In this document: positions 1 to 64,000 of the stretch, piece after piece
Layout: each line of letters opens with the position of its first letter
Position numbering within the stretch: position 1 is the stretch's first letter
Source of the DNA: Candidatus Levybacteria bacterium RIFCSPHIGHO2_01_FULL_40_16
GTDB lineage: Bacteria; Patescibacteriota; Microgenomatia; Levybacterales; UBA12049
Reading direction: 5' to 3'
DNA: 64,000 nt
Assembly: GCA_001783805.1 (NCBI GenBank)
Contig: MFNS01000001.1
Coordinates: 192,649-256,648, forward strand
Made by a program: the position numbers and the translations under genes
Notes under the pieces: generated by a model
Told to the model about the DNA's origin: nothing
The model's database searches: none
The model's input: only the letters and a program-made list of their open reading frames with translations

Positions 1-2
1 CA

Positions 3-521
3 AATCTCATTTTAGGTGCAATTGTTGTTTTAATTGCAGGAATTTTATTTATTTCTTTTGCAAGAGTAAATAGAAATACGCAAACAAGTTCGACAAAAGA
101 TGTATCAAAAGCAGAACAAAATTCAAATACTTCGTCAACGTACACTGTAAATGCTGGCGATGACCTCTGGAGCATTTCAGAAAATGTTTATAAAGATGGT
201 TACAAATGGGTTGATATTGCCAAGGCAAATAAATTGGAAAATCCCGGATTAATTTATTCGGGAGATAAATTGATAATTCCCTCTCTTGACCGAAAGGAAA
301 TTACGCAAAAGCAAGACTCAAATCTGCAAGCACAAAATTCTGTTATTCAAAATGGCTCAATCACCGGAGGTACTTATGCCGTGGTTGCAGGAGATAATTT
401 ATGGGACATTGCAGTCAGAGCCTATGGCGACGGATTCAGATGGCCGGAAATTGCGAAAGCGAATGAACTCGTAAATCCGAATTTAATTCACCCCGGAAAC
501 TTCTTTAAAATTCCGCGGTAA
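3..521 (+). CDS. LysM peptidoglycan-binding protein with N-terminal TM segment and two LysM domains (5'-truncated by window edge)
   Basis: Frame open from base 3; motifs YTVNAGDDLWSISENVY and YAVVAGDNLWDIAVRAYG...NPNLIHPG. Confidence 0.9.
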   Translation, partial: NLILGAIVVLIAGILFISFARVNRNTQTSSTKDVSKAEQNSNTSSTYTVNAGDDLWSISENVYKDGYKWVDIAKANKLENPGLIYSGDKLIIPSLDRKEITQKQDSNLQAQNSVIQNGSITGGTYAVVAGDNLWDIAVRAYGDGFRWPEIAKANELVNPNLIHPGNFFKIPR

Positions 522-563
522 AAAAAATTACTAAATCTTTGTGATAAAATAAAGTTAATTATC

Positions 564-638
564 GCGGTGGTAATTCAGCGGTAGAATGTCTCCTTCCCAA
601 GGAGAATGTCGGGGGTTCGATTCCCCTCCACCGCTCCA
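564..638 (+). tRNA. tRNA-Gly(CCC)
   Basis: Cloverleaf GCGGTGG/CCACCGC, anticodon arm TCTCC-TTCCCAA-GGAGA, GGTTCGATT T-loop, encoded CCA. Confidence 0.95.
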
Positions 639-682
639 AAAATCCCCATTGACGAGAACCAAACCTTCTGATAAAATAAATC

Positions 683-2350
683 GTGCACCCTACGAAAAGG
701 ACTAAATACATTTTTGTATCCGGTGGTGTAATTTCAGGCATTGGCAAAGGTACAACCGCAGCCTCTATAGCGCTTCTTCTCAAATCAACAGGATATAAAG
801 TCGCCCCAATGAAATTCGAAAATTATCTGAATATTGACGCGGGAACAATTAACCCTATTGAACATGGCGATACCTTCCTGTGTGAAGATGGGACCGAAAC
901 AGACATGGATATTGGCACTTATGAAAAATTTCTCAATGAAGATATGGGAAAAGATAATTTCATAACGATGGGTCAAATTTATAAAACAGTTATTGATCGG
1001 GAAAGACGATTTGAATATCATGGTGAAGATGTGGAAGCAATACCGCATATCACGGATGAAATCATCAGGCGAATTAAGCATTTGGCCCAAAAAACAAAAA
1101 CAGATGTGGTAATCATAGAATTAGGAGGTACAGCAGGAGAATATCAAAATGTTTTTTACTACGAAGCTTCAAGAATAATGACCTTAAAAAATCCGGGCGA
1201 CGTTATTCATATTCATGTAACCTATGTACCAACCCCAATTCATTTGGGGGAACCGAAAACCAAGCCGGCTCAACTTTCGGTTAGAACTCTTAACTCAATG
1301 GGAATTCAACCCGATTTTATAATTGCCAGATCGGAAAAATATTTAGATCAAAGAAGACGAGATAGATTTGCACTCTTTTGCAATATGCGTCCTGAAGATA
1401 TTATTTCTAACCCTGATATGAAATCCGCATATGAAATTCCGTTGATGCTGCATGATCAGGAATTGGATAAAAAAATCTTGGAGAAATTAAAAATGTCTAC
1501 GAAAAGTACAAAACTAATAGAATGGAAAGAATTCTTAAAGAAAGTAAATTCCAAAAAGACTAAGGATATAGAAATTGCGATTGTCGGAAAATATTTTGGA
1601 ACAGGGGATTATCAGCTGAAAGATTCTTACGCGGCATTATTTGACGCCATTGACCATGCGGCATATTACCTAGGTGTAAAAGCAAAAACTCGCTGGGTTA
1701 ACGCCGAAAAAGTGGAACAGGAAGGGGCGGAAAAATTAATCGGAAGCCCAGTCGGAATAATCGTGCCGATTGGCTGGGGAGAAAGAGGGTCGGAAGGAAT
1801 GATTGCAGCTGCTTCTTATGCCCGAAAAAACAAAATTCCCTATCTTGGCCTTTGTTATGGAATGCAATTGGCAGCTATTGCTTATGCTCGGGATGTTTTG
1901 GGATTTAAGGATGCAAATACTACAGAAAATGATCCAAAAACAAAACATCCGGTTATCCATTTAATCCCAAGCCAAAAAGAGCTGATGAAAAGACGGGCTT
2001 ATGGAGGAACAATGAGGCTTGGTGGTTGGGATGCGAAAGTCAAAGAAGGAACCCGCGCTTACGAGCTATATGCTAAATATAATGATTTTATTAACAAAGC
2101 AAAAAACTTAACTTCGGAAAGACACCGGCACAGGTATGAATTTAACGATAAATATACTAAAGATTTTGAAAAATCAGGACTGGTTATCTCGGCCAGGTCA
2201 GTTGTGGAAAATTTGGTGGAAATAATCGAACTTCCGAAAAATAAACACCCGTTTTATTTCGGAACCCAAGGGCATCCTGAATACAAAAGCCGTCCCTTAA
2301 GACCTCATCCAATTTTCCTCGGCTTCATCGAAGCCTGCGCTGAAATGTAG
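683..2350 (+). CDS. pyrG: CTP synthase
   Basis: TKYIFVSGGVISGIGKG, GLCYGMQ, ERHRHRYE and GHPEYKS motifs. Confidence 0.97.
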   Translation: MHPTKRTKYIFVSGGVISGIGKGTTAASIALLLKSTGYKVAPMKFENYLNIDAGTINPIEHGDTFLCEDGTETDMDIGTYEKFLNEDMGKDNFITMGQIYKTVIDRERRFEYHGEDVEAIPHITDEIIRRIKHLAQKTKTDVVIIELGGTAGEYQNVFYYEASRIMTLKNPGDVIHIHVTYVPTPIHLGEPKTKPAQLSVRTLNSMGIQPDFIIARSEKYLDQRRRDRFALFCNMRPEDIISNPDMKSAYEIPLMLHDQELDKKILEKLKMSTKSTKLIEWKEFLKKVNSKKTKDIEIAIVGKYFGTGDYQLKDSYAALFDAIDHAAYYLGVKAKTRWVNAEKVEQEGAEKLIGSPVGIIVPIGWGERGSEGMIAAASYARKNKIPYLGLCYGMQLAAIAYARDVLGFKDANTTENDPKTKHPVIHLIPSQKELMKRRAYGGTMRLGGWDAKVKEGTRAYELYAKYNDFINKAKNLTSERHRHRYEFNDKYTKDFEKSGLVISARSVVENLVEIIELPKNKHPFYFGTQGHPEYKSRPLRPHPIFLGFIEACAEM

Positions 2351-2379
2351 TAATGACACCGATATAAATATTTGGTATA

Positions 2380-2676
2380 ATGTCGTTTATGATTAAAGAT
2401 GTAGATTTTGTTCCGGGAGATATTATCCGCGTTCACGAAAGAATCAAAGAGGGAGACAAATCCAGAATTCAGATTTTTGAAGGCACGGTTTTGGCATTTA
2501 AAGGCAGAGGGGAAAACCAAAGCTTTACGGTAATGAAAATTGTCGGAGGCATAAGTGTTGAGAAAATCTTTCCGGTTAAATCCCCAAACATCGAAAAAGT
2601 TGAAGTTAAAGAGCATTCCAAAAAGAAAATCAGACGCGCCAAACTTTACTACTTAAGATTACCCAAACCGGCTTAA
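2380..2676 (+). CDS. rplS: 50S ribosomal protein L19
   Basis: PGDIIRVHERIKEGDKSRIQIFEG...RRAKLYYLR. Confidence 0.95.
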   Translation: MSFMIKDVDFVPGDIIRVHERIKEGDKSRIQIFEGTVLAFKGRGENQSFTVMKIVGGISVEKIFPVKSPNIEKVEVKEHSKKKIRRAKLYYLRLPKPA

Positions 2677-2677
2677 A

Positions 2678-3052
2678 GTGAGAATAGTAAATCCTACTGC
2701 AATACTCGGAGAAAATATAGCCTGCGATTACATCAAGAAATTAGGCTTCAAAATTATTGAAAGGAATTTCAGAAAAGGATACGGGGAAATCGATATTATA
2801 GCAACTGAAAAAACAAAAGACGGAGACGTTTTGACATTTATTGAGGTCAAAACGCGGACTTCCAGTCTGTTTGGGTCGCCGTTAGAATCAATTACTCCTT
2901 GGAAGTTAAGATTTTTAATTAGAACTGCGCAATACTACAAAATGACTCATCCCAAACTCCCTGAAAGTTTAAGAATAGACGCGGTATCGGTAATTTTAAA
3001 CGGAAATAAAGCTGAAAATATCGAACTCACCCGCAACATCAGCGGATTTTGA
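2678..3052 (+). CDS. yraN: YraN/UPF0102 family nuclease
   Basis: GENIA...ERNFR...GEIDII...FIEVKTR motif; follows rplS. Confidence 0.85.
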   Translation: MRIVNPTAILGENIACDYIKKLGFKIIERNFRKGYGEIDIIATEKTKDGDVLTFIEVKTRTSSLFGSPLESITPWKLRFLIRTAQYYKMTHPKLPESLRIDAVSVILNGNKAENIELTRNISGF

Positions 3053-3099
3053 AATTTTGAATTGCATTTCTGAAGATATAATGTTAGTATTGTATTGAA

Positions 3100-3387
3100 A
3101 TGGGCGAACTTGAAACATTCACTGACGTAAAAACGGTGAGAGCAATAATCGGGGACACCATTGTTGGTGTTTTTCAGCGTCCTGTTGTATTAGCAACGGA
3201 TTGGAAGGTCTATCTTAAGTCTGATGATCCCATTGAAGAAAAACGAAGAGAGGATATTAGGCAAGAATTGTGCAATAAATCGGCGGCAGGCGCAACTGAG
3301 GAAGCAACCTTTTTAGAGTTTCATAATAAGATTGGTAGTAAAATAGACATTACTATCGGCGATGTTGGGCTATTTCCTCACGGGTAA
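3100..3387 (+). CDS. hypothetical protein
   Basis: 95-aa ATG ORF filling an intergenic gap; no motif recognised. Confidence 0.5.
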   Translation: MGELETFTDVKTVRAIIGDTIVGVFQRPVVLATDWKVYLKSDDPIEEKRREDIRQELCNKSAAGATEEATFLEFHNKIGSKIDITIGDVGLFPHG

Positions 3388-3403
3388 GTTGCAAGATTGA
3401 AGT

Positions 3404-5419
3404 TTAAGATAATTTTAAAGATTTGATTTGGTCGCGGAGAAATGCGGCTTTTTCGAAATTCAAAGTCTGGGCGGCAATTTTCATTTCTTTTCGTAACTTT
3501 TTAATCAAATCTTCCCTTTCGTCAGGAAGCAAAACTTCTTTTTTGGCAAGGTCAAGATAAAAATTCAAACTGCCTTTGTAATTTTTACTTTCCGTAATTT
3601 CTTCGTCAATTAATTTTTCTCTAATTTGTTTTTGTATTCCGATTGGTTTTTTGTGATATTTTTTGTTGTATTTCAGCTGGATATTCCTGCGTCTTTCAAC
3701 CTCATTAATTGCATTTTTCATCGAACCTGTGACATTGTCAGCATACATAATTACCTCCGCATCAACATGTCTGGCCGCTCTTCCCATAGTTTGAATAAGC
3801 GATGTTCTACTGCGCAGAAATCCTTCTTTGTCCGCATCCAAAATCGCAACCAAAGAAACTTCGGGTAGATCCAATCCTTCACGCAGCAAATTAATTCCAA
3901 CCAGGACATCGTATTCGCCTTTTCTCAATCTATCCAAAATATCTTGTCTCTCTAGCGTTTGAATGTCGGAGTGCAGATACGCGACTTTAACATTTTGTTC
4001 TTCCAAATAACTGGAAAGCTCTTCCGCCATTCGTTTGGTTAAGGTAGTTACCAAAATTCTTTGTTTTTTGGCAACTCTTTTATTAATTTCATCAATCAGA
4101 TCTATAATTTGTCCTTTGGTTGGTTTGATAATTACTTTCGGATCAACCAAATTGGTTGGGCGAATCAATTGTTCGACAACCGCTCCGTCAGCTGACGGAT
4201 TGTCTTTGGCTAAAGATAACTCGTACTCGTCAGGAGTGGCGCTGACATAAGTAATTTGGTTAACTCTTTGCATAAATTCAGTAAATTTGAGCGGACGGTT
4301 GTCCAATGCGGAGGGAAGACGGAAACCATAATCAATTAAAGTGTTCTTTCTTGATTGATCTCCGTTGTACATTCCTCTTATTTGTGGAATTGTAATATGT
4401 GATTCATCAATAATTGTCAGGAAGTTTTTTGATGCATGCTTAAAATAGTCTAGTAAGGTATAGGGCGGCTGGCCGGGCGCTCTACCGTCAAAATAACGCG
4501 AATAATTTTCAATTCCATTGACGTAGCCTACTTCTTTGATCATTTCCAAATCAAAATTCGTCCGTTGTTCCAGCCTGTGGGCTTCCAAATTTTTACCAAC
4601 GCTTTTTAAAAATTTAACTTGTGTTTCCATGTCTTTTCTGATTATCGGAAACACATTATTGTAAGTATGCGGATCAGTCATATAATGTTTGGCAGGATAA
4701 ATCACCGTACCCTTCAAAATTGCAATTGTGTCGCCGGTTAAAGAATTAAACTCAGAAAGTTTATAGAGCTTATTCTTTTTAAGCTCAATTCTAATTCCTG
4801 TGTCTTTATAAGCCGGAAAAAGATCAATTGATTCGCCTCTAACCCGAAAACCGCCTCTGGCGAAAGCATATTCATTGCGTTCGTATTGCAGGTCGGTCAG
4901 ACGGATCATGATAGATTTTAAATCAGTCTTCATTCCGGGGACTAGCTCCATGACAAATTTTCCGTATTCAACCGGGGAGCCTAAATTGTAAATACAGGAG
5001 ACCGAAGCAACAACAATTACATCTTTTCTAGTTAATAAATTGGTTGTTGCGGAAAGCCGTAATTTATCAATTTCCTCATTAATTTCCGCCTCTTTTTCGA
5101 TGTAGGTGTCGCTTTGCGGGATATAAGCTTCGGGCTGGTAATAATCGTAGTAGGAGACAAAATAGGAAACGGCATTTTGCGGGAAAAAATCCCTGAATTC
5201 CTGATAAAGTTGTGCGGCCAGAGTTTTATTATGCGAAATTACCAGTGTTGGTTTTTGAACTTTTTGAATTACATTAGCCATGGTGAAAGTTTTACCAGAT
5301 CCGGTCACGCCTAGCAGAACCTGATTCCGGACATTGTTTTCAATGTTTTTCACCAGTTTTTCGATTGCCTGCGGCTGATCTCCGGTCGGTTTAAAATCCG
5401 ACTTCAGCTTAAATTTCAT
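3404..5419 (-). CDS. uvrB: excinuclease ABC subunit B
   Basis: PTGDQPQAI, GVTGSGKT, YYDYYQPEAY, DESH and C-terminal UVR domain. Confidence 0.98.
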   Translation of the reverse strand: MKFKLKSDFKPTGDQPQAIEKLVKNIENNVRNQVLLGVTGSGKTFTMANVIQKVQKPTLVISHNKTLAAQLYQEFRDFFPQNAVSYFVSYYDYYQPEAYIPQSDTYIEKEAEINEEIDKLRLSATTNLLTRKDVIVVASVSCIYNLGSPVEYGKFVMELVPGMKTDLKSIMIRLTDLQYERNEYAFARGGFRVRGESIDLFPAYKDTGIRIELKKNKLYKLSEFNSLTGDTIAILKGTVIYPAKHYMTDPHTYNNVFPIIRKDMETQVKFLKSVGKNLEAHRLEQRTNFDLEMIKEVGYVNGIENYSRYFDGRAPGQPPYTLLDYFKHASKNFLTIIDESHITIPQIRGMYNGDQSRKNTLIDYGFRLPSALDNRPLKFTEFMQRVNQITYVSATPDEYELSLAKDNPSADGAVVEQLIRPTNLVDPKVIIKPTKGQIIDLIDEINKRVAKKQRILVTTLTKRMAEELSSYLEEQNVKVAYLHSDIQTLERQDILDRLRKGEYDVLVGINLLREGLDLPEVSLVAILDADKEGFLRSRTSLIQTMGRAARHVDAEVIMYADNVTGSMKNAINEVERRRNIQLKYNKKYHKKPIGIQKQIREKLIDEEITESKNYKGSLNFYLDLAKKEVLLPDEREDLIKKLRKEMKIAAQTLNFEKAAFLRDQIKSLKLS

Positions 5420-5526
5420 AGTGATCTATTTTACCATACGTTTGTATACCTTTGACATCTTGACAAAATACTCGAATATTTCGTATAAAATAGTAGATGC
5501 TGAAATAAATTCAACATGACAATATT

Positions 5527-6156
5527 ATGCCGGGAGTAATTTACAAAAAAGAAAGAGAAGTTTTGGAATACCTTGCCCAATTTCAAAGACAATTTGGCTA
5601 TTCTCCAACGCTTAAGGAGATAGCGGGAGCTACAGGACACAGAAGCAATTCTACGGTTCATTCGTTAATTAAGTCTTTGGTTGATAAGGGCTATATCCAA
5701 AAAGTTGATGGGAATAACAGAGTGCTTAAAATTGTTGATCAGAAAGTTACATTCTCTCTGTTAGGAAGTACCGCTTCAATAGAGCTTCCTCTGATGGGCT
5801 ATATTGCCGCAGGAAAGCCCCTGGAGCCTCACAGCGACCCCAATGCTACATTTCATGTATCGGCATCAATGATATCCGGCAAAAAAACCGCTTATGTTTT
5901 GCAGGTCAAAGGCAATTCCATGATTGAGGATGGGATATTTGACGGAGATTTTGTGGTTATTGAAAAAGCAGAAACGGCGACAAATGGAGATATTGTGGTT
6001 GCTTTAGTTGATAATAATATGGCGACTTTAAAAAGATTTTTTAATGAAAATGGAAAGATTGTTTTGAAACCTGCTAATGCAGAAATGGCACCGATTTACC
6101 CGAATACCCTTTTAATTCAGGGAAAAGCTGTGGGAATTGTCCGCAAATTCTCCTAA
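5527..6156 (+). CDS. lexA: LexA SOS repressor
   Basis: N-terminal wHTH (GYSPTLKEI), IAAG cleavage site, GNSM serine and TLKR lysine. Confidence 0.93.
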   Translation: MPGVIYKKEREVLEYLAQFQRQFGYSPTLKEIAGATGHRSNSTVHSLIKSLVDKGYIQKVDGNNRVLKIVDQKVTFSLLGSTASIELPLMGYIAAGKPLEPHSDPNATFHVSASMISGKKTAYVLQVKGNSMIEDGIFDGDFVVIEKAETATNGDIVVALVDNNMATLKRFFNENGKIVLKPANAEMAPIYPNTLLIQGKAVGIVRKFS

Positions 6157-6158
6157 AA

Positions 6159-6785
6159 TTACTGCTTTTTGAATTTTATTATTTTGAGTTTGTGGTTGAC
6201 GTAAAATAATATAGCGAAGATCAGCAAAATCGCTAAGATTAAGTCGAATCGATGAAAATATACACCAATTGTATTCCATTTATTCCCAAGATAAACTCCG
6301 ATATAAGTTAAAAATGCTGACCAAATTAAAGAGCCAAGAAATGTGTAAATTGAAAATTTCCAAAAATTCATCTCAGCTAACCCGCAAGGCAAGGAGATAA
6401 ATGTCCTGACTGCAGGAAGCATACGGCTGAAAAAAGCAATTTTATCACCATATTTATTAAACCATTTCAGAGAGCGTTCGTATTCGTGGATAGTGATTAA
6501 AATAAATTTGCCATATTTTTTAATTAAGCTGACGATTATTGTCTCCTCCAAAAAATATCCAACTGCATAGGCAAGCCAAGATCCTACTAAATTCGCTAAG
6601 GCTCCGACGACGATAACAGCTATAAAAGAAAATTGACCTGTAGTTACCAAATATCCCGCAAAAGGCATTGTTACCTCGGATGGGATAGGTATTAAAGCCG
6701 ATTCTAAAGCCATGAGTAGGAATACGCCAAGATAGCCTGAGGATTGGATAAGTTGTATAATAAAGCCTGACAACAATTCAATCAT
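6159..6785 (-). CDS. DedA family membrane protein
   Basis: ESALIPIPSE and SRMLPAVRTFISLPCG motifs; likely start MIELLS at 6785. Confidence 0.9.
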   Translation of the reverse strand: MIELLSGFIIQLIQSSGYLGVFLLMALESALIPIPSEVTMPFAGYLVTTGQFSFIAVIVVGALANLVGSWLAYAVGYFLEETIIVSLIKKYGKFILITIHEYERSLKWFNKYGDKIAFFSRMLPAVRTFISLPCGLAEMNFWKFSIYTFLGSLIWSAFLTYIGVYLGNKWNTIGVYFHRFDLILAILLIFAILFYVNHKLKIIKFKKQ

Positions 6786-7491
6786 GGGAATTCTATACAT
6801 TGTAGCAACACCAATCGGCAACATGCAAGACATCACTCTGCGTGCAATTAAAATTTTGCAAAGCGTAGATGCAGTTGTCTGTGAAGATACACGTAAAACC
6901 GGTTTACTTCTGCAAAATCTAGCCTCGAAAGGGGACGCCTTGCAAAAAAAAATACCTAAACCTAGGCTGATTTCTTATTATGAGCAAAATGAATTGCAGA
7001 GAATTCCGGAAGTGATTAACGCCTTAAGAAATGGACTAAGCATTGCTTTGGTATCAGACGCGGGAACTCCGACAATTTCCGATCCGGGATTCAAACTTGT
7101 TCGCGAATGCATTAAGGAGGGGATTAAAGTTGAATCAATTCCCGGGTCTTCCTCGGCAATTGCAGCTCTGACCGTTTCAGGTTTACCAACAGATAAATTT
7201 TTATTTATCGGATATCCCCCGAAAAAACCCGGCCACAGAAAAACATTATTTGAAAATCTCATAAAATTACCAATCAAAACCACCATTATTCTTTTCGAAG
7301 GACCGCATCACTTAATTAGAACTCTTGAAGGAATGACAGAAATCTTCGGCGACATCGATATTGTCATTTGCAGAGAGCTAACTAAAATTTATGAAGAAAT
7401 CCGCCGCGAAAGAATCTCATTCTCGGTTGAACACTTTACCAAAACCATTCCAAGAGGCGAGTTTGTTATTTTATTTAATCTTAATAATTAG
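6784..7491 (+). CDS. rsmI: 16S rRNA (cytidine1402-2'-O)-methyltransferase
   Basis: LYIVATPIGN, CEDTR, VSDAGTPTISDPG and RELTKIYEE motifs. Confidence 0.95.
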   Translation: MGILYIVATPIGNMQDITLRAIKILQSVDAVVCEDTRKTGLLLQNLASKGDALQKKIPKPRLISYYEQNELQRIPEVINALRNGLSIALVSDAGTPTISDPGFKLVRECIKEGIKVESIPGSSSAIAALTVSGLPTDKFLFIGYPPKKPGHRKTLFENLIKLPIKTTIILFEGPHHLIRTLEGMTEIFGDIDIVICRELTKIYEEIRRERISFSVEHFTKTIPRGEFVILFNLNN

Positions 7492-8090
7492 AGGATTTTT
7501 TTGGAGATGACGTTGCCATTATTGTCAATTTCAAATAAATCAACTTCACCGACTTCAATTTCCAATTCTGATACACCTTCATCGTTAATGTTTTCAAGAT
7601 ATTTGATTAGAGCTCTTAGGGAATTTCCGTGGGCAATGATAAGAACATTTTTACCTTTTTTCAATTCTGGCAAAATTTCAGCTTGATAATAGGGGATTGT
7701 CCGATCATATACGTCTTTCAAGCTTTCTCCATTTTCAATTGGTGAATCCCAGCTTCTGCGAATTTTTAAAAATTGTTCGTTTCCGACTTCTTTTTGAATT
7801 TCCCACTTATTTTTTCCCGTATAAATTCCGTAATCGCGTTCGTTTAAAGCTTTGTCTTCGAAAGTAGGAATATCTATTTTTAAAACATTTTTTATCTCAT
7901 CAAGTGTTTGCTTTGCACGTATCAATACGGACGCAAAAGCAAGATCAATAGACATGCCTTTTAACTTTTCTCCGGCAAACCTGGACTGCTGTATTCCTTT
8001 TTCACTTAAACCAATATCGGTTAACCCTGTCCACAGGCCCTTTGCGTTCCATTCCGATTCTCCGTGTCTGACCAAAATTAAATTCGCCAC
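7488..8090 (-). CDS. gpmA: 2,3-bisphosphoglycerate-dependent phosphoglycerate mutase
   Basis: LVRHGESEWN, LNERDYG and AHGNSLRAL motifs. Confidence 0.93.
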   Translation of the reverse strand: MANLILVRHGESEWNAKGLWTGLTDIGLSEKGIQQSRFAGEKLKGMSIDLAFASVLIRAKQTLDEIKNVLKIDIPTFEDKALNERDYGIYTGKNKWEIQKEVGNEQFLKIRRSWDSPIENGESLKDVYDRTIPYYQAEILPELKKGKNVLIIAHGNSLRALIKYLENINDEGVSELEIEVGEVDLFEIDNNGNVISKKIL

Positions 8091-8097
8091 ACTTTCT

Positions 8098-9351
8098 TTA
8101 TAAAATTTTTAACTGATTTTCTATTTGCAAAAGTCTATTGTATTTCGCAATATTCTCACCCCTGGCTAAACTGCCTATTTTAATGTAATCTGCCGAAACC
8201 GAAACTGAAAAATCAGACAAAAAATCATCATTCGTCTCACTCTCTCTATGGGAAACAGTTACTTTTAAGCCTGTTTCTTTAGCTGCTTCCGCGACCGCCA
8301 AAGACTCGATGACCGTACCTATCTGGCTTGGTTTCACCACAATGGCGTTGACGGCTTTTTTGTCAATAGCCATTTGCAGCCTATATGGGTTGGTTGCGAT
8401 AAGGTCGCCCCCGGCAACTATAGTTGTGCCGGACAATTTTTCAAAAAGTGATGTCCATCCCTCCCAATCATCCTGATACAAAGGATCCTCTAAATATAAA
8501 AGATGAATATTCCGATTTAGTTCTTCGTAATAACTTATGAGATCTTTTGAGGATAGAGCCGTAGCACTATCTTTAAGATGATAATTTCCATTCTTGAAAA
8601 AGCTTGAAGCCCGGCTATTTAATCCAAAGAAAACATCAAAGCCAAGCTTGACATAGGTATTTCCGATTGCCTGCTCAATTAAAGAAAATGCTTCTTTATT
8701 TGTTGTCAGATCGGGAGTGAATCCTTCTTCGTATTCATCCAGCATCCTGGCATATTTTGTTTCAATAACCTGTTTGAGCGATTTCCGGACTGCTTCTCCG
8801 ATTTGGATAGATTCCAAATAAGATTTTGACGAGGCAGGAACAATCAGAAATTCATGAAAATCCGCTGAATGGCCTCTTGCTCCATCAATAAGATTAAAAA
8901 TTGGGGTAGGAATCTTAAGCGCTTCGCGATCTTTTTTTATAAATTGCCTAAGATACAGAAAAAGAGGAAGTACGGAGCTTTCTGCACCGGCTTTTGCAAC
9001 CGCCATCGACACTGCCAAAGTAGCATTCGTTCCAAGGCGTGATTTGTTTTGCGTACCGTCAAGATCAATCATAATCTTGTCTATTTCCGGCTGACGTTCC
9101 GCCTCTTTTCCTATTAGGGCAGGGGCAATAACATTTTTAATATTGCTTATTGCTTTGCTTACTCCCTGGCCTTCAAAAGTATTTTGGTCATTATCTTTTA
9201 AGGCAACTGCTTCATAGTTACTTATTTTTTCTCCAGTCGGACATGAAGCTACTCCAATTTTTCCATCATTGAGTATAATTGTTGCCTCAATTGTCGGAAG
9301 TCCTTTGGCATTAAGGATTTCCCGTGCATCAACTGCTTTTATTTTTGTCAT
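8098..9351 (-). CDS. eno: enolase homolog with degenerate Mg-binding residues
   Basis: AREILNAKGLPT, LDGTQNKSRLGTNA, KPSQIG and SHRESET; several catalytic motifs are altered. Confidence 0.85.
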   Translation of the reverse strand: MTKIKAVDAREILNAKGLPTIEATIILNDGKIGVASCPTGEKISNYEAVALKDNDQNTFEGQGVSKAISNIKNVIAPALIGKEAERQPEIDKIMIDLDGTQNKSRLGTNATLAVSMAVAKAGAESSVLPLFLYLRQFIKKDREALKIPTPIFNLIDGARGHSADFHEFLIVPASSKSYLESIQIGEAVRKSLKQVIETKYARMLDEYEEGFTPDLTTNKEAFSLIEQAIGNTYVKLGFDVFFGLNSRASSFFKNGNYHLKDSATALSSKDLISYYEELNRNIHLLYLEDPLYQDDWEGWTSLFEKLSGTTIVAGGDLIATNPYRLQMAIDKKAVNAIVVKPSQIGTVIESLAVAEAAKETGLKVTVSHRESETNDDFLSDFSVSVSADYIKIGSLARGENIAKYNRLLQIENQLKIL

Positions 9352-9364
9352 ACTTCAGCTATTA

Positions 9365-10465
9365 TTAATATATTAGTCCACCGGAATATATTTCTCCACT
9401 CACTCCATTAACAGTAACAATATTGCCGTTTTGAAACACCCGGGTCGCATTTTTGACTCCCTCTACTGTGGGAATATGAAAATCTTTTCTGTAAAGAAAT
9501 TTTTCATAGGAGTTTGGCAAGAATGAATCAACAACTACAGCTTTCGCATTTTTCATCATACCAAACAATGAGTGATCGAGATTATGAAGTACAATTACAT
9601 CGCCATTTTTTATTTTCGGGTCATAATTGAAATTATTTAAAATTTTAACACGTCCCGTAACTATTCCCGGATTAATTGAGACTCCTTTAGCGATGATTTT
9701 GGGGGTTTTATAAGACGTGGCTTTATTGTCAAATTTGTTTACTATTCCTGTAAAAGGATTGACTTTTGTGATGATAATTTTGTCTTTTATTACAATATAT
9801 TCAATTTCTTTTGGGAAATAAGAGTGTTTTTGGATTATTTTGCAGTAATCGTTTAATTTATCCATTTGCACCTTAGTTAATCTCTTATCGAAGACAGGAT
9901 TGCCTGTTACAATCTTTCCTTTTACTCCGGCTTTAATTTCTTCTTGTACTACAATTGCAACAGGGTTTTTGAAAGATGAAGCCCAAATCGTTTTTATTTT
10001 TAGAATTAAATTCGTATCGCCTTTTATATTTGTAAAAACAATAGATTTATTGTCGGAAGATGATGAAAAAATATTTAAGGGGCGGTTCTTAAATAATCCC
10101 GATAGATTTTTATAGTAATTATGTAATTCCGAAACCAATATTTGCGGAATATGGCTATGCATTATATGTCTTTGAAGCAAATTATCGGTTGAATTAGATA
10201 GCGCAGGGTGTTTTAGGAACGGAGTTTTATATATATTTTTATCAATATCGATTAGCCGTAAGAATTCTTTAAAGAAATTGATCGTAATTACAAATCCTTT
10301 CGGAAGCGGAATTCCTAATTTCCAGAGCATTCCGAGTTCTTGTGCTTTTTTGCCGACCAGATCTTCATCCGTTTTAAAAACTTGCGATAAATCTACGATG
10401 TGATGATTTAACCTCATACTATTTATTATGCGGAATTTCCCAAAATTATCAAGGGGAGTTAGCAA
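9365..10465 (-). CDS. degenerate PEP synthase/PPDK-like protein (N-terminal part plus PEP-utilising mobile domain)
   Basis: VGKKAQELG...GIPLPKGFVIT at N-terminus; GVSINPGIVTGRVK...IPTV...GNIVTVNGVSGEIY at C-terminus; no phospho-His motif. Confidence 0.7.
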   Translation of the reverse strand: MLTPLDNFGKFRIINSMRLNHHIVDLSQVFKTDEDLVGKKAQELGMLWKLGIPLPKGFVITINFFKEFLRLIDIDKNIYKTPFLKHPALSNSTDNLLQRHIMHSHIPQILVSELHNYYKNLSGLFKNRPLNIFSSSSDNKSIVFTNIKGDTNLILKIKTIWASSFKNPVAIVVQEEIKAGVKGKIVTGNPVFDKRLTKVQMDKLNDYCKIIQKHSYFPKEIEYIVIKDKIIITKVNPFTGIVNKFDNKATSYKTPKIIAKGVSINPGIVTGRVKILNNFNYDPKIKNGDVIVLHNLDHSLFGMMKNAKAVVVDSFLPNSYEKFLYRKDFHIPTVEGVKNATRVFQNGNIVTVNGVSGEIYSGGLIY

Positions 10466-10468
10466 TTC

Positions 10469-11848
10469 CTATGAGAGTCTTTTGATAAGCCTTATTAATT
10501 CTGATTTTTTTCGTTCGGTTTCTTTTTTGGAATATGACTCAACATTTAATCTCAATAATGGCTCTGTGTTTGAAGTTCTGACGGAAAATCTCCAGGTTGG
10601 ATAATTTACTGCGATTCCATCCATTTCGTCCAAAACACCGTCTTTGTATTTCTCCTTCACGGCTGCAATTATAGCTTTTCCATCTTTTACTTTAAAATTA
10701 AATTCTCCCGATTCATAGGACCTCGTATAATCTTTTACAATTTTTGAAAATGGTTTATTCTTACTAGATAAAACCTTCAGTACGGTAAGTATCATGGGAA
10801 TTTGAGATTCGGAATTTCCTGTTTCCCTAAAAAAATAGTGCCCGGATGATTCACCGGCAAAAATTCCGCCATATTTATTCATAGCTTCGGTAATATATGC
10901 GTGTCCAACTCTTGTAATCATCATTTTTCCGCCATTTTCTTGAATTATTTTTTTTGGAGTGAAGATATAACGTATATCTATAAGAATTTGGGCGCCTTTG
11001 TTTTTTTTAAGCAAATCTTTCGCAACGATAGAGGTAATAATTGTCGGCGGCACAATATTTCCTTTCTCATCAATGAAAAATAAACGATCTCCATCTCCAT
11101 CAGGGGCAAGGCCTAAATCTGCTTTTTCCTGAACGACTCTTTTCTGTAAATCAACTAACGTTTCTTTTTGAAGGGGATCCGGCTGATGGGCGGGGAATGT
11201 TCCATCTAATTTAAAGTTCATCCTGACTAGATCCATTGGAATTTTCCTTGCGACAGCGTTAATATATTGAGACCCCATGGCATTAGCAGCATCGGCCACA
11301 ATCTTAAACATCTTTATCTTAGGATTGCCGGCGATTCTTAGCGAATTAACAAATTCATCATCTAAAATTCCTCTTTTTTGCGAGACAGTTCCTTTACCTT
11401 TGGGTTGAATAAATTTTCCTCCAAGCGCTATTTGCTTAATCTCCTCAAGCCCTGTAGGCTTACCTATCTTTATAAGACCTTTTTCGCCTTTCTGAACAAT
11501 TTTTAGACCGTTCCATTCTTTTGGATTGTGAGACGCTGTAATTTGAATTCCGGCATCATATCCATAATGAGAAACAGAAAAATAAAATGTTGGCGTAGAA
11601 ACAATTCCAACATCAACTATGTTTGCGCCCAAACCTTCCAAGGTTTCTATCACGACTTTTGTAAGGGAGGGGGATGAGGTACGCATATCTGTCCCCACAA
11701 CCAACGTAAAAGGCTTCTTTTCCCCGTAGTCTTTGACAAGGAAAGTATAAATTGCCTTAACAATCAAAACTATATTTTCCTCATTGATATCTTTTGGATA
11801 AATTGCTCGGATATCGTAACCCTTGAATATTCCGGGGTTTATATTCAT
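10469..11848 (-). CDS. phosphomannomutase/phosphoglucomutase
   Basis: FKGYDIR, ITASHNP, DGDGDR, GESSGH and RTSNTEP motifs. Confidence 0.93.
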   Translation of the reverse strand: MNINPGIFKGYDIRAIYPKDINEENIVLIVKAIYTFLVKDYGEKKPFTLVVGTDMRTSSPSLTKVVIETLEGLGANIVDVGIVSTPTFYFSVSHYGYDAGIQITASHNPKEWNGLKIVQKGEKGLIKIGKPTGLEEIKQIALGGKFIQPKGKGTVSQKRGILDDEFVNSLRIAGNPKIKMFKIVADAANAMGSQYINAVARKIPMDLVRMNFKLDGTFPAHQPDPLQKETLVDLQKRVVQEKADLGLAPDGDGDRLFFIDEKGNIVPPTIITSIVAKDLLKKNKGAQILIDIRYIFTPKKIIQENGGKMMITRVGHAYITEAMNKYGGIFAGESSGHYFFRETGNSESQIPMILTVLKVLSSKNKPFSKIVKDYTRSYESGEFNFKVKDGKAIIAAVKEKYKDGVLDEMDGIAVNYPTWRFSVRTSNTEPLLRLNVESYSKKETERKKSELIRLIKRLS

Positions 11849-11857
11849 TTTTTTATG

Positions 11858-12559
11858 TTACATTTCCAAGAGTAAAAAGTCAATGGATTGGGATAGAGAC
11901 AGAGGTAGGCCTCCGGTTTTTGAGCCGATTTCGATTTCGTACAATTTTTTATATATTTTTTTCAAACTTAATTGATCAAAAAACCTCGCCTGTTTTTCCA
12001 ATTTACCCATTTGCCAGGGGGCAAGGCGGGTTATTTCGTCAATGGGTTCATTATCGGATGGCTCGGATAACCCCAAGAGTATCCTGAATTGTCTTTGCAG
12101 CATAAATAGAATTAATTCTTCTTTTATTCCGCTAGAAATTGCCTGATGAAAAAAATTAAGAAGACTTCTTGAGCTATTGGGTTTTAGATTATCTAAAAAT
12201 AAAAATATATTCTTGGGTAACTTAAAATAATTAACGATAGCGCCCTTAAATGAAGATAAATTTCTTTTTGCTATTTCTTTCGATTCCCATAAGACAAAAA
12301 CAGAAGATTTAACGTTTTTGGATATGAAATCATGAATTTCCTTGGACTCTCTGTTCGTTTTTTTTAATTTTGTTAAAAATTCTTCAATAAAAATAACTTT
12401 TGAGTTGCCAAAAAGAGATGACCCTTCAATATTCTGTACCAGATCTGCAATCGTTAGCTTACCTCCGTCAAACAAAATAAAATCTTTATACTTCTGTTTT
12501 AATTCATTAAAATATTCTCGTGACTTGGAGATATCGTCTCCGTGGATAATTGTAATCAT
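11858..12559 (-). CDS. holA: DNA polymerase III delta subunit (short form)
   Basis: ITIIHGDD, SLFG and C-terminal EIGSKTG pattern typical of HolA. Confidence 0.7.
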   Translation of the reverse strand: MITIIHGDDISKSREYFNELKQKYKDFILFDGGKLTIADLVQNIEGSSLFGNSKVIFIEEFLTKLKKTNRESKEIHDFISKNVKSSVFVLWESKEIAKRNLSSFKGAIVNYFKLPKNIFLFLDNLKPNSSRSLLNFFHQAISSGIKEELILFMLQRQFRILLGLSEPSDNEPIDEITRLAPWQMGKLEKQARFFDQLSLKKIYKKLYEIEIGSKTGGLPLSLSQSIDFLLLEM

Positions 12560-12606
12560 AATTTAATTTTCAATTTTAAATTTTTAATCAATTTCTAATG
12601 ACTAAA

Positions 12607-13047
12607 TTATCTAAATTTTTTGTACTGCGTGAACAACTTGTTTACCTCTGATTGCAAATGACGATGCCGGCTGCGGTGCGGCAAGAGAGCGCCTGAAAAG
12701 TTTTTTGGGATATGCAAGAGCTCATGAATCAATACTTTCTTCTTTTCGTCCGGAGATAGCTTATCATAATAACGAGATAAAACTTCTATAATATATGCTG
12801 GTTTAATATTCAAGGCTCTTTGAAATATTTTAGGCATTGCCCAAATTCTTGCATAGGATCTGGATTTCGATCCAAAGGTCCGGAAACAAAAAATCCTTGA
12901 AGGGTCAATATTGGAAAAATCTAAAACTTTCAACATTTTATCAATATCTTTCTTAACTTCTCCGGCATCTTCCCATTCCAAGGTTTTAGCAGTTTTGACT
13001 TTTGCGTTTTGACTTTTTCGTTTTTTAGGTATGCTTATCCGCCACAT
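12607..13047 (-). CDS. putative zinc metallopeptidase
   Basis: VLIHELLHIP (HEXXH) and SRSYARIW; start uncertain. Confidence 0.7.
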   Translation of the reverse strand: MWRISIPKKRKSQNAKVKTAKTLEWEDAGEVKKDIDKMLKVLDFSNIDPSRIFCFRTFGSKSRSYARIWAMPKIFQRALNIKPAYIIEVLSRYYDKLSPDEKKKVLIHELLHIPKNFSGALLPHRSRHRHLQSEVNKLFTQYKKFR

Positions 13048-13561
13048 AAGAAGCTCCGTATGCGTGAGGTTTTGTTTTTGCTACGAAGCCATTGCCCGTA
13101 ACCATGCCCACAACTTCCTTGATCATATCTCTTGTATCCCCATGCTCTCCGACGTCAATATGAATTTCCAAGTTATAAAGGGGAGAGTTACCATTAAGTG
13201 CTTTCCGTAGCATTGGAACAAAAAATAAGGCAAAATTAAGCGATTCAAGTGTCTCGGCATAAATTTTCTCCCGAAGAGAATGAATATTTGCCATATTTTT
13301 TCTTCTCCAGAAGTATTTGCCCCCATATCCCCGTCTATGGATTAATACAGCAGTAACCAAATTTATAGTTTTAGAATCCCCATTATTTTCTTTTTCATGA
13401 GAATCTGTACCGATAACCAGACTGTACTCTGCAGATGGTTTTTCCTCCAAAAAATCTCTGATAAGCATTATTGATTCTTGAATTTTTATTTCCCCATGCG
13501 TAAGACTGTTTAATAACTCGTTTGAGGTGTCTTTTCCTACTGCTAGTATATTTTTGACCAT
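13025..13561 (-). CDS. RNase H-like YkuK/DUF458 family protein
   Basis: IGTDS, LREKIYAET, EIHIDVG and ASYVADKHT motifs. Confidence 0.85.
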   Translation of the reverse strand: MVKNILAVGKDTSNELLNSLTHGEIKIQESIMLIRDFLEEKPSAEYSLVIGTDSHEKENNGDSKTINLVTAVLIHRRGYGGKYFWRRKNMANIHSLREKIYAETLESLNFALFFVPMLRKALNGNSPLYNLEIHIDVGEHGDTRDMIKEVVGMVTGNGFVAKTKPHAYGASYVADKHT

Positions 13562-13581
13562 GTCGTATTATACCATAAATG

Positions 13582-14754
13582 CTAGATAGATAGCCTCAGG
13601 AGCCATTTGAAAAAATCGGAGATAATATTGTTTTTTTCCAAAGGTATATTTTTATATTGTAATGTTTTGGGAAAAGTTTTTAGAGGAAGTTTTTTAGATA
13701 TACTGTTTGAAGAAACATCCGTATTGTAATTTACCGTAGGATTGCCTTTTGTTTTTGGAATTTTGGCAAGGGCAAGAAAAATTTTACTTTTTTCTCCATT
13801 CTCATTGATTAGAGAAAATTGAGAAAAGTGTCCTTGCCCCCCTTGAAGCAGAAAAGGGGTTACAGCGACAATATAATTGTCAGACCAGACATGCTTGAAT
13901 GCGTATTTAAAATATTCTGCAATTTGATTTTCCGCCAATTCTTCTTTTGACCAACCGGTTTCCGTGATAAAAACAGGTAAATTCTTACCGCTTAATCTAT
14001 AGGCTAAATTTCTCTCAAAATTAAAACTATAGATGCTTTGACTGGTCAAAATATACGGCATCTGCCTGAACCCGGGATTCGGATATGAATGACTTCCCAA
14101 TCCATCTACTAAATCAAAAATACCAGGAACCGCATCATTCATTGCAAGCATATAATCATATTCATTCATATATTTTCCGTTAATATTTGGCGCTGCATTG
14201 TCAAGCCCCGCAGAAATTATAAAAAAATCATCATTTAAAGATTTAAAGGCTGAAACAGCATATCCTAGTATGTTTGCATATTCTGCGGGATTTAAATTTC
14301 CTTCCCATTCGTCACTTCTGTTAACCTCGTTAAAAACTACTATATACCTGTTTTTTACCGGCCATTCTAAGGAGTTCAGGAAATTGGCAAAATCTAAAAT
14401 ATCGTCGTAATGTGATTTTCGCCAAACTTTCGTATCAAAATAATAATTCTCAGACGCCAAACGAATTATCGGAATAACGTGTAGCTCTCTTGCGTCATCC
14501 ATGAATCTTTGCCATTTTTCAAGATCTCTGTCTCCGGCCTGGATAGGAATTGTTACGTAACCCCAGTCTCCGCCATTTGAATTAAACAGTCTTGAAGCGT
14601 CAGATAGCTCTGTGGTAAAAAGTATGTGAACACCGAATTTATTGTTAGGAATAGAAAGCGGATCTTCAATTGCATAAGCATTTTTGCAACATTGCGTAGT
14701 AATAAGAATTGCGATTACTAGAAAATTTATTATTCCTATCATAAGATTAATCAA
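13582..14754 (-). CDS. secreted glycoside hydrolase (clan GH-A-like)
   Basis: Signal peptide, FNEVN acid/base, SHSYP and ITETGW nucleophile motifs. Confidence 0.7.
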   Translation of the reverse strand: MINLMIGIINFLVIAILITTQCCKNAYAIEDPLSIPNNKFGVHILFTTELSDASRLFNSNGGDWGYVTIPIQAGDRDLEKWQRFMDDARELHVIPIIRLASENYYFDTKVWRKSHYDDILDFANFLNSLEWPVKNRYIVVFNEVNRSDEWEGNLNPAEYANILGYAVSAFKSLNDDFFIISAGLDNAAPNINGKYMNEYDYMLAMNDAVPGIFDLVDGLGSHSYPNPGFRQMPYILTSQSIYSFNFERNLAYRLSGKNLPVFITETGWSKEELAENQIAEYFKYAFKHVWSDNYIVAVTPFLLQGGQGHFSQFSLINENGEKSKIFLALAKIPKTKGNPTVNYNTDVSSNSISKKLPLKTFPKTLQYKNIPLEKNNIISDFFKWLLRLSI

Positions 14755-15637
14755 ATTTTATTTTATCAATAGTCAATTCTGCGGTAAAGATATGGCCTGC
14801 AACTGATGGATGAATACCATCATCCGTGTTTACTAAATATGGATCACCATATGCTCCATCAATCCTAGAATTGTAATATACGTTAATAAGGGAAATCTTT
14901 TCGGCAACGGATAAATTAATAACGTTATCTAATTGTTCAATAATGTGCTTGGCTTGTTCAAGCGCTGTCCCTTCCGGCATGTTGACCCCATTTTTTCCTT
15001 TTCCAAAGCCTGTTTCTAAAGGGGCTATTTCTGCCAAAAGATAGATACGGGAAGATAAACTTTTCGTTTTCGCAATCAGTTCCTTGAGAAGTGAATAATG
15101 TCGGTTTCTATCATGAGTTGAAAAAGGATTATAAGCAAAAGACCCAATAATCAATACATCGGGATTAAGCGTCGGAATTGGAGGGAAATTGCGTTCTCTA
15201 TTCACAAATGAACTTTCGAAACGAGCAAGCCCTTGCTCCACATTTTGGCCTCCTATCCCATAATTATATAATTTAAACGTAGTTTTAGGGTACTTATTTA
15301 CCAAGGCTTTTTGTAAATATTCGAGATTCTCCCCCATGGTATCTACCATAGAATCCCCAAAAATTGCAACTGTATACAATTTTTTTTTGAGAATAACTGC
15401 TGGATTAGTCGAGGGCGATAGGGACGGAGATGGAGTTGGGGATAAGGTTGTTGTGGGTGTAGAAGTAGGAATAAATTTTAAGGAAATGGATTCGCTTTTC
15501 ACTGCTTTTTTTTCCATATTATGAAAAAAGTTTTGAATTACATGACCGGTTACAACTGATAAGAATAATATTGCAATAAAAATTATTGCAAAAAAACCTC
15601 TCATGGAGACCTTATTATACACCCTATCCGCTAGCAT
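14747..15637 (-). CDS. SGNH/GDSL hydrolase, membrane anchored
   Basis: FGDSM, NYGIGG and DGIHP motifs; Pro/Thr-rich linker. Confidence 0.85.
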   Translation of the reverse strand: MLADRVYNKVSMRGFFAIIFIAILFLSVVTGHVIQNFFHNMEKKAVKSESISLKFIPTSTPTTTLSPTPSPSLSPSTNPAVILKKKLYTVAIFGDSMVDTMGENLEYLQKALVNKYPKTTFKLYNYGIGGQNVEQGLARFESSFVNRERNFPPIPTLNPDVLIIGSFAYNPFSTHDRNRHYSLLKELIAKTKSLSSRIYLLAEIAPLETGFGKGKNGVNMPEGTALEQAKHIIEQLDNVINLSVAEKISLINVYYNSRIDGAYGDPYLVNTDDGIHPSVAGHIFTAELTIDKIKFD

Positions 15638-16815
15638 CAGACCAAGAACCCGAGGAGAGAGAGGGATTTTTTTAACGTCGAGACTGAACCTTTATTTTTA
15701 ACAGTTTCAGTAATAATTTGAAGCGCTATGGGAGTATTCAAATCATCTTCAAGAGCGTTGATAAATTTATTGAAAATATTTTCATCAATTTCGGTATTTG
15801 AACTTTGATGGTTAATATATTTTTGAATTTTTAAACAATCATTTTCGGATTTTTTTAAATCCTTATCAAAAAATTCAAACGGCTGCCGGTAATGATGTAA
15901 TAAGAGGTACCAACGAATCGCATTAGGCGAATAATTCTTGAGAAGATCGGAAACCATAATTAAATTGCCCAAAGACTTAGACATTTTCTCATCTTTGTAT
16001 GAAACAGGCGCATTATGCATCCAAAATCTGGAAAAAGGTGTTTTTAAGGTTGCGCCTTCACTTTGAGCAATTTCCGCTTCATGATGGGGGTAAATTAAAT
16101 CAATTCCTCCCCCATGAATATCAATCTGCTCACCAAGCGTGGAAATTGCCATTGCGGAGCATTCAATATGCCAGCCCGGCCTGCCTCGCCCGAATGGGGA
16201 TTCAAAAGAAGGGATGTGGGAAGGCTGATTTGTTTCTTCTGCTCTCCAAAGGGTAAAGTCCAAAGGATCAACTTTATCCGGATTCTCTATATTTTCGTCG
16301 AAGTCTTTGGAAATTTTTAACATTTCGTTTCTGGTTAATTTTGATAATTTGCCGAAATCCTTTTTTTTGGAAATGTCAAAATATACGCTTCCGTTCTTTT
16401 GATAAGCTAAACCGTTTTGCAAAAGTTTATTAATTAAAATAATCATTGGACCGATATATTCGGAGGCTTTAATGTAATTGTTGGGCTTTAGCCAGTTTAG
16501 GGAGGACATATCTTGTAAAAATTTACCAGTCCAAAAGTCGGAAAGTTCTACCCAGGAAGTATTCTGCTCTCTTGCCTTTTTCAAAATATCATTGTCCCGG
16601 TCGTTAATATCTGTTACGTTTTGCGTGTAATTAACTTTGAAACCGTTGTGTCTTAACACTCTTACCAAAATATCAAACGAGATGTAGGTAAAAGCATGGC
16701 CTAAATGAGTGGTGTCATAAGGAGTAATGCCACAAACATACAAGCTGACATTTTTGGACATTAAGGAAGCAAAAGGCTCCTTCTTTTTGGAAAGTGAATT
16801 ATATAACCTAAGCAT
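15637..16815 (-). CDS. short cysteine ligase (CysRS/MshC-like)
   Basis: YVCGITPYD, HLGH, PGWHIECS, HGGGIDL and KMSKS; 392 aa with no clear C-terminal anticodon-binding domain. Confidence 0.8.
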   Translation of the reverse strand: MLRLYNSLSKKKEPFASLMSKNVSLYVCGITPYDTTHLGHAFTYISFDILVRVLRHNGFKVNYTQNVTDINDRDNDILKKAREQNTSWVELSDFWTGKFLQDMSSLNWLKPNNYIKASEYIGPMIILINKLLQNGLAYQKNGSVYFDISKKKDFGKLSKLTRNEMLKISKDFDENIENPDKVDPLDFTLWRAEETNQPSHIPSFESPFGRGRPGWHIECSAMAISTLGEQIDIHGGGIDLIYPHHEAEIAQSEGATLKTPFSRFWMHNAPVSYKDEKMSKSLGNLIMVSDLLKNYSPNAIRWYLLLHHYRQPFEFFDKDLKKSENDCLKIQKYINHQSSNTEIDENIFNKFINALEDDLNTPIALQIITETVKNKGSVSTLKKSLSLLGFLV

Positions 16816-16828
16816 TCTTTATATTTTA

Positions 16829-18061
16829 TCATTTTTCCCCGGCGTATTTTCGAAGAATGGGAACTTTAAGCGCGACTGCTCCGGCGATTATTACTGTTGC
16901 CACTCCCCCTACAACAACAGATAAGGGAGCCCCGATTGCTCCGGCCAGAAGTCCCGCTTCAAATTCTCCAAGCTGAGGCCCTCCCATAAAAAAGATCATG
17001 TTAATTGATGTCATTCTCCCCCTAATGTAATCCGGCGTCATGAGTTGACGAATAGTGTTCCTGATGACGGTGCTAATACTGTCCCCTGCGCCAACCAAGA
17101 AAAGGGCTAAAAATGACAGCCAAACATATCTGGATAATCCGAACATTATAGTAGCCAAAGCATAAATGAAAACGCCCAAAAGAAGAAGTTTTCCCTGATT
17201 TTTAATTTTTCCAATAAATGCCATGACGTATCCGGTCAAAACAGCGCCAATTGATTGTGCAGCGTATAAAATACCAAAACCAATTGGTCCGACATGGAGA
17301 ATTGTTTCTGCAAAAATGGGCAAAAGAGAATTTGCCGATGAGAAGAAAGTGCTAAAAAAGTCCAGAACCATTGTCGACCAGATAATAGTTTTTGATTTAA
17401 TGAAAATCAGACCTTCGAGAATTGCACCAAAAGAAACCTTGGACGGTTTTCCTTCAATTTCTCCCGATGTTTTCATCATAATTAATGCCGTAATTACTGC
17501 CAGAAAAGAAATAGCGTTAATCAGATATATACTTCCGACCCCATATTGCTTGATAACAAAACCGCTTAACGCAGGGCCAATAACCATTGACATTTGAAAC
17601 ATAATTACATTTAAACTCATTGCATTAGCCAAGTGGTCTTTATGGACAAGGCTGGGAATAATGGCTTGTCTTGGAGGCGCGTCAAAAGCAACCGCTACGG
17701 CAGATAGACTAGTAACAATGTAAATTATCAGTGGATTCACGGTGTTATTAAGGGTGGCAAAAGCAAGAATGAAAGAGAGTATTGTTAAGGTAATTTGGGT
17801 AATAAAAAGGATTTTGCGTCGATTATGGGCATCGGCAACCGCTCCTGCAAGAAGTGCAAAAATTGCGATTGGCAGAAATCTGGCAAGTCCAATTAGTCCA
17901 AGCGAAATAGCGGAGTGAGTAATTATGTAAATATGCCAATTGATCGCGGCAAACTGCATTTGAGAGCCAATAGTGGAAATCAACAGCGCAATCCATAACA
18001 GCCGGAAATCCCGATATTTTAAGGCCGCAAACCTACCATGCTTAACGCTAGGCATACTCAT
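16829..18061 (-). CDS. MFS transporter
   Basis: About 12 hydrophobic segments; GAVADAHNRRKI motif A. Confidence 0.9.
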   Translation of the reverse strand: MSMPSVKHGRFAALKYRDFRLLWIALLISTIGSQMQFAAINWHIYIITHSAISLGLIGLARFLPIAIFALLAGAVADAHNRRKILFITQITLTILSFILAFATLNNTVNPLIIYIVTSLSAVAVAFDAPPRQAIIPSLVHKDHLANAMSLNVIMFQMSMVIGPALSGFVIKQYGVGSIYLINAISFLAVITALIMMKTSGEIEGKPSKVSFGAILEGLIFIKSKTIIWSTMVLDFFSTFFSSANSLLPIFAETILHVGPIGFGILYAAQSIGAVLTGYVMAFIGKIKNQGKLLLLGVFIYALATIMFGLSRYVWLSFLALFLVGAGDSISTVIRNTIRQLMTPDYIRGRMTSINMIFFMGGPQLGEFEAGLLAGAIGAPLSVVVGGVATVIIAGAVALKVPILRKYAGEK

Positions 18062-18453
18062 GATTGCTTAGTATATCAGAAAAATCTTTTAGTAAAATTA
18101 GTTATTGACAACCAATGTTATTTTTTGCATAGTATATTTATGGCAAAGAAAAAAGTCACTAGAAGATCTTCAAAGAGTCTCTTTCAAACAAACCCAAATT
18201 TAAAGTGGTTGCTTCCCTTGTTTATTCTAGCCTACTGGCTAACTACAGTTATAAAATAATATCTCAAGAGTACTTCCGTTCCCAATATTGATTAAATTAT
18301 TCCGCAGAATTAGAGTTTTCTCTCGAATAGGATTTTGTATGCCCGTTGTGTACCGCCATGGGGATTCGAACCCCCTCCCAATTTTAGCGCTCGGCTTTTC
18401 AGAACTATTCGTTTACGCTTCGTGCTGCCCGGAACGTTAATTTTGGCCTTTTG

Positions 18454-18527
18454 TACCTCCGACCGGATTCGAACCGGTGATTCTCTGGCTGAAAACCAGA
18501 TGTCCTAGGCCGCTAGACGACGGAGGC
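18454..18527 (-). tRNA. tRNA-Glu(TTC)
   Basis: GCCTCCG...TCTGG-TTTTCAG-CCAGA...GGTTCGAATCC...CGGAGGTA cloverleaf. Confidence 0.93.
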
Positions 18528-18770
18528 TTGATGTTTAATTAAATTTTCAATTGCAACCCTGCTTTTAAGCGATTTTAAATAAAATTCTCTTTTTCGAGCT
18601 TCTGATAACGTTTCATATTCTTCTTTGTAAATAAGTTTAAACGGTCCCCGATTTTTTGTATACTTTGAACGTCCTTTATTGTGATCTGTAAGCCGGCGAT
18701 TAATGTCAGTCGTACTGCCAATGTAATGTCTACCGTCAATATCACTTCTTAATATATAAGTCGTAAACAT
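18513..18770 (-). CDS. small GIY-YIG nuclease (UPF0213-like)
   Basis: MFTTYILRS...HYIGST...RRLTDHN...ARKREFYLKS; likely ATG at 18770; stop lies inside tRNA-Glu. Confidence 0.9.
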   Translation of the reverse strand: MFTTYILRSDIDGRHYIGSTTDINRRLTDHNKGRSKYTKNRGPFKLIYKEEYETLSEARKREFYLKSLKSRVAIENLIKHQASVV

Positions 18771-18969
18771 TTTGGTCCTAGGTTCCGATTTAATCGCGAA
18801 TGCTCGATGGATAAATCCATCGGCACCGCTAGCCCCGATGATCGGTGTCATCGGGATCCCGCACGAATGAAATTCGTCGGGAACGATGGCGGCAAGCATT
18901 ATTGATTATACCAACTTTCCTAAAAAAACCCAAGACTCACTTAAGAGCCTCGGGAGAATAAACTTTAAT

Positions 18970-19632
18970 TTATTCTAACTTCCTGCGAAGTCCCTCAACT
19001 ATTTCTTTAGCGCTATTTTGTCCGCCCAGTCCGAAAGCAATACCTCCTGCAATAGCCAACATTGCTACAAAACCTGTAAATAATATCCTGATCAAGTCTG
19101 TAGCAACACCCAACTGATTAAGCACTGCCAAGATTACGAATACATTTACCGCCCAGCGGGTAACAGATGCAATCCTATTGGCCGTATTTGAAGATATTCC
19201 TTTGACTGATGCCAAAATCAGGTTGTGAGCCAGACTTCCTAACACAAAGCCGACAACTGCAATGATGGCTGCAACAAAAACATTTGGGAGATAGAGTAAG
19301 AATTCATTAAGAATCGTTACAACTCTGGGAAGTCCCCAAATGTCTGCTGTTGGAAGTAAGAAAATAATAATTATAAACCATCTGACAATTTCGGCAAAGA
19401 TGTTCGACCAGGAAAACTCTTCATTTGCTTCGGGCACACCGTACTTCCTCAACAAAGCCTCCACCCTGAGAGCTTTGAAAATTCCTAAAACTATTTGCTT
19501 GAGAATGGAAGCAATGATGATACCGATAAGAAGAACTACCGTTCCGGCGATTAAGTTTGGCACAAAACTTCCTACCACTGCAACACCGTTATTCAGAGAA
19601 GCAAGGAGTGTTTGACCAATATCTTGTGTCAT
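18970..19632 (-). CDS. TM-helix repeat membrane protein (small-conductance mechanosensitive channel-like)
   Basis: FVPNLIAG/YLPNVFVA repeats and AIAGGIAFGLGG; strong SD AGGAGGTGA. Confidence 0.8.
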   Translation of the reverse strand: MTQDIGQTLLASLNNGVAVVGSFVPNLIAGTVVLLIGIIIASILKQIVLGIFKALRVEALLRKYGVPEANEEFSWSNIFAEIVRWFIIIIFLLPTADIWGLPRVVTILNEFLLYLPNVFVAAIIAVVGFVLGSLAHNLILASVKGISSNTANRIASVTRWAVNVFVILAVLNQLGVATDLIRILFTGFVAMLAIAGGIAFGLGGQNSAKEIVEGLRRKLE

Positions 19633-19757
19633 GTTTTATTTCACCTCCTTTTTACCCGCCGCTCAAGTGCCCTTTGCGACGTGTTCGAATAGAACTGAAA
19701 AGTCGCAAAGTAAACTTAGGCGGGCCTTTGATCTTATATTATGCAGTTTAACTTCCC

Positions 19758-19786
19758 TTGTCAAGAGATTAGAGTATTGTTATAAT
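19758..19786 (+). promoter_or_regulatory. sigma70 promoter of tRNA-Lys
   Basis: TTGTCA-17bp-TATAAT with TG extension. Confidence 0.65.
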
Positions 19787-19824
19787 TAGACATTGCACAG
19801 CATCCTTAATTCTGCTTTGCAGAA

Positions 19825-19896
19825 GGGTCGGTAGCTCAGTGGTAGAGCAGGAGCCTTTTAAGCTCTTGGTCCTGGGTTCGAATCCCAGCCGGCTCA
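19825..19896 (+). tRNA. tRNA-Lys(TTT)
   Basis: GGGTCGG...GAGC-CTTTTAA-GCTC...GGTTCGAATCC...CCGGCTCA. Confidence 0.95.
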
Positions 19897-19953
19897 CAAA
19901 GTTTTTAAGCAGAAAATCAGCTTCACAACTTGTCATTAAAATGACACACCCCG

Positions 19954-20403
19954 ATGCGATTCAAACCAGACGACCACTACTTGAAAATATTTCTTAATAA
20001 GTTATACTACGACATCATGATAGGAATAGAAATCAAAGGAAATATTAGGGATCAGTTTTGCCTAAAAAATGGTCATTGTGATCTGCAAAGACTATTTATA
20101 GATGGCCAGCAAAAAGATCAAGCAGAGGGAGGCATGTCATTGCAGGAAATAAAAGAACTTTGTTCTAAAGAGGGTTTAAAACCAAGCAATGATTACTATG
20201 GCTCTGCTATACCAAACGAGATGAGAAAAAAAATCAGTAATGTCATTTTCACTGCTGATTGTACCGCAGGAAAAATTAAAGGGACAAACTATACAAATTG
20301 TGGGAGCGTTTGCGCTTATTTAACGACATATGAACCAGAATCTAAGCTCGAAGAGCTTGCAGTTAAAGTGATAAAAGCTCAGTGGCTTCTAAATAATAGA
20401 TAA
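19954..20403 (+). CDS. hypothetical Cys-rich protein (start may be 20017)
   Basis: ORF in first cassette after tRNA-Lys. Confidence 0.5.
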   Translation: MRFKPDDHYLKIFLNKLYYDIMIGIEIKGNIRDQFCLKNGHCDLQRLFIDGQQKDQAEGGMSLQEIKELCSKEGLKPSNDYYGSAIPNEMRKKISNVIFTADCTAGKIKGTNYTNCGSVCAYLTTYEPESKLEELAVKVIKAQWLLNNR

Positions 20404-20584
20404 TCTTTTAAAGACATATTGTCTTAACTTCTGGTAAATCTTCAGATATTCATATAAAATTGGTTCGAAGGTCGGGATTTCGGTCTCACACAGTTTTTAA
20501 CATAAAACTAGCCTCTGAATGTGTTCAGAAAATGGAATACCCCGATGAGATTTGAACCATTTGTGCAGGTTAATAAATACAGGA

Positions 20585-21331
20585 CTATTTCTTAATACAA
20601 TCAAATATTATATATGAAGGGTAACTGCTCCTATCTTTATACCATTTTCTATCCAACCCCTTACTTATATCAAGCGGTCGAGGTTCGATTATCTTATCGA
20701 TCTGAAAATTGTTATTAACAATAGCAGAATAATAATCTTGTAATGTCCAGTGATATGCAATTGAACTTAGCTTTTTTCCATCTATATTCATCGTGAAATC
20801 ATAAGGCAGCCCACTTCTGAAATATTCAAAATCGCCAATTCTTAACTTATTTCTCATATAAAAATCAAAAGCCGGATGTGGTTCACTTATAATTAGTCTG
20901 CCTCCTTTATGTAATAAAAGTGCGCATTGTTTAATTACAGATTCAATATCTGCTTTACTTGATAAGTGAGGGAGAAGTAGGGAAATTACTATTAAATCAA
21001 GTACTTCATTTCTTATTGCTTCCATATTTCTTGCATCCATTACCTTGAAGTTTATAGATAATCCTAATTCTTTTGCTTTATTCTTACCGATATCAATTAA
21101 CTTAGAAGAGTAATCTATACCAGTGCATATTGCTCCCTTTTTTGCCAAAAATACTGTGATTGCACCATCTCCACAAGCAATATCTAATACTTTCTTCCCT
21201 TCTACATTTCCAATAATTTCAAAAAGTGCTGGATCTAATATATATTTCCTACCTTTAGTTCGTCCACCAGCATAATCCGAAGCTGTCTGATCCCAAAATT
21301 TTTGACCTTTCACATATACTTTATAACACAT
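20585..21331 (-). CDS. class I SAM-dependent methyltransferase
   Basis: VLDIACGDG, GIDYS and LHKGGRLII motifs. Confidence 0.9.
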   Translation of the reverse strand: MCYKVYVKGQKFWDQTASDYAGGRTKGRKYILDPALFEIIGNVEGKKVLDIACGDGAITVFLAKKGAICTGIDYSSKLIDIGKNKAKELGLSINFKVMDARNMEAIRNEVLDLIVISLLLPHLSSKADIESVIKQCALLLHKGGRLIISEPHPAFDFYMRNKLRIGDFEYFRSGLPYDFTMNIDGKKLSSIAYHWTLQDYYSAIVNNNFQIDKIIEPRPLDISKGLDRKWYKDRSSYPSYIIFDCIKK

Positions 21332-21463
21332 TTAATATTAATATTCGAATACAGCTTTAACATATTGCTGTAAGGAGTAGTAAATTTGTTGGTATTTTGA
21401 TAAAATTGGTTCGAAGGTCGGGATTTCGGGCTCACAAAATCTTAACAAAATTATCTTCGTAAT

Positions 21464-21754
21464 TTATTTATATTCCCTGTGCGTTCCAGTATGGGTTACT
21501 ATTGCAAATAGGATGATTCTCATTTTTCCTTCCGGATCAAAATCCCAAATAATTCGTAAGTCTCCGCTGATCCAACTACTCCATCGTTCCCCAAAGATTC
21601 TCGTATTGACTTTATGTGATTTAAGCGAAGGGTAAAAAGGTTTTCGCCTTAAGAAATTTAAGGCTTTTTTTGTCCTTTTCTCTTTTTCTTGATTTCCTTT
21701 TACTATTGCGTTATAAGTATGTTTAAAGGAGTCTAGGAAACGGAGGATATACAT
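21464..21754 (-). CDS. RelE/ParE-superfamily toxin
   Basis: Basic 96 aa; PFYPSLKSHKV...WSSWISGDLRII; downstream of small acidic partner gene. Confidence 0.7.
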   Translation of the reverse strand: MYILRFLDSFKHTYNAIVKGNQEKEKRTKKALNFLRRKPFYPSLKSHKVNTRIFGERWSSWISGDLRIIWDFDPEGKMRIILFAIVTHTGTHREYK

Positions 21755-21762
21755 ACAATCGT

Positions 21763-22020
21763 TTAAATAGTTCTAAGATAGTTATCAAGTTCTTCTTCAG
21801 TTTTGACGTCAGTATATTCTCCCTCTTTTATATTTTGAAGGCCTTTTGCAATCAATTTTTCCGTCGCCTCATCTACAAGTGGAATATTTACCTCTTTTAA
21901 ATATTTCTCAGCGAGAGATATCTTGATAATCTCAGCTTCAGACAATAAACGGTACTTGTTTCGTAGAAAAGCTAAAACACCTTCTAGTTCCGGTGTTTTG
22001 GTTAATCTAATTTGCGACAT
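21763..22020 (-). CDS. putative antitoxin
   Basis: Upstream of toxin; acidic C-terminus GLQNIKEG...EEELDNYL. Confidence 0.65.
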   Translation of the reverse strand: MSQIRLTKTPELEGVLAFLRNKYRLLSEAEIIKISLAEKYLKEVNIPLVDEATEKLIAKGLQNIKEGEYTDVKTEEELDNYLRTI

Positions 22021-22115
22021 ATAGTGCCTATATTACTACATAAAATACCCACAGTCAAGTAGTAATTACATATCGTTGAGAAATTCAAACCGGTTCGAAG
22101 TTCGGGATTTCGGTC

Positions 22116-22349
22116 TCACTGTTTTTTCTTATCCTTGTTGGTTTTTGTAACACAGATCCCCAGATGTCCCTTATCAACGATAACCGGACCGGAATGAGTT
22201 TTGAACCGCTCTCCTTCCCTTGCCTTTATCCCCACTTGATATGATAATCCTTTATATAATCCTATGTTTTCCTCTGGAATGACAAATCTATTATGATTCT
22301 TTCCATTTTTCCTTTTTTCAACCATAACGGACATAATATAATATTTCAC
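22116..22349 (-). CDS. hypothetical protein
   Basis: 77-aa ORF whose stop overlaps the third repeat. Confidence 0.4.
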   Translation of the reverse strand: MKYYIMSVMVEKRKNGKNHNRFVIPEENIGLYKGLSYQVGIKAREGERFKTHSGPVIVDKGHLGICVTKTNKDKKKQ

Positions 22350-22392
22350 AGAGTCTTGTCAATTCTTCCGAAATATTTTATAATTACATCTT

Positions 22393-22947
22393 ATGATTCC
22401 AGTCACGTCTTTAAGGCCGGGGATAACTTATGAGGAACACGGAGATATTTTTGAAGTTTTAACCTATAACAACATGCATCTTCGGAAAACCAGCTCCGTG
22501 GTACAGGTAAAAGTCAGAAGTTTGAGAAAAGGCTCAACTTTAGAAAAAACTTATGGGAGCAACGGACAGGTGGAGCCGGTCACAATCCAAAAAAAAGAAC
22601 TCCAATATCTGTACAAAGACAATGATTCCTGTTATTTTATGGACCCGCAAACTTTTGAACAGATTAGCGTTTTAACCAAGAATTTATACGGCAGCAATTA
22701 TTTAAAAGAAGGGGAGACAGTAATAATTAGCTTTAATAAGGAGGAGGCCTTGAGCATGGCGCTTCCCCCGAAAATGAAATTCCGGGTTACGGATACCAAT
22801 CCCGGCGTCAAAGGCAATTCCGCCACCAATGTTTATAAAGATGCTACTCTGGAAAACGGCTTAACTACCAAAGTTCCTTTGTTTATCGACATCGGAGACG
22901 AAATTATTGTTGACACCCGCGACGGCTCCTACACTGCCCGCGCATAA
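22393..22947 (+). CDS. efp: elongation factor P
   Basis: LQYLYKD, FMDPQTFEQ, PGVKGNSATNVYKDATLENG, VPLFI and VDTRDGSY motifs. Confidence 0.95.
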   Translation: MIPVTSLRPGITYEEHGDIFEVLTYNNMHLRKTSSVVQVKVRSLRKGSTLEKTYGSNGQVEPVTIQKKELQYLYKDNDSCYFMDPQTFEQISVLTKNLYGSNYLKEGETVIISFNKEEALSMALPPKMKFRVTDTNPGVKGNSATNVYKDATLENGLTTKVPLFIDIGDEIIVDTRDGSYTARA

Positions 22948-22959
22948 CAACTACTTATT

Positions 22960-23058
22960 AAATTCGAAGCACGAATATCGAAAATCGAAACACTTTTGAA
23001 AATTTGGATTTTGAGAATTATAATTTGTTTCGGATTTCGGATTTTGATATTCGGATTT
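22960..23058. repeat. inverted pair of degenerate heptamer arrays
   Basis: AAATTCG AAGCACG AATATCG AAAATCG AAACA ... TGTTTCG GATTTCG GATTTTG ATATTCG GATTT. Confidence 0.75.
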
Positions 23059-23118
23059 GCACCCCGTATGGTTGCTACATTATTTTTTTTTCAGTATAAT
23101 ATTAAATCGCTTTAAAGT

Positions 23119-26001
23119 ATGAATGACAAGATAATTATCAAAGGTGCCAGAGAACATAACCTCAAGAATATTGATTTGGAAATTCCCAAAAATAAATTAG
23201 TAGTATTCACCGGTTTATCGGGGTCAGGTAAATCTTCTTTGGCTTTTGACACAATTTATGCCGAAGGACAAAGACGTTATGTAGAAAGTCTGTCTTCTTA
23301 CGCCAGACAGTTTTTAGGTGTGATGAAAAAGCCGGACGTTGACCTGATTGAAGGGCTTTCTCCGGCAATTTCCATTGACCAAAAATCAGCCTCCCATAAT
23401 CCCAGATCAACAGTCGGCACAGTTACGGAAATTTACGACTACTTAAGACTGCTCTTTGCCCGAGTCGGACATCCGCATTGTCCGAAATGCGGCCGGGAAA
23501 TTACCCACCTGACACCTGAACAAATAATTAATGCAGTTTTTGCCTTAATCAATAATGAGGCTTCCAAAAGGATAAAAATATTAATTTTGGCACCGCTTGT
23601 CAAAGACAGAAAAGGCGAATACAAAGAACTTTTTGTTGATCTGAAAAAAAGAGGTTATAGGAAAGTCCGCATTGACAAGCAAATCTTCAGTCTTGAGGAA
23701 AACTTTATTTTAATCAAAACCAATAAACATACTATCGAAGTTATTATCGATGAGGTTGTTTTAACAAAGGACACGGACAGATTGAGGATTGCCGAAGATG
23801 TTGAAAAGGCGCTGAAACTCGGAAACAGTGAGCTAATTGTTTCAATAGTTAAGGATGCGGGATTCAATCTTCCTGCTAAGCCCAAAAAAATGCAGGACGA
23901 ACTCTTTTCGGAGAAATTCGCCTGTCCGGCATGTGGAATTTCGATGTCCGAAATTGAGCCGAGAATTTTCTCTTTTAACACTCCGCATGGCGCCTGTCCG
24001 ACTTGTAACGGATTGGGAACACTGTTAACGGTTGACAGAGACTTGGTCTTCAATAACAATCTTTCAATTAGCGAGGGCGGTATTTTGCCCTATTCAAACC
24101 TTTTTGAAAATGATACTTGGTTTTCCCGCACTTTAATCAAATTTTGCGAAGAAAATGATATTCCGATGAAAGAAAGGCTTCAGGAGGTTTCCGAAAAGAA
24201 AAAAGACCTTTTGCTTTTTGGAACAGGCGAAAAAATCTATGAAGTTGAGGGACAAAACCGTTGGGGGAGAGCGACGGAAATTCATGAACCTTTTCATGGG
24301 ATCCTCGGGGATTTGCGGGAAAAATATTTATCAACAGACTCGATGTTTCTCAAATCCCGGATTGAAAAATTTATGCGCTACGAAGTTTGTCCGGAATGCA
24401 ATGGCGCAAGACTGAAAAAAGAATCTCTATCGATAACTATTGGGAAAAAATCAATTATTGAAGTCTGTAATATGTCTATAGTTGACGCTTTTAAATTTAT
24501 AAAACAGCTCACTGAAATCTTGAGCTCCAGAGAAATTGAGATATCTAAGTTAATTCTTAAAGAAATAAAAGAAAGACTACTGTTTTTAGTTGATGTGGGT
24601 TTGGATTATCTAACTCTGTCGCGGGGAGCACAGACCTTGGCGGGAGGAGAGGCACAAAGGATCAGACTAGCCAGTCAAATAGGCAGCGGGTTGACCGGAG
24701 TTTTATATGTCTTAGACGAACCGTCAATCGGACTGCATCAGAAAGATAACAAAAAATTAATTGAGACGCTTAAGAAGCTCCGGGATCTGGGCAATACGGT
24801 TTTGGTAGTCGAACATGATCAGGAAACAATGAATGAGTCCGATTACATTGTTGATTTCGGTCCGGGCGCCGGCCTTGGCGGGGGACAAATTATTGCCAAA
24901 GGCAACATTTCCGAGATAAAAAAGGATCCCAATTCTATCACGGGTTTATATCTGTCAGGCAAAAGAAAAATAAACGTCGAAACAATGAAGCAATCCAGCA
25001 ATGAAACAATTAAGTATCTGTCAATTTTAGGCGCTAAGGAACATAATTTAAAAAATATTGATGTTAATTTCCCTCTGAATAAATTTATAGTAGTCACCGG
25101 AGTTTCCGGATCGGGAAAATCAACCTTAATCAACGATATTTTATATCATGCTTTAATGCAAATGCAAAATCCTTTCCACCGCGAGAAACCGGGAAAATTT
25201 CAAACCCTTAACGGATATCAAAATATTAAAAGGGTTTATATGATAGATCAATCACCAATCGGTAGGACTCCACGGAGTAATCCTGCCACTTACACAGGCG
25301 CATTTACCTACATCAGGGACATTTTCGCCAGAACAAAAGATGCGAAATTACGGGGTTATGGCCCGGGGAGATTTTCTTTCAATGTCAAAGGCGGACGTTG
25401 TGAGGCTTGCGAAGGGGAAGGGCAAATTAGAATTGAAATGCAATTTTTACCTGATGTTTATGTAACTTGTGAGGTTTGCAACGGTAAGCAATATAATAAA
25501 GAAGCTTTGGAAATTTTTTTGAACGGAAAAAATATTGCAGACATTTTAGCGATGAGCGTTAAAGAAGCTTTGCAGTTCTTTTCTTTTGTCCCGGTACTTT
25601 CCCACAAACTGCAGACTCTCAATGATGTTGGACTTTCTTACATTAAACTGGGCCAACCGGCTCCGACTTTATCGGGAGGAGAAGCGCAGAGAGTGAAATT
25701 ATCCGACGAATTGTCCAAAAAAGGACAAAATTGTTTGTATTTGCTGGATGAGCCAACCACCGGATTGCATTTTGCCGATTTGGAAAAATTATTAATTGTT
25801 TTGCGAAATCTGGTTAATAGGGGTAATACGGTGATTGTTATCGAACATAATCTGGATGTGGTTAAAAATGCGGATTATATTATTGACTTGGGACCTGATG
25901 GAGGAGAAAAAGGCGGGGAAATTGTCGCCTTTGGTACTCCCGAAGAAGTCGCCCGCAGCCCCCGCTCCTACACCGGAGCCTTCCTGAAAAAAATCCTCTA
26001 A
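23119..26001 (+). CDS. uvrA: excinuclease ABC subunit A
   Basis: GAREHNLKN, two Walker A motifs, Zn fingers and LSGGEAQR. Confidence 0.98.
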   Translation: MNDKIIIKGAREHNLKNIDLEIPKNKLVVFTGLSGSGKSSLAFDTIYAEGQRRYVESLSSYARQFLGVMKKPDVDLIEGLSPAISIDQKSASHNPRSTVGTVTEIYDYLRLLFARVGHPHCPKCGREITHLTPEQIINAVFALINNEASKRIKILILAPLVKDRKGEYKELFVDLKKRGYRKVRIDKQIFSLEENFILIKTNKHTIEVIIDEVVLTKDTDRLRIAEDVEKALKLGNSELIVSIVKDAGFNLPAKPKKMQDELFSEKFACPACGISMSEIEPRIFSFNTPHGACPTCNGLGTLLTVDRDLVFNNNLSISEGGILPYSNLFENDTWFSRTLIKFCEENDIPMKERLQEVSEKKKDLLLFGTGEKIYEVEGQNRWGRATEIHEPFHGILGDLREKYLSTDSMFLKSRIEKFMRYEVCPECNGARLKKESLSITIGKKSIIEVCNMSIVDAFKFIKQLTEILSSREIEISKLILKEIKERLLFLVDVGLDYLTLSRGAQTLAGGEAQRIRLASQIGSGLTGVLYVLDEPSIGLHQKDNKKLIETLKKLRDLGNTVLVVEHDQETMNESDYIVDFGPGAGLGGGQIIAKGNISEIKKDPNSITGLYLSGKRKINVETMKQSSNETIKYLSILGAKEHNLKNIDVNFPLNKFIVVTGVSGSGKSTLINDILYHALMQMQNPFHREKPGKFQTLNGYQNIKRVYMIDQSPIGRTPRSNPATYTGAFTYIRDIFARTKDAKLRGYGPGRFSFNVKGGRCEACEGEGQIRIEMQFLPDVYVTCEVCNGKQYNKEALEIFLNGKNIADILAMSVKEALQFFSFVPVLSHKLQTLNDVGLSYIKLGQPAPTLSGGEAQRVKLSDELSKKGQNCLYLLDEPTTGLHFADLEKLLIVLRNLVNRGNTVIVIEHNLDVVKNADYIIDLGPDGGEKGGEIVAFGTPEEVARSPRSYTGAFLKKIL

Positions 26002-26004
26002 CTC

Positions 26005-26553
26005 TCACTCATCTTTCGGCAATTTGTATTTTCCTTTTATTTCCTCAACAGTTCGCTTTAAGTCTTTAGAGTTAATTTTATGAAATTCATGTTTAATAAC
26101 AACAGCTGACGTAAGTTTAGCAGCATCTTCAATCTGCGGTACTGATAAGTTATATTTTTCATTTTCTGGAATAGTTCTATCGATAATAACTATATTCCTT
26201 TTATTTTGCATATGATGCTTGGTAGCTTTCTCCAATATTTCTGCTGACTTTTGTGCTACAGAAATAAACTCTTCATTGTCCCTATCTATCTTCTTCATCC
26301 ACTTGCCAATAAGGGGAATCTTCTTTAAAGAATCCCCTTCTGGCAGATCCATTACTCGTTTTATTTCATCCCTTCTTCCTTGAATATAATAAAGCGCAAA
26401 ATATTCACAAAAATGAGCCTCTTTATATGGATCAAAATCTAATATTCCGTCCATTTTAAATTGCTTAAAAATTTTTGCGGCATGAAATGACGCATTTAAG
26501 ACCATAACAGCTTCCTTACTAAGTTTTCCTACTGCTTGTTCAGTATCCTTCAT
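26005..26553 (-). CDS. hypothetical protein
   Basis: 182-aa ORF; no motif recognised. Confidence 0.55.
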   Translation of the reverse strand: MKDTEQAVGKLSKEAVMVLNASFHAAKIFKQFKMDGILDFDPYKEAHFCEYFALYYIQGRRDEIKRVMDLPEGDSLKKIPLIGKWMKKIDRDNEEFISVAQKSAEILEKATKHHMQNKRNIVIIDRTIPENEKYNLSVPQIEDAAKLTSAVVIKHEFHKINSKDLKRTVEEIKGKYKLPKDE

Positions 26554-26616
26554 ACATCCGGGATTATATCAAAACACTACCTGATTTACTATAAACTTGT
26601 GTTAGAATCAGAGAAG

Positions 26617-28488
26617 ATGAGAAAAGTTCTTGGATTGATCTTTGGTTTTATTTTTTGTTTAATTTTCTTTTTTACTCCTCAATCAGCTTTTGCAGATTCG
26701 AATTTTACCACAGATTACAACGTTACTTACAATGTACTGGAAAATGCGCTAACACACGTGACTTTTGATATCACGCTGACCAATAAAACCAGCCAATATT
26801 ATGCATCTTCCTACGGTGTTCAGGTTGGATTTAAAGATATTGAAAATGTTTTTGCCCGCGACGGCGGAGGAAAAATAACGCCTCAAATCTCAAAAAATAA
26901 TGACGAGAACAATATCGAAGTTACTTTTAATGACCGGGTTGTCGGACTAGGTAAAAACCTCTATTTTTCAATATCTTTTGACACCAAAGATATCGCGCAA
27001 AAATCCGGACAGATTTGGGACATAAATATTCCCGGGTTAGCCGAACAAAAAGCTTACAACTCTTTTAATGTTAAAGTTATCGTTCCTAGTTTCTTAGGAA
27101 GCCCTTCGTATATCAAGCCCGATAGCGGAAAACTTATCAATAATAATTTGATCTTTACGAAAGACGAACTTGGGGAATCGGGAATATCAATATCTTTTGG
27201 CAAAGAACAAATTTATAACTTTAATCTTTTGTATCATTTAAAAAATTCAAATTTATTTCCGATCAAAACAGAAATTGCGCTTCCTCCGTCAACCAATTAC
27301 CAAGATATTCAGATATCGAATATTGAACCAAGACCTCAAAATGTGACACGGGATATTGATGGTAACTGGCTTGCTCAATATATTCTAGCACCCGGCAAAA
27401 AAGTCGATATTAGCGTTGAGGGAGTTGCGAAAATAATGCTTAGTCCAAAAAAAGAAGCATTGTCGGACACCGAACTTAAGGAATATTTAAAATCGGAGCC
27501 CTATTGGGAGACTAACGATAAAGAAATAAAAGATTTGGCAAACCTGCTTAAAACTCCTTATGCTATTTACCGATATGTCGTAAATAATTTAAAATATGAT
27601 TTTGACAGAGTGCAGAATAACAAGCCTAGGGTTGGGGCATCCGAAGTGCTCAAGAATTCAACTTCTGCTGTTTGTCTTGAATTTACAGATCTATTTATTG
27701 CCATTGCCAGAGCCGCAAATATTCCGGCCAGGGAAGTAAACGGTTTTGCCTTTACTTCGAATACAAAAGAAAGACCGCTCTCCTTAGTTAAAGATATTTT
27801 GCATGCCTGGCCGGAATATTATGATTATGAATTGCAAACCTGGGTAATGATTGACCCGACCTGGAGCAATACTACCGGAGGCGTAGATTATTTTTACAAA
27901 CTGGATTTCGATCATTTTGCTTTCGTTATCAAAGGCATTAGCAGTACCTATCCTGTGCCGGCAGGCGGTTACAAAGTTTCCGAAAACGACAATTCCAAGG
28001 ATATCAATGTCGAATTTGGAGAAGAATTTGCACCGAAAATCCAAACTCTAACTTTAGGTTCGGACTTTAAGCCTAGTTATTTTTCGGGAGCAAGAGTGAA
28101 AGGGAATGTTTTAATTAGTAACACAGGATATGTTATGTCTTCTCCGCAAGAAGTTACAATCAATACGGATTTCCTGCTGCCTCTCTCTCAAAAAATATCC
28201 GTAGGTCCAATTCCTCCTTTTGGATATGTAAAAATTCCGGTCAGTTTCCAGAAGCCCTCGCTTTTGACAAACAAGTCAGACGTGATTAAAATAGCAATCA
28301 ATGAAAGCTACATTACCAAAGAAATTAAAATTTCTCCATTCGTTTTAAATATATGGACAATTTTAGGAGGGTTCACAATTGTTAGTATTGCAATCGGAAT
28401 ATCGTTTGTTATCTACGGAATCAGGCATTTACCTTTTTCTAGACAAAAAGGGAAAGATCCTTTACGTGGGCAAAGCGAAAAACCTTAA
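26617..28488 (+). CDS. transglutaminase-like domain protein with signal peptide and C-terminal TM anchor
   Basis: AVCLEFT, HAWPEYY and IDPTW triad motifs; likely start MRKV at 26617. Confidence 0.85.
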   Translation: MRKVLGLIFGFIFCLIFFFTPQSAFADSNFTTDYNVTYNVLENALTHVTFDITLTNKTSQYYASSYGVQVGFKDIENVFARDGGGKITPQISKNNDENNIEVTFNDRVVGLGKNLYFSISFDTKDIAQKSGQIWDINIPGLAEQKAYNSFNVKVIVPSFLGSPSYIKPDSGKLINNNLIFTKDELGESGISISFGKEQIYNFNLLYHLKNSNLFPIKTEIALPPSTNYQDIQISNIEPRPQNVTRDIDGNWLAQYILAPGKKVDISVEGVAKIMLSPKKEALSDTELKEYLKSEPYWETNDKEIKDLANLLKTPYAIYRYVVNNLKYDFDRVQNNKPRVGASEVLKNSTSAVCLEFTDLFIAIARAANIPAREVNGFAFTSNTKERPLSLVKDILHAWPEYYDYELQTWVMIDPTWSNTTGGVDYFYKLDFDHFAFVIKGISSTYPVPAGGYKVSENDNSKDINVEFGEEFAPKIQTLTLGSDFKPSYFSGARVKGNVLISNTGYVMSSPQEVTINTDFLLPLSQKISVGPIPPFGYVKIPVSFQKPSLLTNKSDVIKIAINESYITKEIKISPFVLNIWTILGGFTIVSIAIGISFVIYGIRHLPFSRQKGKDPLRGQSEKP

Positions 28489-29662
28489 AAAAAGGGTTTC
28501 CTCATATTTTCAAAAATCCTCCGATCTGGACGCAAAAACCAACATTTTGGTATCTCAAATTGACAAAATTAAAACAATTACTGCCGATTCTGAAATTGAA
28601 GCATTTCTTCTGGAAAGTAAGCTTATTAAAGAGTTTAAGCCTAAATACAACGTAAAGCTGACAGACGACAAAGCTTACCCGATGATCAAGATTACAATTA
28701 AAGATAAAATCCCAAAAGTTTTAGTCGTCAGGCGTTCGGATGATAAATCCGTCTATTTCGGCCCCTTTCCCAATGGCGCTCAAGCTTTAAGAACTGTTCT
28801 AAAAACGATCCGAAAAATCTTTCACTACCAATCTGTTCCAAATCATCCTAATAAAATCTGTTTGTATTATCACCTCGGATTATGTCCTTGCCCGCCTGTT
28901 TTTGATTCTCCCGAATTTAGGAAAGAATACAAAAAAGATATCAGGCATATTATTAATTTCCTGAGAGGGAATACTAAAAAAGTTGTCAATGATCTTAAAA
29001 AAGAAAGGGATTTATTAAGTAGCAACGAACAGTTCGAAAAAGCAAATACCCTGCAAAACAAAATAAACGCGATCGAATTAATTACCGGACCGTTTTACAA
29101 AACGAAATTAGACCTAGATGACAATCCAATTTTTACGGTTGGCCTGCGAAAGAAAGAAATAACCGACTTAATTGATATTTTAAACAAAAATAATTACAAA
29201 TTAAAAAAAGCAGAAAGGATTGAATGTTTTGATATCTCCAATATTTCCGGGACATATGCCGCCGGCTCAATGGTGGTTTTCGTCAACGGGCGGAAAGACG
29301 GAAATTGGTACAGAAAATTCAAAATAAGAACCTTGAACACTCCAAATGACTTTGCCATGATGCAAGAAGTTTTACAAAGAAGATTTAGACATAAAGAGTG
29401 GCCATTTCCAGATTTGCTAATTGTTGACGGAGGAAAAGGACAGATTTCAATTGCCTTAAAAGTTTTAAAAAGCATGAATTTAAATATTCCAATTGTTGGT
29501 CTTGCCAAACGGGAGGAAACAATTGTTACTTCTGATTTTAAAGAAATAGTTTTACCAAAAAATTCTGATGCCTTGAAACTGATAATGCGGATCCGTGATG
29601 AAGCACATCGCTTCGCCATCACCTATCACAAATTACTCCGCTCCAAGTCATTGCTTTCTTGA
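28379..29662 (+). CDS. uvrC: excinuclease ABC subunit C (short, no C-terminal HhH)
   Basis: GIYLF...YVGKAKNLKKRVSSYF, IECFDISN, PDLLIVDGGKGQ and RDEAHRFAI motifs. Confidence 0.92.
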   Translation: MLVLQSEYRLLSTESGIYLFLDKKGKILYVGKAKNLKKRVSSYFQKSSDLDAKTNILVSQIDKIKTITADSEIEAFLLESKLIKEFKPKYNVKLTDDKAYPMIKITIKDKIPKVLVVRRSDDKSVYFGPFPNGAQALRTVLKTIRKIFHYQSVPNHPNKICLYYHLGLCPCPPVFDSPEFRKEYKKDIRHIINFLRGNTKKVVNDLKKERDLLSSNEQFEKANTLQNKINAIELITGPFYKTKLDLDDNPIFTVGLRKKEITDLIDILNKNNYKLKKAERIECFDISNISGTYAAGSMVVFVNGRKDGNWYRKFKIRTLNTPNDFAMMQEVLQRRFRHKEWPFPDLLIVDGGKGQISIALKVLKSMNLNIPIVGLAKREETIVTSDFKEIVLPKNSDALKLIMRIRDEAHRFAITYHKLLRSKSLLS

Positions 29663-31009
29663 AACTTCGTAGTAATAGGGAAAGAAGAGGAAAGAAGCGG
29701 GGGGATCGGAAAGTAAATATTTTTGAAAATCAGAATATATCAATATCCGTTTTTGAATGTCCAACTCTTTCCTTCCGTCCTCTAATAATTTGTCTATTCT
29801 CTTATTATCATAATATGTGATGTTGTTTACTTGGGATGAATGCCAGAGGGTATACTGATCCGGATCCGAGGAAAGATTGATTTCCCCTAAAAAAATTTGA
29901 AAATTCGAAGGGACTTGAGAAGTTACTTTAATTTTAGTTTCAATGTTTAATTTTTTCCAAGTCTCAGCGATAGTTTTGGCCGTACTTTCATATTTAGGCA
30001 GAGTATCCATTGTCAAGGATATTTTTCCGCTTTCGGTTGCCGTTTCCGATTTATCTATTAATAATTTTGCATGTTCTAAATCTTGTTGATAGGCATTGAA
30101 TCTTCCCTGATTTGCATAAGAAAAATACGGCAGGGGACTGGAATTTCTTTCTCCCGATTCAAAATTATCCGGCATTGTGTAACTCAAGCCCTCCCGCAGT
30201 GTTTTTGATGAAACAACCTTGTCCCTAGTATTGTAAAAAAGAGTAACGAGTTTAGTCCGGTTTATCTTTTTCTCAACTTTTACATTTTTAAAAGACCCGA
30301 AATTGGAATTTTTAAATTCTAAGTCAGGCAAATTCGTAATAATTGAAACTTCCCCAAGGAGAAAGGCTGTTTTCAAGGCAAATGTTGTTGGATAAAATAG
30401 CTGATAAGTTATGTTCTTATGATATTTTTCAGAATATAGCTCTATGGATTCAATGAAATTGCCGTTAAGCCGTATCTTTTTGACTTTATAATCTCCCACC
30501 CCTACAAAGCCATTTTTGAAAATAGGCCGGGTAACGGTTGTAAGAAAAGGCGAATAGTTGTCCCTTAAATCAAAAACGATTGTATATTTATCGGGCCTTC
30601 TTACGGTAACATCGGCAAAATCGTAGTTAATATTATCAGAAGTTAAATTTGTGCCGTCGGAAAAGAATCTATCTTTGTGAAGAATAAAGGCATAACTTTT
30701 TCCATTCGGAGCGATCTTCCATTTCTCTGCAATATCAGGTTTAACAGTTCCATCTATCTCCGTTCTTGTCAGCCCTTTGGATATTTTGCTTAAAATTTCT
30801 CTAGGCAAAGAATCGATGGTGTAGGATCCCACCATTCCTATCGTCTCTTTTTCTATAAATGGCAAACGTGTTATCGAATAGGATAAAACTTTATTAAGAA
30901 GGAAGAAAACAACGAGACCAAGTCCAAAATAAATCAGAATATTCTTCCCCCATTTCTTGAAGTACGCTTTTATCAGCCAAAATAGGAGTCTTTTTCTTAA
31001 GACTATCAT
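29648..31009 (-). CDS. peptide ABC transporter substrate-binding protein (family 5)
   Basis: GLTR...PDIAEKW, FSDGTNLTSD and DPDQYTLWHSSQ motifs. Confidence 0.8.
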   Translation of the reverse strand: MIVLRKRLLFWLIKAYFKKWGKNILIYFGLGLVVFFLLNKVLSYSITRLPFIEKETIGMVGSYTIDSLPREILSKISKGLTRTEIDGTVKPDIAEKWKIAPNGKSYAFILHKDRFFSDGTNLTSDNINYDFADVTVRRPDKYTIVFDLRDNYSPFLTTVTRPIFKNGFVGVGDYKVKKIRLNGNFIESIELYSEKYHKNITYQLFYPTTFALKTAFLLGEVSIITNLPDLEFKNSNFGSFKNVKVEKKINRTKLVTLFYNTRDKVVSSKTLREGLSYTMPDNFESGERNSSPLPYFSYANQGRFNAYQQDLEHAKLLIDKSETATESGKISLTMDTLPKYESTAKTIAETWKKLNIETKIKVTSQVPSNFQIFLGEINLSSDPDQYTLWHSSQVNNITYYDNKRIDKLLEDGRKELDIQKRILIYSDFQKYLLSDPPASFLFFPYYYEVSRKQ

Positions 31010-31012
31010 AAA

Positions 31013-31225
31013 TTATCGAGGTATGAGAAGAATTATCGATAAAATTCCAAAGATAGTTGTTAGGATTACCGTTACCCAAATAAGCAACTTATCGATGCTT
31101 TGGCGACTGCGGTAGAACTCTCCGCCTCCTCCAAAAGAGCTGGATAACCCGGTTCCCTGCATCTGAAGCATGATTACGCCAATTAAGAGTACTGCAACGA
31201 CAATCGCAATTACATTCAGGAGCAT
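31013..31225 (-). CDS. secG: preprotein translocase SecG
   Basis: Two TM helices flanking LQMQGTGLSSSFGGG. Confidence 0.9.
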   Translation of the reverse strand: MLLNVIAIVVAVLLIGVIMLQMQGTGLSSSFGGGGEFYRSRQSIDKLLIWVTVILTTIFGILSIILLIPR

Positions 31226-31365
31226 ATTCTCAATTATACCACTCCGCTTTAATATTTTACAAATTGGTATGACTCCGTAGCTTCAGGCTAATCTTAAACC
31301 AAAATTTGCAAACCGAGACTAAAGCTTCGCAGGTATTTCCCTTTTTATATTTTAAAAGCGAAGGG

Positions 31366-32316
31366 TCATATATTTTCCATGATTACTTTTGCAAGTTTAA
31401 CGGAATCATGGTAAATCGGAAATCCTGTATTTACGATGTCGTGGGCTGAAACGTCGTAATTCTTGTTTTTTTTGTAATCTAGCGGAACAAATTTGTATTG
31501 GCGTTTATATTTGTCTGGAATAATAGGCGTAGTGTTATTGTTCATGAGTACATGTTTGAAAATATTAGCTCCGCAATGAGATGTAATCGCTTTTATGTAG
31601 TCATTAACTTTATAATTTGGAGTTTCAAATAATTTATTTGCAACATTTACAATATAAAGTTTTTTCGCCTCTGATTTCTTAATCGCTTCTAAAATTCCGG
31701 GTATGAGGAGAGCAGGAAGAATGGTTGAGTACAAATCTCCGGGACCGGCAACAATTAAATGTGCCTGCATAATTGCGTCAATTACTTCTTTTGAGGTTTT
31801 AGGGCTCTTTGGCTGTAAATGAAGTTTTTCGATAGTCCCCGTGAACCTTCCCAAATCGATATTTTCTTCACGGTCTACTCTTTCTCCAACACTTGTTTGC
31901 GCCCAAATAGAGACTGTTTCTGTTGTTGCCGGCAAAATTTTTCCTCGGGTTTTGAAGATTGCCTGCATTTGATACAGCGCTTTAGAAAAGTCACCCATGA
32001 TCGAAGTGAATGCCACCATCATTAGATTTCCCAGCTTATGACCGCCCAAAGATTCGTCCTGACCATATCTTTCTCCGGCAAACCGATAAGTAAGCAGTTT
32101 TTTCATTGTTTCGTCGGCAGTAGACATTGCAGCAATGCAACTGACTAAATCACCGGGAGGAGGAATGCTGTAAAGCCGGCGAAGTCTCCCTGTCGAGCCT
32201 CCGTCATCCGCCATTGAAACAATAACAGCAATGCCGTCCGTATACTTAATTAGACCTTTAATTAAATTAACCGTGCCGATTCCGCCACCAAGACAGACTA
32301 TTTTTTTATTAACCAT
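31366..32316 (-). CDS. yvcK: YvcK/CofD-like family protein
   Basis: GGGIG, ADDGGSTGRLR, PPGD, GHKLGN and GPGDLYS motifs. Confidence 0.88.
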   Translation of the reverse strand: MVNKKIVCLGGGIGTVNLIKGLIKYTDGIAVIVSMADDGGSTGRLRRLYSIPPPGDLVSCIAAMSTADETMKKLLTYRFAGERYGQDESLGGHKLGNLMMVAFTSIMGDFSKALYQMQAIFKTRGKILPATTETVSIWAQTSVGERVDREENIDLGRFTGTIEKLHLQPKSPKTSKEVIDAIMQAHLIVAGPGDLYSTILPALLIPGILEAIKKSEAKKLYIVNVANKLFETPNYKVNDYIKAITSHCGANIFKHVLMNNNTTPIIPDKYKRQYKFVPLDYKKNKNYDVSAHDIVNTGFPIYHDSVKLAKVIMENI

Positions 32317-32702
32317 TTTAAAAAACCGACTATAAAAGATAGCAGGAGAGATGCAAGAATATAGGCAAAGAAATTGTTAACTGGAAAAGATGGAATCACA
32401 AAACCTAAAAATGCAAAACCGTTAAATTTAAAGGCTGTAATTGCGATATTCGCATCAATAATTGTCAAAAGATAGAGGATAATTGCATTGGTTAGAAAAG
32501 AAAATAAACCAAGCGTAATTATATTTAATGGAAGTGTCACAATATTTAAAATCGGCTTAATTATGAGAAAAAGAATTGAAAGAATAATTCCCCCTGCAAT
32601 ATAAGCTGTGATTCCTCCGCTCACCCTGACGCCTGCCAAGGCCTGGCTTACCAGAAAAAGAGCGACTGAATAGAACACTATTCTGCGTAGAATTGACTTC
32701 AT
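32298..32702 (-). CDS. phage-holin-like membrane protein (YvlD/DUF360)
   Basis: IKPILNIVTLPLNIITLGLF motif. Confidence 0.85.
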   Translation of the reverse strand: MKSILRRIVFYSVALFLVSQALAGVRVSGGITAYIAGGIILSILFLIIKPILNIVTLPLNIITLGLFSFLTNAIILYLLTIIDANIAITAFKFNGFAFLGFVIPSFPVNNFFAYILASLLLSFIVGFLKWLIKK

Positions 32703-32757
32703 CCTTGAATGCTATCAAACAAAGACCCTTGTGTCAACGAATTATGAGTGATATAGT

Positions 32758-33801
32758 ATGGAAATTATGGATACGATTCCTTGCCCTAAGTGCGGTAAGC
32801 AAATTCAGATTACCGAGGCTCTACGCCACCAGCTGGAAGAAAAGATAAAAGTTGCGCAAAAAGAAAAACACAAAGAGGAATTGGAAAGAGTTAAAGTCCT
32901 AATCACGGCCCAAACGGAAAAAAGACTCAAGGAACAATCTCAAAAAGAGCTGGAAAAATCGGAAAAAGAAAAAGAACTTCTAGAAAAAAAGCTTGCCAAA
33001 GAGCAAGACGAACGAGCTGTGTTTGAAAAGAAAATAAAGGAAGACGCTTCCAGAAATGCTCAAGAAGAACAAAGATTGAAGCTTAAAGAAAAAGATTTGC
33101 AATTGGATGAAATTAGACGTGTAAATGAGGACCTCAAAAGAAAATTGGAACAAGGATCACAGCAAAGGCAAGGCGAAGTTTTGGAACTTGATCTGGAGGA
33201 GAAACTGCACTTGCAATTTCCAAATGATGAATTTCTTCCAATTCCAAAAGGAGTAGAAGGAGGAGACATTTGGCAAAAGGTGATTTATCAGGAAAAACTT
33301 GTTGGCTCTGTACTTTGGGAAACTAAAAGGACAAAAGCCTGGAGCAATGGGTGGACGGTCAAACTCAAAGAAGATTTGGGAAAAATTAATGCTTCGGAAG
33401 CAATTCTAATTTCCCAAGTTTTGCCAAACGATTCCAACAGTTTTGACAGAAAAGATGGGGTCTGGATAGCCAATTACGAACACGCAATCAGTCTTGGTAG
33501 ATTCGTCAGGTTTTTGCTGACCAATGTGGCCATAATTAAATCTTCAACTTCGCATACCGAAGAGGAATGGGGGAAAATTCGGGACTATATGATGAGTGAT
33601 GCCTTCAAACATAGGATGCAAGCACATTTTGAAGGGATAAAAAGCCTAAAAGATACTTTGGATTCGGAAAAGAGAGCAACTATTTTAAGATGGAAAAAAC
33701 AAGAATCGGTAATTAATAAGATGGATGCAAATACCGTTAACTTTTACGGTGAACTAAAGTCAATTGTTTCACAACTTCCTCAAATAGAAGGTGTGGATTA
33801 A
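32758..33801 (+). CDS. DUF2130 family coiled-coil protein
   Basis: N-terminal CPKC; GSQQRQGEVLE, FPND and WETKRTKAWS motifs. Confidence 0.8.
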   Translation: MEIMDTIPCPKCGKQIQITEALRHQLEEKIKVAQKEKHKEELERVKVLITAQTEKRLKEQSQKELEKSEKEKELLEKKLAKEQDERAVFEKKIKEDASRNAQEEQRLKLKEKDLQLDEIRRVNEDLKRKLEQGSQQRQGEVLELDLEEKLHLQFPNDEFLPIPKGVEGGDIWQKVIYQEKLVGSVLWETKRTKAWSNGWTVKLKEDLGKINASEAILISQVLPNDSNSFDRKDGVWIANYEHAISLGRFVRFLLTNVAIIKSSTSHTEEEWGKIRDYMMSDAFKHRMQAHFEGIKSLKDTLDSEKRATILRWKKQESVINKMDANTVNFYGELKSIVSQLPQIEGVD

Positions 33802-33850
33802 TCTTCCGACACTACTTGACAAGGAGGAAAATTGTTATTAACATAGATTA

Positions 33851-34510
33851 ATGACTCGAAAACTGCTCATACTATTGCTTCCCCTGTTATTATTAATTTT
33901 TGTTGCTTCAGTAAATGCGGAAAATGCAACTACCGGAAGCGCCCAAACCGCAACTGATGCCGCAACAAAGCTAAAACTGCAAATGCAGCTACTGCAAGAA
34001 CAGAAGAAAACAACAATTACACAAATCAGAGATGATGCGAAAGCTTTAATTCAGGCGAAAAGAGATGAATTCAAGGCTAAGCTTAAGGCAATCAAAGACC
34101 AAAAGAAAAAAGCCTTGGTTGATCGCATAGATGCCAAGCTCGTAGAAGTCAACAAAAAGCATACAGCCAGATTCCTTGAAGTTCTCACCAGATTGCAATT
34201 ATTTCTGGAGAAATTTATACAGTCGGCAACGGGAAGCACATCGGCAAAGACTCTGACAGATATTACTGCGGCGCAAATAGCGATCGATACTGCAAAGTCA
34301 GCAGTTGAAGCTCAAGCTACAAAAGACTATACTATGAATATTGCCGATGACACTACCTTAAAATTAAATGCAGGGACAACCGTCAGTCAATTAAGGCTTG
34401 ACTTGATGGCAGTTTACAAGCTGGTTATAGACGCTAAACAAGCAGTTCAAAAATTGAATACAGACAGATCGACGATTAAGAAGGAGGCAACAGGTTCAGC
34501 CAATTTATAA
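33851..34510 (+). CDS. secreted alpha-helical hypothetical protein
   Basis: Signal peptide; Ala/Lys-rich coiled coil. Confidence 0.7.
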   Translation: MTRKLLILLLPLLLLIFVASVNAENATTGSAQTATDAATKLKLQMQLLQEQKKTTITQIRDDAKALIQAKRDEFKAKLKAIKDQKKKALVDRIDAKLVEVNKKHTARFLEVLTRLQLFLEKFIQSATGSTSAKTLTDITAAQIAIDTAKSAVEAQATKDYTMNIADDTTLKLNAGTTVSQLRLDLMAVYKLVIDAKQAVQKLNTDRSTIKKEATGSANL

Positions 34511-34514
34511 AATT

Positions 34515-34883
34515 ATGGATCCAAATAACAATCAGCCAATAAATACGAATCCGTTAGAACAGCCGGCTGTACCCCAACCAGTTGCTCAACCTGCTCCTGC
34601 GCCCGTTCAGCCTGCTAGCTATCAAGCCTCTCCGACGCCACCAAAAAAGAATAAGAAAATCTTGAGTTTATTACTAATTCTGTTTTTGTTAATTCTCGGA
34701 ATGGTGGGATATGTATTTTTTGCAAAAAATCAACTAAATAATAAACAAAATCTATCAACCAGCAATACTACTGCTCCAACTACAACAGTACTCACTCCAA
34801 CTCCTGTTACTGTAGATCAAGTAAATGTGGAGAGTCCCGCTGCCGATCTAAATGGAATAGATCGGGACGTACAAGCCTTATAA
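34515..34883 (+). CDS. single-pass membrane protein, Pro/Gln-rich
   Basis: Low-complexity N-terminus, then KKNKK and a TM helix. Confidence 0.65.
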   Translation: MDPNNNQPINTNPLEQPAVPQPVAQPAPAPVQPASYQASPTPPKKNKKILSLLLILFLLILGMVGYVFFAKNQLNNKQNLSTSNTTAPTTTVLTPTPVTVDQVNVESPAADLNGIDRDVQAL

Positions 34884-35010
34884 AATTTCCTCAAAGGCCA
34901 GCGAATTGGGACCTAAAAACCCTGCGGAGGATAGCACCCGTCGCGAATTTCCCCTTTTTCTCTTCCTGGAAGCTGTAAAAGTTTAATAATTGTAGTATAC
35001 TAACATTCAA

Positions 35011-35083
35011 GGGTCGCTAGCTCAATTGGTAGAGCAATTCCCTCTTAAGGAATAGGTTCCGGGTTCGATTCCCGGGCGGCTCA
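35011..35083 (+). tRNA. tRNA-Lys(CTT)
   Basis: ATTCC-CTCTTAA-GGAAT anticodon arm; full cloverleaf. Confidence 0.95.
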
Positions 35084-35143
35084 CAAAGTTGATAATTAGA
35101 TAATTGCCTTACTTGGAATTATAAGCTAATCTTTGTTAAGAAT

Positions 35144-35542
35144 TTATTGGGGTTCTGCATTTTGTTCTGGCTTTTCCAAAATTTCCCTTATCTTTTCAAG
35201 TACATCCTCAAACTTGGTGCTTGCTTTTATCAAATAATAGGTTGGATTATCCTTAACAACCCCCTGCAAAATTGTGCCGAGGGGATCCAGATTGGTCAGG
35301 ATGATCACTTTCGCATCTTTTCCCCAGGGATCTTGACGTAAAAGCTTAAGCATAGTCATACCATCCATTTTTGGCATTCGGATATCCAGCAATATCAAAT
35401 CGGGATGCTCTGCCAAGGATTTTTTTAATCCTTCTTCTCCGTCCATTGCCGTATGGACATCATATCCATGATTAACCAGAAGTTTTTGGTACATGTTCAG
35501 AAGAATTTTGTCATCCTCGATTAGTAATAATGTCTTTGCCAT
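35144..35542 (-). CDS. response regulator (receiver domain only)
   Basis: LIEDD, PDLILLDIRMPKMDG and LTN motifs. Confidence 0.9.
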   Translation of the reverse strand: MAKTLLLIEDDKILLNMYQKLLVNHGYDVHTAMDGEEGLKKSLAEHPDLILLDIRMPKMDGMTMLKLLRQDPWGKDAKVIILTNLDPLGTILQGVVKDNPTYYLIKASTKFEDVLEKIREILEKPEQNAEPQ

Positions 35543-35572
35543 ATCATAATGTACTTTATCAACTTTTTATTA

Positions 35573-36874
35573 CTAAATCAACTGCCTTTTTACTTTTTGA
35601 GCTAGTTGAGATTTGGCAATGGGCAAGGAAAAGGCAAATGTGCTCCCAACGCCTACCTCCGATTTATCAATCCACAATTCTCCTCGCATTTTACGGATCA
35701 TCTCTTGGGATATGTGCAGCCCAAGCCCCGTACTTGCCGGTTTGTCTTTAGCTGATTCAAGCTGTTCAAACATCCCAAAAAGCTTGCCTTGGTCTTCTTT
35801 CGTAATGCCAATGCCGGTGTCCGTAATATAAACGCTTACTTTATCTTGTTCACTTTTGGTTGAAATAGTAATGCTGCCTTGATCCGTAAATTTAAGTGAA
35901 TTGCCAATGAGATTATTTAAAACTTCTTTTACCTTCTCCGAATCACCTTGAACGATAATAGGCTCAAGTTTTGCGATTTCAAGCCGCAGCCCTTTTTGTC
36001 CGGATAGCGGCTGCAATAGATGGACTGCCTGATTAACAACATCTGCAATAGAAAATTCTGATAGATTATAGCTCATCTTTCCTGCCTGAATCCGCGAAAG
36101 GCTTAACAGATCGTTTACCAGATTAATCAACCGCTGACTGGAAGTATTTACATCCTGAAGGGGTTGTTTCAAATTTGCGTTTACCTCCCCGTATTCTCCG
36201 CTAAGAATCATTGAAACCAAACCATCAATAGCGGTAAGTGGTGTTCTAAGTTCGTGTGAAGCAATCGACAAAAACTCATCCTTAAGCTTATCCAAGCTCT
36301 CCAATTTTTTATTGGCCTTTTGTAGATTGGCTTTTTCTTTGATTAAATCTTGCTCACTTCTCTTACGCTCCGAAAGAGCCAAACTCAAGTTGTGCGAATT
36401 AACCTCAAGCTCTGCCCAAGCGGCTAATCCCAAAAGAATTTCTTGATTAGCTTTTGCAAATTCTCTTGGTTTTGTATCTTTAATGCAGAAAACGCCCACC
36501 CGTTGTCCGTCGGCATTTGAAATCGGTACGCCTGCATAAAAACGGATGTATGGCTTGCCAACTACCATCGGGTTATCGGAAAACCTCACATCTTTTTTTG
36601 TATCCGGTATTACCAACATTTCCGGAGCCAAAAGTGCGTGCCCGCAAAATGAAATAGCGCGACTGCCTTCTTTACTCGAAAGACCCTGACAGGATTTAAA
36701 CCATTCTCTTTTCTCGTCGACCAGAGTTAAGGTTGAAATGGGGACATGAAAAATTTGGGTTGCGGTACGGGTGATTATGTCAAACCGTTCCTCAGGATGA
36801 GTATCAAGAAGCCCTAATTTATGCAAAGACAGAAGGCGTTCTTGTTCATTGTCGGGAATTGGCGCATGTTTCAT
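35573..36874 (-). CDS. GAF-domain sensor histidine kinase
   Basis: SFCGHA/RFYAGVP GAF domain; SHELRTPL H-box; N, G1 and G2 boxes. Confidence 0.92.
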   Translation of the reverse strand: MKHAPIPDNEQERLLSLHKLGLLDTHPEERFDIITRTATQIFHVPISTLTLVDEKREWFKSCQGLSSKEGSRAISFCGHALLAPEMLVIPDTKKDVRFSDNPMVVGKPYIRFYAGVPISNADGQRVGVFCIKDTKPREFAKANQEILLGLAAWAELEVNSHNLSLALSERKRSEQDLIKEKANLQKANKKLESLDKLKDEFLSIASHELRTPLTAIDGLVSMILSGEYGEVNANLKQPLQDVNTSSQRLINLVNDLLSLSRIQAGKMSYNLSEFSIADVVNQAVHLLQPLSGQKGLRLEIAKLEPIIVQGDSEKVKEVLNNLIGNSLKFTDQGSITISTKSEQDKVSVYITDTGIGITKEDQGKLFGMFEQLESAKDKPASTGLGLHISQEMIRKMRGELWIDKSEVGVGSTFAFSLPIAKSQLAQKVKRQLI

Positions 36875-37018
36875 AATTAAAACTCAGTTGAAGCTGGATA
36901 ACTGCCTTGCTTGGAATTTTTATGATCCATATTGTTAATAATATACGAATCATTATCTCTTTGGCAATATTCAATGCAATCAGTCATTCTTCAGGATATC
37001 TGGTATAATTTAATTTAC

Positions 37019-37090
37019 GCCCTTGTAGCTTAACGGATAAAGCACTGGTCTTCGGAACCAGTAATGGGGGTTCGATTCCCTCCAGGGGCA
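37019..37090 (+). tRNA. tRNA-Arg(TCG)
   Basis: CTGGT-CTTCGGA-ACCAG anticodon arm; full cloverleaf. Confidence 0.93.
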
Positions 37091-37121
37091 CACCTCGCTT
37101 TGCTCGGTGCAAGCTATAAAT

Positions 37122-38555
37122 ATGGAAAATTTATTCAAGAGATACCAGCATGAATTTATTCTGGGCATTTTTATTTGTATTTATATCGCTTATTTTACAA
37201 TTGCCAGCTTTCTTAGATACGATAATTTTTACGCCGGGCGCTACGATTTAGGCAACATGGACCAGACAGTCTGGAATACAATCAACGGAAGAATCTTCCA
37301 AACATCAAATGAGAATGGAGTGATAATTTCCAGATTGTCTGCGCATGCGGATTTTCTGCTTATTTTAATCTCCCCATTTTATCTTTTGTGGTCAAGTCCT
37401 AAGACTTTATTATTATTACAAACTGCTGTTTTGGGACTTGGAGCTATATTTATTTTTCTAATCGCCAAAGAAATACTTAAAAACAAAAATCTCGCCTTAA
37501 TTTTTGGCTTTTTGTTTCTCATGAATCCTCTGATGCAATTTTCCAACCTATACGACTTCCACGCGGTCACTTTCGCAACCACACTCTTACTCTCGTCTTT
37601 CTATTTCTTAATCAAGAAAAAATATTTCTTACTGACTATTTTGTTAGCACTGTCGGGTATTGCCAAAGAGGAAATATGGATTATTACTTCTTTTTTTGGC
37701 TTTCCTTTATTGCTTCAAAAAACAAAAATTAAATTATTGGGGTTAGGGATAATAGTTTTTTCTCTGGCAATTTTTGTTTATCTGGTAAATTATGCCATTC
37801 CTCAAAACTTAAGGGGACAACATTTTGCTTTAGCCTATTTTTCTGATTTTGGAGACACTTCAACTCAGGTTGTCTTAAATATTTTATTGTCACCTCAAAA
37901 ACTTTTTTTAACTATTTTTAATGTAAACGGCCTTAGTTACTTATTCAAATTATTTCTGCCTCTTGGTTTTATTTCTTTTCTAAACCCTTTTACACTTATC
38001 TTTAGCGTTCCTAGCTTACTGATTAATCTCTTAAGCAATAATTCGCAATTGCGTGAAATTTACTACCAATATACCTCAACGATTACTCCATTCATATTCA
38101 TCTCCGGAATCCACGGAGTAAAACAATTTTTAAAGTGGTTTCCGAAAATTTCTAAATTTTATGTGGCCGCATATCTGCTTTTTTTTATGCTCTCATATGC
38201 TTATTTTTTAGGTCCCTTACCTGGAACAAAAAATCCTAGCGTTGATATGTTTACTAAGCCATACTCCAACAAAAAAATTATCGAAGATTTCCTGACACGG
38301 ATTCCGGAAAATTATACAGTTGCCGCAACCAATAATCTGGGCGCACATCTTTCCCACAGAAAAAGCGTTGCAACAATTCCGGCCGGAATTGACCAGGCAC
38401 AGGTTATCCTCTTTTTATTAAACGATGTCTCCGCTCAACCCTCCCTATTATCCCAAAAGGAAATGGTTTATAGTTTAAAACATAATCGTAATTACGTTGA
38501 GGTTTTTGAAAAAGATGATTTCGTAGTCTTTAAAAAACAAGGGTTTTTGTTGTAA
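37122..38555 (+). CDS. DUF2079 family multi-pass membrane protein (GT-C-like)
   Basis: YDLGNMDQTVW, YDFH, AKEE and YYQY motifs; many TM segments. Confidence 0.75.
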   Translation: MENLFKRYQHEFILGIFICIYIAYFTIASFLRYDNFYAGRYDLGNMDQTVWNTINGRIFQTSNENGVIISRLSAHADFLLILISPFYLLWSSPKTLLLLQTAVLGLGAIFIFLIAKEILKNKNLALIFGFLFLMNPLMQFSNLYDFHAVTFATTLLLSSFYFLIKKKYFLLTILLALSGIAKEEIWIITSFFGFPLLLQKTKIKLLGLGIIVFSLAIFVYLVNYAIPQNLRGQHFALAYFSDFGDTSTQVVLNILLSPQKLFLTIFNVNGLSYLFKLFLPLGFISFLNPFTLIFSVPSLLINLLSNNSQLREIYYQYTSTITPFIFISGIHGVKQFLKWFPKISKFYVAAYLLFFMLSYAYFLGPLPGTKNPSVDMFTKPYSNKKIIEDFLTRIPENYTVAATNNLGAHLSHRKSVATIPAGIDQAQVILFLLNDVSAQPSLLSQKEMVYSLKHNRNYVEVFEKDDFVVFKKQGFLL

Positions 38556-38575
38556 GATATAAATGTAATATAAAT

Positions 38576-39382
38576 ATGCCCAATGTCTTAAAAGCGTCAG
38601 GTCAAATTGAACCATTTAACGAAGCCAAGCTTCGGGTCTCTGTCCAGCGGGCAGGCATAGATCCAATACTTGTTGAAAATGTCATTATCCATATCAAATC
38701 CAAATTGTACGAGAACATTCCCACAAAAGAAATTTATAAACACATTCTTGAATTTCTGCAAAAATCTCCATATCCCTTTAGTCATGCAAAATACGGACTG
38801 AAACAGTCGATTATGGATCTGGGGCCCACGGGATACCCATTTGAAGATTATATTTCGGAAATTTTGAAAATGGAAGGATATGCTACTCAAGTTAGGCAAA
38901 TTTTGCAAGGTAAATGCATCTCTCACGAAATAGATATTGTGGTTGAGAAAAACAAGACAAGATCAATGGTCGAATGTAAATTTCACAATGCTCCTGGAAC
39001 CAGATCTCAAGTGCACGTTTCATTGTATACAAAAGCCAGATTTGACGATATTAAAGAAAAAAATAATTTAGGTGAAGTTTGGCTGGTAACTAATACCAAA
39101 ATTACTCCGGATGCCTTAAATTATGCATTATGTAGTAATATGAAAGTTATCAGCTGGGATTATCCGGAAAAGGAAAGTTTTAGAGATCTCATTGAAAAAC
39201 ACAAACTCTATCCTGTTACAACCCTTACCAGTCTGACGCAAAACCAAAAACAATTACTTGCAGAAAAGCATGTGGTTCTGGCAAGAGATATTTGTAAGAA
39301 CCCAGCTTCTTTGGATATCTTGGGGCTCCCGAATGATAAAAAAAATTCAGTCTTTTCCGAATGCCAATTTATCTACAAGTAA
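38576..39382 (+). CDS. ATP-cone domain fused to Mrr-like restriction endonuclease domain
   Basis: N-terminal VLKASGQIEPFNEAKL; GYPFE...HEID...VECKFH...LVTN PD-(D/E)XK core. Confidence 0.8.
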   Translation: MPNVLKASGQIEPFNEAKLRVSVQRAGIDPILVENVIIHIKSKLYENIPTKEIYKHILEFLQKSPYPFSHAKYGLKQSIMDLGPTGYPFEDYISEILKMEGYATQVRQILQGKCISHEIDIVVEKNKTRSMVECKFHNAPGTRSQVHVSLYTKARFDDIKEKNNLGEVWLVTNTKITPDALNYALCSNMKVISWDYPEKESFRDLIEKHKLYPVTTLTSLTQNQKQLLAEKHVVLARDICKNPASLDILGLPNDKKNSVFSECQFIYK

Positions 39383-39396
39383 ATATTTTTATTAGT

Positions 39397-39425
39397 TTGA
39401 CAATACCTTTCCCTATCTATATAAT
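39397..39425 (+). promoter_or_regulatory. sigma70 promoter
   Basis: TTGACA-17bp-TATAAT, 10 nt before ATG at 39436. Confidence 0.7.
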
Positions 39426-39435
39426 CTGCTAAATT

Positions 39436-39807
39436 ATGGGGATTCATGAAAAGTTTTTTCTGATTGAAGACGACCACAGGGATGCGCAAGATATTTTTAG
39501 CGAGATGGCAAGAGCGGGACATGAAGTTGTAGGATATGCTGACAATTTACAAGACGCTACTGAACTTGTTTCCAAAATAGAGGAGTCTGGGGCATCTGTT
39601 ATAGTTCTAGATGGCAATCTTAGTCCTCGTCGGTCAGATTGCGAAGAAGGAAAAGAAATTGCCAAATTAATAAAAAGTAAAAATCCAGATATGTCAATTA
39701 TCGCTCATTCAGGATCAAGCAAGGAAGCAGCATGTTATGGTGATATTTACATAAAAAAACCATCCTTTGGGGAGCTTGCAAAAGCAGTCACCGCAATTCC
39801 ACGATAA
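39436..39807 (+). CDS. orphan receiver-domain protein
   Basis: LIEDD, IVLDGNL, AHS and KKP motifs. Confidence 0.7.
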   Translation: MGIHEKFFLIEDDHRDAQDIFSEMARAGHEVVGYADNLQDATELVSKIEESGASVIVLDGNLSPRRSDCEEGKEIAKLIKSKNPDMSIIAHSGSSKEAACYGDIYIKKPSFGELAKAVTAIPR

Positions 39808-39851
39808 TTGCCCAGCCTTGCAAGAGCCTTGCAAGGTCTGACCTTGCGAGA

Positions 39852-41129
39852 CTAAATAGATTCAGCAGCCAATTTGGTGCGTTCGTATTTGTCTGCCATG
39901 TAGCCGTTGGGAACCGTGGTAAGTTTGTCTGAATATAATAAAAATCCATTGCGGATGGTATGATCGCCAAAACGCTCATTAATAAAATCTACTGTTTGTT
40001 GCAAAGAATTCTGCTTTGCAGAAGAATCAAATAAAGATAGGGGAGTATTGCTTGAGTCCTCTAAACCTGATGCCGTAATTCCAATTTGCCTGACATATTT
40101 AAAATTATTGACATTAACTAAATTGGTTAATAAATCAAACATTTCTTTACCTGTATCAAAATATTTCGTATAAGTTTTTCTTTGATGTAAATTTATGTTT
40201 CCGCCAAAATAATATCCGACAGTCCTGGCTTTTTTATTTAAGCGCCTTAATTTGATGCAAACTTCTTCGCACAATTCATAAATGTTTTGCAGAACAACTT
40301 TTTTATTATATTCGTTTTGGGGCAAACAATAATTCCGTCCCACCGATTTCACTTCCGGAGTCTTAGTGTAGGAACTTAGAACATCTGTGCTTAAGCCTAA
40401 GCCTACTTGATGTAAAAACTCTGCCTCTGCAGAGCCAAATTCCTGAATTAATAATGATAAATTCGCATCCCGTAATTGCAATAGATTGTAAATGCCGATC
40501 TTATTAAGTCTTAATTTTATTCTTTCTCCGATTCCGCAGACATCGGTTAATTTTGCTTTTGCATAAACTGCTCCTAAATTATCCTTGGTAATTTCGAACA
40601 CCCCGTCCGGTTTGTTAATGCTCGATGCCAATTTTGCCAAAAGTTTATTGTGCGAAATGCCAACCGAAACCGTAATATGTTCGCCGATTTTTTCTCTGAT
40701 TTCTTTTTTAAGAAGTTTTATCGTGCTATAAACTCCGCCGAATAAATGATTCGTCAAAGTAATATCCATAAAAACTTCGTCAATTGAGAAAAGTTCGACT
40801 TCCGGAGAAAAGCTTTGACAAATCTTCAAAAACTTCTTTGACACTTCCAGATATTTAACAAAATTAGCCGGAGCAAGATTCAGTGTGGGACAAATTTTCA
40901 GAGCTTCATAAGTTCGGGCTCCTGTTTTAATTCCTAATCTTTTCGCTTCGCGGCTGGAGGCAATAATACAAGTCCTGCCGTTGGTTGCGGTCACTCCGAG
41001 AGGCTTATTGCGCAAAAGGGGATTAAACTGCTGTTCGCAGCTGGCAAAAAAACTGTCAAAATCAATATGTAAAACCCGCCTGCCATCGGCTTTTGCCGAA
41101 GGTAAATGCGGGCAGGTTATTTTTTGCAT
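39852..41129 (-). CDS. dinB: DNA polymerase IV (Y family)
   Basis: LHIDFDSFFASCEQ, SIDE and NKLLAKLAS...KPDG motifs; 42-bp in-frame insert near N-terminus. Confidence 0.93.
   Translation of the reverse strand: MQKITCPHLPSAKADGRRVLHIDFDSFFASCEQQFNPLLRNKPLGVTATNGRTCIIASSREAKRLGIKTGARTYEALKICPTLNLAPANFVKYLEVSKKFLKICQSFSPEVELFSIDEVFMDITLTNHLFGGVYSTIKLLKKEIREKIGEHITVSVGISHNKLLAKLASSINKPDGVFEITKDNLGAVYAKAKLTDVCGIGERIKLRLNKIGIYNLLQLRDANLSLLIQEFGSAEAEFLHQVGLGLSTDVLSSYTKTPEVKSVGRNYCLPQNEYNKKVVLQNIYELCEEVCIKLRRLNKKARTVGYYFGGNINLHQRKTYTKYFDTGKEMFDLLTNLVNVNNFKYVRQIGITASGLEDSSNTPLSLFDSSAKQNSLQQTVDFINERFGDHTIRNGFLLYSDKLTTVPNGYMADKYERTKLAAESI
41075..41116 (-). mobile_element. empty CCTGCCCG...CAGGCGGG mini-element, in frame in dinB
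   Basis: CCTGCCCGCATTTACCTTCGGCAAAAGCCGATGGCAGGCGGG (42 bp); removal gives MQKIILHIDFD. Confidence 0.85.
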
Positions 41130-41284
41130 ATCTTAATCGTATGGGAAAAATACCCGAAAAACAATAGAACAAAACTAGAACAAAAATAGACTTTTGATAT
41201 CAACTTTTATGGTTAGAAGCCATAGGCAGAGGTAGGCCTTAAGAATTAAAAGCGTGAAGATAAATTACAATAAATAAATTAAAA

Positions 41285-41791
41285 TTATCGCCGGGGAAGA
41301 CTTGTTTTAATCTTTCTGTAGGTTTCTTCGTAAATATTTGGCTTACCGGCTAAATAATACCTCTCAACTAAATCTTCTATCGAATCTATATGGAATTTAA
41401 AACCAAACATGGGAACTCTTTCTGATGCATCTACATAGTACCCGAATTTCCTTTCGTCTCCTCTTTCGCGTTCTAATTTTATTTTTCCGCTAACCATGGA
41501 TTTTTTAATATCTATTGCCGGTCCTAATATAATTCCCACGTTCATAGTCAATACTATTCTGGTTAAGTATTCTGCCACCTCGTGACGCCTGAACCTATTA
41601 TTTAAGCTGTTTCCAGTTAAATTATTGAACCAAACAAAGGGTTTTTCTTTGCCGTCAATCGGGGATTTTGTGATAACCCCAATTGGTTTATTTCCTGATT
41701 CAAAAGGACTCGGAATGTCTAAGAATTGAGGTGTGGGCATTTGCCTATTTATGTCTGGCGATTTATTTAGCTCTTTACTCATGACGACCAT
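41285..41791 (-). CDS. hypothetical protein
   Basis: 168-aa ORF; no motif recognised. Confidence 0.55.
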   Translation of the reverse strand: MVVMSKELNKSPDINRQMPTPQFLDIPSPFESGNKPIGVITKSPIDGKEKPFVWFNNLTGNSLNNRFRRHEVAEYLTRIVLTMNVGIILGPAIDIKKSMVSGKIKLERERGDERKFGYYVDASERVPMFGFKFHIDSIEDLVERYYLAGKPNIYEETYRKIKTSLPRR

Positions 41792-41830
41792 ATACTACAT
41801 AAATAACAAACTAATGTCAAATAAAACCAT

Positions 41831-41958
41831 TAATTATAATCCGTATGCAGACAGGGGAGCATTGCCGATGCCGATTGTACTTCCACCTCTAAGGCGGAAA
41901 GTCGCAAGCTAGAATTATAATTATAATCCGTAGGCGGAGAGGGGAGCGTTGCCGATGC
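41831..41958 (+). repeat. 41-bp direct repeat pair
   Basis: 41831-41871 and 41918-41958, 4 mismatches. Confidence 0.85.
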
Positions 41959-42039
41959 AGGCATTGAGTTAATTGTGGTATAATTATAAATGAGAATTTA
42001 AGGTCTGGCTGCTTACACTTCCGGAACTTTTTCATCCCT

Positions 42040-43941
42040 ATGAACAATTTAACATCGGATAAAATTAGAAATATCGCGGTTATTGCGCACGTTGACCACG
42101 GAAAAACTACGCTTGTAGATTTCATGCTCAAGCAGTCCCATACCTTCCGCGAAAATGAAGCGGAAATGACTCAAACTACTATTCTTGATTCAAATCCCCT
42201 GGAAAGAGAGCGGGGCATTACTATTTTGGCCAAAAATACCGCAATAAATTACAAACCTGCCCGCAATGCTTCGCCCGCCGGCATGCCTTCGGCAAAGCCG
42301 ATGGCGGCCAGGCAACACGATGCAGGCGGGGACTACAAAATTAATATTATAGATACTCCGGGGCACGCGGATTTTTCAGGGGAGGTTGAAAGGACTCTCA
42401 ATATGGCAGACGGAGCGCTTTTGATTATTGATGCGTTGGAAGGACCGATGCCGCAAACTAAATTTGTGCTTAAAAAAGCCCTTGGAATAGGTTTAAAAGT
42501 GATTGTTATCATCAATAAAATTGATAAAAAACTCGCAGATATTGCAGATTCTTTTGAAAAAACCAATGATTTATTTCTGGAATTGGCAACCGATTCGGAA
42601 CAATTGAACTTTCCCGTTCTCTATGCCGTAGGCCGCGAAGGAAAAGCAGCGGTAAAACTGGAAGATGTACAGGGAAGCAAAGATTTAGACCCAATTATGC
42701 AAACAATTATCAATTATATTCCGGCTCCAAAAGTTGACGCCGGCCCGTTTAGAATGCTGGCGACTGCTTTAGATTACGATACCCACAAAGGCAAACACGT
42801 CATCGGCAGAATCAGAAGCGGTACTCTGGAAAAAGGACAAACAGTGGTTTTAATTAATGCTAAAAATGAAAAAATTCCTGCCAAAATAGAAAATATTTAT
42901 ATAAACCGCGGTCTTAAAAAAGACGAGGTTGAAAAAGTGAGGGCCGGGGAAATAGTTGACATTACCGGAGTTGACAATGTGACTATCGGAGATACGATCG
43001 CAGATTCCAGCAATCCGGTTGCGCTTCCGCGAATTTCAATTGAAGATCCTACAATCAAAATTGCTATTTTTGCCAACACCAGCCCTTTTGCAGGCAAAGA
43101 GGGGAAATATTCAAATTCCCGCCAAGTCTATGAAAGGTTAGTTAAGGAATTGGAAACGAATATCAGTATGAAGTTAGAGGTTATGGAAGATAAATTTGTA
43201 GTTTCCGGAAGAGGGGAATTGCATTTGTCGGTTTTAATTGAAACCATGAGGCGCGAGGGTTATGAGTTCCAAGTTGAAAAACCGGAAGTAATTACAAAAA
43301 TTATCAACGGCGTAGAGATGGAGCCGGTTGAAGATTTAATTATTGATGTTCCGGACGAATTTCAAGGAATAATTTCAAGAGAGTTAGGAGAAAGAAGGGG
43401 ACAAATGACCAATATGGATGCTGACGGAAAAGGTAACACGCGTTTTGAATACAAAATTCCTTCCAAAAATCTTCTGGGACTGCGGAATACTTTATTAACC
43501 AACACTAAGGGTACAGCGGTAATCAATACTATGTTTGATAAATACGAGCCGTTGACGCCTGTACTTCCTAAAATCAGAAACGGTGTCTTGATTGCATCGG
43601 AACCGGGAACTGCCTTAACTTTTGGCCTGCAAAACGCGCAAGGAAGAGGCATAACTTTTATTGACCCCGGAACATCGGTTTATGAGGGAATGATTGTCGG
43701 TCTAAATACGAGAAGCGATGATATTGAAATAAATGTTGCTAAAGGAAAACACTTAACCAATATGCGGTCCGCAAATGCGGACATTGCAATTGCTTTAACT
43801 CCGCCCCTCAAAATGAGTTTAGAACAATATTTGGATTTTTTGGAAGACGACGAGCTTTTGGAGGTAACACCGAAAAGTTTAAGGCTGCGTAAAAAACTTT
43901 TGACCCGTCTTGACCGTGTTAGGGCTGCAAGAGTACAATAA
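42040..43941 (+). CDS. typA: translational GTPase TypA/BipA
   Basis: IAHVDHGKTT, ERGITI, DTPGHADF, GRGELHL and EVTPKSLRLRK motifs; 25-aa insert. Confidence 0.97.
   Translation: MNNLTSDKIRNIAVIAHVDHGKTTLVDFMLKQSHTFRENEAEMTQTTILDSNPLERERGITILAKNTAINYKPARNASPAGMPSAKPMAARQHDAGGDYKINIIDTPGHADFSGEVERTLNMADGALLIIDALEGPMPQTKFVLKKALGIGLKVIVIINKIDKKLADIADSFEKTNDLFLELATDSEQLNFPVLYAVGREGKAAVKLEDVQGSKDLDPIMQTIINYIPAPKVDAGPFRMLATALDYDTHKGKHVIGRIRSGTLEKGQTVVLINAKNEKIPAKIENIYINRGLKKDEVEKVRAGEIVDITGVDNVTIGDTIADSSNPVALPRISIEDPTIKIAIFANTSPFAGKEGKYSNSRQVYERLVKELETNISMKLEVMEDKFVVSGRGELHLSVLIETMRREGYEFQVEKPEVITKIINGVEMEPVEDLIIDVPDEFQGIISRELGERRGQMTNMDADGKGNTRFEYKIPSKNLLGLRNTLLTNTKGTAVINTMFDKYEPLTPVLPKIRNGVLIASEPGTALTFGLQNAQGRGITFIDPGTSVYEGMIVGLNTRSDDIEINVAKGKHLTNMRSANADIAIALTPPLKMSLEQYLDFLEDDELLEVTPKSLRLRKKLLTRLDRVRAARVQ
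42256..42330 (+). mobile_element. nested pair of mini-elements, in frame in typA
   Basis: Outer CCTGCCCG...CAGGCGGG (36 bp net) contains an inverted CCCGCC...GGCCAGG copy (42274-42312, 39 bp). Confidence 0.85.
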
Positions 43942-43949
43942 TTTCAATC

Positions 43950-44765
43950 ATGAAAAATGTCAATCAAATGTTAATTTTTGATGTCGACGGAGTAATAACG
44001 GATATCGAAAAAGAAATAGTAACCGAACCACTCATCCTAGATTACATAATAAAAATTTTAGAAAAAGGAGAGCCGGTTGCGCTTAATACAGGCAGGGGAA
44101 TTGACTGGACACAAGACGCCGTACTAATTCCACTCAAAGATAAAATAATTAACAGAAATATCCTGGAATATTTATTTGTGGTTGCGGAAAGCGGGGGAGT
44201 TACTGCAACATTTGATCAGAATGGCTTTCTAAATATTAAAGTTGATGAAAATCTCAAAATGCCAACCGATTTAGATCAAAAAGTCCGAGAATTAGTTAAA
44301 GAAAAGTATTCTCAAAGTATGCGTTATGAAAATAAAAAAACTATGATTACAACAAAAATTAAAGAAGGAACGCCAGTAGATACATATCATAAAGATCAAC
44401 TAAAAATCGTTGAAGACTTACAAAAGCTCATTGACAATTTTGGCGCAAACGACAGAATGAAAACGGATGCCAGTACTATCGGTACAAATATCATGTACAA
44501 AACCACCGGAAAAGATAAAGGAATGGAATTGATTTTAAACTGGATTTTGCAAAAAGGAATAAAACCGCAAAAATTTATAACATTCGGCGATAGCTTACCC
44601 GACATAGAAATGGCAGAGAAACTTGGCGAAGAAGGGCGCAATGTGGAGTTTGTATACGTTGGTAAAAATCATCTTAAAAAAAAATATCCTTTTCCTATAA
44701 TAATCCCAAAAGAAAAATACGGAAAGGGGACATTAGAGTTCTTAAAATCCCAATATCCTCAATAG
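43950..44765 (+). CDS. HAD-superfamily hydrolase
   Basis: FDVDGV, NTGR, DKG and FGDSLPD motifs. Confidence 0.85.
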   Translation: MKNVNQMLIFDVDGVITDIEKEIVTEPLILDYIIKILEKGEPVALNTGRGIDWTQDAVLIPLKDKIINRNILEYLFVVAESGGVTATFDQNGFLNIKVDENLKMPTDLDQKVRELVKEKYSQSMRYENKKTMITTKIKEGTPVDTYHKDQLKIVEDLQKLIDNFGANDRMKTDASTIGTNIMYKTTGKDKGMELILNWILQKGIKPQKFITFGDSLPDIEMAEKLGEEGRNVEFVYVGKNHLKKKYPFPIIIPKEKYGKGTLEFLKSQYPQ

Positions 44766-44792
44766 CATTGACAGGCATGATTTGTTTGTGCG

Positions 44793-45491
44793 ATGATTTT
44801 ACTAATGGATAATCTGCCCGATTTACAGCAGCTAACAAGTTATCAGCAAAATCCGCCTTCAAGCTTTAAACTTTTTCTGTCAAAAAATAAATTCACAATT
44901 ATATTTATTTCGATATTAGGCATTGTTTCTCTTGGTATGACAGGGTATTTATTGGCGTCAAACAGCAAGCCGCCTCTTCCTGATCAAGTTTCTCAAGAGA
45001 GCATTGCTCAAAATTTTACCATCGCTCCTGCTCCGGAAAATGAAATTCCTACCCAGCCGCCGCTAACGCCCGCACCAACAATTGCACCAATAAATCCTAC
45101 AGCATCCTGGAGTGCTTTTGTCAGCTCGGCATATTCATATTCGATTAAATATCCGCCTAACTGGACAGCGCAAACAATCGCTCAAACAGATCCGAAGATC
45201 TTAGAATACGTTGTGTTTAATCCGGTGGCAACCAAGTCGGGAACTTTATCAATCACTCTTTCCTATGGCACGCGGACTTATCAGCAGGCTCTGGCTTTGG
45301 ATCCGCAGACCGGAGAAATTATTACTGTGGCATCAGCCAGTGCTACGAAAAAAAATAGTAAGGACTCCAACGAATTTAAGGCCGTAAACGTCATTGTGCC
45401 TTTCGGATCAAATACGATTATTTTCAACGCTAAGGAAGTGCATTTAAATCTCTTCAACCAAATGCTAACTACCCTCAAGCTTACGAGATGA
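44793..45491 (+). CDS. membrane-anchored PsbP-like protein
   Basis: TM helix, Pro-rich linker, YSIKYPPNW and FNQMLTTLK. Confidence 0.65.
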   Translation: MILLMDNLPDLQQLTSYQQNPPSSFKLFLSKNKFTIIFISILGIVSLGMTGYLLASNSKPPLPDQVSQESIAQNFTIAPAPENEIPTQPPLTPAPTIAPINPTASWSAFVSSAYSYSIKYPPNWTAQTIAQTDPKILEYVVFNPVATKSGTLSITLSYGTRTYQQALALDPQTGEIITVASASATKKNSKDSNEFKAVNVIVPFGSNTIIFNAKEVHLNLFNQMLTTLKLTR

Positions 45492-45510
45492 ATCATTGCC
45501 CAAAAGTTCT

Positions 45511-45587
45511 TGGGGTGGGCAACGGGACTCGAACCCGCAACCGTCAGGTCCACAACCTGATGCTCTAGCCATTGAGCTACGCCCACC
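45511..45587 (-). tRNA. tRNA-His(GTG)
   Basis: G-1 GTGGGCG...TCAGG-TTGTGGA-CCTGA...CCA. Confidence 0.95.
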
Positions 45588-45605
45588 ATTCTGCAGAGCA
45601 GAATT

Positions 45606-45869
45606 CTATTCTAGCTTATCATAGTTTTCGAAAATGATTTTTCTCAATCTATGTCCAAAACCAGACTTTAAAAATTGTTTTCTTTTATCTGCGCACAATC
45701 TGCAATAAAAGTTTTCGAAATAAACTAAACGCCATGGCCGATTTGTCTTCGTATATCTAGAAAGTCCATCATTATGTTCCTTCAATCTAGATTCAATATC
45801 TTTTATTGTTAATCCTATATATGTCTTGCTTTTGTTGTGTAAACTTTTCAAAAAGTAAACTTTATACAT
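45606..45869 (-). CDS. small GIY-YIG nuclease between tRNA-Arg and tRNA-His
   Basis: VYFLKS...TYIGLT...RLKEHN...YTKTNRPW; KRKQ where paralogs have KRE. Confidence 0.88.
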   Translation of the reverse strand: MYKVYFLKSLHNKSKTYIGLTIKDIESRLKEHNDGLSRYTKTNRPWRLVYFENFYCRLCADKRKQFLKSGFGHRLRKIIFENYDKLE

Positions 45870-45915
45870 TAGGTCAAGTTAAAATCAAGACATAAAGAAA
45901 TCTGCTTTGCAGATG

Positions 45916-45988
45916 TGCCCCCGGAGGGAATCGAACCCCCAACCTTGTCGTTAGAACCGACCTGCTCTATCCGTTGAGCTACGAGGGC
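45916..45988 (-). tRNA. tRNA-Arg(TCT)
   Basis: GCCCTCG...GTCG-GTTCTAA-CGAC...GGTTCGATTCC...CGGGGGCA. Confidence 0.88.
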
Positions 45989-46063
45989 AGTATGTGTATT
46001 TTACAGTATTTCTTCTCTCTTTGACAATACTATCATCCTTACGTATACTACAAATGTTGGTTT

Positions 46064-47056
46064 ATGAACAATCCGATTGTTAAATATTTGATTAACAACC
46101 ATTTTCTGACGGCGCTTATCGTTATAGCGCTTTTTTGGCTGGCAATTGACCTAAGTAACATCTTAATTATTATCTTTATTTCCTACATAATCATGGCTGC
46201 CTTATCTCCTTTTTCGGATTATTTAACTCAAAAACGCATTCCCAGAATCTTAGCCGCATTGATTCCTTACACAATAGCTATTGCGATATTGGTACTTTTG
46301 ATCCTTCCATTAGTGCCCCTCTTTATCTCTCAGATAGAGCTTCTTTTTAGTAATTTTCCAAAATACATTAATCAAATAGCAAATGCCCTTAATCTCAATA
46401 TTGATGCAGCCAGCGTTAAAAATGTTTTCGAATCAGATGCCAATACTCTAAGCAAAAATGTTTTGAACGTCACGGGTAAATTTTTAAGCGGTTTTTTCTC
46501 TACATTTACAGTCCTGGTCATAAGTTTTTATCTGATGCTTCAAAGAGAGATGCTTAAGAAACAATTTGTAGGCCTTTGGCCTAAAAAGAGTCAGGATCAG
46601 GTTCAAGAAACGATTGCCAGAGTTGAAGATAAGATTGGCCGGTGGCTGCGTGGACAGCTGGTTCTTTCCTTTACAATTGGTTTTTTCACCTGGGGAGGTC
46701 TAACGCTCTTCGGCTTACCCTTCGCTCTTCCTTTAAGTTTGCTGGCGGGAATACTGGAAATTGTACCGACAATCGGACCGATTATTGCCGCTATTCCGGC
46801 TGTTATTGTCGCTTTAACTATTTCTCCCGGACTTGCAATATCGGTTATATTTTTCTATATTTTAGTACAAATGCTTGAGAATCATATTCTCGTTCCGAAA
46901 ATAATGCAAAAAGCGGTCGGATTAAATCCCATTGTCATCATCATTGGAGTTTTAATAGGCAGTCATTTCATGGGAATTCTGGGAGCTCTGCTCTCTGTAC
47001 CGTTTATAGCAATGACCTTAATTATCGTTAAAAGCTTCAGGTCTTCCAATCAATAG
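46064..47056 (+). CDS. AI-2E family transporter
   Basis: WLRGQL, IVPTIGP, QMLENHILVPKIM and GLNP motifs. Confidence 0.9.
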   Translation: MNNPIVKYLINNHFLTALIVIALFWLAIDLSNILIIIFISYIIMAALSPFSDYLTQKRIPRILAALIPYTIAIAILVLLILPLVPLFISQIELLFSNFPKYINQIANALNLNIDAASVKNVFESDANTLSKNVLNVTGKFLSGFFSTFTVLVISFYLMLQREMLKKQFVGLWPKKSQDQVQETIARVEDKIGRWLRGQLVLSFTIGFFTWGGLTLFGLPFALPLSLLAGILEIVPTIGPIIAAIPAVIVALTISPGLAISVIFFYILVQMLENHILVPKIMQKAVGLNPIVIIIGVLIGSHFMGILGALLSVPFIAMTLIIVKSFRSSNQ

Positions 47057-47114
47057 CCCTTAGTTCCTCTTCCACCCTCAAGCTTGATATGCTAAAATAC
47101 TATTTAGTATCCAG

Positions 47115-47197
47115 GCTGCGGTGGTGGAATGGTATACACGGAGGCCTTAAGAGCCTCTATCCGTAAGGGTGTGTGGGTTCGACTCCCTCCCGCAGCA
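47115..47197 (+). tRNA. tRNA-Leu(TAA)
   Basis: GAGGC-CTTAAGA-GCCTC anticodon arm; long variable arm. Confidence 0.92.
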
Positions 47198-47226
47198 CTT
47201 CTGCAGAGCAGAATCTAAAGGCGTAA

Positions 47227-47502
47227 ATGTATAAAGTTTATTTATTGCATAGCCTAAAAGACACAGGGATGTCTTACGTTGGATTAACAATTAAGGAAAT
47301 AGACAAGAGAGTTGAAGAACATAATAAAGGACTATCACAATATACAAAAACATTTAAGCCGTGGAGATTAGTTTATTACGAACTTTTCTATTGCAGAACA
47401 TGTGCCGAAAAAAGAGAACAATTCTTGAAAAGTGGAGTAGGATATCAATTAAGAAAACATCTGCTTACATTTAAGAATTCTTCTTTGAAGAACGGGGGTT
47501 AG
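47227..47502 (+). CDS. small GIY-YIG nuclease; stop overlaps outer tRNA-Pro
   Basis: VYLLHS...SYVGLT...RVEEHN...AEKREQFLKSG. Confidence 0.9.
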   Translation: MYKVYLLHSLKDTGMSYVGLTIKEIDKRVEEHNKGLSQYTKTFKPWRLVYYELFYCRTCAEKREQFLKSGVGYQLRKHLLTFKNSSLKNGG

Positions 47503-47516
47503 CTCAGTTGGCTAGA

Positions 47517-47559
47517 CCTGCCCGCAATTGCCTGGAGCCGATAGCGACTGGCAGGCGGG
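47517..47559 (+). mobile_element. empty 43-bp mini-element in D-arm of outer tRNA-Pro
   Basis: CCTGCCCG...GGCAGGCGGG. Confidence 0.85.
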
Positions 47560-47572
47560 GCGCGCGGTTTGG

Positions 47573-47681
47573 CCCGCCTGACTTGAAATGACGGGGTGTA
47601 GTTCATCGGTAGAACGCTCGGTTTGGGACCGAGAAGCAACAGGTCCAATTCCTGTCACCCCGACAAGTCATTTCGGGCAGG
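47573..47681 (-). mobile_element. 109-bp tRNA-Pro-carrying mini-element in anticodon loop
   Basis: CCCGCCTGACTTG...[tRNA]...CAAGTCATTTCGGGCAGG. Confidence 0.85.
47592..47663 (+). tRNA. inner tRNA-Pro(TGG)
   Basis: CGGGGTG...CTCGG-TTTGGGA-CCGAG...ACAGG-TCCAATT-CCTGT...CACCCCGA. Confidence 0.88.
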
Positions 47682-47777
47682 GACCGTGAGGTCGGAGGTT
47701 CAAATCCTCTACCCCCGACCAAGTTGAGTTTTTATGTGCTAAAATTGAAGTAGTTTACTTCGGATAATTAAAGCGGG

Positions 47778-47812
47778 CCTGCCCGCCGAAGTTCCGAAGG
47801 AACGTAGGCGGG
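47778..47812 (+). mobile_element. empty 35-bp mini-element whose end regenerates the tRNA-Gly 5' end
   Basis: GCGGG|CCTGCCCGCCGAAGTTCCGAAGGAACGTAGGCGGG|TGTAG. Confidence 0.8.
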
Positions 47813-47878
47813 TGTAGTTTAATGGCAGAACACGACTTTTCCAAAGTCGATACGAGGGTTCGATTCCCTTCACCCGCT
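47808..47878 (+). tRNA. tRNA-Gly(TCC)
   Basis: CGACT-TTTCCAA-AGTCG anticodon arm; GCGGGTG/CACCCGC acceptor. Confidence 0.93.
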
Positions 47879-48018
47879 CAGACACGAAAGGTATTGACAT
47901 ACTCCGATATATATGTCTTACTAGTATAAAGACCCGCCAACGCTCGCGTTTCGGCCTTCGGCTCGACGAAGTTAGTCTACGGCCAGACGAAGTCGGCGGG
48001 CAAGAAGGAGGTGATAAC

Positions 48019-48204
48019 ATGAAAACGCTTCAGCAAATAGCAAATGTACTCGTCATCGTAGGAGCACTCAATTGGGGATTGGTCGGACTTTTTAGTTATA
48101 ATTTGGTCGAATCTCTTTTGGGTGGACTTGGACTTGCCCAAATAACATACATTTTGGTCGGTTTATCCGGCGTATTGGCATTGGTAAACTGGGGAAAAAA
48201 GTAA
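48019..48204 (+). CDS. DUF378 family small membrane protein
   Basis: LVIVGALNWGLVGLF...YILVGLSG; SD AAGGAGGTGA. Confidence 0.88.
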   Translation: MKTLQQIANVLVIVGALNWGLVGLFSYNLVESLLGGLGLAQITYILVGLSGVLALVNWGKK

Positions 48205-48285
48205 ATCCGAAAGGTTTTACTGATATTGATAAGGTTTTATTCATCCCGGGATGAGATAGTTTAAACATATAGAAAGCTAGGGTAA

Positions 48286-49254
48286 TTGAAAGATGAAAAT
48301 CTTGTGTTTTTTTTGTTTTATATTAGGTATATGAGCATAATGAATTTAGATGAAGATGTCCTCCTTACTTTAGATTTTTTTACTAAAAATAAGCCACCGA
48401 CATTAGACATAAATAGATTTAAATTGCCTTTCGTTGTTGGTTCTGGAAACGCATACAACGCAGGAACAATTATATTCTCCAATATCGCTGCGACATTTGC
48501 CGATGAAAGCAATTTTAGAAAAACCGTAACTTCATTTGGAAACGCTATAAAAAAAGGCCTTATGAAAGATACCGTTGTAATATCTGCATCCGGAGGAAAA
48601 GATTCTGTTTGGGAAATTGAACTGTCCAGACAACACGGCCTTAAAACAACTTTATTAACTACAAAAGCAGAATCCGGAGCAGCCAAGATAGCCGATGAGG
48701 TCATCACCTACAAGTCGATTGCAGAACCTTATACTTATAACACTTCTACATACATGGGCATGGTGCTTGGATCAACGTGCGAAAACCCCTTAAAAATTAA
48801 AGAATTTATAGGAGAACTTAAATTTCCTGACGCTTTTGCTGATTATAAGGGATATACTTTCGTTCTTCCGGATAAGTATATGCAAATTTGCCCAATGCTG
48901 GAAATTAAAAAGAGCGAATTATTTGGACCTCACGTTTCCTTAAGAGCGTTTAGTCAAGGACACGCCAGACATGCTAAATTCGTAGTGAGATCTTCCGAAG
49001 AGTTAGTTATTTCCTTAGATCAAAAGAATGAGTATTTTGGAGATCCGAGCCATAGATGGGACATTGATCTGCCTGAAAATTCAAATTTCGCAATGATAAT
49101 GGCTCTTACTTATTATATTATAGGCAAAATCCAAGCTTCAAAGCCGCCATACTTTAAAGAAAATATAGGTAGGTACGTTAGCGAAGACGGCCCACAAGCA
49201 TACGGACAGAATACGAAACCTTTTGAAATAATTGTTCCGGGATCTGAAGCCTAG
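48286..49254 (+). CDS. SIS-domain (sugar isomerase-like) protein (start may be 48331 or 48340)
   Basis: VVGSGNA, VISASGG and LTT motifs. Confidence 0.65.
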   Translation: MKDENLVFFLFYIRYMSIMNLDEDVLLTLDFFTKNKPPTLDINRFKLPFVVGSGNAYNAGTIIFSNIAATFADESNFRKTVTSFGNAIKKGLMKDTVVISASGGKDSVWEIELSRQHGLKTTLLTTKAESGAAKIADEVITYKSIAEPYTYNTSTYMGMVLGSTCENPLKIKEFIGELKFPDAFADYKGYTFVLPDKYMQICPMLEIKKSELFGPHVSLRAFSQGHARHAKFVVRSSEELVISLDQKNEYFGDPSHRWDIDLPENSNFAMIMALTYYIIGKIQASKPPYFKENIGRYVSEDGPQAYGQNTKPFEIIVPGSEA

Positions 49255-49445
49255 CGGAGGATTTTGCGTTTGTTTAGCCTCATTTTTGATTTCACCCGGG
49301 CTTTTTTAGCTGAATCCTGTTCTTTCTGAAGCTTAATTCTGGCTTTGGTTCTTTTATCGATCGCTTTTTGACAAATCTCGTCCGGACATCTGTAAATTGT
49401 AGTCACTACCTTGGAAAAAGTATCCTTGGTTTCGGTTTTACCCAC
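49251..49445 (-). CDS. small zinc-ribbon hypothetical protein; frame extends upstream to include CSQC
   Basis: In-frame PQCSQCGK upstream of the called GTG, plus YRCPDEIC. Confidence 0.5.
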   Translation of the reverse strand: MGKTETKDTFSKVVTTIYRCPDEICQKAIDKRTKARIKLQKEQDSAKKARVKSKMRLNKRKILR

Positions 49446-49550
49446 AAAAATTAATCTTTTTCCACATTGACTACATTGGGGTAATTGTTTTTTTGAATTA
49501 GATATTCTCAGAGGCTACTATTATACCATATTTAGGCATATAATGTTTAA

Positions 49551-49859
49551 ATGATCAAATTTTTTGTGAAAGAAGCTGTAAATCTAAATGAAAAGATGCG
49601 GGGACTCATTGGCAAGGAACAGCCCTCCGCAATACTCATTAAAACTCATTACGGAATTCACACTTTTGGAGTAAAATTCCCAATTGATGTTTTAATTTTG
49701 AACAATGAAAATAAAGTTGTTTCAATGAAAAAAAATCTAAAACCTAACCGGATTTTCTTATGGAATCCGATGCATGAAAAAGTACTCGAATTGCCCGCTG
49801 GGACGATTGAAAAAGAACAAATAAAGATAAATATCCCTATTGACATCTCTATTTTATAA
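49551..49859 (+). CDS. DUF192 family protein
   Basis: MRGLI, IHTFGVKFPIDV and VLELPAG motifs. Confidence 0.85.
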   Translation: MIKFFVKEAVNLNEKMRGLIGKEQPSAILIKTHYGIHTFGVKFPIDVLILNNENKVVSMKKNLKPNRIFLWNPMHEKVLELPAGTIEKEQIKINIPIDISIL

Positions 49860-49877
49860 GCGCTACTATATTAGTTC

Positions 49878-50438
49878 ATGACGAAAGATACTAAATCAAC
49901 CGAAAAAGATGTCTGCCCTAAATGCGGAAGTTCACTGGCTGAAATAACCACTACCAGAACAGGGAAACAACTGCAAAGATGCTCAACCGGCTCATGGGAT
50001 CCCGACACTAGATCGAATGTTGGGTGTGATTATGTAAAATGGATTGAAGCCGAACCGCAAACTCTAGATGAAAAATGCCCAAAATGCGAAGCAAATCTTG
50101 TCCTTTCGGTTACCCGGTTTGGGAAGAAGATGAAAAAATGCTCTAAAGGCGGTTGGGACAGAGAAAAAAGAGTTGCCACAGGCTGTGATTATATCGAGTG
50201 GATTAATGGCACCAAAGAACCCCTTGATGAAGAATGTCCCCAATGCCAAAGCAAGCTGGTTTTATTCACTACCAATGCCGGGAAGAAGATGAAAAAATGC
50301 TCTACAGCCGGTTGGGACAGCAAAACCAGAACAGCCAGCGGATGCCCATATATCCAATGGCTTAAAGTCAGTGATTATCCTCAAATAAACAATAATGGAG
50401 GCGAGGAATTTTTACCACCGGAGCCGCAAGGAGAATGA
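49878..50438 (+). CDS. stand-alone triple zinc-ribbon protein (topoisomerase I C-terminal repeat-like)
   Basis: Three repeats of CPxC...GK..K.CS...WD......GC.Y..W. Confidence 0.7.
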   Translation: MTKDTKSTEKDVCPKCGSSLAEITTTRTGKQLQRCSTGSWDPDTRSNVGCDYVKWIEAEPQTLDEKCPKCEANLVLSVTRFGKKMKKCSKGGWDREKRVATGCDYIEWINGTKEPLDEECPQCQSKLVLFTTNAGKKMKKCSTAGWDSKTRTASGCPYIQWLKVSDYPQINNNGGEEFLPPEPQGE

Positions 50439-50852
50439 TTAATTAGCCAGTAATTCTTCCACAATGTTTTTATTTTGTGTGAAAAAAAGATCCGTAGAAG
50501 TAGCCAATTGGAGCTTATTTAATTCTTTTAAATCAAAAAATTGTAATTCTTGTCCTTCCGCCCGTTCAATAAGATTCACATTGTTATCCGTTAATTTCCC
50601 ATGATAAAAATAGGTATTTTTATTATCGGAGGGAGCAATCAATAGAAGCTTAACGTCGTTAATTTTTATATTCATATCCTCTTTTATGCACCTTGCAATT
50701 GTCTTTTCGCAGGACTCGTTACTGCCTTTTTCTCCTCCGATCATGCACCATGTTTTTTGTAGCCCCGAATTAAAAACATAATTTCTGATCATTAATAATA
50801 TTTTTTCTTTATAGGTTAAGAGGATTAAACTTTCATTGAGTTTGCGGATCAT
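50439..50852 (-). CDS. NUDIX-like hydrolase (degenerate box)
   Basis: WCMIGG...ESCEKTIARCIKED and EGQELQFF. Confidence 0.6.
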   Translation of the reverse strand: MIRKLNESLILLTYKEKILLMIRNYVFNSGLQKTWCMIGGEKGSNESCEKTIARCIKEDMNIKINDVKLLLIAPSDNKNTYFYHGKLTDNNVNLIERAEGQELQFFDLKELNKLQLATSTDLFFTQNKNIVEELLAN

Positions 50853-50926
50853 ATTTTAATTATACCACTTTTATCTCTGCAACAGTGGTTAAAGAATTAA
50901 AATTCTACCAAACTGCTTGACGCGGT

Positions 50927-51415
50927 TTATTTTTTTCGGGCTCCCGACAAATTTTCTAAGGCTTTTAGAACGCCGTCTGCGCCGGGATTTATACCGATAG
51001 GCGAGATGTATCCCCAAGCGATTTTTCCAGCTTTGTCAATTAAATAAAGCGACCGTTCGGACACTCCGTCTTCCTCATGATATGAATTGTAAAGTTTGGA
51101 AACTCTTCCCTTAGGATTAAAATCCGAAAGTAAAGGGAAGTGCAAATTTCTTTCTTTGGCAAAAGCCAAATGACTCCAAACATTATCAACTGAAATTCCC
51201 AGCATGACTGCCTTGTATTTTTTGAGCTCGGACAGGATCTCATTGAAAAGCATCATTTCGCCGCCGCACACGGGACTGAAATCTGCAGGATAAAAAGCTA
51301 AAATTACCGGTTTACCCGCAAAATCGGACAGGGAAACGGTTTGGTCCGGTGTTACTTTCAAACTGAAATCAGGCGCTTTTGTACCTTTTTTTAATGGTTC
51401 CTTATGTTCTTTCAT
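50927..51415 (-). CDS. peroxiredoxin (AhpC/TSA)
   Basis: FYPADFSPVC, GISVD and FPLLSDF motifs. Confidence 0.9.
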   Translation of the reverse strand: MKEHKEPLKKGTKAPDFSLKVTPDQTVSLSDFAGKPVILAFYPADFSPVCGGEMMLFNEILSELKKYKAVMLGISVDNVWSHLAFAKERNLHFPLLSDFNPKGRVSKLYNSYHEEDGVSERSLYLIDKAGKIAWGYISPIGINPGADGVLKALENLSGARKK

Positions 51416-51954
51416 TCCTTAATCACCTCCCTCGCCCACAATGTTTCCTTTATTGCCCTAAGTAACAAATCCAATTCATATGACTCATCAAAACGCGCGC
51501 CGTTAATATAAAAAGTGGGCGTACCGTTGACCCCGCTTCTGACTCCTGACATAAAATCATTTTTTACTTTTTTTATTATTTCTTCCGATTCGATGTCTTT
51601 ATTAAATTGCGCAATATCTAATTTTAGATTCTTTGCATAAGAAAGTAAATCCTGATTATCTAATCTCTCCTGATTTTCAAAAATCAAATCATGCATTTCC
51701 CAAAATTTTCCCTGTTTTCCTGCCGCTTCCGCAGCAGAAGCCGCGCGGAAAGCATGCGGGTGAATTTCGGAAAGGGGAAAGTTGCGGAAAACAAATTTCA
51801 GCTTGTTTCCCTCTATTTTTTGAAGTTCATTAATTATCGAATATGCTTCTTGACAATCCGGACACTCAAAATCTCCATATTCCACCAATGTAACCGGCGC
51901 ATTTTCTTTTCCCTTAGCGTGATCCTTCTTACTTACCGGAATAGTTAGTTTCAT
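51412..51954 (-). CDS. DsbA-family thioredoxin-fold protein
   Basis: EYGDFECPDC, RNFPL and GVNGTPTF motifs. Confidence 0.9.
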   Translation of the reverse strand: MKLTIPVSKKDHAKGKENAPVTLVEYGDFECPDCQEAYSIINELQKIEGNKLKFVFRNFPLSEIHPHAFRAASAAEAAGKQGKFWEMHDLIFENQERLDNQDLLSYAKNLKLDIAQFNKDIESEEIIKKVKNDFMSGVRSGVNGTPTFYINGARFDESYELDLLLRAIKETLWAREVIKE

Positions 51955-51966
51955 ATAATTAATAAT

Positions 51967-52281
51967 CTATCGGGCAAGAAAGACTAAAAGGATAATTGCG
52001 GCAAAAGTAATTATTGAAAGGAAAACTAGGGTATAAGTTAGCAATGATAAAGCTTCTTTTTTACGGCCGTCAATGTACATTTGCGCGGGCTTGCCAAAAA
52101 TCAAAAATCCGGTCATTGCTGCTGAAAATACAAAAAGCAAAAGTAAGGTGATAGGAGCAAGAAAAGTATTTACTCTTCCTATTTTTATGGCAGAGCCGTA
52201 ATACATAAAACTCCCAACCGCAATCACATATAAAGCCGTAAAAATGGAATTAACTAAAGCGGTTTTCTTAATCTCCTTCAT
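51967..52281 (-). CDS. three-TM membrane protein
   Basis: Hydrophobic 104-aa ORF. Confidence 0.65.
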   Translation of the reverse strand: MKEIKKTALVNSIFTALYVIAVGSFMYYGSAIKIGRVNTFLAPITLLLLFVFSAAMTGFLIFGKPAQMYIDGRKKEALSLLTYTLVFLSIITFAAIILLVFLAR

Positions 52282-52447
52282 AAAATTATGATAGCAAATT
52301 TATGCCCTCTTAATCCTTCCTTTGTTTTTAATTCTGTAAACGATATCTACTTCTGCTTTCAAATTTTCTACCACATCTCTTACAATTGGAGACATCATAC
52401 CAAAACGTACTTCGCCAACTGTAAATTGTCTTCCCACATAATCTATC

Positions 52448-52714
52448 CTATTTCTTACGTCTTCTGCTGAAAACGAGTGTCGGCGTAACTTTCTCGTTGA
52501 TTTTTTTTATTTTTTCAAGTAGGTCGCCAGCCGATTTTACCGGGGTAGCATTGGTAGTATCGCTTTCTATTCCCGGATTCATACTCGTGAGCTTTACGGG
52601 AATATAATCCTTAAGTAAATCCGTAAAATCCGCTGTTAATCTGCGCCGCTCGTCAGCAAGCGGTTTCCGGTTTTCAACCACACTACTTAGACGAGCTACC
52701 TGTTCCTTTGTCAT
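52448..52714 (-). CDS. hypothetical protein
   Basis: 88-aa ORF with TGGTATAAT -10 element upstream. Confidence 0.45.
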   Translation of the reverse strand: MTKEQVARLSSVVENRKPLADERRRLTADFTDLLKDYIPVKLTSMNPGIESDTTNATPVKSAGDLLEKIKKINEKVTPTLVFSRRRKK

Positions 52715-52864
52715 ATTTTCGCCCTTATTATACCAAATCTGTCAATTTCTGCAATTTCAACCTAAAAAATATTATTTTTACACCTATTCTCCTATATGTT
52801 ATAATCCGTTTTAGCTATACTAAATTGAGATAATTAGAGAAATTGATTTAAAGTGTGAATTATT

Positions 52865-53704
52865 ATGAATCAAATCGAAAATGGTGTATCAGTAAGGAGA
52901 GGGAGATTAAATACTCTAGAATTTGTAGATAGAAAAACAGTTCGTAAAACTAGTATTCTTCAAGAGACAACCAGACCACACCGCTTAAAAATAGAAGCTT
53001 GGGCTATTTCTGAAGCAAAATCCCGCGGCGTTAATGCACCAACTATTGTAGATTTTTATCAGAACAATAGGGGACAAGAAGTTCTTATTTTGGAAAGGAT
53101 TGACGGTAAGACTCTTTCACATTGTTCACTCCGAGAAAATGCTTCAAGCATGATAAGTGTGGGGGAACAAATGAGCCTGCTTGAGAATATTTCAAGCAAC
53201 TATGGCTGGATTGATCCCCAGACAATGACGGGGAAGAGCAAGGATTGGAAAATATTTCTACTATCGTATGCCCAAACATATGGGAATAGACTTGTCAATG
53301 AGGGCATAATTAGCAAAAAACATCTACAACACATATCTAGTGGAATTCAGGACACCGATTTAAGCACCTCTCCCTATTTAGTTCATAGAGATATAAAATT
53401 GGACAATCTTATAAAAGATAAGGATGGAAAAACATGGATCCTTGATTGGGAAAATGTAATACTAGGAGATCCCCTCTATGACCTTGCAATTTTTGGATTG
53501 ACTCATAAAGATATCCTGTGGGAAAATCTTGCTATCACCAAAAGGACTACGTACGATCCTCAAAAATATTCTATTTATGAAGCAGTTGCATTGATAGGAT
53601 TGATTGATTTTTGTCGAAAAAATAAAATTGACTTTATCGGAAGACAAAGACAATTCCATGATGCAGTTAATCGATTCGCTTTTTCTTCAAAACTGCATGA
53701 TTAA
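52865..53704 (+). CDS. aminoglycoside phosphotransferase/choline kinase family protein
   Basis: LVHRDIKLDN and ILDWE...GDPLYDLA motifs. Confidence 0.85.
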   Translation: MNQIENGVSVRRGRLNTLEFVDRKTVRKTSILQETTRPHRLKIEAWAISEAKSRGVNAPTIVDFYQNNRGQEVLILERIDGKTLSHCSLRENASSMISVGEQMSLLENISSNYGWIDPQTMTGKSKDWKIFLLSYAQTYGNRLVNEGIISKKHLQHISSGIQDTDLSTSPYLVHRDIKLDNLIKDKDGKTWILDWENVILGDPLYDLAIFGLTHKDILWENLAITKRTTYDPQKYSIYEAVALIGLIDFCRKNKIDFIGRQRQFHDAVNRFAFSSKLHD

Positions 53705-53724
53705 TAAAATTAAAAAGATCAATT

Positions 53725-55887
53725 ATGATAAAAGTCTCAGTAATTATAATTTCTTATAACAACCTTCATTGCCTAAAAAAAAACTTAGATAGTTTAACTA
53801 ATCAAACCTACGATCATAATGACATCAAAGTAGAATCTATGATAGTAGATAGTGGCTCGAAGACAGATTCGTTAAGAGCTCTACAAAAATATAAGGATAG
53901 GATAAAAATAATTTTAAAACCGCAATTTCTCTCTCGTCTTAGCCCCGCTGAAGCTAGAAATATGGGCGTTCGGAATTCAACTGGAGACATCCTAATCTTT
54001 AGTGATGCAGATTGCATTTTACCCCCTGCTTGGATACAAGACATAGCTGAATGTTTTAAAAACCCAGAGATTGACTGCGTTATGGGATCCCGAGAACCAG
54101 ATAAAGGACAAGGGCTGGGAACTATTATTAGGCGATTCAGCTTCATTCTGTATTCAAACAAATTTAGCATCCAGGAGTCCACGATAATTAACCAGAAGAA
54201 CCTAGATAAAGGCGAACCGCTTATTTTATTAAGTGGAAATAACTTTGCGATTAAAAAGAAAATATGGCTTAAGCTCGGTGGTATGAAAACCATTTTTAAA
54301 AACCCGGCAGGAGAAGATGTAATGCTGGAAAATGATCTGATTAAAAATAGCTATACAATTCTGTTCAATCCATTTATCAAAATTATTCACTTCCACCCAA
54401 TTTCTTTAGTAAATTTATTTAAAAAATGCATATATGGCGGAGAAGCAAGTTACGTTATTAGCAGATATCCAGATAGCTTAATTAGCTACAAATATTTTAT
54501 AGAACGTGGTCACCTTTTATCGTTTGGCACTTTCATTTTTATCATATTATTCATAATTTTTGCTACGTCAATGATTGTTTTAGATAAAATATCTTTTCTT
54601 TTTATATTATTTATTTTGTTTCTACTGACATCCACAGTCACATTTAGACTGATTAAACTTAAAAAAAAATTATCAGCAATTTTAATTACAAAAGGAAAGC
54701 AATATGAAACCAAATATAGTCTATCTACATTCCAATTGTCTTATTTTGGCTTAATTCATTTTATTGCAAAAACTATAACCCTCATAAGCTTCTTGAGATG
54801 CTATCTGTTTGACGGTCTATCTACACTTGATCTTCTTTTGAAAAACAAAAGCAATGACTATACGAGAGAAGCAAGGCGATTTCACAAAAAAACAGGACTA
54901 GACCTTCTTAGGGGACATGATAAGAATGTGCGAATTACTACGAGTTGCAGCATAATAATCCCTTTTTGCAATAATTATTTTTTCTTAAAAAAAAGTTTAC
55001 GCGCACTTTGCAATCAAATATTTCCAGTCAATTTTAAATTAAGCAAGATAGAAATAATTATTATCAACGACGGATCGCCTATTTGTTTAGAAAAACTCGT
55101 GACGCAGGCTGCAAAAGTTTATTCAACGACTTATTTGAAGCTGAAAAAGAATTACGGCGCTGCTACTGCTAGGAACTTAGGTTTACTTTATGCAAAAAAC
55201 GAGGTAGTCTTTTTTTTAGATGAAGATATGGTAGTCCCTAATGACTTCATTGTCAGCCATCTATTGAGACATATTTTCTTAAAAGATTGCATAATAGTCG
55301 GCTTCCGCCAAAACATTAGTTTAAGGAATCTTAATTTACGCACAAATCGTCTGGATAAAATTATTGCCGTTACCCCTAATTACAAAAATGATTTTAGATA
55401 TAAAAGATTTGTTCCTCAAGAATGGTCTGGCATTTATAGAAATGTCCCTGTCGATAATTTCAACAAAGAATATTATCCTTTAATAAATAGTAGATTTTTT
55501 AGAGACTATGGGAAAGGGAAGCTTATTGGGGTTTGGGATCTCCCATCAATGTTTTTGTCATGCAATGTTAGCGTACGAAGGAGACATATTACAGAATTAG
55601 GAGGATTTGACATGAGGTTTAAGAATTGCGGAATGGAAGATGTCCACTTGGGGGCAAAATTAATCGCTAAGGGTTTATATCTTATACCAAACCTCCATGC
55701 TACAGCTTATCACCTAGTTGATGTTGATTCTAATAGTAAGCAGAGAACGTCAATTGCAGACTATGAGAGAAAACTTGACTTATATTACAACCTGAGAAAT
55801 GAGGCATTGATTATCTTTAAGCGCAATCAGTGGCTAAAGCAAATGAGAAATTATTTTGCAAATAAGTTTGACGTTATTTACTCGTAA
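53725..55887 (+). CDS. double GT2 glycosyltransferase with central TM segments
   Basis: Two GT-A domains (VDSGS/ARN/SDAD/GED and INDGS/ARN/LDED/MED). Confidence 0.85.
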   Translation: MIKVSVIIISYNNLHCLKKNLDSLTNQTYDHNDIKVESMIVDSGSKTDSLRALQKYKDRIKIILKPQFLSRLSPAEARNMGVRNSTGDILIFSDADCILPPAWIQDIAECFKNPEIDCVMGSREPDKGQGLGTIIRRFSFILYSNKFSIQESTIINQKNLDKGEPLILLSGNNFAIKKKIWLKLGGMKTIFKNPAGEDVMLENDLIKNSYTILFNPFIKIIHFHPISLVNLFKKCIYGGEASYVISRYPDSLISYKYFIERGHLLSFGTFIFIILFIIFATSMIVLDKISFLFILFILFLLTSTVTFRLIKLKKKLSAILITKGKQYETKYSLSTFQLSYFGLIHFIAKTITLISFLRCYLFDGLSTLDLLLKNKSNDYTREARRFHKKTGLDLLRGHDKNVRITTSCSIIIPFCNNYFFLKKSLRALCNQIFPVNFKLSKIEIIIINDGSPICLEKLVTQAAKVYSTTYLKLKKNYGAATARNLGLLYAKNEVVFFLDEDMVVPNDFIVSHLLRHIFLKDCIIVGFRQNISLRNLNLRTNRLDKIIAVTPNYKNDFRYKRFVPQEWSGIYRNVPVDNFNKEYYPLINSRFFRDYGKGKLIGVWDLPSMFLSCNVSVRRRHITELGGFDMRFKNCGMEDVHLGAKLIAKGLYLIPNLHATAYHLVDVDSNSKQRTSIADYERKLDLYYNLRNEALIIFKRNQWLKQMRNYFANKFDVIYS

Positions 55888-55926
55888 TCCTACTTAGATT
55901 CGCCAAATTTTACTTTTTAGTTAGTG

Positions 55927-55997
55927 CTGCGGGACTAGGAATCGGACCTAGATTAGAGGATCCAAAGTCCTCCGTCCTACCATTAAACGATCCCGCA
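55927..55997 (-). tRNA. tRNA-Gln(TTG)
   Basis: TGCGGGA...GAGGA-CTTTGGA-TCCTC...TCCCGCAG. Confidence 0.9.
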
Positions 55998-56089
55998 ACG
56001 TAAAATTTGCACCCGCAAATCACGTTGCTGGCCAAGTCAGGCTTGGCCGCAATATTCAAAATTATATCATAAAGTCGAATTTTGATATA

Positions 56090-56482
56090 ATGAACAGTAT
56101 GACTGAAATATTAAGGAATCAAAATCTTGTCAAAATAGATCTTGAATTAATAGATGAATTAAATGTTTTCTATCTGGAATATTCAAGAAAAAGAGGCTTT
56201 CCTGATGCATTTTGTACCCAAATTAGTCACGACGTAGCTAACAATTTAAAATTAGACTATCAAGAAGGTACCTTCCGACTAGACAAACCAAACAGAAGTG
56301 GAATCACTAATCCAACATATGCATGGTGTACGGACGCGGATAAAATTATTATAGATCTAACACTCCATCAATTTAAGCCTTATTTAAATCCTGATGTTAA
56401 AATTTTTATTGGAGGTCCTCATATTATACGTCCCAACCAACCTCTTTATAAAAGATATTCACCCCTTAATAAACTTCATTAA
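56090..56482 (+). CDS. hypothetical protein
   Basis: 130-aa ORF; C...YAW...IIDLT resembles a papain/transglutaminase-like fold. Confidence 0.5.
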   Translation: MNSMTEILRNQNLVKIDLELIDELNVFYLEYSRKRGFPDAFCTQISHDVANNLKLDYQEGTFRLDKPNRSGITNPTYAWCTDADKIIIDLTLHQFKPYLNPDVKIFIGGPHIIRPNQPLYKRYSPLNKLH

Positions 56483-56483
56483 G

Positions 56484-56957
56484 TTATCTGCTGTAGAGAC
56501 CGATTAATTCTGATTTGTCAATAATATGGCCTTGCATTTCTTTTTCCAAGGTCTCCTTGCCTGGATTGTTTAAATTTAAAACTACATCCAAAGAGTAGAG
56601 CTTGAAGAAATATCGGTGGGTGCCGGATGGCTCGCCCGCTAACGCCTGAGCGTAGCGATGGCGAACGGGGGGACAGGGTCCGCCATAACTCTTTTTACCA
56701 AAACTTGTTGTCGCTTCAATTCCGCCTTTTGGAACACTATTTTCCGCAATTTCCACGGTATTTGGGTCAATATTAAATACAATCCAATGGATCCATGTTC
56801 CGCCCGGCGCATCCGGATCATCCATGATTAAGACTAAACTTTTGGCATTTGTGGGAATTTCAAGAAAAGACAGCGGGGGATTTATATTCTCCCCATCGCA
56901 GGTATATTTGGAAGGTATTTTGGAATTATTTTCAAAAACAGAACTTATTATTTTCAC
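56484..56957 (-). CDS. YbhB/YbcL (PEBP) family protein
   Basis: YTCDGENINPPL, DDPDAP, WIHW and GPCP[insert]PSGTHRY motifs. Confidence 0.92.
   Translation of the reverse strand: MKIISSVFENNSKIPSKYTCDGENINPPLSFLEIPTNAKSLVLIMDDPDAPGGTWIHWIVFNIDPNTVEIAENSVPKGGIEATTSFGKKSYGGPCPPVRHRYAQALAGEPSGTHRYFFKLYSLDVVLNLNNPGKETLEKEMQGHIIDKSELIGLYSR
56631..56669 (+). mobile_element. degenerate 39-bp mini-element, in frame in YbhB gene
   Basis: CTCGCCCG...GCGAACGGG; removal restores GPCPPSGTHRY. Confidence 0.75.
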
Positions 56958-56960
56958 GTG

Positions 56961-57031
56961 AGCGGGGTACGAGAATTGAACTCGCTTCTCTACCTTGGCA
57001 AGGTAGCATACTACCGGTGTACTAACCCCGC
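56961..57031 (-). tRNA. tRNA-Gly(GCC)
   Basis: CTACC-TTGCCAA-GGTAG anticodon arm; full cloverleaf. Confidence 0.9.
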
Positions 57032-57036
57032 TTGTG

Positions 57037-57109
57037 TGCCGAGAGCAGGAATCGAACCCGCATAACCGCTTCTTCAGAGCGGCGCCTTGACCTCGTTGGC
57101 AATCTCGGC
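57037..57109 (-). tRNA. tRNA-Phe(GAA)
   Basis: GCCGAGA...CCGCT-CTGAAGA-AGCGG...TCTCGGCA. Confidence 0.9.
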
Positions 57110-57547
57110 CTATTTAATTTTTTGCAATCTCCTGTATGTCCTGTCCCTATGACAATTAGCGCATACCAAGTCGCATTTTGCTATTTCTTCCTTTATTTTA
57201 TCAAATTTTACTAATTTTCGAAAGGTGAGAAACGAAATGCTTGCCACCTTTTTCTTTCCATCACGATGATCGAAATCCATCACCCATGCAGGGTATTTCT
57301 TCCCGCAGTCAAAGCATGGCTTGTTTTTAATTTTTCCCAAAAACTCCTTACGCTCTACTATGTATTTTAGTTTTCTTTTTTTGGCTAGATATAGCTGTCG
57401 CTCTCTGTTTTGATGATAATAATTTTTTCCGCGGATTTTATAACAATCTTTGCATTTTTCGTAATACTCACCAGCCCTTAAACCGCTTTTTCTTCTATAA
57501 AAATCTTTCAATTCCTTACTCAATCCACACTTCGAACATTTTTTCAT
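57110..57547 (-). CDS. HNH endonuclease with zinc fingers
   Basis: CSKC, CKDC, CFDC...MDFDH...KCDLVCANCH; stop abuts tRNA-Phe. Confidence 0.88.
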   Translation of the reverse strand: MKKCSKCGLSKELKDFYRRKSGLRAGEYYEKCKDCYKIRGKNYYHQNRERQLYLAKKRKLKYIVERKEFLGKIKNKPCFDCGKKYPAWVMDFDHRDGKKKVASISFLTFRKLVKFDKIKEEIAKCDLVCANCHRDRTYRRLQKIK

Positions 57548-57590
57548 TTATAATTTATAATAAACCGTAGTGAGTCGAAATGCAACTTTT

Positions 57591-57636
57591 TTCTTCAGAC
57601 GGAGAGGAAATCATTGACCGACTTGGCTACCTCGGC
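57591..57636 (-). pseudogene. 5' remnant of a tRNA-Phe
   Basis: GCCGAGGTAGCCAAGTCGGTCAA...CCGTCTGAAGA; no 3' half found. Confidence 0.65.
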
Positions 57637-57729
57637 ATGTATAAATGCTGTTGCTAGAATAATGTTAACTACCCAATGTCCTATTATTTACTAAAGCATG
57701 TATCTTTTACAAAAATTATTTATACATGC

Positions 57730-57987
57730 CTAGGCATGATCATTCCAGTCTTTTAATCTTTTCCGCAAATAACTTTTGCCCAAACGAGTTTTGAGATATT
57801 TTTCTCTACGATAAGCATCAATTTCGCTTAGGCTGGCTTCGTAGTATATTATATCAAATGGAGCATATGGGCTGGTAGACTTAACCATTTTCTCATTATG
57901 CTCTCTAAATCTTCCTCTTAAATCATTAGTACATCCTGTATACAGAAATTTTCTGGACGTACTTTTTAAAACATAAACGTAAAACAT
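57730..57987 (-). CDS. small GIY-YIG nuclease directly 3' of outer tRNA-Val
   Basis: MFYVYVLKS...LYTGCTNDLRGRFREHN...AYRREKYLK. Confidence 0.9.
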   Translation of the reverse strand: MFYVYVLKSTSRKFLYTGCTNDLRGRFREHNEKMVKSTSPYAPFDIIYYEASLSEIDAYRREKYLKTRLGKSYLRKRLKDWNDHA

Positions 57988-58041
57988 CTTGTGGACTCTA
58001 GAGGATTTGAACCTCTGACATCTTCGATGTAAACGAAGCGC

Positions 58042-58150
58042 CCGGCCTGACTGGACTTTGTGGACCCGAGAGGATTCGAACCTCTGACCTTCTCAGTGTA
58101 AATGAGACGCTCTACCAACTGAGCCACGGGTCCATTCAAAGTCGGGCAGG
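58042..58150 (-). mobile_element. 109-bp tRNA-Val-carrying mini-element in D-arm
   Basis: CCTGCCCGACTTTGAAT-[tRNA]-CAAAGTCCAGTCAGGCCGG. Confidence 0.85.
58061..58133 (-). tRNA. inner tRNA-Val(TAC)
   Basis: GGACCCG...TCTCA-TTTACAC-TGAGA...GGTTCGAATCC...CGGGTCCA. Confidence 0.93.
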
Positions 58151-58196
58151 TCTACCGCTGAGCTAAGAGTCCAGGGTGGACTTAATGATGTCCAGA

Positions 58197-59321
58197 TTGA
58201 ACCAATTATAGCAGATTTTGAGAGGCTAAGGTTAGCTTTTCAACTTAATTACCATTAGAGAATAGAAATTCAGTAATCCTGGTTTGGGATATTTATACCT
58301 TATCAACGGGTTTAGGATTTATTATTATAACCTGTAATTTGTCGAATAAGTTTGTTAGTGAGGGGTCTTCCGGGCCATTACCTTCAATAAAGGAGCTATA
58401 CGTTTGTGATTTTTCGTCCCATTCTATATTTCCATGGGGCAAGTCACGACCTAGAATTGAATAGAAAATATATAATTTTTTTTGAGTATCTGGTCTAGAA
58501 ATCGTTTCGAGCCACCTTTCATCCCTGTCATCCGACGATTCATATCCAGAGTGATACGTAGATGTATTTTCATGTTTAAATTTGTAGTCAGGATGACCTT
58601 TTAGAAATTTTTCAACTGCCGTTTTAATCCTATCTCCTACCGGTTTTGTCGGATCATCTTCGGGGTCGTCTTTTTCTGCATTCAGTTTCAATTTTTCTGG
58701 GCTCATCCGTCTAACTTCGTCAAGTGTAAATTTTTGGTTTGGTGCAGCGTAAGCTTCCAGAATTTTGTTAGCACACATCTCATCTAGAGCAAATGGACCA
58801 TCAAAAGACTCATCATTTAAATATGAGCCTTCTATCCATGTTCTATGTGAAATAACTGCCCATTCATTTCTATTTTTAACCCAAATAAAGATCAATTCAT
58901 AATCCTCATTCATTACTGCTAATCGTTCTCTTTTTATTGAGATAGCAGAATGACCTAAAACGGCCGTTTCTTGAGCGGGTAATCTCATTAAGGAATCGTA
59001 TTCCTTGGTTACCCATGGCGGGAGAGTGGAAAAGGTTGCATTTTCAGAAATTTGGATAATATTATCTCCATAAGAGCTGGTGTCTGGTCTACTTCTTACC
59101 CAATCACTCTTGCCAAAATTAATTTCAATTATCTTTTCTCGCTCTTCAGTCATTTCTGGGGGAATTATATTACCATAAGTTTTGAAAGTCAAATCATTCC
59201 TTGTCGCACAAGCTTTATTGAGACGTGGTTTTAAAGCTAAACAGCGTCATATACATACTGGTGGGCTTAGCGATGCTCAACTTGAACCAATTATAGCAGA
59301 TTTTGAGAGGCTAAGGTTAGC
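58197..59321. repeat. perfect 40-bp direct repeat containing an extended -10 element, flanking a hypothetical gene
   Basis: TTGAACCAATTATAGCAGATTTTGAGAGGCTAAGGTTAGC at 58197-58236 and 59282-59321. Confidence 0.9.
58293..59192 (-). CDS. hypothetical protein (start uncertain)
   Basis: 299-aa acidic ORF; no motif recognised. Confidence 0.6.
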   Translation of the reverse strand: MTFKTYGNIIPPEMTEEREKIIEINFGKSDWVRSRPDTSSYGDNIIQISENATFSTLPPWVTKEYDSLMRLPAQETAVLGHSAISIKRERLAVMNEDYELIFIWVKNRNEWAVISHRTWIEGSYLNDESFDGPFALDEMCANKILEAYAAPNQKFTLDEVRRMSPEKLKLNAEKDDPEDDPTKPVGDRIKTAVEKFLKGHPDYKFKHENTSTYHSGYESSDDRDERWLETISRPDTQKKLYIFYSILGRDLPHGNIEWDEKSQTYSSFIEGNGPEDPSLTNLFDKLQVIIINPKPVDKV

Positions 59322-59350
59322 ATTTGACAAGATAACTTGCATGAATTCAT

Positions 59351-59713
59351 TTATAAATTATCTATAATCTCACCTAGTCTATCCATTTCTCTTTTGGAAA
59401 CATTTGCATCGGCGCCATCAATACCTTCAATTGAGTTCGATAAGCCAACTGTCTTTATTTTTGGTTTTCTTTTACGTATCTCATCAGCCAAAAGCTGACC
59501 TTCGCCGCCTACCCAGCTTAATTTCCCATCAAGTGTAATTACTTGGATTCCTAATTTGTCTACTTCGCCTCCACGAATCTTTCCTAGAGCATCAAAGAAC
59601 TCGTTGCTTGTCAGAACCACCTTATGACCCGCTTTTTCTAATACCTGTTTAATTCCATCCTGATAATATTTGTCGTCTTCAACGACAAATATTCTTGCTT
59701 CTTTTGGCGACAT
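59351..59713 (-). CDS. orphan receiver-domain protein
   Basis: VVEDD, ITLDGKL, GLS and VSK motifs; resembles 39436-39807. Confidence 0.7.
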   Translation of the reverse strand: MSPKEARIFVVEDDKYYQDGIKQVLEKAGHKVVLTSNEFFDALGKIRGGEVDKLGIQVITLDGKLSWVGGEGQLLADEIRKRKPKIKTVGLSNSIEGIDGADANVSKREMDRLGEIIDNL

Positions 59714-59733
59714 ACTATTTTTTAAAAAAAGAT

Positions 59734-59818
59734 TGGTGGGCCCGAGAGGACTTGAACCTCCACTCCTTTCGGAATACGCACCTCAAGCGTACGCGTATAC
59801 CAATTCCGCCACGAGCCC
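59734..59818 (-). tRNA. tRNA-Leu(GAG)
   Basis: TACGC-TTGAGGT-GCGTA anticodon arm; variable arm; encoded CCA. Confidence 0.95.
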
Positions 59819-59835
59819 AAACTTGTCTAATTATA

Positions 59836-60123
59836 TCATTTATCGATCTTGACTTCGGGATATATCAAGCTAACATTAGTTATTTGTCTTTTGGGATGAT
59901 CCAAATATTCTCTCCAAAATTCTTCTCCGAATATCAGAACTTTTGAGCAAGGACCAACATGAATCGTTTCCTCTGCCATTCCTGTTTTAGCTTTCACAAC
60001 CCCACCCATTCCTTGCGTATAGCCAATAACTTCAAGATTGACTAAGCCACAACCCCTATCTTCTATTTGAAATGTTTTTGAATTCAAATAAAGGCTTCCT
60101 GTTTTCTCAGAAGAAATAGTCAT
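59836..60123 (-). CDS. hypothetical protein
   Basis: 95-aa ORF between two tRNA-Leu genes. Confidence 0.45.
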   Translation of the reverse strand: MTISSEKTGSLYLNSKTFQIEDRGCGLVNLEVIGYTQGMGGVVKAKTGMAEETIHVGPCSKVLIFGEEFWREYLDHPKRQITNVSLIYPEVKIDK

Positions 60124-60156
60124 AAGTATAAATTCTTAGTGCCCAGGGGGAGATTC

Positions 60157-60198
60157 CCTGCCCGCCATCAGCTGTCGCCTCAGGCGACTGCAGGCGGG
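60157..60198 (+). mobile_element. empty 42-bp mini-element in T-loop of outer tRNA-Leu
   Basis: CCTGCCCGCCATCAGCTGTCGCCTCAGGCGACTGCAGGCGGG. Confidence 0.85.
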
Positions 60199-60242
60199 GA
60201 ACTCCCAAGCCCTTGCGGACACAGCGTTCTGAACACTGCATG

Positions 60243-60351
60243 CCCGCCTGCCAGAGTGCCCCAAGAGGGACTCGAACCCTCACGTCCTTGCGGACACAGC
60301 GTTCTGAACACTGCATGTCTACCATTCCATCATCGGGGCACGGCGGACAGG
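60243..60351 (-). mobile_element. 109-bp tRNA-Leu-carrying mini-element in D-arm
   Basis: CCTGTCCGCCGT-[tRNA]-CTCTGGCAGGCGGG. Confidence 0.85.
60257..60339 (-). tRNA. inner tRNA-Leu(CAG)
   Basis: GCCCCGA...CAGTG-TTCAGAA-CGCTG...GGTTCGAGTCC...TTGGGGCA. Confidence 0.92.
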
Positions 60352-60440
60352 TCTACCATTTCATCACCTGGGCGCATGTTGATTTTACCAGAAGCAGTTT
60401 TACTTGACAACAATGACAAAAAATGCGATTATGATAGACA

Positions 60441-61019
60441 ATGAGAAAGATACTTCTGTCTACCTCTTTCTTTATACTTACACCCATCTTACTTTTCGCA
60501 AGTATAATTTATTTCCTCTTTTTGTCCTATGATTCCAAGCTTCACAATAACTTAACTGGTCAAAGCTCAAACCGCGGTGTAGCATTTGCGGCCTTGCCCT
60601 CGGTTGAAAATGTGCTGGGAGACAGCATTGTCTTCAAGGACATAAGAGTAGAAATAGTCAAGCAATTTTTTGCAAAATATAAATCCCCACTTGAGTCATT
60701 TGCTCAAAATGTTGTTGAAGATGCGGATAAATATGATCTTGATTATAGGCTCTTACCGGCAATAGCCATGCAGGAATCGAATCTATGCAAAAAAATTGTC
60801 ACAGATTCATATAATTGCTGGGGGTTTGGAATCTATGGCAAGAAGGTAACCAGATTCGAAAGCTATCCTGAAGCAATTAGTACAGTGACCAAGACCCTAG
60901 CGAACAATTATATGGCAGGAGGCTTAAATACGCCTGAAGAAATTATGAAAAAATACACTCCCTCCAATAACGGAGCGTGGGCCGAGAGTGTCAACTACTT
61001 CATGAGCCTGCTTCAATAA
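60441..61019 (+). CDS. lysozyme-like/glucosaminidase domain protein
   Basis: ADKYDLDYRLLPAIAMQES...NCWGFG motif. Confidence 0.75.
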   Translation: MRKILLSTSFFILTPILLFASIIYFLFLSYDSKLHNNLTGQSSNRGVAFAALPSVENVLGDSIVFKDIRVEIVKQFFAKYKSPLESFAQNVVEDADKYDLDYRLLPAIAMQESNLCKKIVTDSYNCWGFGIYGKKVTRFESYPEAISTVTKTLANNYMAGGLNTPEEIMKKYTPSNNGAWAESVNYFMSLLQ

Positions 61020-61110
61020 TATCCTATAGCCAGCACCTCGCTTGATTTCGCCTATGACACCTCTTTATTTAACTGACTAATCGATTGAACAATTCGCCGG
61101 TTGGCGGGAC

Positions 61111-61139
61111 TTGACAAACCTATAGTTCCATGATATACT
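61111..61139 (+). promoter_or_regulatory. sigma70 promoter
   Basis: TTGACA-17bp-TATACT. Confidence 0.65.
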
Positions 61140-61288
61140 TCCACCTTAGATCCTAAGGTATGCCTTTCCAAATGCATACGTTAGGATTTTTTTATTCTGC
61201 AAAGCAGAATAACCCGCCGACCAATCGCACCGTGAGCCGTCTACGAATAGTAGTGGAAAGGCAAACGGAAAGATTAGGCGGGTGCATT

Positions 61289-61840
61289 ATGAACACAATA
61301 TTTGTTTTTATATTTTCATTAATTTTATTTTTTTTATCTAACGGTAAAACTGTTTTTGCGCAGGAAATATTTGCGGGTTCTTCCGCTGCGCTTTTAAAGC
61401 CGGTTGTTCAAAAAGCAACCGACAGTCGCGTAAGAATTTTAAGAGAATATTTAGAAAAATATAATTCTCCTTTGGTTCCATATGCTGCGACTTTCGTAGA
61501 TACCGCAGATAAATATAATTTGGATTGGAAATTGGTCGCTGCAATTTCCGGAGTTGAATCTACTTTTGGCCGCCAGATTCCTCCTGATTCTTTCAATGGA
61601 TGGGGATGGGGAATTTATGGGAACAATATGATCAGATTTTCTTCTTGGAATGAGGGAATTGAAACGATTTCTGAAGGATTAAGAACCAAATACATCGATA
61701 AATGGGGAGCAAGAAATGTATATGAAATCGGCAGATTTTACGCTGCTTCTCCTACCTGGGCTCAAAGAGTTGAATACTTCATGAATTCCATAGGGAATTT
61801 TGAGACTTTAAGCCTGGCGAATCTATCCATTTCTCTGTAA
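61289..61840 (+). CDS. lysozyme-like/glucosaminidase domain protein (paralog of 60441)
   Basis: Signal peptide from MNTIF; ADKYNLDWKLVAAISGVESTFG...NGWGWG. Confidence 0.75.
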   Translation: MNTIFVFIFSLILFFLSNGKTVFAQEIFAGSSAALLKPVVQKATDSRVRILREYLEKYNSPLVPYAATFVDTADKYNLDWKLVAAISGVESTFGRQIPPDSFNGWGWGIYGNNMIRFSSWNEGIETISEGLRTKYIDKWGARNVYEIGRFYAASPTWAQRVEYFMNSIGNFETLSLANLSISL

Positions 61841-61927
61841 GCCTCGAACCTTCTTCTCTTAGAATTTCTGAAGCACGCATCGAGTTTGAAGGTGCGGGGT
61901 AAATTGTGTATAATGTCTAAAATATAC

Positions 61928-62010
61928 GCGGATGTGGCGAAATGGTAGACGCGATAGGTTTAGGACCTATTGACCGCAAGGTCTTGGGGGTTCGAGTCCT
62001 CTCATCCGCA
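61928..62010 (+). tRNA. tRNA-Leu(TAG)
   Basis: ATAGG-TTTAGGA-CCTAT anticodon arm; variable arm. Confidence 0.93.
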
Positions 62011-62019
62011 CTCTAAATT

Positions 62020-62898
62020 ATGAATAAAAATGTTACTACGGCTCTACAAAAAGAGCCCAACGGAACAATCCGTCTGACAATTACGATTCCGGCTGTTGAC
62101 GTCAAAAAAACCTGGGAAGAGGTAATGCTTGAGGTTGCAAAGAATGCGGAAGTTCAGGGCTTTAGAAAAGGAAAAGCACCCAGAAAATTAGTTGAAGAAA
62201 AAGTTGATAAAGAAAAGATTAGGGAAGAAGTTTTGAAAAAGCTTTTACCAATCGCCTATACGGAAGCTGTTAAGTCCCAAGGAATAAAGCCAATTATAAA
62301 TCCCAAGATTCATGTTGAGAAGATCGACGATCCGTCGACCCTGAGCGAGCAAAGCGAGTCGAAGGGTTGGCAATTTACCGCTTTAACTTGTGAAGCTCCG
62401 ATTATCAAATTGGGTAAATATAAAGAAGCTATTCAAATAATTACGGCAAAAAGTAAAATTATCTTACCTGGAAATCCGCCAGCCGGCGGACCCATACCTG
62501 CCAAATTTGAGGATATCGTGAAAGCTTTATTGGATAACGTCACCGCTGAAATACCTTCAATTCTGATTGACAATGAAACCGACAGGCTTTTATCCCAGAC
62601 CCTGGAAGATGTTAAAAAACTTGGCTTAACGCTTGATCAATATCTGTCTTCAACCGGTAAAAATCCGCAAATCTTAAGAGAAGAGTATAAGAAAAAAGCG
62701 GAAAATGATGTTAAATTGGAATACACGCTTTCCAAAATTGCGGAAGAAGAAAAGATCACAGTTGAAGAAAAAGAAATTGAAGAGGCGGTAAGAGCCAGTA
62801 AGAGCGATGATGAAAGAAAGAATTTGGAAGCTAACCGGTATCTTCTGGCCAGTATCCTAAGGCAACAAAAAACACTTGATTTCCTCAAGAATTTGTGA
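62020..62898 (+). CDS. tig: trigger factor lacking the FKBP/PPIase domain
   Basis: GFRKGKAP ribosome-binding motif and C-terminal domain; only 292 aa. Confidence 0.88.
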   Translation: MNKNVTTALQKEPNGTIRLTITIPAVDVKKTWEEVMLEVAKNAEVQGFRKGKAPRKLVEEKVDKEKIREEVLKKLLPIAYTEAVKSQGIKPIINPKIHVEKIDDPSTLSEQSESKGWQFTALTCEAPIIKLGKYKEAIQIITAKSKIILPGNPPAGGPIPAKFEDIVKALLDNVTAEIPSILIDNETDRLLSQTLEDVKKLGLTLDQYLSSTGKNPQILREEYKKKAENDVKLEYTLSKIAEEEKITVEEKEIEEAVRASKSDDERKNLEANRYLLASILRQQKTLDFLKNL

Positions 62899-62913
62899 TA
62901 AGGTAATCCCGCT

Positions 62914-63510
62914 ATGAAAAAGTCAAAAAGCAAGGTAAAACACGTAAAAAACCCGCTGGAGGAATTACTTAATCTGGACGATATCCTTGGATTTTCCAAA
63001 ACTTCGGAAAAACAGAAAAAAAATCAGGAAACAGTGTTGGTTGAGGGCCAAGAGGTAAGTCTCGCAGAGCTTCAAGAGATAAATTCGTCAGCTGTTGAAG
63101 AAAAAAAAGAAGAGAAAATAGTAATAGAACCAGGCATTAATTATTCCGCAGACATAATCCATTCAGAAGAGAAGGCAATCAGCCGTGAAAACCGGGAAAT
63201 TGAAGTGCAGTTGCAGGAAATAATGACCGAAATTAAAAAATTAGCTGACAGCTCCAAGGAATTGCAAATGCAATTTAAAGAAGTTGCAGTCGAGCAATAC
63301 GTAGTAAAACCCGGAAAATATCACAAGAACTTTTTCTCATGGCTTCTCTCCATAGTTAAAGCTGCGAGAATGAAGGTTGAAGATTCCGGCGCATGGCTGG
63401 CGGCAATGCACAGCAAGAAAAAATCAAAAGAGTATTGGGCAATGAGTAAAAAAGCCGGAACATCTTTCAGCCTTTCCAACGAAAGAAATGTTGCCACCCA
63501 AGTTGGATAA
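62914..63510 (+). CDS. conserved hypothetical protein (DUF5660-like)
   Basis: PGKYHKNFF...SGAWL...YW...GTSFSLSNER..ATQ. Confidence 0.6.
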   Translation: MKKSKSKVKHVKNPLEELLNLDDILGFSKTSEKQKKNQETVLVEGQEVSLAELQEINSSAVEEKKEEKIVIEPGINYSADIIHSEEKAISRENREIEVQLQEIMTEIKKLADSSKELQMQFKEVAVEQYVVKPGKYHKNFFSWLLSIVKAARMKVEDSGAWLAAMHSKKKSKEYWAMSKKAGTSFSLSNERNVATQVG

Positions 63511-63558
63511 GCAATCTATTGCAAAAAGAAAAAGGATACTATAAAATTTAATTATTAA

Positions 63559-63624
63559 ATGAATAAGCAAAATAGATCGATTATTGAAATTATTGCTTCC
63601 CAAGAGGGAGGTGTGCTTGCGTAA
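63559..63624 (+). CDS. Ile-rich leader peptide MNKQNRSIIEIIASQEGGVLA
   Basis: Four ATT codons within five; lies upstream of a terminator and cimA. Confidence 0.7.
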   Translation: MNKQNRSIIEIIASQEGGVLA

Positions 63625-63646
63625 CTTAAATTAATTACGAAACACT

Positions 63647-63671
63647 AGCCTCCCCAACGGGAGGTTTTTTT
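63647..63671 (+). terminator. attenuator terminator hairpin
   Basis: GCCTCCC-CAAC-GGGAGGT followed by a T-tract. Confidence 0.8.
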
Positions 63672-63683
63672 ATGTCTTAAATT

Positions 63684-64000
63684 ATGAAAGAAAGATTTAT
63701 AAAAATATATGATACAACTCTGAGGGATGGTGCCCAAACGCCTGGCTTAACGCTGACAACAGGCAATAAATTAAAAATCGCTCAAAAACTTGCAGATCTT
63801 GGTTTTCATTATATCGAGGGTGGATGGCCCGGAGCAAATCCGACAGACTCCGAATTTTTTAAACGAATAAAGCAGGAGGTTGACCTTAATAACTCAACTC
63901 TTGCTGCTTTTGGAATGACGGGAAGAATAGGAATAAAAGCAGAGGATGACGAAGGACTTCAAACATTACTAAATAGCCAAACCGGATTGATAACCATTTT
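63684..64000 (+). CDS. cimA: citramalate synthase (LeuA/CimA family), 3'-truncated by window edge
   Basis: IYDTTLRDGAQ...YIEGGWPGANPTD...AAFGMT; the GGWPG.NP.D motif is typical of CimA. Confidence 0.85.
   Translation, partial: MKERFIKIYDTTLRDGAQTPGLTLTTGNKLKIAQKLADLGFHYIEGGWPGANPTDSEFFKRIKQEVDLNNSTLAAFGMTGRIGIKAEDDEGLQTLLNSQTGLITI

Follow-up and report, generated by a model that had tools for sequence, protein, structure and literature searches.

A small GIY-YIG nuclease gene, an intact tRNA-Glu(TTC) gene and several short hairpins were found within the remains of another tRNA-Glu gene, in the genome of a Patescibacteria (CPR) bacterium (0.9-Mb, 98.9% complete). Judged by sequence, these remains, hereafter the shell, represent one old allele, and the nuclease cassette sits inside a broken former tRNA-Glu(TTC) gene. 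The locus lies in the window C1:192649-256648, by which we mean the whole stretch of 64,000 nucleotides that was analysed, and it can be read as two modules: the nuclease cassette, and what is left (the right arm) of a tRNA-in-tRNA insert that carries no nuclease. Its anatomy and history are well supported. We further infer that mobility is driven by the nuclease.

The original prediction, made from the letters of the window, described on the minus strand a fragmented tRNA-Glu shell enclosing a GIY-YIG gene and a complete tRNA-Glu. All its parts were recovered in the predicted order, every piece at its place (Table 1). The locus is flanked by an MFS gene on one side and a mechanosensitive-channel-like membrane gene on the other, with tRNA-Lys(TTT) farther out. 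The -10 hexamer of the resident gene is predicted to drive the whole cassette. As single-stranded DNA, the two hairpins of the first pair (18857-18882 and 18833-18856) fold with -8.9 and -8.0 kcal/mol; in the second block, the hairpin at 18801-18825 reaches -8.2 kcal/mol and the one at 18783-18800 is weak (-2.2). An RNA fold z of -3.06 for the whole region was set aside, as it reflects the hairpins, and the output of ARAGORN at a lowered threshold was mostly noise. At its normal setting, ARAGORN finds the inner tRNA as the sole TTC Glu gene of the genome, and its sequence is identical to a stand-alone gene of G006. Its nt 1-15 provide the last four codons and the stop TAG of the nuclease ORF, the TAG being at nt 13-15, so that the stop codon lies inside the inner tRNA as had been proposed. 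What had been taken for one degenerate hairpin further downstream proved to be two items, an orphan inverted-repeat arm and a truncated copy of a dispersed repeat, the latter also present in another shell, L081, where it occupies the T loop. The shell here lacks nt 26-35 and 40-49. The anticodon arm had been called unrecognisable; four of its bases may survive, too few for proof.

Table 1. Features of the tRNA-Glu locus, listed in the direction of transcription, with positions in the window.
Feature	Position	Strand	Evidence
-10 promoter hexamer of resident tRNA-Glu gene	18905-18910	-	Sequence; same position before plain tRNA-Glu in G002 and G005
Shell nt 1-11 (acceptor 5' strand, start of D stem), former resident tRNA-Glu(TTC)	18883-18893	-	11/11 vs G002 intact gene, 9/11 vs inner tRNA
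Tandem hairpin pair TCCCGA...TCGGG(A/G), 26 + 24 nt, at tRNA nt 11/12; left junction of cassette	18833-18882	-	
tRNA-Glu nt 12-19 relic (D stem/loop)	18826-18832	-	6/7 vs G002, 7/7 vs inner tRNA
Second hairpin block, 25 + 18 nt, at tRNA nt 19/20	18783-18825	-	Fold; related block in relatives
tRNA-Glu nt 20-25 relic	18775-18782	-	
GIY-YIG nuclease ORF, 85 aa, single domain	18513-18770	-	PF01541, E 5e-17
Intact inner tRNA-Glu(TTC)	18453-18527	-	ARAGORN; Rfam 57.7 bits
Orphan right inverted-repeat arm, 17 nt	18431-18447	-	10-base exact match to G003 arm, same 5-nt offset after inner tRNA
Possible shell nt 36-39 (3' side of anticodon loop)	18424-18427	-	4/4 vs G002; too short for certainty
5'-truncated copy of dispersed ~70-nt repeat, replacing shell nt 40-49	18375-18423	-	3 other genome copies, E<0.05
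Shell nt 50-74 (T arm, acceptor 3' strand, discriminator)	18350-18374	-	25/25 vs G002 intact gene, 18/25 vs inner tRNA

Elsewhere in the window, two small adjacent ORFs of 96 and 85 aa (21464-22020, minus strand) are toxin-antitoxin-like by size and arrangement, with no Pfam match. The block formed by tRNA-Lys, the membrane gene and tRNA-Glu faces efp in G003 (L186) and G006 (L005), and is inverted relative to efp here.

The five pieces of the shell match the intact tRNA-Glu(TTC) gene of the congener G002 at 54/55 bases, compared to 46/55 for the inner tRNA, which identifies the shell as the old resident gene. An alignment with the single tRNA-Glu of relatives had been suggested as a check, and it is this G002 gene, plain and adjoining tRNA-Lys at the same site, that gives the match. 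Against the tRNAs of its own genome, the shell shows 9 mismatches with either Glu gene and 18 with the nearest non-Glu gene. The outer acceptor strands pair 7/7, and the predicted joining of the 5' pieces into a Glu-type acceptor and D-arm with pairing acceptor halves therefore held. Since both halves match the G002 gene, they belong to one gene and one type, Glu; halves from two tRNA types, which would have spoken against the prediction, are not what we found. With the membrane gene as anchor, the orthologous site was located in 12 other genomes: 10 carry a plain tRNA-Glu, G003 a nested tRNA without nuclease, and G029 a nuclease cassette. Cassette presence at this site is patchy.

G003, of the same genus, holds a complete copy of the same shell allele (nt 50-74 are identical in both), with a different tRNA-Glu(TTC) placed between inverted arms at the anticodon, and no nuclease. 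From the right arm of this insert, ten bases are found again here, with the same offset of 5 nt from the end of the inner tRNA, and the left arm is absent. Same shell allele, same arm and same offset link the locus to this nuclease-free nested system, a link which had been anticipated. The suggestion that the locus is an older version of that system was not supported: the missing left arm and the missing nt 26-35 would be better explained by a cassette overwriting a nested locus. In the simplest history, the nuclease cassette would have replaced the stretch from nt 12 to the end of the passenger tRNA in a nested ancestor. The tree of the genus is a weak one (77-81% nucleotide identity, supports of 38-90, with uvrA disagreeing with the neighbouring gene), and for this reason the succession of events at the locus is read from one relative and a 10-base match.

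A strict pattern for tRNA-Glu nested at the anticodon retrieved G003 only among 245 genomes, and missed a nest at nt 10/11 in G005. This nest belongs to a Glu(CTC) series, with an intact gene in G004, a nested one in G005 (L151) and one having lost the 3' shell in G006 (L155); in the last two, the nesting is at nt 10/11, in a shell nearly equal to the intact G004 allele. In G000, tRNA-Glu(CTC) is followed at C1:16950-17007 by a short hairpin and a second copy of the acceptor 3' end, which may be a small remnant. tRNA genes are regarded as among the most vertically stable genes. In six genomes of the genus, Glu(TTC) nevertheless occurs as four alleles, 11-20 of 70 nt apart, with only 0-2 differences in the neighbouring Lys(TTT) of the four genomes where it is in range. 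This fast turnover of tRNA-Glu alleles, beside a Lys gene that barely changed, contrasts with the presumed stability of tRNA genes.

The left junction of the cassette, namely a tRNA-Glu split at nt 11/12 by a double hairpin, was then searched in 245 genomes of the order. It yielded 17 matches in 16 genomes, and none with a reversed control; positive genomes were one per genus, over 16 genera, and the six congeners were all negative. All 17 matches lead into GIY-YIG, 16 straight into the gene and one into an internally deleted remnant, and 16 then reach an intact tRNA-Glu, the remaining one stopping at a contig edge. The first hairpin pair is therefore part of the cassette rather than debris. 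This restricts the proposal that the dead shell acts as a sink for hairpins, which is not supported for the first pair; the second block at nt 19/20 recurs as well, a related block being found at the same place in six other loci (L087, L092, L094, L095, L098 and L100). Only the 3' repeat looks like later debris. Hairpins of the first pair are also scattered through relatives, both between genes and within other repeats, and are thus a REP-like mobile palindrome as well as a cassette junction. In L087 and L092, hairpins have been inserted into one another, Russian-doll fashion, and also into the T loop of the 3' shell.

Scans seeded with the protein returned at least 39 and at least 70 loci. 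Together with five more, 114 loci were examined, and 99 remained after removal of 15 exact duplicates. tRNA-Glu lies directly downstream of GIY-YIG in 46 of these 99 distinct loci, among the matches listed. The proposed search for the layout across genomes thus came out positive in both forms (17 junction matches, 46 Glu-linked loci among the matches listed), and shows that across Patescibacteria the cassette has a fixed layout, a fixed insertion point and Glu as its fixed partner. Of the 46 Glu loci, 36 have a 5' fragment split by hairpins; among the matches listed, it equals the acceptor strand of the inner tRNA in 21 cases and differs from it in 15. Leaving out five loci cut by contig ends, a pairing 3' half was found downstream in 9 of 14 loci with differing alleles (this locus included), and in 0 of 17 with equal alleles, again among the matches listed. 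The Fisher p of 1e-4 overstates this difference, since the loci are related, L087 and L092 being near-identical. Three loci with the whole junction (L084, L093, L112) have a stub of the outer allele and the hairpins repeated after the inner tRNA, the hairpins being identical on both sides in L093 and L112. Fragments, 3' halves and repeated stubs together show that the target of the cassette is a resident tRNA-Glu, which it enters around the D arm. Same-allele remnants would collapse by recombination and different-allele remnants would persist. Two records titled "uncultured Gammaproteobacteria" (L048, L051) do not speak for transfer, as they are the same DNA as the order members G051 and G053.

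Several other arrangements were noted on the way. In L185 (G123:C50:7400-8643), a cassette stands behind a promoter region much like this one, without the membrane gene, and the Glu(CTC) there has a mismatched acceptor stem, as if chimeric. Five loci from Desulfobacterota and Bacteroidota (L054, L066, L068, L076, L078) have a mirror layout, with an intact tRNA (Asp, Ser), GIY-YIG, and a 3' duplicate in which a palindrome replaces the anticodon. The window itself holds, at 47115-47720 (plus strand), tRNA-Leu(TAA), a GIY-YIG ORF from 47227, and a tRNA-Pro shell with a D-arm hairpin, in which an intact tRNA-Pro(TGG) (47592-47664) is nested between inverted arms at the anticodon. At 58172-57750 (minus strand), an intact tRNA-Val(TAC) (58060-58133) sits in the D arm of a Val shell, directly followed by a GIY-YIG ORF starting at 57987. 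The GIY-YIG ORF at 45511-45988 (minus strand), between tRNA-Arg(TCT) and tRNA-His, is in the tree the sister of the Leu/Pro-linked protein. In G000, the layout of 5' fragment with hairpin, GIY-YIG and intact tRNA is seen for tRNA-Ile(GAT) (C1:407.3-407.8 kb) and tRNA-Asn (C7:98.8-99.3 kb), the tRNA-Asn locus having also a full second copy with a hairpin in its D loop.

The 85-aa protein is a member of the GIY-YIG superfamily by domain and fold, and the catalytic Tyr, Tyr, Arg, His and Glu are all there. Its structure model (pLDDT 88) has 1zg2 as best fold match (E 2.8e-5), and by sequence and fold the nearest structures are UPF0213 and Slx1 domains. Residues Y5, Y16, R26, H30 and E62 are invariant in 36/36 full ORFs among the matches listed; the Y/Y/R/H align with Slx1, and E62 is what we take to be the catalytic Glu of the family. 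In the 8 computable of 13 close pairs, dN/dS ranged from 0.03 to 0.23, the rest being saturated, and the nuclease clade is conserved. Broken copies were met as well, by frameshift in L079, L124 and L129, and by deletion in L073 and L166. Pfam and the structure model gave no separate DNA-binding domain, and a protein atlas returned generic GIY-YIG clusters only for this protein. Its match to the 215-position TIGR01453 concerns only residues 5-77, with a score far below cut-off.

In a tree of 95 proteins, which contained no SsnA sequence, 40 Glu-linked rows fell in one clade of 41 (98/84, from few columns and with an unsettled bootstrap); two Glu rows were outside, and smaller groups went with Gln, Asp or Ser. 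The stop codon is a TAG at tRNA nt 13 in 41 of the 46 Glu loci, among the matches listed, and spacer length varies in steps of three. This fixed stop could have to do with regulation, or a stop may simply be required there. At the present locus, the nt 20-25 relic places an AGGA 5 nt before the ORF ATG, which may serve as ribosome-binding site. A Shine-Dalgarno role of the D-arm relic across loci is not claimed, as GGA is present in the ribosome-binding window of only 16/39 loci.

Our preferred reading, held with moderate confidence, is that the cassette spreads as a selfish, self-rescuing element, whose nuclease is predicted to cut intact tRNA-Glu genes near nt 11/12. In an ancestor, as still in G003, the anticodon of this gene would have been interrupted by a tRNA-in-hairpin insert lacking a nuclease. 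The cassette, likely foreign DNA, would then have arrived and joined at nt 11/12 behind the tRNA promoter, its other end being resolved at the nested copy, with loss of shell nt 26-35, of the left arm and of the earlier passenger tRNA. With hairpins at nt 11/12, the cut site would be lost and an occupied allele thereby protected, the passenger tRNA would make the insertion survivable, and the useless shell would have gained a further repeat while decaying. From a single cassette transcript, tRNA 5' maturation would remove the nuclease stop codon and thereby limit nuclease expression. Enzyme activity, target, protection and stop-codon throttling are all predictions here, and "autonomous", as the cassette had been called, would be a plausible term for it. 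Some observations go against a selfish element. The passenger is often the host's own allele, as in the 21/36 loci, among the matches listed, where fragment and inner tRNA are equal, an outcome that simple local duplication would also give. Strong purifying selection equally fits a host function. The protein is 85 aa long without a separate DNA-binding domain, unlike classical homing endonucleases, and the genome encodes two Y1 (HUH) transposase-like proteins which could move hairpins.

Two of these points lead to explanations that we regard as unlikely, though worth weighing. The nuclease could be a domesticated host gene placed before tRNA-Glu for co-transcription, for instance in SsnA-like single-stranded DNA restriction or repair, the shells being passive scars of local duplication and hairpin insertion. 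Besides purifying selection and the loci of equal alleles, this agrees with the eleven GIY-YIG genes of the genome, most of them adjoining tRNA or tmRNA genes, and with the host role described for SsnA in Neisseria (PMC11893778). The gene is however absent from 6/6 congeners and most of the order, broken copies recur, and neither a fixed nt 11/12 junction nor foreign inner alleles in 15/36 loci, among the matches listed, are expected of a resident gene. Alternatively, a Y1/HUH transposase could move both hairpins and tRNA-in-hairpin inserts, the GIY-YIG gene riding along; this, too, we find improbable. The genome has two PF01797 matches, hairpins are dispersed far from GIY-YIG genes in relatives, and nested tRNAs exist in G003 and G005 without any nuclease. 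Yet the Glu 11/12 junction never occurs without a GIY-YIG gene or remnant (17/17), nuclease clades track tRNA type (Glu, Gln, Asp, Ser), and conserved catalytic residues are left unexplained by hitch-hiking. Both PF01797 matches are on other contigs, as a REP/RAYT or IS200/IS605 arrangement would not have them, though they could act in trans.

Three further explanations have little left to sustain them. An ordinary att duplication by an integrase had been named as what could overturn the prediction; at tRNA-Glu, it would have been left by an island decayed since. tRNA 3' fragments are the usual att scar, and the genome has two tyrosine recombinases. This origin is largely refuted, and very improbable: the two copies of an att repeat are of one allele, but here 7/25 positions of the 3' fragment are unlike the inner tRNA, and the fragment pairs with the 5' one; the recombinases are far off, either about 100 kb away on C1 or on C7; att duplication yields neither a 5' fragment nor a complete second tRNA; and the site shows neither an integrase nor a same-allele direct repeat. 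The inserts could also be introns, with splicing turning the shell into a functional tRNA-Glu. In favour, the gene that holds the G003 insert is complete except for the interrupted anticodon. In Patescibacteria tRNAs, group I introns have reportedly been seen at anticodon position 35/36. Here, splicing cannot rebuild the shell, as nt 26-35 and 40-49 are missing; there is no Rfam intron match, the upstream fragments of relatives stop within the D arm, and G003 has a separate Glu(CTC) gene. A tRNA intron at this locus is refuted by the missing anticodon arm, and we give the intron reading almost no credit. Lastly, the locus could be an assembly chimera joined via a repeated tRNA, which we find barely credible. 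Contigs from another run, X5, which is not marked as the source, cover 17900-18488, 18494-18878 and 18854-19400 with zero differences, at depths of 19, 17 and 15, and none of them spans the inner tRNA across its middle. Both sides are thus assembled identically at matching depth, both shell halves are one allele, gene order is as in G005, and there are eight further full shells. In contigs from 4 of the 20 DNA runs listed, no joint was seen at the cassette ends; joints from 18374 to 18484-18486 in run contigs were dismissed, as they have other letters between and are likely other organisms' tRNA-Glu genes.

Coming back to the self-rescuing cassette, the locus shows a tRNA allele swap mid-course, with a candidate enzyme named, and it is useful in that nuclease cassette and nested system are joined at one site. 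It is also a warning that a tRNA fragment in a CPR genome need not be a prophage att scar. Should the protein prove to cut its cognate tRNA gene, a function could be assigned to some of the large uncharacterised UPF0213/Slx1-like group, a sister case to Ssn would be at hand, and a substrate could be predicted for each tRNA-linked clade. More tentatively, and as a conjecture that may well prove too broad, there could be a new class of mobile elements without transposase or integrase. In it, tRNA-specific clades of 85-aa GIY-YIG proteins would cut cognate tRNA genes and integrate there together with a spare tRNA and hairpin junctions. They would also move tRNA-in-hairpin cassettes lacking a nuclease in trans, be throttled by tRNA 5' processing, which takes away their stop codon, and thereby drive wholesale replacement of tRNA alleles in CPR. 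A literature search, with most subscription papers outside its reach, returned no description of this layout, and a nuclease-driven gene-replacing element of this form is probably undescribed in print.

Among known systems, the Ssn family comes close in its parts. SsnA is a small GIY-YIG nuclease associated with NTS/SRM hairpins, for which an IS-like origin was proposed (PMC11893778), and the likeness consists in a small GIY-YIG gene of a single domain, with short DNA hairpins next to it which are scattered through genomes as well. By contrast, the SRM motif was found in the flanks of 0/46 Glu loci, among the matches listed, and nowhere in the own genome, with a positive control for the regex, and the nearest structures here are UPF0213 and Slx1. 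The main text of the Ssn paper contains no mention of tRNA, CPR or Patescibacteria, and its supplements might list CPR proteins (PMC11893778). A divergent GIY-YIG gene between two GTCA-tagged hairpins in G000 (C1:395.4-395.9 kb) looked Ssn-like by eye and had no match to the SRM regex. The UPF0213/Slx1-like domains (PDB 1zg2, 1ywl, 6seh) are the best sequence and fold matches and share the catalytic residues, but those entries record no mobile or tRNA-linked role, and Slx1 is larger and partner-dependent. With REP/RAYT and IS200/IS605 systems, the cassette shares short dispersed palindromes tied to one nuclease gene; there the enzymes are HUH (Y1), whereas here it is a GIY-YIG and the hairpins are at a fixed tRNA position.

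In logic, the cassette is nearer to two other systems. SegB of phage T4 is a free-standing GIY-YIG homing endonuclease in a tRNA cluster, with a 27-bp site containing a T stem-loop motif (PMC2330249). In both cases a GIY-YIG gene would spread with tRNA genes by cutting a conserved tRNA motif, as known for SegB and predicted here; SegB lies between phage tRNA genes (PMC2330249), whereas the present gene, located at the D arm inside a chromosomal tRNA gene, has hairpin junctions and an overlap with its passenger tRNA. As for a homing endonuclease, occupied and empty alleles were found at one conserved site, but the single domain of 85 aa leaves no DNA-binding region for a long site. The mORFs of fungal mitochondria replace the 3' end of protein genes, in Allomyces atp6 and in Glomus atp6, atp9, cox2 and nad3 (PMC3630166). 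There as here, an endonuclease gene enters an essential gene, brings a foreign replacement and leaves a native piece, with the differences that a whole tRNA is supplied here, in bacteria, with hairpin junctions and an 85-aa nuclease. The foreign replacement and the native piece left behind are both seen, in the shell and inner alleles and in the 9/14 versus 0/17 count among the matches listed. On these analogies, the cassette would resemble mORFs and SegB in logic and Ssn in parts, while departing from Ssn and from classical homing endonucleases in one defining trait of each.

Follow-up and report, generated by a model that had tools for sequence, protein, structure and literature searches.

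Short protein-less DNA cassettes that probably replace the tRNA genes they interrupt in Patescibacteria

Several kinds of elements are known to interrupt or accompany conserved genes. Integrative phages and islands break an essential tRNA gene at their att site, restore its function and leave a tRNA fragment behind; they bring an integrase, kilobases of DNA and only part of a tRNA, and a hybrid gene is formed by crossover in a shared core. Group I introns and the archaeal bulge-helix-bulge introns interrupt tRNA genes precisely at positions in the anticodon loop and D arm. Homing-endonuclease cassettes, which encode their own nuclease, put a foreign version of a gene end, divergent at silent positions, next to the native end that it displaces, and SegB of phage T4 sits in a tRNA cluster. 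Elements of the IS200/IS605 type use a fixed target of 4–5 nt that is read by an internal guide. Rickettsia palindromic elements (RPEs), for which no mobiliser is known, are short palindromic repeats that interrupt housekeeping genes in a reduced genome while keeping the reading frame; we know of no RPE that carries a replacement gene or is targeted to a cognate one.

REPINs are non-autonomous hairpin units of ~70–110 bp with inverted ends, in which the length of the spacer is more constrained than its sequence; they excise precisely, and single-strand transposition has been proposed for them (Bertels and Rainey 2011, PMC3116915; Quentin et al. 2018, PMC6006769). They are extragenic doublets of REP palindromes and are tied to a RAYT gene that itself lies between copies of this REP; tRNA is not mentioned in the sections of these two papers that we draw on (PMC3116915, PMC6006769). 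Small stand-alone GIY-YIG genes of the Ssn/SsnA type accompany dispersed NTS/SRM hairpin repeats in host-associated bacteria. Their products are single-strand nucleases that act on transforming ssDNA, with cutting but not joining shown for SsnA in the parts of the study used here, the main text of which mentions neither tRNA nor Patescibacteria (Chenal et al. 2025, PMC11893778).

The genome under study (G000; C1 and C4 denote its contigs as labelled in the coordinates) belongs to an ultra-small bacterium. The window, i.e. the whole stretch of 64,000 nucleotides analysed, contains three tRNA genes that are interrupted by DNA carrying a second tRNA gene (Table 1). According to a preliminary description, the inserts at Pro-TGG, Val-TAC and Leu-CAG are exactly 109 bp long (19+72+18, 17+73+19 and 12+83+14, respectively), have CCTG(C/T)CCG...CAGGC(G/C)GG ends, hold a tRNA of the same anticodon and orientation as the interrupted gene and lack a target duplication. 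All of this was confirmed, and the three inner tRNAs were recognized by both ARAGORN and Rfam. Exact removal of the 109 bp had also been said to restore the outer tRNA. This holds for Val, whose outer tRNA is then fully paired, but not for Pro and Leu, where ARAGORN on the in-silico removals gave no call until a second short element (43 bp and 42 bp, respectively) was taken out too. An intact allele of the same type as the outer Pro gene is present in G003 and G005 of the same genus. The 109-bp Pro cassette follows position 36, not position 23, and its ends are reversed relative to the tRNA. Nor is the cargo divergent throughout, since at Leu its central 41 nt equal those of the outer gene, an identity that likely reflects gene conversion. 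Each insert folds as a tRNA atop an extended stem (z of -3.7, -2.9 and -3.8 for Pro, Val and Leu). A fourth nested pair, Val-CAC, lies elsewhere in the genome (C1:148968-149079, 112 bp).

Table 1. Nested tRNA loci, related elements and neighbouring genes (window positions unless a contig is named)
Feature	Position	Strand	Remarks
Outer tRNA-Pro(TGG), two interruptions	47493..47721	+	Pieces 47493-47516, 47560-47572, 47682-47721
Short cargo-less element, 43 bp	47517..47559	+	D arm of outer Pro, after position 23
Pro cassette, 109 bp	47573..47681	-	After position 36; ends reversed relative to tRNA
Inner tRNA-Pro(TGG), intact	47592..47663	+	Sole Pro-TGG gene called in genome
Outer tRNA-Val(TAC), interrupted	57992..58172	-	Pieces 58172-58151, 58041-57992; restored by 109-bp removal
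Val cassette, 109 bp	58042..58150	-	After position 23
Inner tRNA-Val(TAC), intact	58061..58133	-	Sole Val-TAC gene called in genome
Outer tRNA-Leu(CAG), two interruptions	60140..60373	-	Pieces 60373-60352, 60242-60199, 60156-60140
Leu cassette, 109 bp	60243..60351	-	End of D arm, after ...GGTAGA
Inner tRNA-Leu(CAG), intact	60257..60339	-	ARAGORN/Rfam; central 41 nt identical to outer
Short element, 42 bp	60157..60198	+	T loop of outer Leu, after position 56
Small stand-alone GIY-YIG nuclease gene	47227..47502	+	Pfam PF01541; stop codon in outer Pro 5' end
Second small GIY-YIG gene	57730..57987	-	Neighbour, directly after outer Val 3' end
75-bp element (39-bp nested in 36-bp)	42256..42330	+	In frame in bipA/typA; same end family
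Short element, 42 bp	41075..41116	-	In frame near Y-family polymerase gene start; same end family
Element variant, 35 bp	47778..47812	+	Right end overlaps first bases of tRNA-Gly(TCC); also in G005
rplK-start cassette, 110 bp	G000:C4:20620-20729		Empty alleles in 4 same-genus genomes

The three inserts belong to a family of DNA elements that encode no protein and have CCTGCCCGC/GCAGGCGGG ends, both of them 9-mers. A search for the end motif gave 35 matches in the genome and 1 in the reversed genome, so that the matches are not due to chance. Short forms (30–45 bp) are found in coding, intergenic and tRNA DNA without target duplication and with hardly any target sequence; a set of 100, which fall in every context, showed no more than a weak preference for a purine at -1. 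Their length is a multiple of three in 63 of the 100, which points to strong filtering. The same is true for 12 of 18 matches inside through-reading ORFs (four of the other six are two 20-bp palindromes counted on both strands), and the in-frame elements in bipA and other genes are read through.

Long forms (about 100–112 bp) hold a passenger of 65–85 nt. Their lengths peak at 99–103 bp, with orphan interiors, and at 106–111 bp, with tRNA cargo, and the interiors are unrelated; between 65 and 95 bp we found 24 matches in 201 genomes, mostly nested doublets or chance. The size constraint suggested earlier thus survives as a preference, but a loose one (93–135 bp), and a strict 109-bp rule is out, given 112 bp in the same genome. 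The mode is 109 bp, largely the sum of the common 36–37 bp of arms and a tRNA of 72–73 nt. Flanks that shrink as the cargo grows were seen for four of eight long-arm cargoes and not for the rest. Since the ~100-bp class with orphan interiors shares the size preference, this preference is not set by the tRNA.

A search without any flank condition yielded 136 tRNA cassettes at low-GC loci, mostly in Patescibacteria, after 8 of 144 candidates with a locus GC of at least 0.58 had been left out (2 of these 8 had cognate flanks); from a smaller set, 9 of 115 candidates were dropped as chance matches in GC-rich non-Patescibacteria records. The anticodon of the outer gene was the same as that of the cargo in 116 cases, changed in 15 and lost in 5. 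A blind library classifier assigned the outer gene to the same anticodon in 102 cases, the same amino acid in 25, another in 4 and none in 5, and by eye all 9 exceptions are cognate remnants. Of the 136 cassettes, none interrupts a tRNA gene of clearly different identity, and none is plainly intergenic. The cassettes cover 30 anticodons and both end orientations (107/29), and they are inserted after positions 9, 16–18, 21–23, 26, 33–39 and 56, which indicates many independent events. Within a single arm family, the cargo is Val-TAC, Val-GAC or Val-CAC, depending on the locus.

Alleles in relatives document the fate of the interrupted genes. Within one genus, the Pro locus is empty in G003 and G005, nested in G000 and inner-only in G006, which kept the inner type and a decayed right arm. 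The Val locus, likewise within one genus, is empty in G005 and nested in G000, has half-lost outers in G001, G002 and G006, and is an outer/inner chimera in G003. Empty Leu alleles are present in G003, G005 and G006, and G088 holds a related 110-bp cassette at this site. Empty orthologous sites thus exist for all three inserts, exact and without duplication, and the old copy degenerates, disappears or recombines with its replacement. The Val cassette of G000 is identical to that of G049, from another genus, in 102 of 109 bases, whereas the outer acceptor stems differ between the genera by paired changes, arguing for a foreign passenger. Cassettes also recur at one and the same position across genera and families, and up to the very border of the insert the outer halves are specific to the host. 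A non-autonomous element that replaces the tRNA it breaks, as first suggested for this DNA, is supported by these alleles and by the 136 cassettes. We consider it most likely, with a probability of roughly 0.55, that the inserts arrived from other lineages as mobile cassettes and assumed the function of the gene; the cassettes are likely a protein-less mobile element that replaces whatever gets broken.

The preliminary description had offered an RNA-level intron as the alternative: the insert would be excised from a precursor and the outer halves ligated, giving two tRNAs per gene. The precise boundaries without duplication agree with this, as do several insertion sites that match known tRNA intron positions. 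The fully paired Val outer does as well. Among the 60 best-preserved outers, 36 are free of stem mispairs, as expected after a recent insertion but also if function were retained. However, a tRNA splicing endonuclease and RtcB were not found in the 98.9% complete genome, and there is no group I core, as had been stated before, Rfam finding only tRNAs in the window. Pro and Leu would require two excisions each, both end orientations exist, and the short forms within ORFs, whose length is mostly divisible by three, are read through. The empty, nested and inner-only alleles in same-genus relatives mark the outer gene as a dying relic and not a spliced precursor. We regard an intron as very improbable.

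An assembly chimera, in which tRNA genes of different organisms were joined at repeated palindromes, is hardly credible. Both tRNA genes and palindromes are repeats where assembly graphs branch, and many foreign contigs lie on them. Near-identical cassettes, however, occupy the same site in other genomes, and precise ends with cognate anticodons recur in the 136 cases. Among the listed unitigs of run X1, which may be the source sample of the assembly, independent mismatch-free pieces span both Val junctions and the left Pro junction, but not the right Pro and the Leu junctions.

The system is wider than tRNA, in that cassettes also carry starts and ends of protein genes. Replacement termini between the same ends were found for the start of rplK in G000 and for the ends of topA and an ABC permease in relatives. 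Synonymous/non-synonymous differences between old and new ends number 8/4 for rplK, 6/2 and 5/3 for topA, and 11/2 and 10/3 for the permease; being mostly silent, they indicate a foreign passenger. One frameshifted topA case (2/8) lacks the silent-site pattern. An adenine-specific mutagenesis of the DGR type as source of the passengers was dismissed, because the differences are paired or silent and, as judged by eye, not A-specific. Duplication in place followed by decay is contradicted by the silent-site and paired-stem divergence, although four inner/outer pairs are 92–99% alike.

A tRNA or gene-end passenger is found at the matching gene. Orphan long forms are located at unrelated intergenic sites; their interiors have no homology to their own flanks and no Rfam family, and two of two tested match nothing else in 4 genomes. 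Homology is therefore not required for the insertion of every long element. It could be argued that cassettes land anywhere, as the nearly unspecific short forms do with their excess of multiples of three, and that the survivors are those that restore what they break. The orphan long forms are in line with such random insertion. Yet neutral intergenic sites far outnumber one cognate gene and none of the 136 cassettes is plainly intergenic, and cognate matching extends to the C34 anticodons Val-CAC, Thr-CGT and Leu-CAG, whose codons other tRNAs might read by wobble. We consider random insertion with selection improbable.

Another explanation is that the cassette never transposes to a new site and that rare nested alleles spread between lineages by homing, with transforming DNA recombining through gene ends or through the conserved halves of a tRNA, possibly with the aid of a small GIY-YIG nuclease that cuts the empty allele. 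This would account for the cognate placement and for the recurrence at the same position across genera and families. The genome has ComEC and DprA genes, which speak for the mobile-cassette reading as well, and 8 of its 11 small GIY-YIG genes adjoin tRNA or tmRNA genes. Recombination between copies does occur, as shown by a higher identity of the inner gene to its own outer than to other outers in the D arm (0.86 vs 0.81) and anticodon stem (0.65 vs 0.52; p 0.003, 55 non-independent pairs); in the acceptor stem, the inner gene is no closer to its own outer (0.62) than to unrelated ones (0.63), in line with a foreign passenger. However, homing leaves unexplained the dozens of separate origins needed for so many anticodons, positions and orientations. 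It also conflicts with the host-specific outer halves, with the arm family that carries three Val cargoes, and with the finding that nested loci (9 of 70) are not enriched in GIY-YIG genes relative to plain tRNAs (11 of 110, p 0.63). We therefore find it rather unlikely. Carriage by phages received no support from a scan of IMG/VR with one strict pattern, which variants may escape; its 100 loci included no tRNA cassette.

For the insertion that the mobile-cassette reading calls for, no autonomous element was found: around 30 Y1 loci from the order, as around the RAYT-like gene of G000 itself, the flanking palindromes differ from the cassette ends. For this reason the RAYT-like gene was rejected as partner. 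Y1 genes are present in 31 of 33 genomes with at least three short elements and in 77 of 168 others, GIY-YIG genes in 28 of 33 and 65 of 168; these counts include kin genomes that are not independent, and co-occurrence, being about equal, singles out neither. The GIY-YIG gene of the Pro site is missing there in G003, where the site is empty; together with the lack of enrichment, this led us to discard the GIY-YIG neighbour as a mobiliser in cis. The 100 short elements showed no guide-target covariation, the best z being 3.7 against a permutation maximum of 3.6, and the single candidate for internal guide pairing with the target failed (z 1.0). We tentatively rank a HUH Y1 enzyme (RAYT-like) first as the inserting enzyme; a small GIY-YIG nuclease comes second and seems doubtful.

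In the mechanism that we envisage, the cassette would travel as single-stranded hairpin DNA and could plausibly enter by natural transformation. The passenger would pair with its chromosomal homologue, bringing the ends to the matching gene, and a single-strand cut-and-join enzyme acting in trans would insert the cassette. Transcription of the inner tRNA would then start at the old promoter and ordinary tRNA processing would release it, leaving the outer gene unspliced. More speculatively, this may be a general protein-less, homology-guided insertion, in which a hairpin wrapper with 9-bp ends captures ~70 nt and the passenger guides it to the matching locus of another lineage, so that foreign copies would continually overwrite essential tRNAs and gene termini across Patescibacteria.

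These cassettes suggest a way in which DNA with no room for any coding sequence could exchange the most conserved genes (tRNAs, the ends of a ribosomal protein and a topoisomerase) between lineages. This matters for the evolution of tRNA genes, for the horizontal transfer of translation components and for the annotation of Patescibacteria, where relic halves and extra tRNA fragments get missed or miscalled. If the passenger truly guides insertion, the enzyme would be a DNA-programmable, duplication-free inserter of a new kind. Since close relatives offer a series of empty, nested and resolved alleles, the question of targeting is open to a direct test.

A literature search found no description of the nested-tRNA layout, in keeping with the preliminary description, and the replacement protein-gene termini and the ~100-bp orphan class with cassette ends are new in this analysis. 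Like tRNA introns, the cassettes interrupt tRNA genes precisely and at comparable positions, but there is no group I core and no endonuclease or ligase in the genome, and the outer genes decay. Like elements integrating at tRNA att sites, they supply the function of the broken gene and leave fragments; however, they measure about 110 bp, encode no protein, carry a complete divergent gene, use many sites and leave both halves. Neither an integrase gene, for which 109 bp is too small, nor a duplicated att core at the junctions is present. With homing-endonuclease cassettes and SegB they share a foreign, silently divergent gene end next to the displaced native one, but they encode nothing. The Ssn-SRM system resembles ours in its small stand-alone GIY-YIG genes and dispersed hairpin repeats, and differs in that the cassette ends are unlike the SRM consensus. 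One SRM-flanked homologue appears to be present elsewhere in the genome.

The lack of target-site duplication and the exact empty alleles recall IS200/IS605-type elements, whereas the only target feature here is the purine preference at -1, without guide covariation. Compared by description, RPEs fit the short forms well, in frame and read through as these are, but the long forms carry replacement genes at cognate places. As in REPINs, two inverted ends and a spacer form one hairpin whose length is more conserved than its sequence. Unlike REPINs, the cassettes have 9-mer ends instead of REP hairpins, no RAYT carries these ends, and tRNA genes and reading frames are entered in addition to extragenic DNA; a complete functional gene can serve as the spacer and land in its cognate.

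Each of the three inserts in the window contains an intact tRNA gene, for Pro(TGG), Val(TAC) and Leu(CAG) (ARAGORN and Rfam), and folds into a cloverleaf atop an extended stem. Among the 45 tRNAs called in the genome (898 kb, 7 contigs, 98.9% complete), these inner genes are each the only one for their anticodon. The insert lengths and splits given in the preliminary description were the same on recheck. It had also stated that removing the 109-bp insert restores the outer tRNA; this holds at Val only, while Pro and Leu are restored once a second short element (43 and 42 bp, respectively) is removed as well. Mismatch-free unitigs from run X1, which may be the source sample, cross the two junctions of the Val insert and the left one at Pro; in the pieces shown, the remaining junctions are unbridged. 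A fourth nested pair lies elsewhere in the genome (see table), which has about 33 elements with the ends CCTG(C/T)CCG...CAGGC(G/C)GG (35 matches, with two elements scored once per strand; the reversed genome gave a single match). Most of those located in reading frames have a length divisible by three and are read through, for example the 75 bp in bipA. Only one CAT-anticodon tRNA was called without intron search; tRNA-Ile(TAT) is present.

Cassettes, larger nestings and neighbouring repeat-linked features (G000, the genome containing the window; C, its contigs; L, loci)
Feature	Position	Length	Remarks
Pro-TGG insert	window 47573-47681	109 bp	reversed ends; after position 36
Val-TAC insert	window 58042-58150	109 bp	
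Leu-CAG insert	window 60243-60351	109 bp	
Val-CAC in Val-CAC (L253)	G000:C1:148968-149079	112 bp	after position 37; arm family of the window's Val-TAC cassette
rplK-start cassette (L398)	G000:C4:20620-20729	110 bp	same ends; brings ribosome-binding site and new first 18 codons
topA C-terminus replacement (L049, L095, L096)		99-101 bp	3 genomes; old ends remain
ABC permease C-terminus replacement (L098, L099)		99-101 bp	2 genomes; old ends remain
Glu-TTC larger nesting (L399)	window 18453-18900		nuclease stop codon inside tRNA
Ile-GAT larger nesting (L402)	G000:C1:407367-407750		nuclease stop codon inside tRNA
Asn-GTT larger nesting (L400)	G000:C7:98800-99310		
Arg tRNA 5' relic (L403)	G000:C7:169560-169711		broken by 45-bp element; intact tRNA-Arg(CCG) follows immediately
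RAYT-like Y1 gene (L401)	G000:C4:18700-19100		one REP-like palindrome on both sides
GIY-YIG gene	G000:C1:395450-395900		flanking hairpins fit SRM consensus of Ssn nucleases (by eye)
Intact tRNA-Asn	G000:C7:98920-98990		bracketed by other-family inverted repeats
Intact tRNA-Thr(TGT)	G000:C2:22813-22885		bracketed by other-family inverted repeats

The census covered the order (201 genomes; 30 loci and 40 fetched stretches of listed matches), the phylum (401 genomes), GTDB and metagenome contigs (at least 120 loci each) and IMG/VR (100 loci); a cassette was included if an ARAGORN tRNA lay between the two ends, with no other condition. The census gave at least 144 distinct tRNA cassettes, of which 8 were excluded for lying in GC-rich loci, leaving 136 among the matches listed. 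When their joined flanks were aligned to the passenger, the anticodon was the same in 116, changed in 15 and missing in 5; this automated read-out may have misassigned a few strongly decayed rows, and the related genomes included do not count as independent. By eye, the 15 changed cases are decayed relics with 1–2 substitutions or a replaced arm. A blind classifier choosing among 334 tRNAs assigned the same anticodon at 102 of the 136 listed loci, the same amino acid at 25, another at 4 and nothing at 5; the last nine could be read by eye as cognate remnants. The listed cassettes represent 30 anticodons, have their ends in either orientation and occupy positions in the D arm, the anticodon loop and the T loop. 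Thr, Arg and Val account for 80 of them, and Ser, Tyr, Phe, His, Asp and Asn for none. The 100 viral loci of IMG/VR contained no tRNA cassette. Cognate cassettes also occur under labels outside Patescibacteria, namely Ignavibacteria, Edwardsbacteria and one Flavobacteriaceae isolate (L139, L152, L151, L207), a putative range that may reflect binning. At three tRNA loci (L044, L247, L269), there are indications of a third or further layer, or of additional copies of the arms.

Functional passengers are placed at the cognate gene, and the old copy decays. Within one genus, the Pro-TGG locus lacks the cassette in G003 and G005, is nested in G000 and has been reduced in G006 to the inner gene and a worn arm. 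For Val-TAC, G005 has the empty allele, G001, G002 and G006 have half-deleted ones, and G003 has an outer/inner chimera; the empty Leu-CAG allele occurs in G003, G005 and G006. Further short elements lie in the flanks of 21 of the 136 listed loci. Searches found neither a splicing endonuclease nor RtcB in G000 and no group I core in the window, so relics are the best reading of the outer genes. However, stem mispairs are absent in 36 of the 60 best-preserved outer genes, compared with 49 of 60 inner ones, which counts against this reading.

As to where the passenger came from, 102 of the 109 positions of the Val cassette match between two genera, and the outer acceptor stems there differ by paired changes. 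In the acceptor and T stems, inner genes are no closer to their own outer gene than to unrelated outer genes of the same anticodon; for the D arm and the anticodon stem, they are closer to their own. This pattern fits an imported copy that was later converted locally, or a preference for targets of similar sequence. Inner and outer genes of four pairs are 92–99% alike. The Leu-CAG inner core in G000 is identical to that of its outer gene, and a related cassette in genome G088 differs.

The cargo is not always a tRNA. Excision of the rplK cassette restores the old start, and four same-genus genomes carry the empty allele; no such cassette was found in 15 other rplK starts read. The old start enters the cassette with its stop overlapping the new ATG (TAATG), an arrangement that suggests translational coupling. 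Other cassettes replace protein C-termini. With the rplK start included, silent changes predominate between old and new ends in 5 of the 6 comparisons. Elements with typical arms and orphan interiors lie at unrelated sites, with flanks non-homologous to the elements; 33 of 46 measure 99–103 bp (search window 96–122), and the 65–95 bp range in the 201 genomes holds mostly nested doublets. The size class near 100–112 bp is therefore real and not defined by tRNA. With tRNA cargo, 109 bp corresponds to arms of 36–37 bp plus 72–73 nt, and long-arm tRNAs give 108–135 bp. Elements of about 100 bp whose arms are typical and whose interiors are unrelated and often rich in AT were seen in G540 (L258, L265-L268), in G452 (L245, L262, L264) and at many of L433-L552; several in G540 are centred in another palindromic repeat. 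Cassettes of 99–112 bp at L064 (two copies) and L032 sit in a hairpin motif and carry an intact homologue of it. The motif has no Rfam match and may represent a structured site in RNA or DNA that has yet to be described.

Insertion is precise and without duplication. We give a probability of about 0.4 to the cassettes being a new homology-guided insertion system. The cassette would move as single-stranded hairpin DNA, the passenger would pair with its target and a trans-acting enzyme would join the ends; ComEC and DprA, both present in G000, could provide the entry route. That cassettes land anywhere and are sorted by selection alone seems rather improbable: many neutral intergenic tRNA cassettes would then be expected, but none is among the matches listed. 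The short forms are placed near-randomly, and no internal guide was detected in them. At L611-L710, short elements often lie in tandem 7-base repeats and tRNA relics.

Co-occurrence of Y1 and GIY-YIG genes, flanking repeats and locus enrichment did not reveal a mobilising enzyme. Both gene types co-occur with the elements across the order. The Y1 genes are flanked by other palindromes instead of these ends, and nested tRNAs do not have a GIY-YIG neighbour more often than plain ones. Relatives of the RAYT-like Y1 gene with repeats of their own are common in the order. We also observed larger nestings that lack these ends, in which a 5' piece of an old tRNA precedes a small GIY-YIG gene and then an intact tRNA; 8 of the 11 small GIY-YIG genes in G000 abut a tRNA or tmRNA. 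The inverted repeats around tRNA-Asn and tRNA-Thr(TGT) suggest that further cassette types may exist.

The cassettes are real and widespread, and apparently undescribed. Literature searches, with most subscription papers outside their coverage, found no description of them among the records listed, and the main texts of PMC3116915, PMC6006769 and PMC11893778 do not mention tRNA. When tested for membership, the cassettes fall outside tRNA introns. There are integrative elements that restore the tRNA targets they break; the cassettes follow the same restoring logic and yet fall outside this class as well. Closest in working are REPINs, for which PMC3116915 describes constrained spacer length and precise excision. 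The cassettes have both features in common with REPINs but fall outside that class too, and among palindromic non-autonomous mobile DNA they form a new variant.

Follow-up and report, generated by a model that had tools for sequence, protein, structure and literature searches.

How can one bacterial tRNA gene lie inside another with the same anticodon, and which of the two supplies the cell? A locus in the window raises this question. The window is the whole stretch of 64,000 nucleotides that we analysed, from the genome of an ultra-small groundwater bacterium (Candidatus Levybacteria). The locus and its neighbours are arranged as follows.

47227-47502, plus strand: small ORF of 91 aa for a GIY-YIG nuclease (Pfam PF01541, 42.7 bits).
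47493-47721, plus strand: the whole nested tRNA-Pro(UGG) locus, read directly from the sequence as a 77-nt tRNA with an encoded CCA, cut into three pieces.
47493-47516, plus strand: piece 1 (24 nt) of the shell, the resident tRNA-Pro(UGG), with the acceptor 5' strand, the D-stem 5' strand, the D-loop and the first two bases of the D-stem 3' strand; defined by sequence, the excision test and uninterrupted orthologues in G005, G003 and G004.
47517-47559, no strand assigned: 'empty' GC-rich hairpin element of 43 bp, CCTGCCCG...CAGGCGGG, at tRNA position 23/24, without target duplication.
47560-47572, plus strand: shell piece 2 (13 nt), with the remaining D-stem, position 26, the anticodon stem 5' strand and the loop as far as the anticodon; defined by sequence and the excision test.
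47573-47681, no strand assigned: cargo element of 109 bp in the anticodon loop, with flipped termini CCCGCCTG...CGGGCAGG and a pairing leader and trailer around a whole tRNA.
47592-47664, plus strand: inner tRNA-Pro(UGG) without encoded CCA (ARAGORN; Rfam 64.2 bits).
47682-47721, plus strand: shell piece 3 (40 nt), with position 37, the anticodon stem 3' strand, the variable loop, the T-arm, the acceptor 3' strand, the discriminator and the CCA at its end; defined by sequence and the excision test.
47778-47812, plus strand: related 35-bp element joined to the 5' end of tRNA-Gly(UCC), an arrangement kept in G005.

On the native sequence, ARAGORN and Rfam report only the inner tRNA-Pro(UGG). The intron mode of ARAGORN likewise calls no shell. 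When a script cut out both elements exactly at their CCTGCCCG/CAGGCGGG ends, ARAGORN returned a 77-nt tRNA-Pro(UGG). Sequence and exact excision thus agree with the preliminary description, which had an outer tRNA-Pro carrying a 43-bp and a 109-bp insert in opposite orientation (CCTGCCCG...CAGGCGGG in the former, CCCGCCTG...CGGGCAGG in the latter). The inner tRNA is on the same strand as the shell despite the opposed element termini. The first insert does lie at position 23/24. For the second, the proposed 36/37 is one of three equivalent readings (34/35, 35/36 or 36/37), because a G run blurs the junction. The shell stems and the CCA are intact, as had been described: all stems pair, and the single G-U pair is also present in G003. 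The terminal 9-mer of the elements occurs six times in the window against 0.15 expected, so the element pattern is not due to chance. The final five bases of the 35-bp element are the first five of tRNA-Gly(UCC), and this gene is intact because they serve as the start of the tRNA. The same element is found 5' of the Pro shell in G210, a genome of another genus. The GIY-YIG ORF is located between tRNA-Leu(UAA) and the shell, and its final codons share 10 nt with the start of the shell. Short palindromes bound it (47199-47213 and 47478-47492). This cassette is missing from G003, where the Leu and Pro genes adjoin.

Besides the inner tRNA-Pro, ARAGORN and Rfam find no intact UGG proline tRNA gene in the genome. 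The inner tRNA likely is functional and does the decoding. Its pairs show compensatory changes (4 of 23, seven genomes), and its type occurs un-nested in genomes of other families. It was correctly described as lacking CCA; a CCA-adding enzyme family is encoded in the genome. Its T-loop, TCCAATT, had been called atypical, and this did not hold. The TCCRATT type is also present in the un-nested Ile-GAU, Gln-UUG, Thr-GGU and Met tRNAs of the same genome, which makes it a trait of the lineage rather than a defect. The minimum-energy fold (-106.8 kcal/mol, z -3.98) pairs the flanks as AAAUGA/UCAUUU. The flanks had been proposed to pair as TGACTTG/CAAGTCA. They do pair, but that helix is a possible alternative, mutually exclusive with the one in the fold.

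Both inserts belong to one GC-rich hairpin family with CCTGCCCG...CAGGCGGG ends and no target duplication. At least one copy is present in 49 of 121 sampled genomes of the order; the reversed control pattern gave 0. This genome has 13 exact-ended copies and 33 tallied elements. The hairpin elements favour tRNA genes. Eleven of the 33 are in tRNA genes or shells, which by our rough estimate make up about 0.5% of the DNA. Empty copies show the same preference, and many are also within proteins. The insertion hot spots are after GGTAGA in the D-arm (the break point of five shells), at the anticodon on its 3' side and, within the T-loop, at TTC|GA. The flanks of the 33 copies share no common target word, and TAGA recurs solely at the tRNA D-arm sites. 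A phage origin was considered and rejected, with 0 matches of the cargo left junction in viral_contigs.

The copies inside protein genes are evidently read through in frame and translated, to judge from the sequences. In this genome, the elements with clear ends in long ORFs all have lengths that are multiples of three, a test weaker than it appears because the element subfamilies are mostly multiples of three everywhere. Two fuzzy-ended copies in open frames measure 47 and 38 bp by our own boundaries. In BipA, a 75-bp double element gives 25 extra residues, absent from E. coli BipA and from 5/5 closest orthologues.

The history of the locus can be followed in relatives. In the same genus, G005, G003 and G004 have the outer tRNA-Pro gene uninterrupted at the same locus. 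The shell of this genome differs from the intact G003 gene at 1 of 75 positions and from that of G005 at 3 of 77. The intergenic DNA immediately downstream of the locus differs from G005 at 12 of 80. By sequence, the near-identity of the shell to intact genes would fit a very recent insertion and continued selection equally well. G006 has the inner type only, immediately after tRNA-Leu, plus a scar that is the right end of the element. The same cargo element is at the same site in G210 with 2 of 109 bases different, inside a shell whose 3' part is more divergent, which speaks for a mobile and recently moved element. The recent insertion and rescue put forward in the preliminary description agree with these uninterrupted genes and small distances. 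It had also called the two inserts independent. This is borne out: the D-arm insert of G210 differs from the 43-bp element, and the other carriers of the cargo insert have either an intact D-arm or a different insert there. The shells of this genome (G000), G210 and G029 have differing acceptor stems, each internally complementary; these differences probably predate independent insertions. Eleven metagenome contigs show the same skeleton of the cargo element with several different tRNA-Pro cargos. By eye, UGG cargo is in UGG shells and CGG cargo in CGG shells. Other shells are damaged. The Pro shells are truncated in the contigs L203, L194 and L195. Likewise, the Val-UAC nest has lost its 3' shell in G001 and G002 and its 5' shell in G006 and G008, and it is chimeric in G003.

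Many tRNAs of this bacterial order show the same layout of a gene inside its own gene. Further nests, of Thr-UGU, Cys, Ala and Asp, belong to other element families. In this genome, exact excision regains canonical Pro-UGG, Val-CAC, Val-UAC and Leu-CAG tRNAs, each time with the anticodon of the cargo. A search for cargo-sized elements gave 69 matches in 48 of 245 genomes, with 0 for the reversed control pattern. We analysed 68 of them, and 53 bear a tRNA. After a single exact excision, 29 of the 53 leave an intact shell with the same anticodon, five leave one with another or unassignable anticodon, and 19 leave none. Cargo and shell are on the same strand in 34/34. In 40 of 53 cases the joined flanks contain the anticodon-loop heptamer of the cargo; the controls have it in 20 of 2624, and the opposite strand in 1 of 53. 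One Val-CAC cargo element lies in a Val-CAC shell in G013 and G157 and in a Thr-CGU shell in G049, with an identical D-arm word. The full-text literature outside subscription journals gave no description of tRNA genes nested in tRNA genes, of CPR tRNA inserts or of tRNA-carrying palindromic elements.

We consider it probable that two copies of the hairpin cut the resident tRNA-Pro(UGG), that the cargo tRNA decodes, and that the shell is a recently inactivated pseudogene heading for decay. The element would move as single-stranded hairpin DNA mobilised in trans. The candidates for this are IS200-like/RAYT-like Y1 transposases or the small GIY-YIG nucleases. Its insertions, as shown above, favour tRNA genes and a handful of hot spots in them. 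If a single-copy essential tRNA gene is struck, the cell would survive only with a cargo tRNA of the same anticodon and orientation, and would then depend on the element. The match between cargo and shell could thus be explained by survivorship, because only rescued hits would survive. The inner tRNA would be transcribed from the host unit (tRNA-Leu, GIY-YIG ORF and shell). RNase P and 3' processing would free it, and the CCA-adding enzyme would complete it. The empty 43-bp copy might have come second, into a redundant shell that was a free target, as the carriers without this copy suggest. Relatives show the later fate of shells: truncation, deletion or recombination with the cargo. A broader proposal is evenly balanced in our judgement. 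Cargo hairpins could be an undescribed class of self-addicting 'gene-replacement' transposons, which move between genera and drive order-wide horizontal turnover of tRNA genes. Each would disable an essential single-copy tRNA gene and put its own version in place, and the host could then no longer do without it. We doubt that the tRNA cargo itself helps to steer the element to its cognate gene. Guide pairing of the leader with its target, sought by eye, gave a single doubtful case, Val-CAC.

Two kinds of genes are candidate mobilisers. A 234-aa ORF (C4:18486-19190) matches Pfam Y1_Tnp with 44.2 bits (cut-off 23). Its best NCBIfam match, REP_Tyr_transpos, reaches 35.7 bits against a cut-off of 80. 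The element copy closest to this RAYT-like gene is about 400 bp off, within the L1 gene, so there is no close flanking. The number of elements correlates with the number of GIY-YIG genes (rho 0.56) and of RAYT-like genes (rho 0.42), and the last two with each other (0.53), tests that overstate the link because the genomes are related. Copy number does not separate the Y1 transposase from GIY-YIG, since both track the element count and each other.

A GIY-YIG nuclease could also act by homing, which we regard as unlikely. In this model, tRNA genes that lack an insert would be cleaved by a nuclease such as the adjacent one, and during repair the interrupted allele would be copied in, together with its replacement tRNA. 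Cognate targeting would follow automatically, since both halves of the shell would act as homology arms. The positions of the nuclease genes speak for this: 7 of 11 small GIY-YIG genes in the genome are at most 100 nt from a tRNA gene, one of them overlapping the 5' end of the shell and another after the Val-UAC nest. A cognate tRNA-Asn shell encloses a GIY-YIG gene plus an intact tRNA, in this genome and in G049. The break of five shells after the same D-arm word also fits homing, and the number of elements correlates best with that of GIY-YIG genes. However, homology arms do not predict the Val-CAC cargo in the Thr-CGU shell. Around the Pro cargo shared by G000 and G210, left-side identity spans just 13 nt, and on the right shell piece 3 differs at 7 of 40 positions. 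The preference of the empty copies for tRNA genes, and their presence in many proteins, also argue against homing. Finally, no GIY-YIG gene lies close to the Val-CAC or the Leu-CAG nest.

It is very unlikely that the shell still works, with some unrecognised bacterial splicing or trimming route removing both inserts and giving two proline tRNAs per transcript. In its favour, exact removal leaves a flawless 77-nt tRNA with CCA, and the shell is conserved like a live tRNA (the one difference from G003). The intact shells of 29 in 53 nests point the same way. In the fold, each insert is a closed hairpin that draws the exon ends together. Nevertheless, the helices of the inserts begin at both junctions of the minimum-energy fold, and a bulge-helix-bulge (3-nt bulges separated by a 4-bp helix) is apparently lacking, as judged by eye. 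The enzymes were not found either. EndA (PF01974) and RtcB (PF01139) each gave 0 matches in this 98.87% complete genome, in searches whose controls were positive in four archaea and in 10 genomes, respectively. The inserts are below ribozyme size and without an Rfam match; RF00028 is not matched in the window, where only tRNA reaches the Rfam gathering score. The true tRNA intron of this genome is elsewhere, a group I intron in the initiator tRNA (RF00028, 67.9 bits). It was detected, and these inserts were not. The same elements are kept in frame in proteins. Moreover, the cargo is intact beside the truncated shells of G001, G002, G006, G008 and L203. The selection for a spliced product offered as an alternative in the preliminary description is therefore not supported: the enzymes were not found, proteins read through the elements, and relatives have truncated or lost their shells.

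A reversible switch is highly improbable. The shell would then be a reserve gene under intermittent selection, which could be made whole again by precise excision of the footprint-free inserts from the DNA. The missing target duplication, the exact boundaries and the intact shell agree with it, and Y1 transposases are known to excise precisely. On the other hand, two separate excisions would be required, and relatives have lost their shells. Four DNA runs show no empty-site allele at 95% likeness or above, and the contigs that skip the inserts are a relative's sequence.

An assembly chimera joining two proline tRNA genes can practically be discarded: metagenome assemblies are often broken or mis-joined at tRNA repeats, and Logan contigs end within the inner tRNA, but contigs from the four runs span shell piece 1, the 43-bp element, shell piece 2 and the cargo left end without differences, the metagenome contig L193 holds the whole locus, and dozens of further genomes have the identical architecture.

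More precisely, the four runs come from four studies, and their DNA contigs match 47440-47596 or beyond with 0 differences. The locus on L193 is contiguous and identical. The nested structure is thus not an assembly artefact. The evidence from runs consists of contigs; X20 is true RNA, and X15 and X16 are labelled RNA-Seq and are probably DNA. The runs X1, X2, X3 and X12 were also compared with the locus. The contigs of X20 cover the locus only at the neighbouring tRNA-Gly. 'Skips' of 43 and 163 bp in X15 were considered as splice products and rejected. They have a side of 24 nt or a relative's letters, and are assigned to intact genes of other organisms. A consensus scan of 46900-48100 gave no plus-strand promoter.

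The elements resemble several known systems. Rickettsia palindromic elements (RPEs) are short palindromic selfish DNA found in frame in protein genes and also in RNA genes. The likeness lies in the many copies, the in-frame insertion and the tolerated read-through, such as the BipA insert absent from orthologues. By description, the present elements are set apart from RPEs. They are shorter (30-45 bp), occur in CPR bacteria and strongly prefer tRNA genes; in some copies the cargo is a complete tRNA gene, which takes the place of the one struck. REP/REPIN-RAYT systems and the hairpin MITEs of IS200/IS605 are likewise non-autonomous hairpin repeats without target duplication. Here, too, there are many short imperfect palindromes, and a gene of the Y1 (HUH) family is present and commoner in element-rich genomes. 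In contrast to REPs, many of the elements lie within genes and the transposase gene is not flanked by them; the REP_Tyr_transpos score is below the cut-off. As with IS200/IS605 MITEs, target-site duplication is absent: four tRNAs of this genome and 29 across the order become whole again once the element is cut out exactly. However, the 33 copies do not show the constant 4-5 nt 5' target word of those MITEs. No tRNA passenger on REPs is described in full-text literature, subscription journals lying outside this search.

Some integrative elements insert into tRNA genes and reconstitute the 3' end that they displace. These encode an integrase, and of the tRNA gene they copy just the 3' part, at the attachment site. 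In both cases, mobile DNA in a tRNA gene supplies its own copy and the tRNA supply is kept. The difference is that a 109-bp enzyme-less element brings an entire, sequence-divergent tRNA here and leaves the old gene in pieces. SegB, in the tRNA cluster of phage T4, is a free-standing homing endonuclease that performs 'intronless homing'. There is a likeness in the small GIY-YIG gene that adjoins tRNA genes and in a linked tRNA allele that is preferentially inherited. In the present case, the Pro cargo element contains no nuclease gene.

Archaeal tRNA introns occupy canonical and non-canonical positions and have been transposed between tRNA genes (Fujishima et al. 2010, as cited in the meeting report PMC10714607). 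They share with our inserts the short size, the sites in the D-arm, anticodon loop and T-loop, the presence of several per gene and the spread among tRNA genes. EndA endonuclease and a ligase remove them at bulge-helix-bulge motifs; neither enzyme was found here. In contrast to those introns, our host is a bacterium, the same inserts are in proteins, and a second tRNA lies inside an insert. The Ssn family consists of small GIY-YIG single-strand nucleases flanked by hairpin repeats (PMC11893778). Single-domain small GIY-YIG genes (here PF01541) beside many-copy hairpin repeats are common to both; the genes here are located at tRNA genes. The published SRM motif does not occur in this genome (0 matches), where 10 first-order Markov simulations gave 1.6 on average. 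A link to Ssn was dropped on that count.

Annotators should record such loci as a functional inner gene and a disrupted outer one, not as an intron-containing tRNA. The loci are a natural example of insertion that is precise, leaves no footprint and is guided by hairpins to defined positions in structured DNA. Simple biochemistry could identify the responsible enzyme, be it a Y1 transposase or a small single-strand nuclease of the GIY-YIG type. tRNA genes are usually regarded as the most stable, vertically inherited parts of genomes. If our reading is true, tiny enzyme-less mobile elements would routinely overwrite tRNA genes from within in these ultra-small bacteria. It would explain the unrelated versions of one tRNA in sister species, and also the 'shell' genes and relics missed by tRNA finders. 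Likewise, it would show a toxin-free route by which a selfish element becomes indispensable.

The window is C1:192649-256648 of the Levybacteria source genome (G000). This CPR/Patescibacteria genome (0.90 Mb in 7 contigs, 98.9% complete, G+C about 38%) has 45 tRNA genes according to ARAGORN. At the nested Pro locus, a resident tRNA-Pro gene (the shell) is split by two elements. One of them carries a complete tRNA (the cargo). The other is an empty copy, a hairpin element without tRNA. Read from the sequence, the layout is as follows.

Features of the nested Pro locus (window positions)
47493-47721: nested Pro locus, three shell pieces and two elements
Shell piece 1, 24 nt: acceptor, D-stem and D-loop of a classical bacterial tRNA-Pro
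First insert, 43 bp, GC-rich: ends CCTGCCCG...CAGGCGGG
Shell piece 2, 13 nt: up to the anticodon UGG
Second insert, 109 bp: the ends of the 43-bp element in flipped order, CCCGCCTG...CGGGCAGG
Shell piece 3, 40 nt: remaining anticodon arm, T-arm, acceptor and CCA

The sole tRNA called at this locus by ARAGORN and Rfam is a tRNA-Pro(UGG) within the 109-bp element (47592-47664, 64.2 bits). Scripted excision of both elements at their exact ends gave a 77-nt tRNA-Pro(UGG), again called by ARAGORN. This result, together with the layout, shows that the anatomy proposed in the preliminary description is right. Two details need amendment. A G run leaves three possible positions for the second insertion site, placed at about 36/37. 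The inner T-loop, considered atypical, is of a type (TCCRATT) also present in un-nested tRNAs of the source genome. The structure of the locus is reproducible. Contigs from 4 DNA runs of 4 studies cover 47440-47596 or further with 0 differences, and one metagenome contig holds the entire locus.

Every stage of events at the Pro locus is represented among the relatives. The outer Pro gene is uninterrupted in G005, a genome of the same genus with the same neighbours. It is likewise unbroken in G003 and G004, immediately next to tRNA-Leu. G006 has no shell: the inner type alone comes straight after tRNA-Leu, and behind it lies a scar left by the right end of the element. In other families, the inner-type tRNA-Pro is a free-standing gene. 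Across 7 genomes, 4 of its 23 pairs have changed in a compensatory manner, which marks it as a real, selected tRNA lineage.

In G210, from another genus, the identical site holds the 109-bp element with 2 differences, an unrelated insert occupies the D-arm, and shell piece 3 departs from that of the source genome at 7 of 40 positions. The element skeleton of the Pro cargo was also found on 11 metagenome contigs, which include the Pro locus itself once and two duplicate pairs. These hold several distinct tRNA-Pro cargos; by eye, those with UGG are in UGG shells and those with CGG in CGG shells. The D-arms of their shells are intact, and several have lost the shell or the right end of the element. 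Together with the other relatives, these cases indicate that the cargo element is horizontally mobile and entered resident genes that had already diverged. They also indicate that the 43-bp copy is a separate hit, specific to the lineage. The D-arms of the 109-bp carriers, intact on the contigs and with an unrelated insert in G210, bear out the earlier claim of two independent inserts.

Exact excision also restores the Val-CAC, Val-UAC and Leu-CAG shells of the source genome, and the cargo anticodon matches in each. Two of these nests (tRNA-carrying elements within tRNA shells) lie in the window.

Other nests (window positions)
About 57991-58172, minus strand: tRNA-Val(UAC) in a Val(UAC) shell, at the D-arm, then a GIY-YIG ORF
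About 60138-60373, minus strand: tRNA-Leu(CAG) in a Leu(CAG) shell, at the D-arm; the shell T-loop also has an empty 42-bp copy

Thr-UGU, Cys, Ala, Asp, Asn, Glu and two Arg genes present nests or relics from other element types or GIY-YIG cassettes. The tRNA-Asn shell (G000 C7:98780-99330; G049:C14, L041) has as cargo a GIY-YIG gene and an intact tRNA-Asn, and on either side of this cargo is a duplicated shell piece bearing the same 40-bp element. This layout is common to two genera.

Across the order, element ends 84-112 nt apart gave 69 matches in 48 of 245 genomes and 0 in the control. We analysed 68 of them, leaving out C4:20620 of the source genome, which contains no tRNA. A tRNA is present in 53 of these 68 cargo-sized elements. 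One exact excision yielded an intact shell of the same anticodon in 29 of the 53; in five (L128, L134, L138, L156, L159), the anticodon of the restored shell differed or could not be assigned. The other 19 gave no intact shell; by eye, many are cognate halves with a second insert or truncation. Cargo and shell have the same orientation in 34/34. In 40/53, the joined flanks contain the anticodon-loop heptamer of the cargo on the same strand (controls, 20/2624; opposite strand, 1/53). The insertion itself seems not to be limited to the cognate gene, because L138 (G049:C37) has a Val(CAC) cargo element, identical to the one in Val(CAC) shells elsewhere and at the same D-arm word, in a Thr(CGU) shell, and L134 (G026:C5) a Val(GAC) cargo within a shell called Ile(GAU) by ARAGORN.

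The elements belong to a wider hairpin family, whose terminal 9-mer is 40-fold enriched in the window. Allowing at most one terminal mismatch, the source genome has 33 copies. Eleven lie within tRNA genes or relics, which make up about 0.5% of the genome by our estimate. This strong excess in tRNA genes includes empty copies. Among the tRNA genes of the source genome, the empty ones occupy only shells or relics, except at tRNA-Gly(UCC), where the element end recreates the tRNA 5' end. Insertion leaves no footprint. The first hot spot is the D-arm after GGTAGA (Pro, Val-UAC, Leu-CAG and Arg in the source genome; Val-CAC, Leu-UAG and Ala-GGC elsewhere). The other two lie beside the anticodon, on its 3' side, and in the T-loop, at TTC|GA.

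Clear-ended copies in long ORFs measure 30, 33, 36, 39, 48/60 or 75 bp, always a multiple of 3. Open frames likewise contain two copies with fuzzy ends (47 and 38 bp by estimated boundaries). In BipA (42256-42330), a 39-bp element is nested within a 36-bp element, giving 75 bp in frame. The result is 25 extra residues between conserved G-domain motifs, beside the G3 motif. They are missing from E. coli BipA and from 5/5 closest orthologues (86% identity). Of 121 genomes sampled from the order, 49 have exact-ended copies, at most 22 each; a reversed control pattern had no matches. Most subfamilies measure 33-45 bp, with lengths divisible by 3.

The candidate mobilisers in the source genome are 11 small GIY-YIG genes and two genes for Y1 (IS200/RAYT-like) transposases. 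Of the GIY-YIG genes, seven lie ≤100 nt from a tRNA gene, and one overlaps the Pro shell 5' end. In the 121 genomes, the presence of elements is associated with that of RAYT-like genes (34/15/23/49, odds ratio 4.8), and the element count correlates with the GIY-YIG (rho 0.56) and RAYT-like (rho 0.42) counts, which also correlate with each other, all overstated because the genomes are kin. The published Ssn repeat motif was not found in the source genome.

In the region G000 C4:18486-20700, one RAYT-like Y1 gene is within a ribosomal-protein cluster (L10, L7/L12, L1, L11). Beside it, the L1 gene has in-frame inserts derived from elements and exceeds its usual length by about 110 residues. Two 15-nt palindromes of type TTCTGC-NNN-GCAGAA (47199-47213 and 47478-47492) frame the GIY-YIG ORF that separates tRNA-Leu(UAA) from the Pro shell. 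Palindromes like these also adjoin many tRNA genes in the source genome and in relatives (G028, G008). G003 lacks this cassette, and its tRNA-Leu and tRNA-Pro genes touch. Another recurrent motif, CGAATAG-NN-CTGAAAAGCC with GC-rich arms (about 19700-19824 and 18340-18450), adjoins tRNA-Lys(UUU) and tRNA-Glu(UUC). In G005 (L019, G005:C18:6690-6830), a duplicate of the 5' part of tRNA-Leu(CAG) contains this motif, which had no Rfam match at the gathering score.

The intact Pro shell had been attributed either to recent insertion or to selection for a spliced product. Under the latter, the inserts are removed by splicing and the shell is still live. The shell is indeed flawless: it differs from the intact gene of G003 at 1 of 75 positions, compared with 12 of 80 between nearby intergenic DNA and that of G005. 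However, neither EndA nor RtcB was found in the source genome. The inserts are not of ribozyme size and have no Rfam intron match, although Rfam detects this genome's group I tRNA intron. The same element family stays in frame within proteins. In addition, the Val-UAC shell has lost its 3' half in G001 and G002 and its 5' half in G006 and G008, and is a shell/cargo chimera in G003. Shells around these orthologous cargo inserts are thus disposable. We give splicing a small probability and read the intact shell as probably young rather than maintained, as the recent-insertion alternative had it.

Outside the window, the initiator tRNA gene (C7 about 125846-126070; L025:167-371) contains the sole genuine self-splicing intron observed among the tRNA genes of the source genome. 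This group I intron (RF00028, 67.9 bits) is in the anticodon loop, so ARAGORN missed the gene.

The element family works in like manner to Rickettsia palindromic elements, REP/REPIN and IS200-type hairpin MITEs. Its likeness to archaeal multi-intron tRNA genes is superficial. The family lacks the defining features that were tested for EndA-dependent introns, group I introns and classical REP-RAYT loci. We classify the Pro-type nest as a variant of known mobile hairpin elements. A hairpin element whose whole-tRNA passenger replaces the disrupted cognate gene was not found described in searches of full-text literature or in the consulted passages of PMC10714607 and PMC11893778.

In single-stranded DNA, the elements may recognise the structure or sequence of tRNA genes as their target. 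When a single-copy tRNA gene is essential, a hit in it would survive only if the cargo can substitute. After this substitution, the cell would depend on the element.
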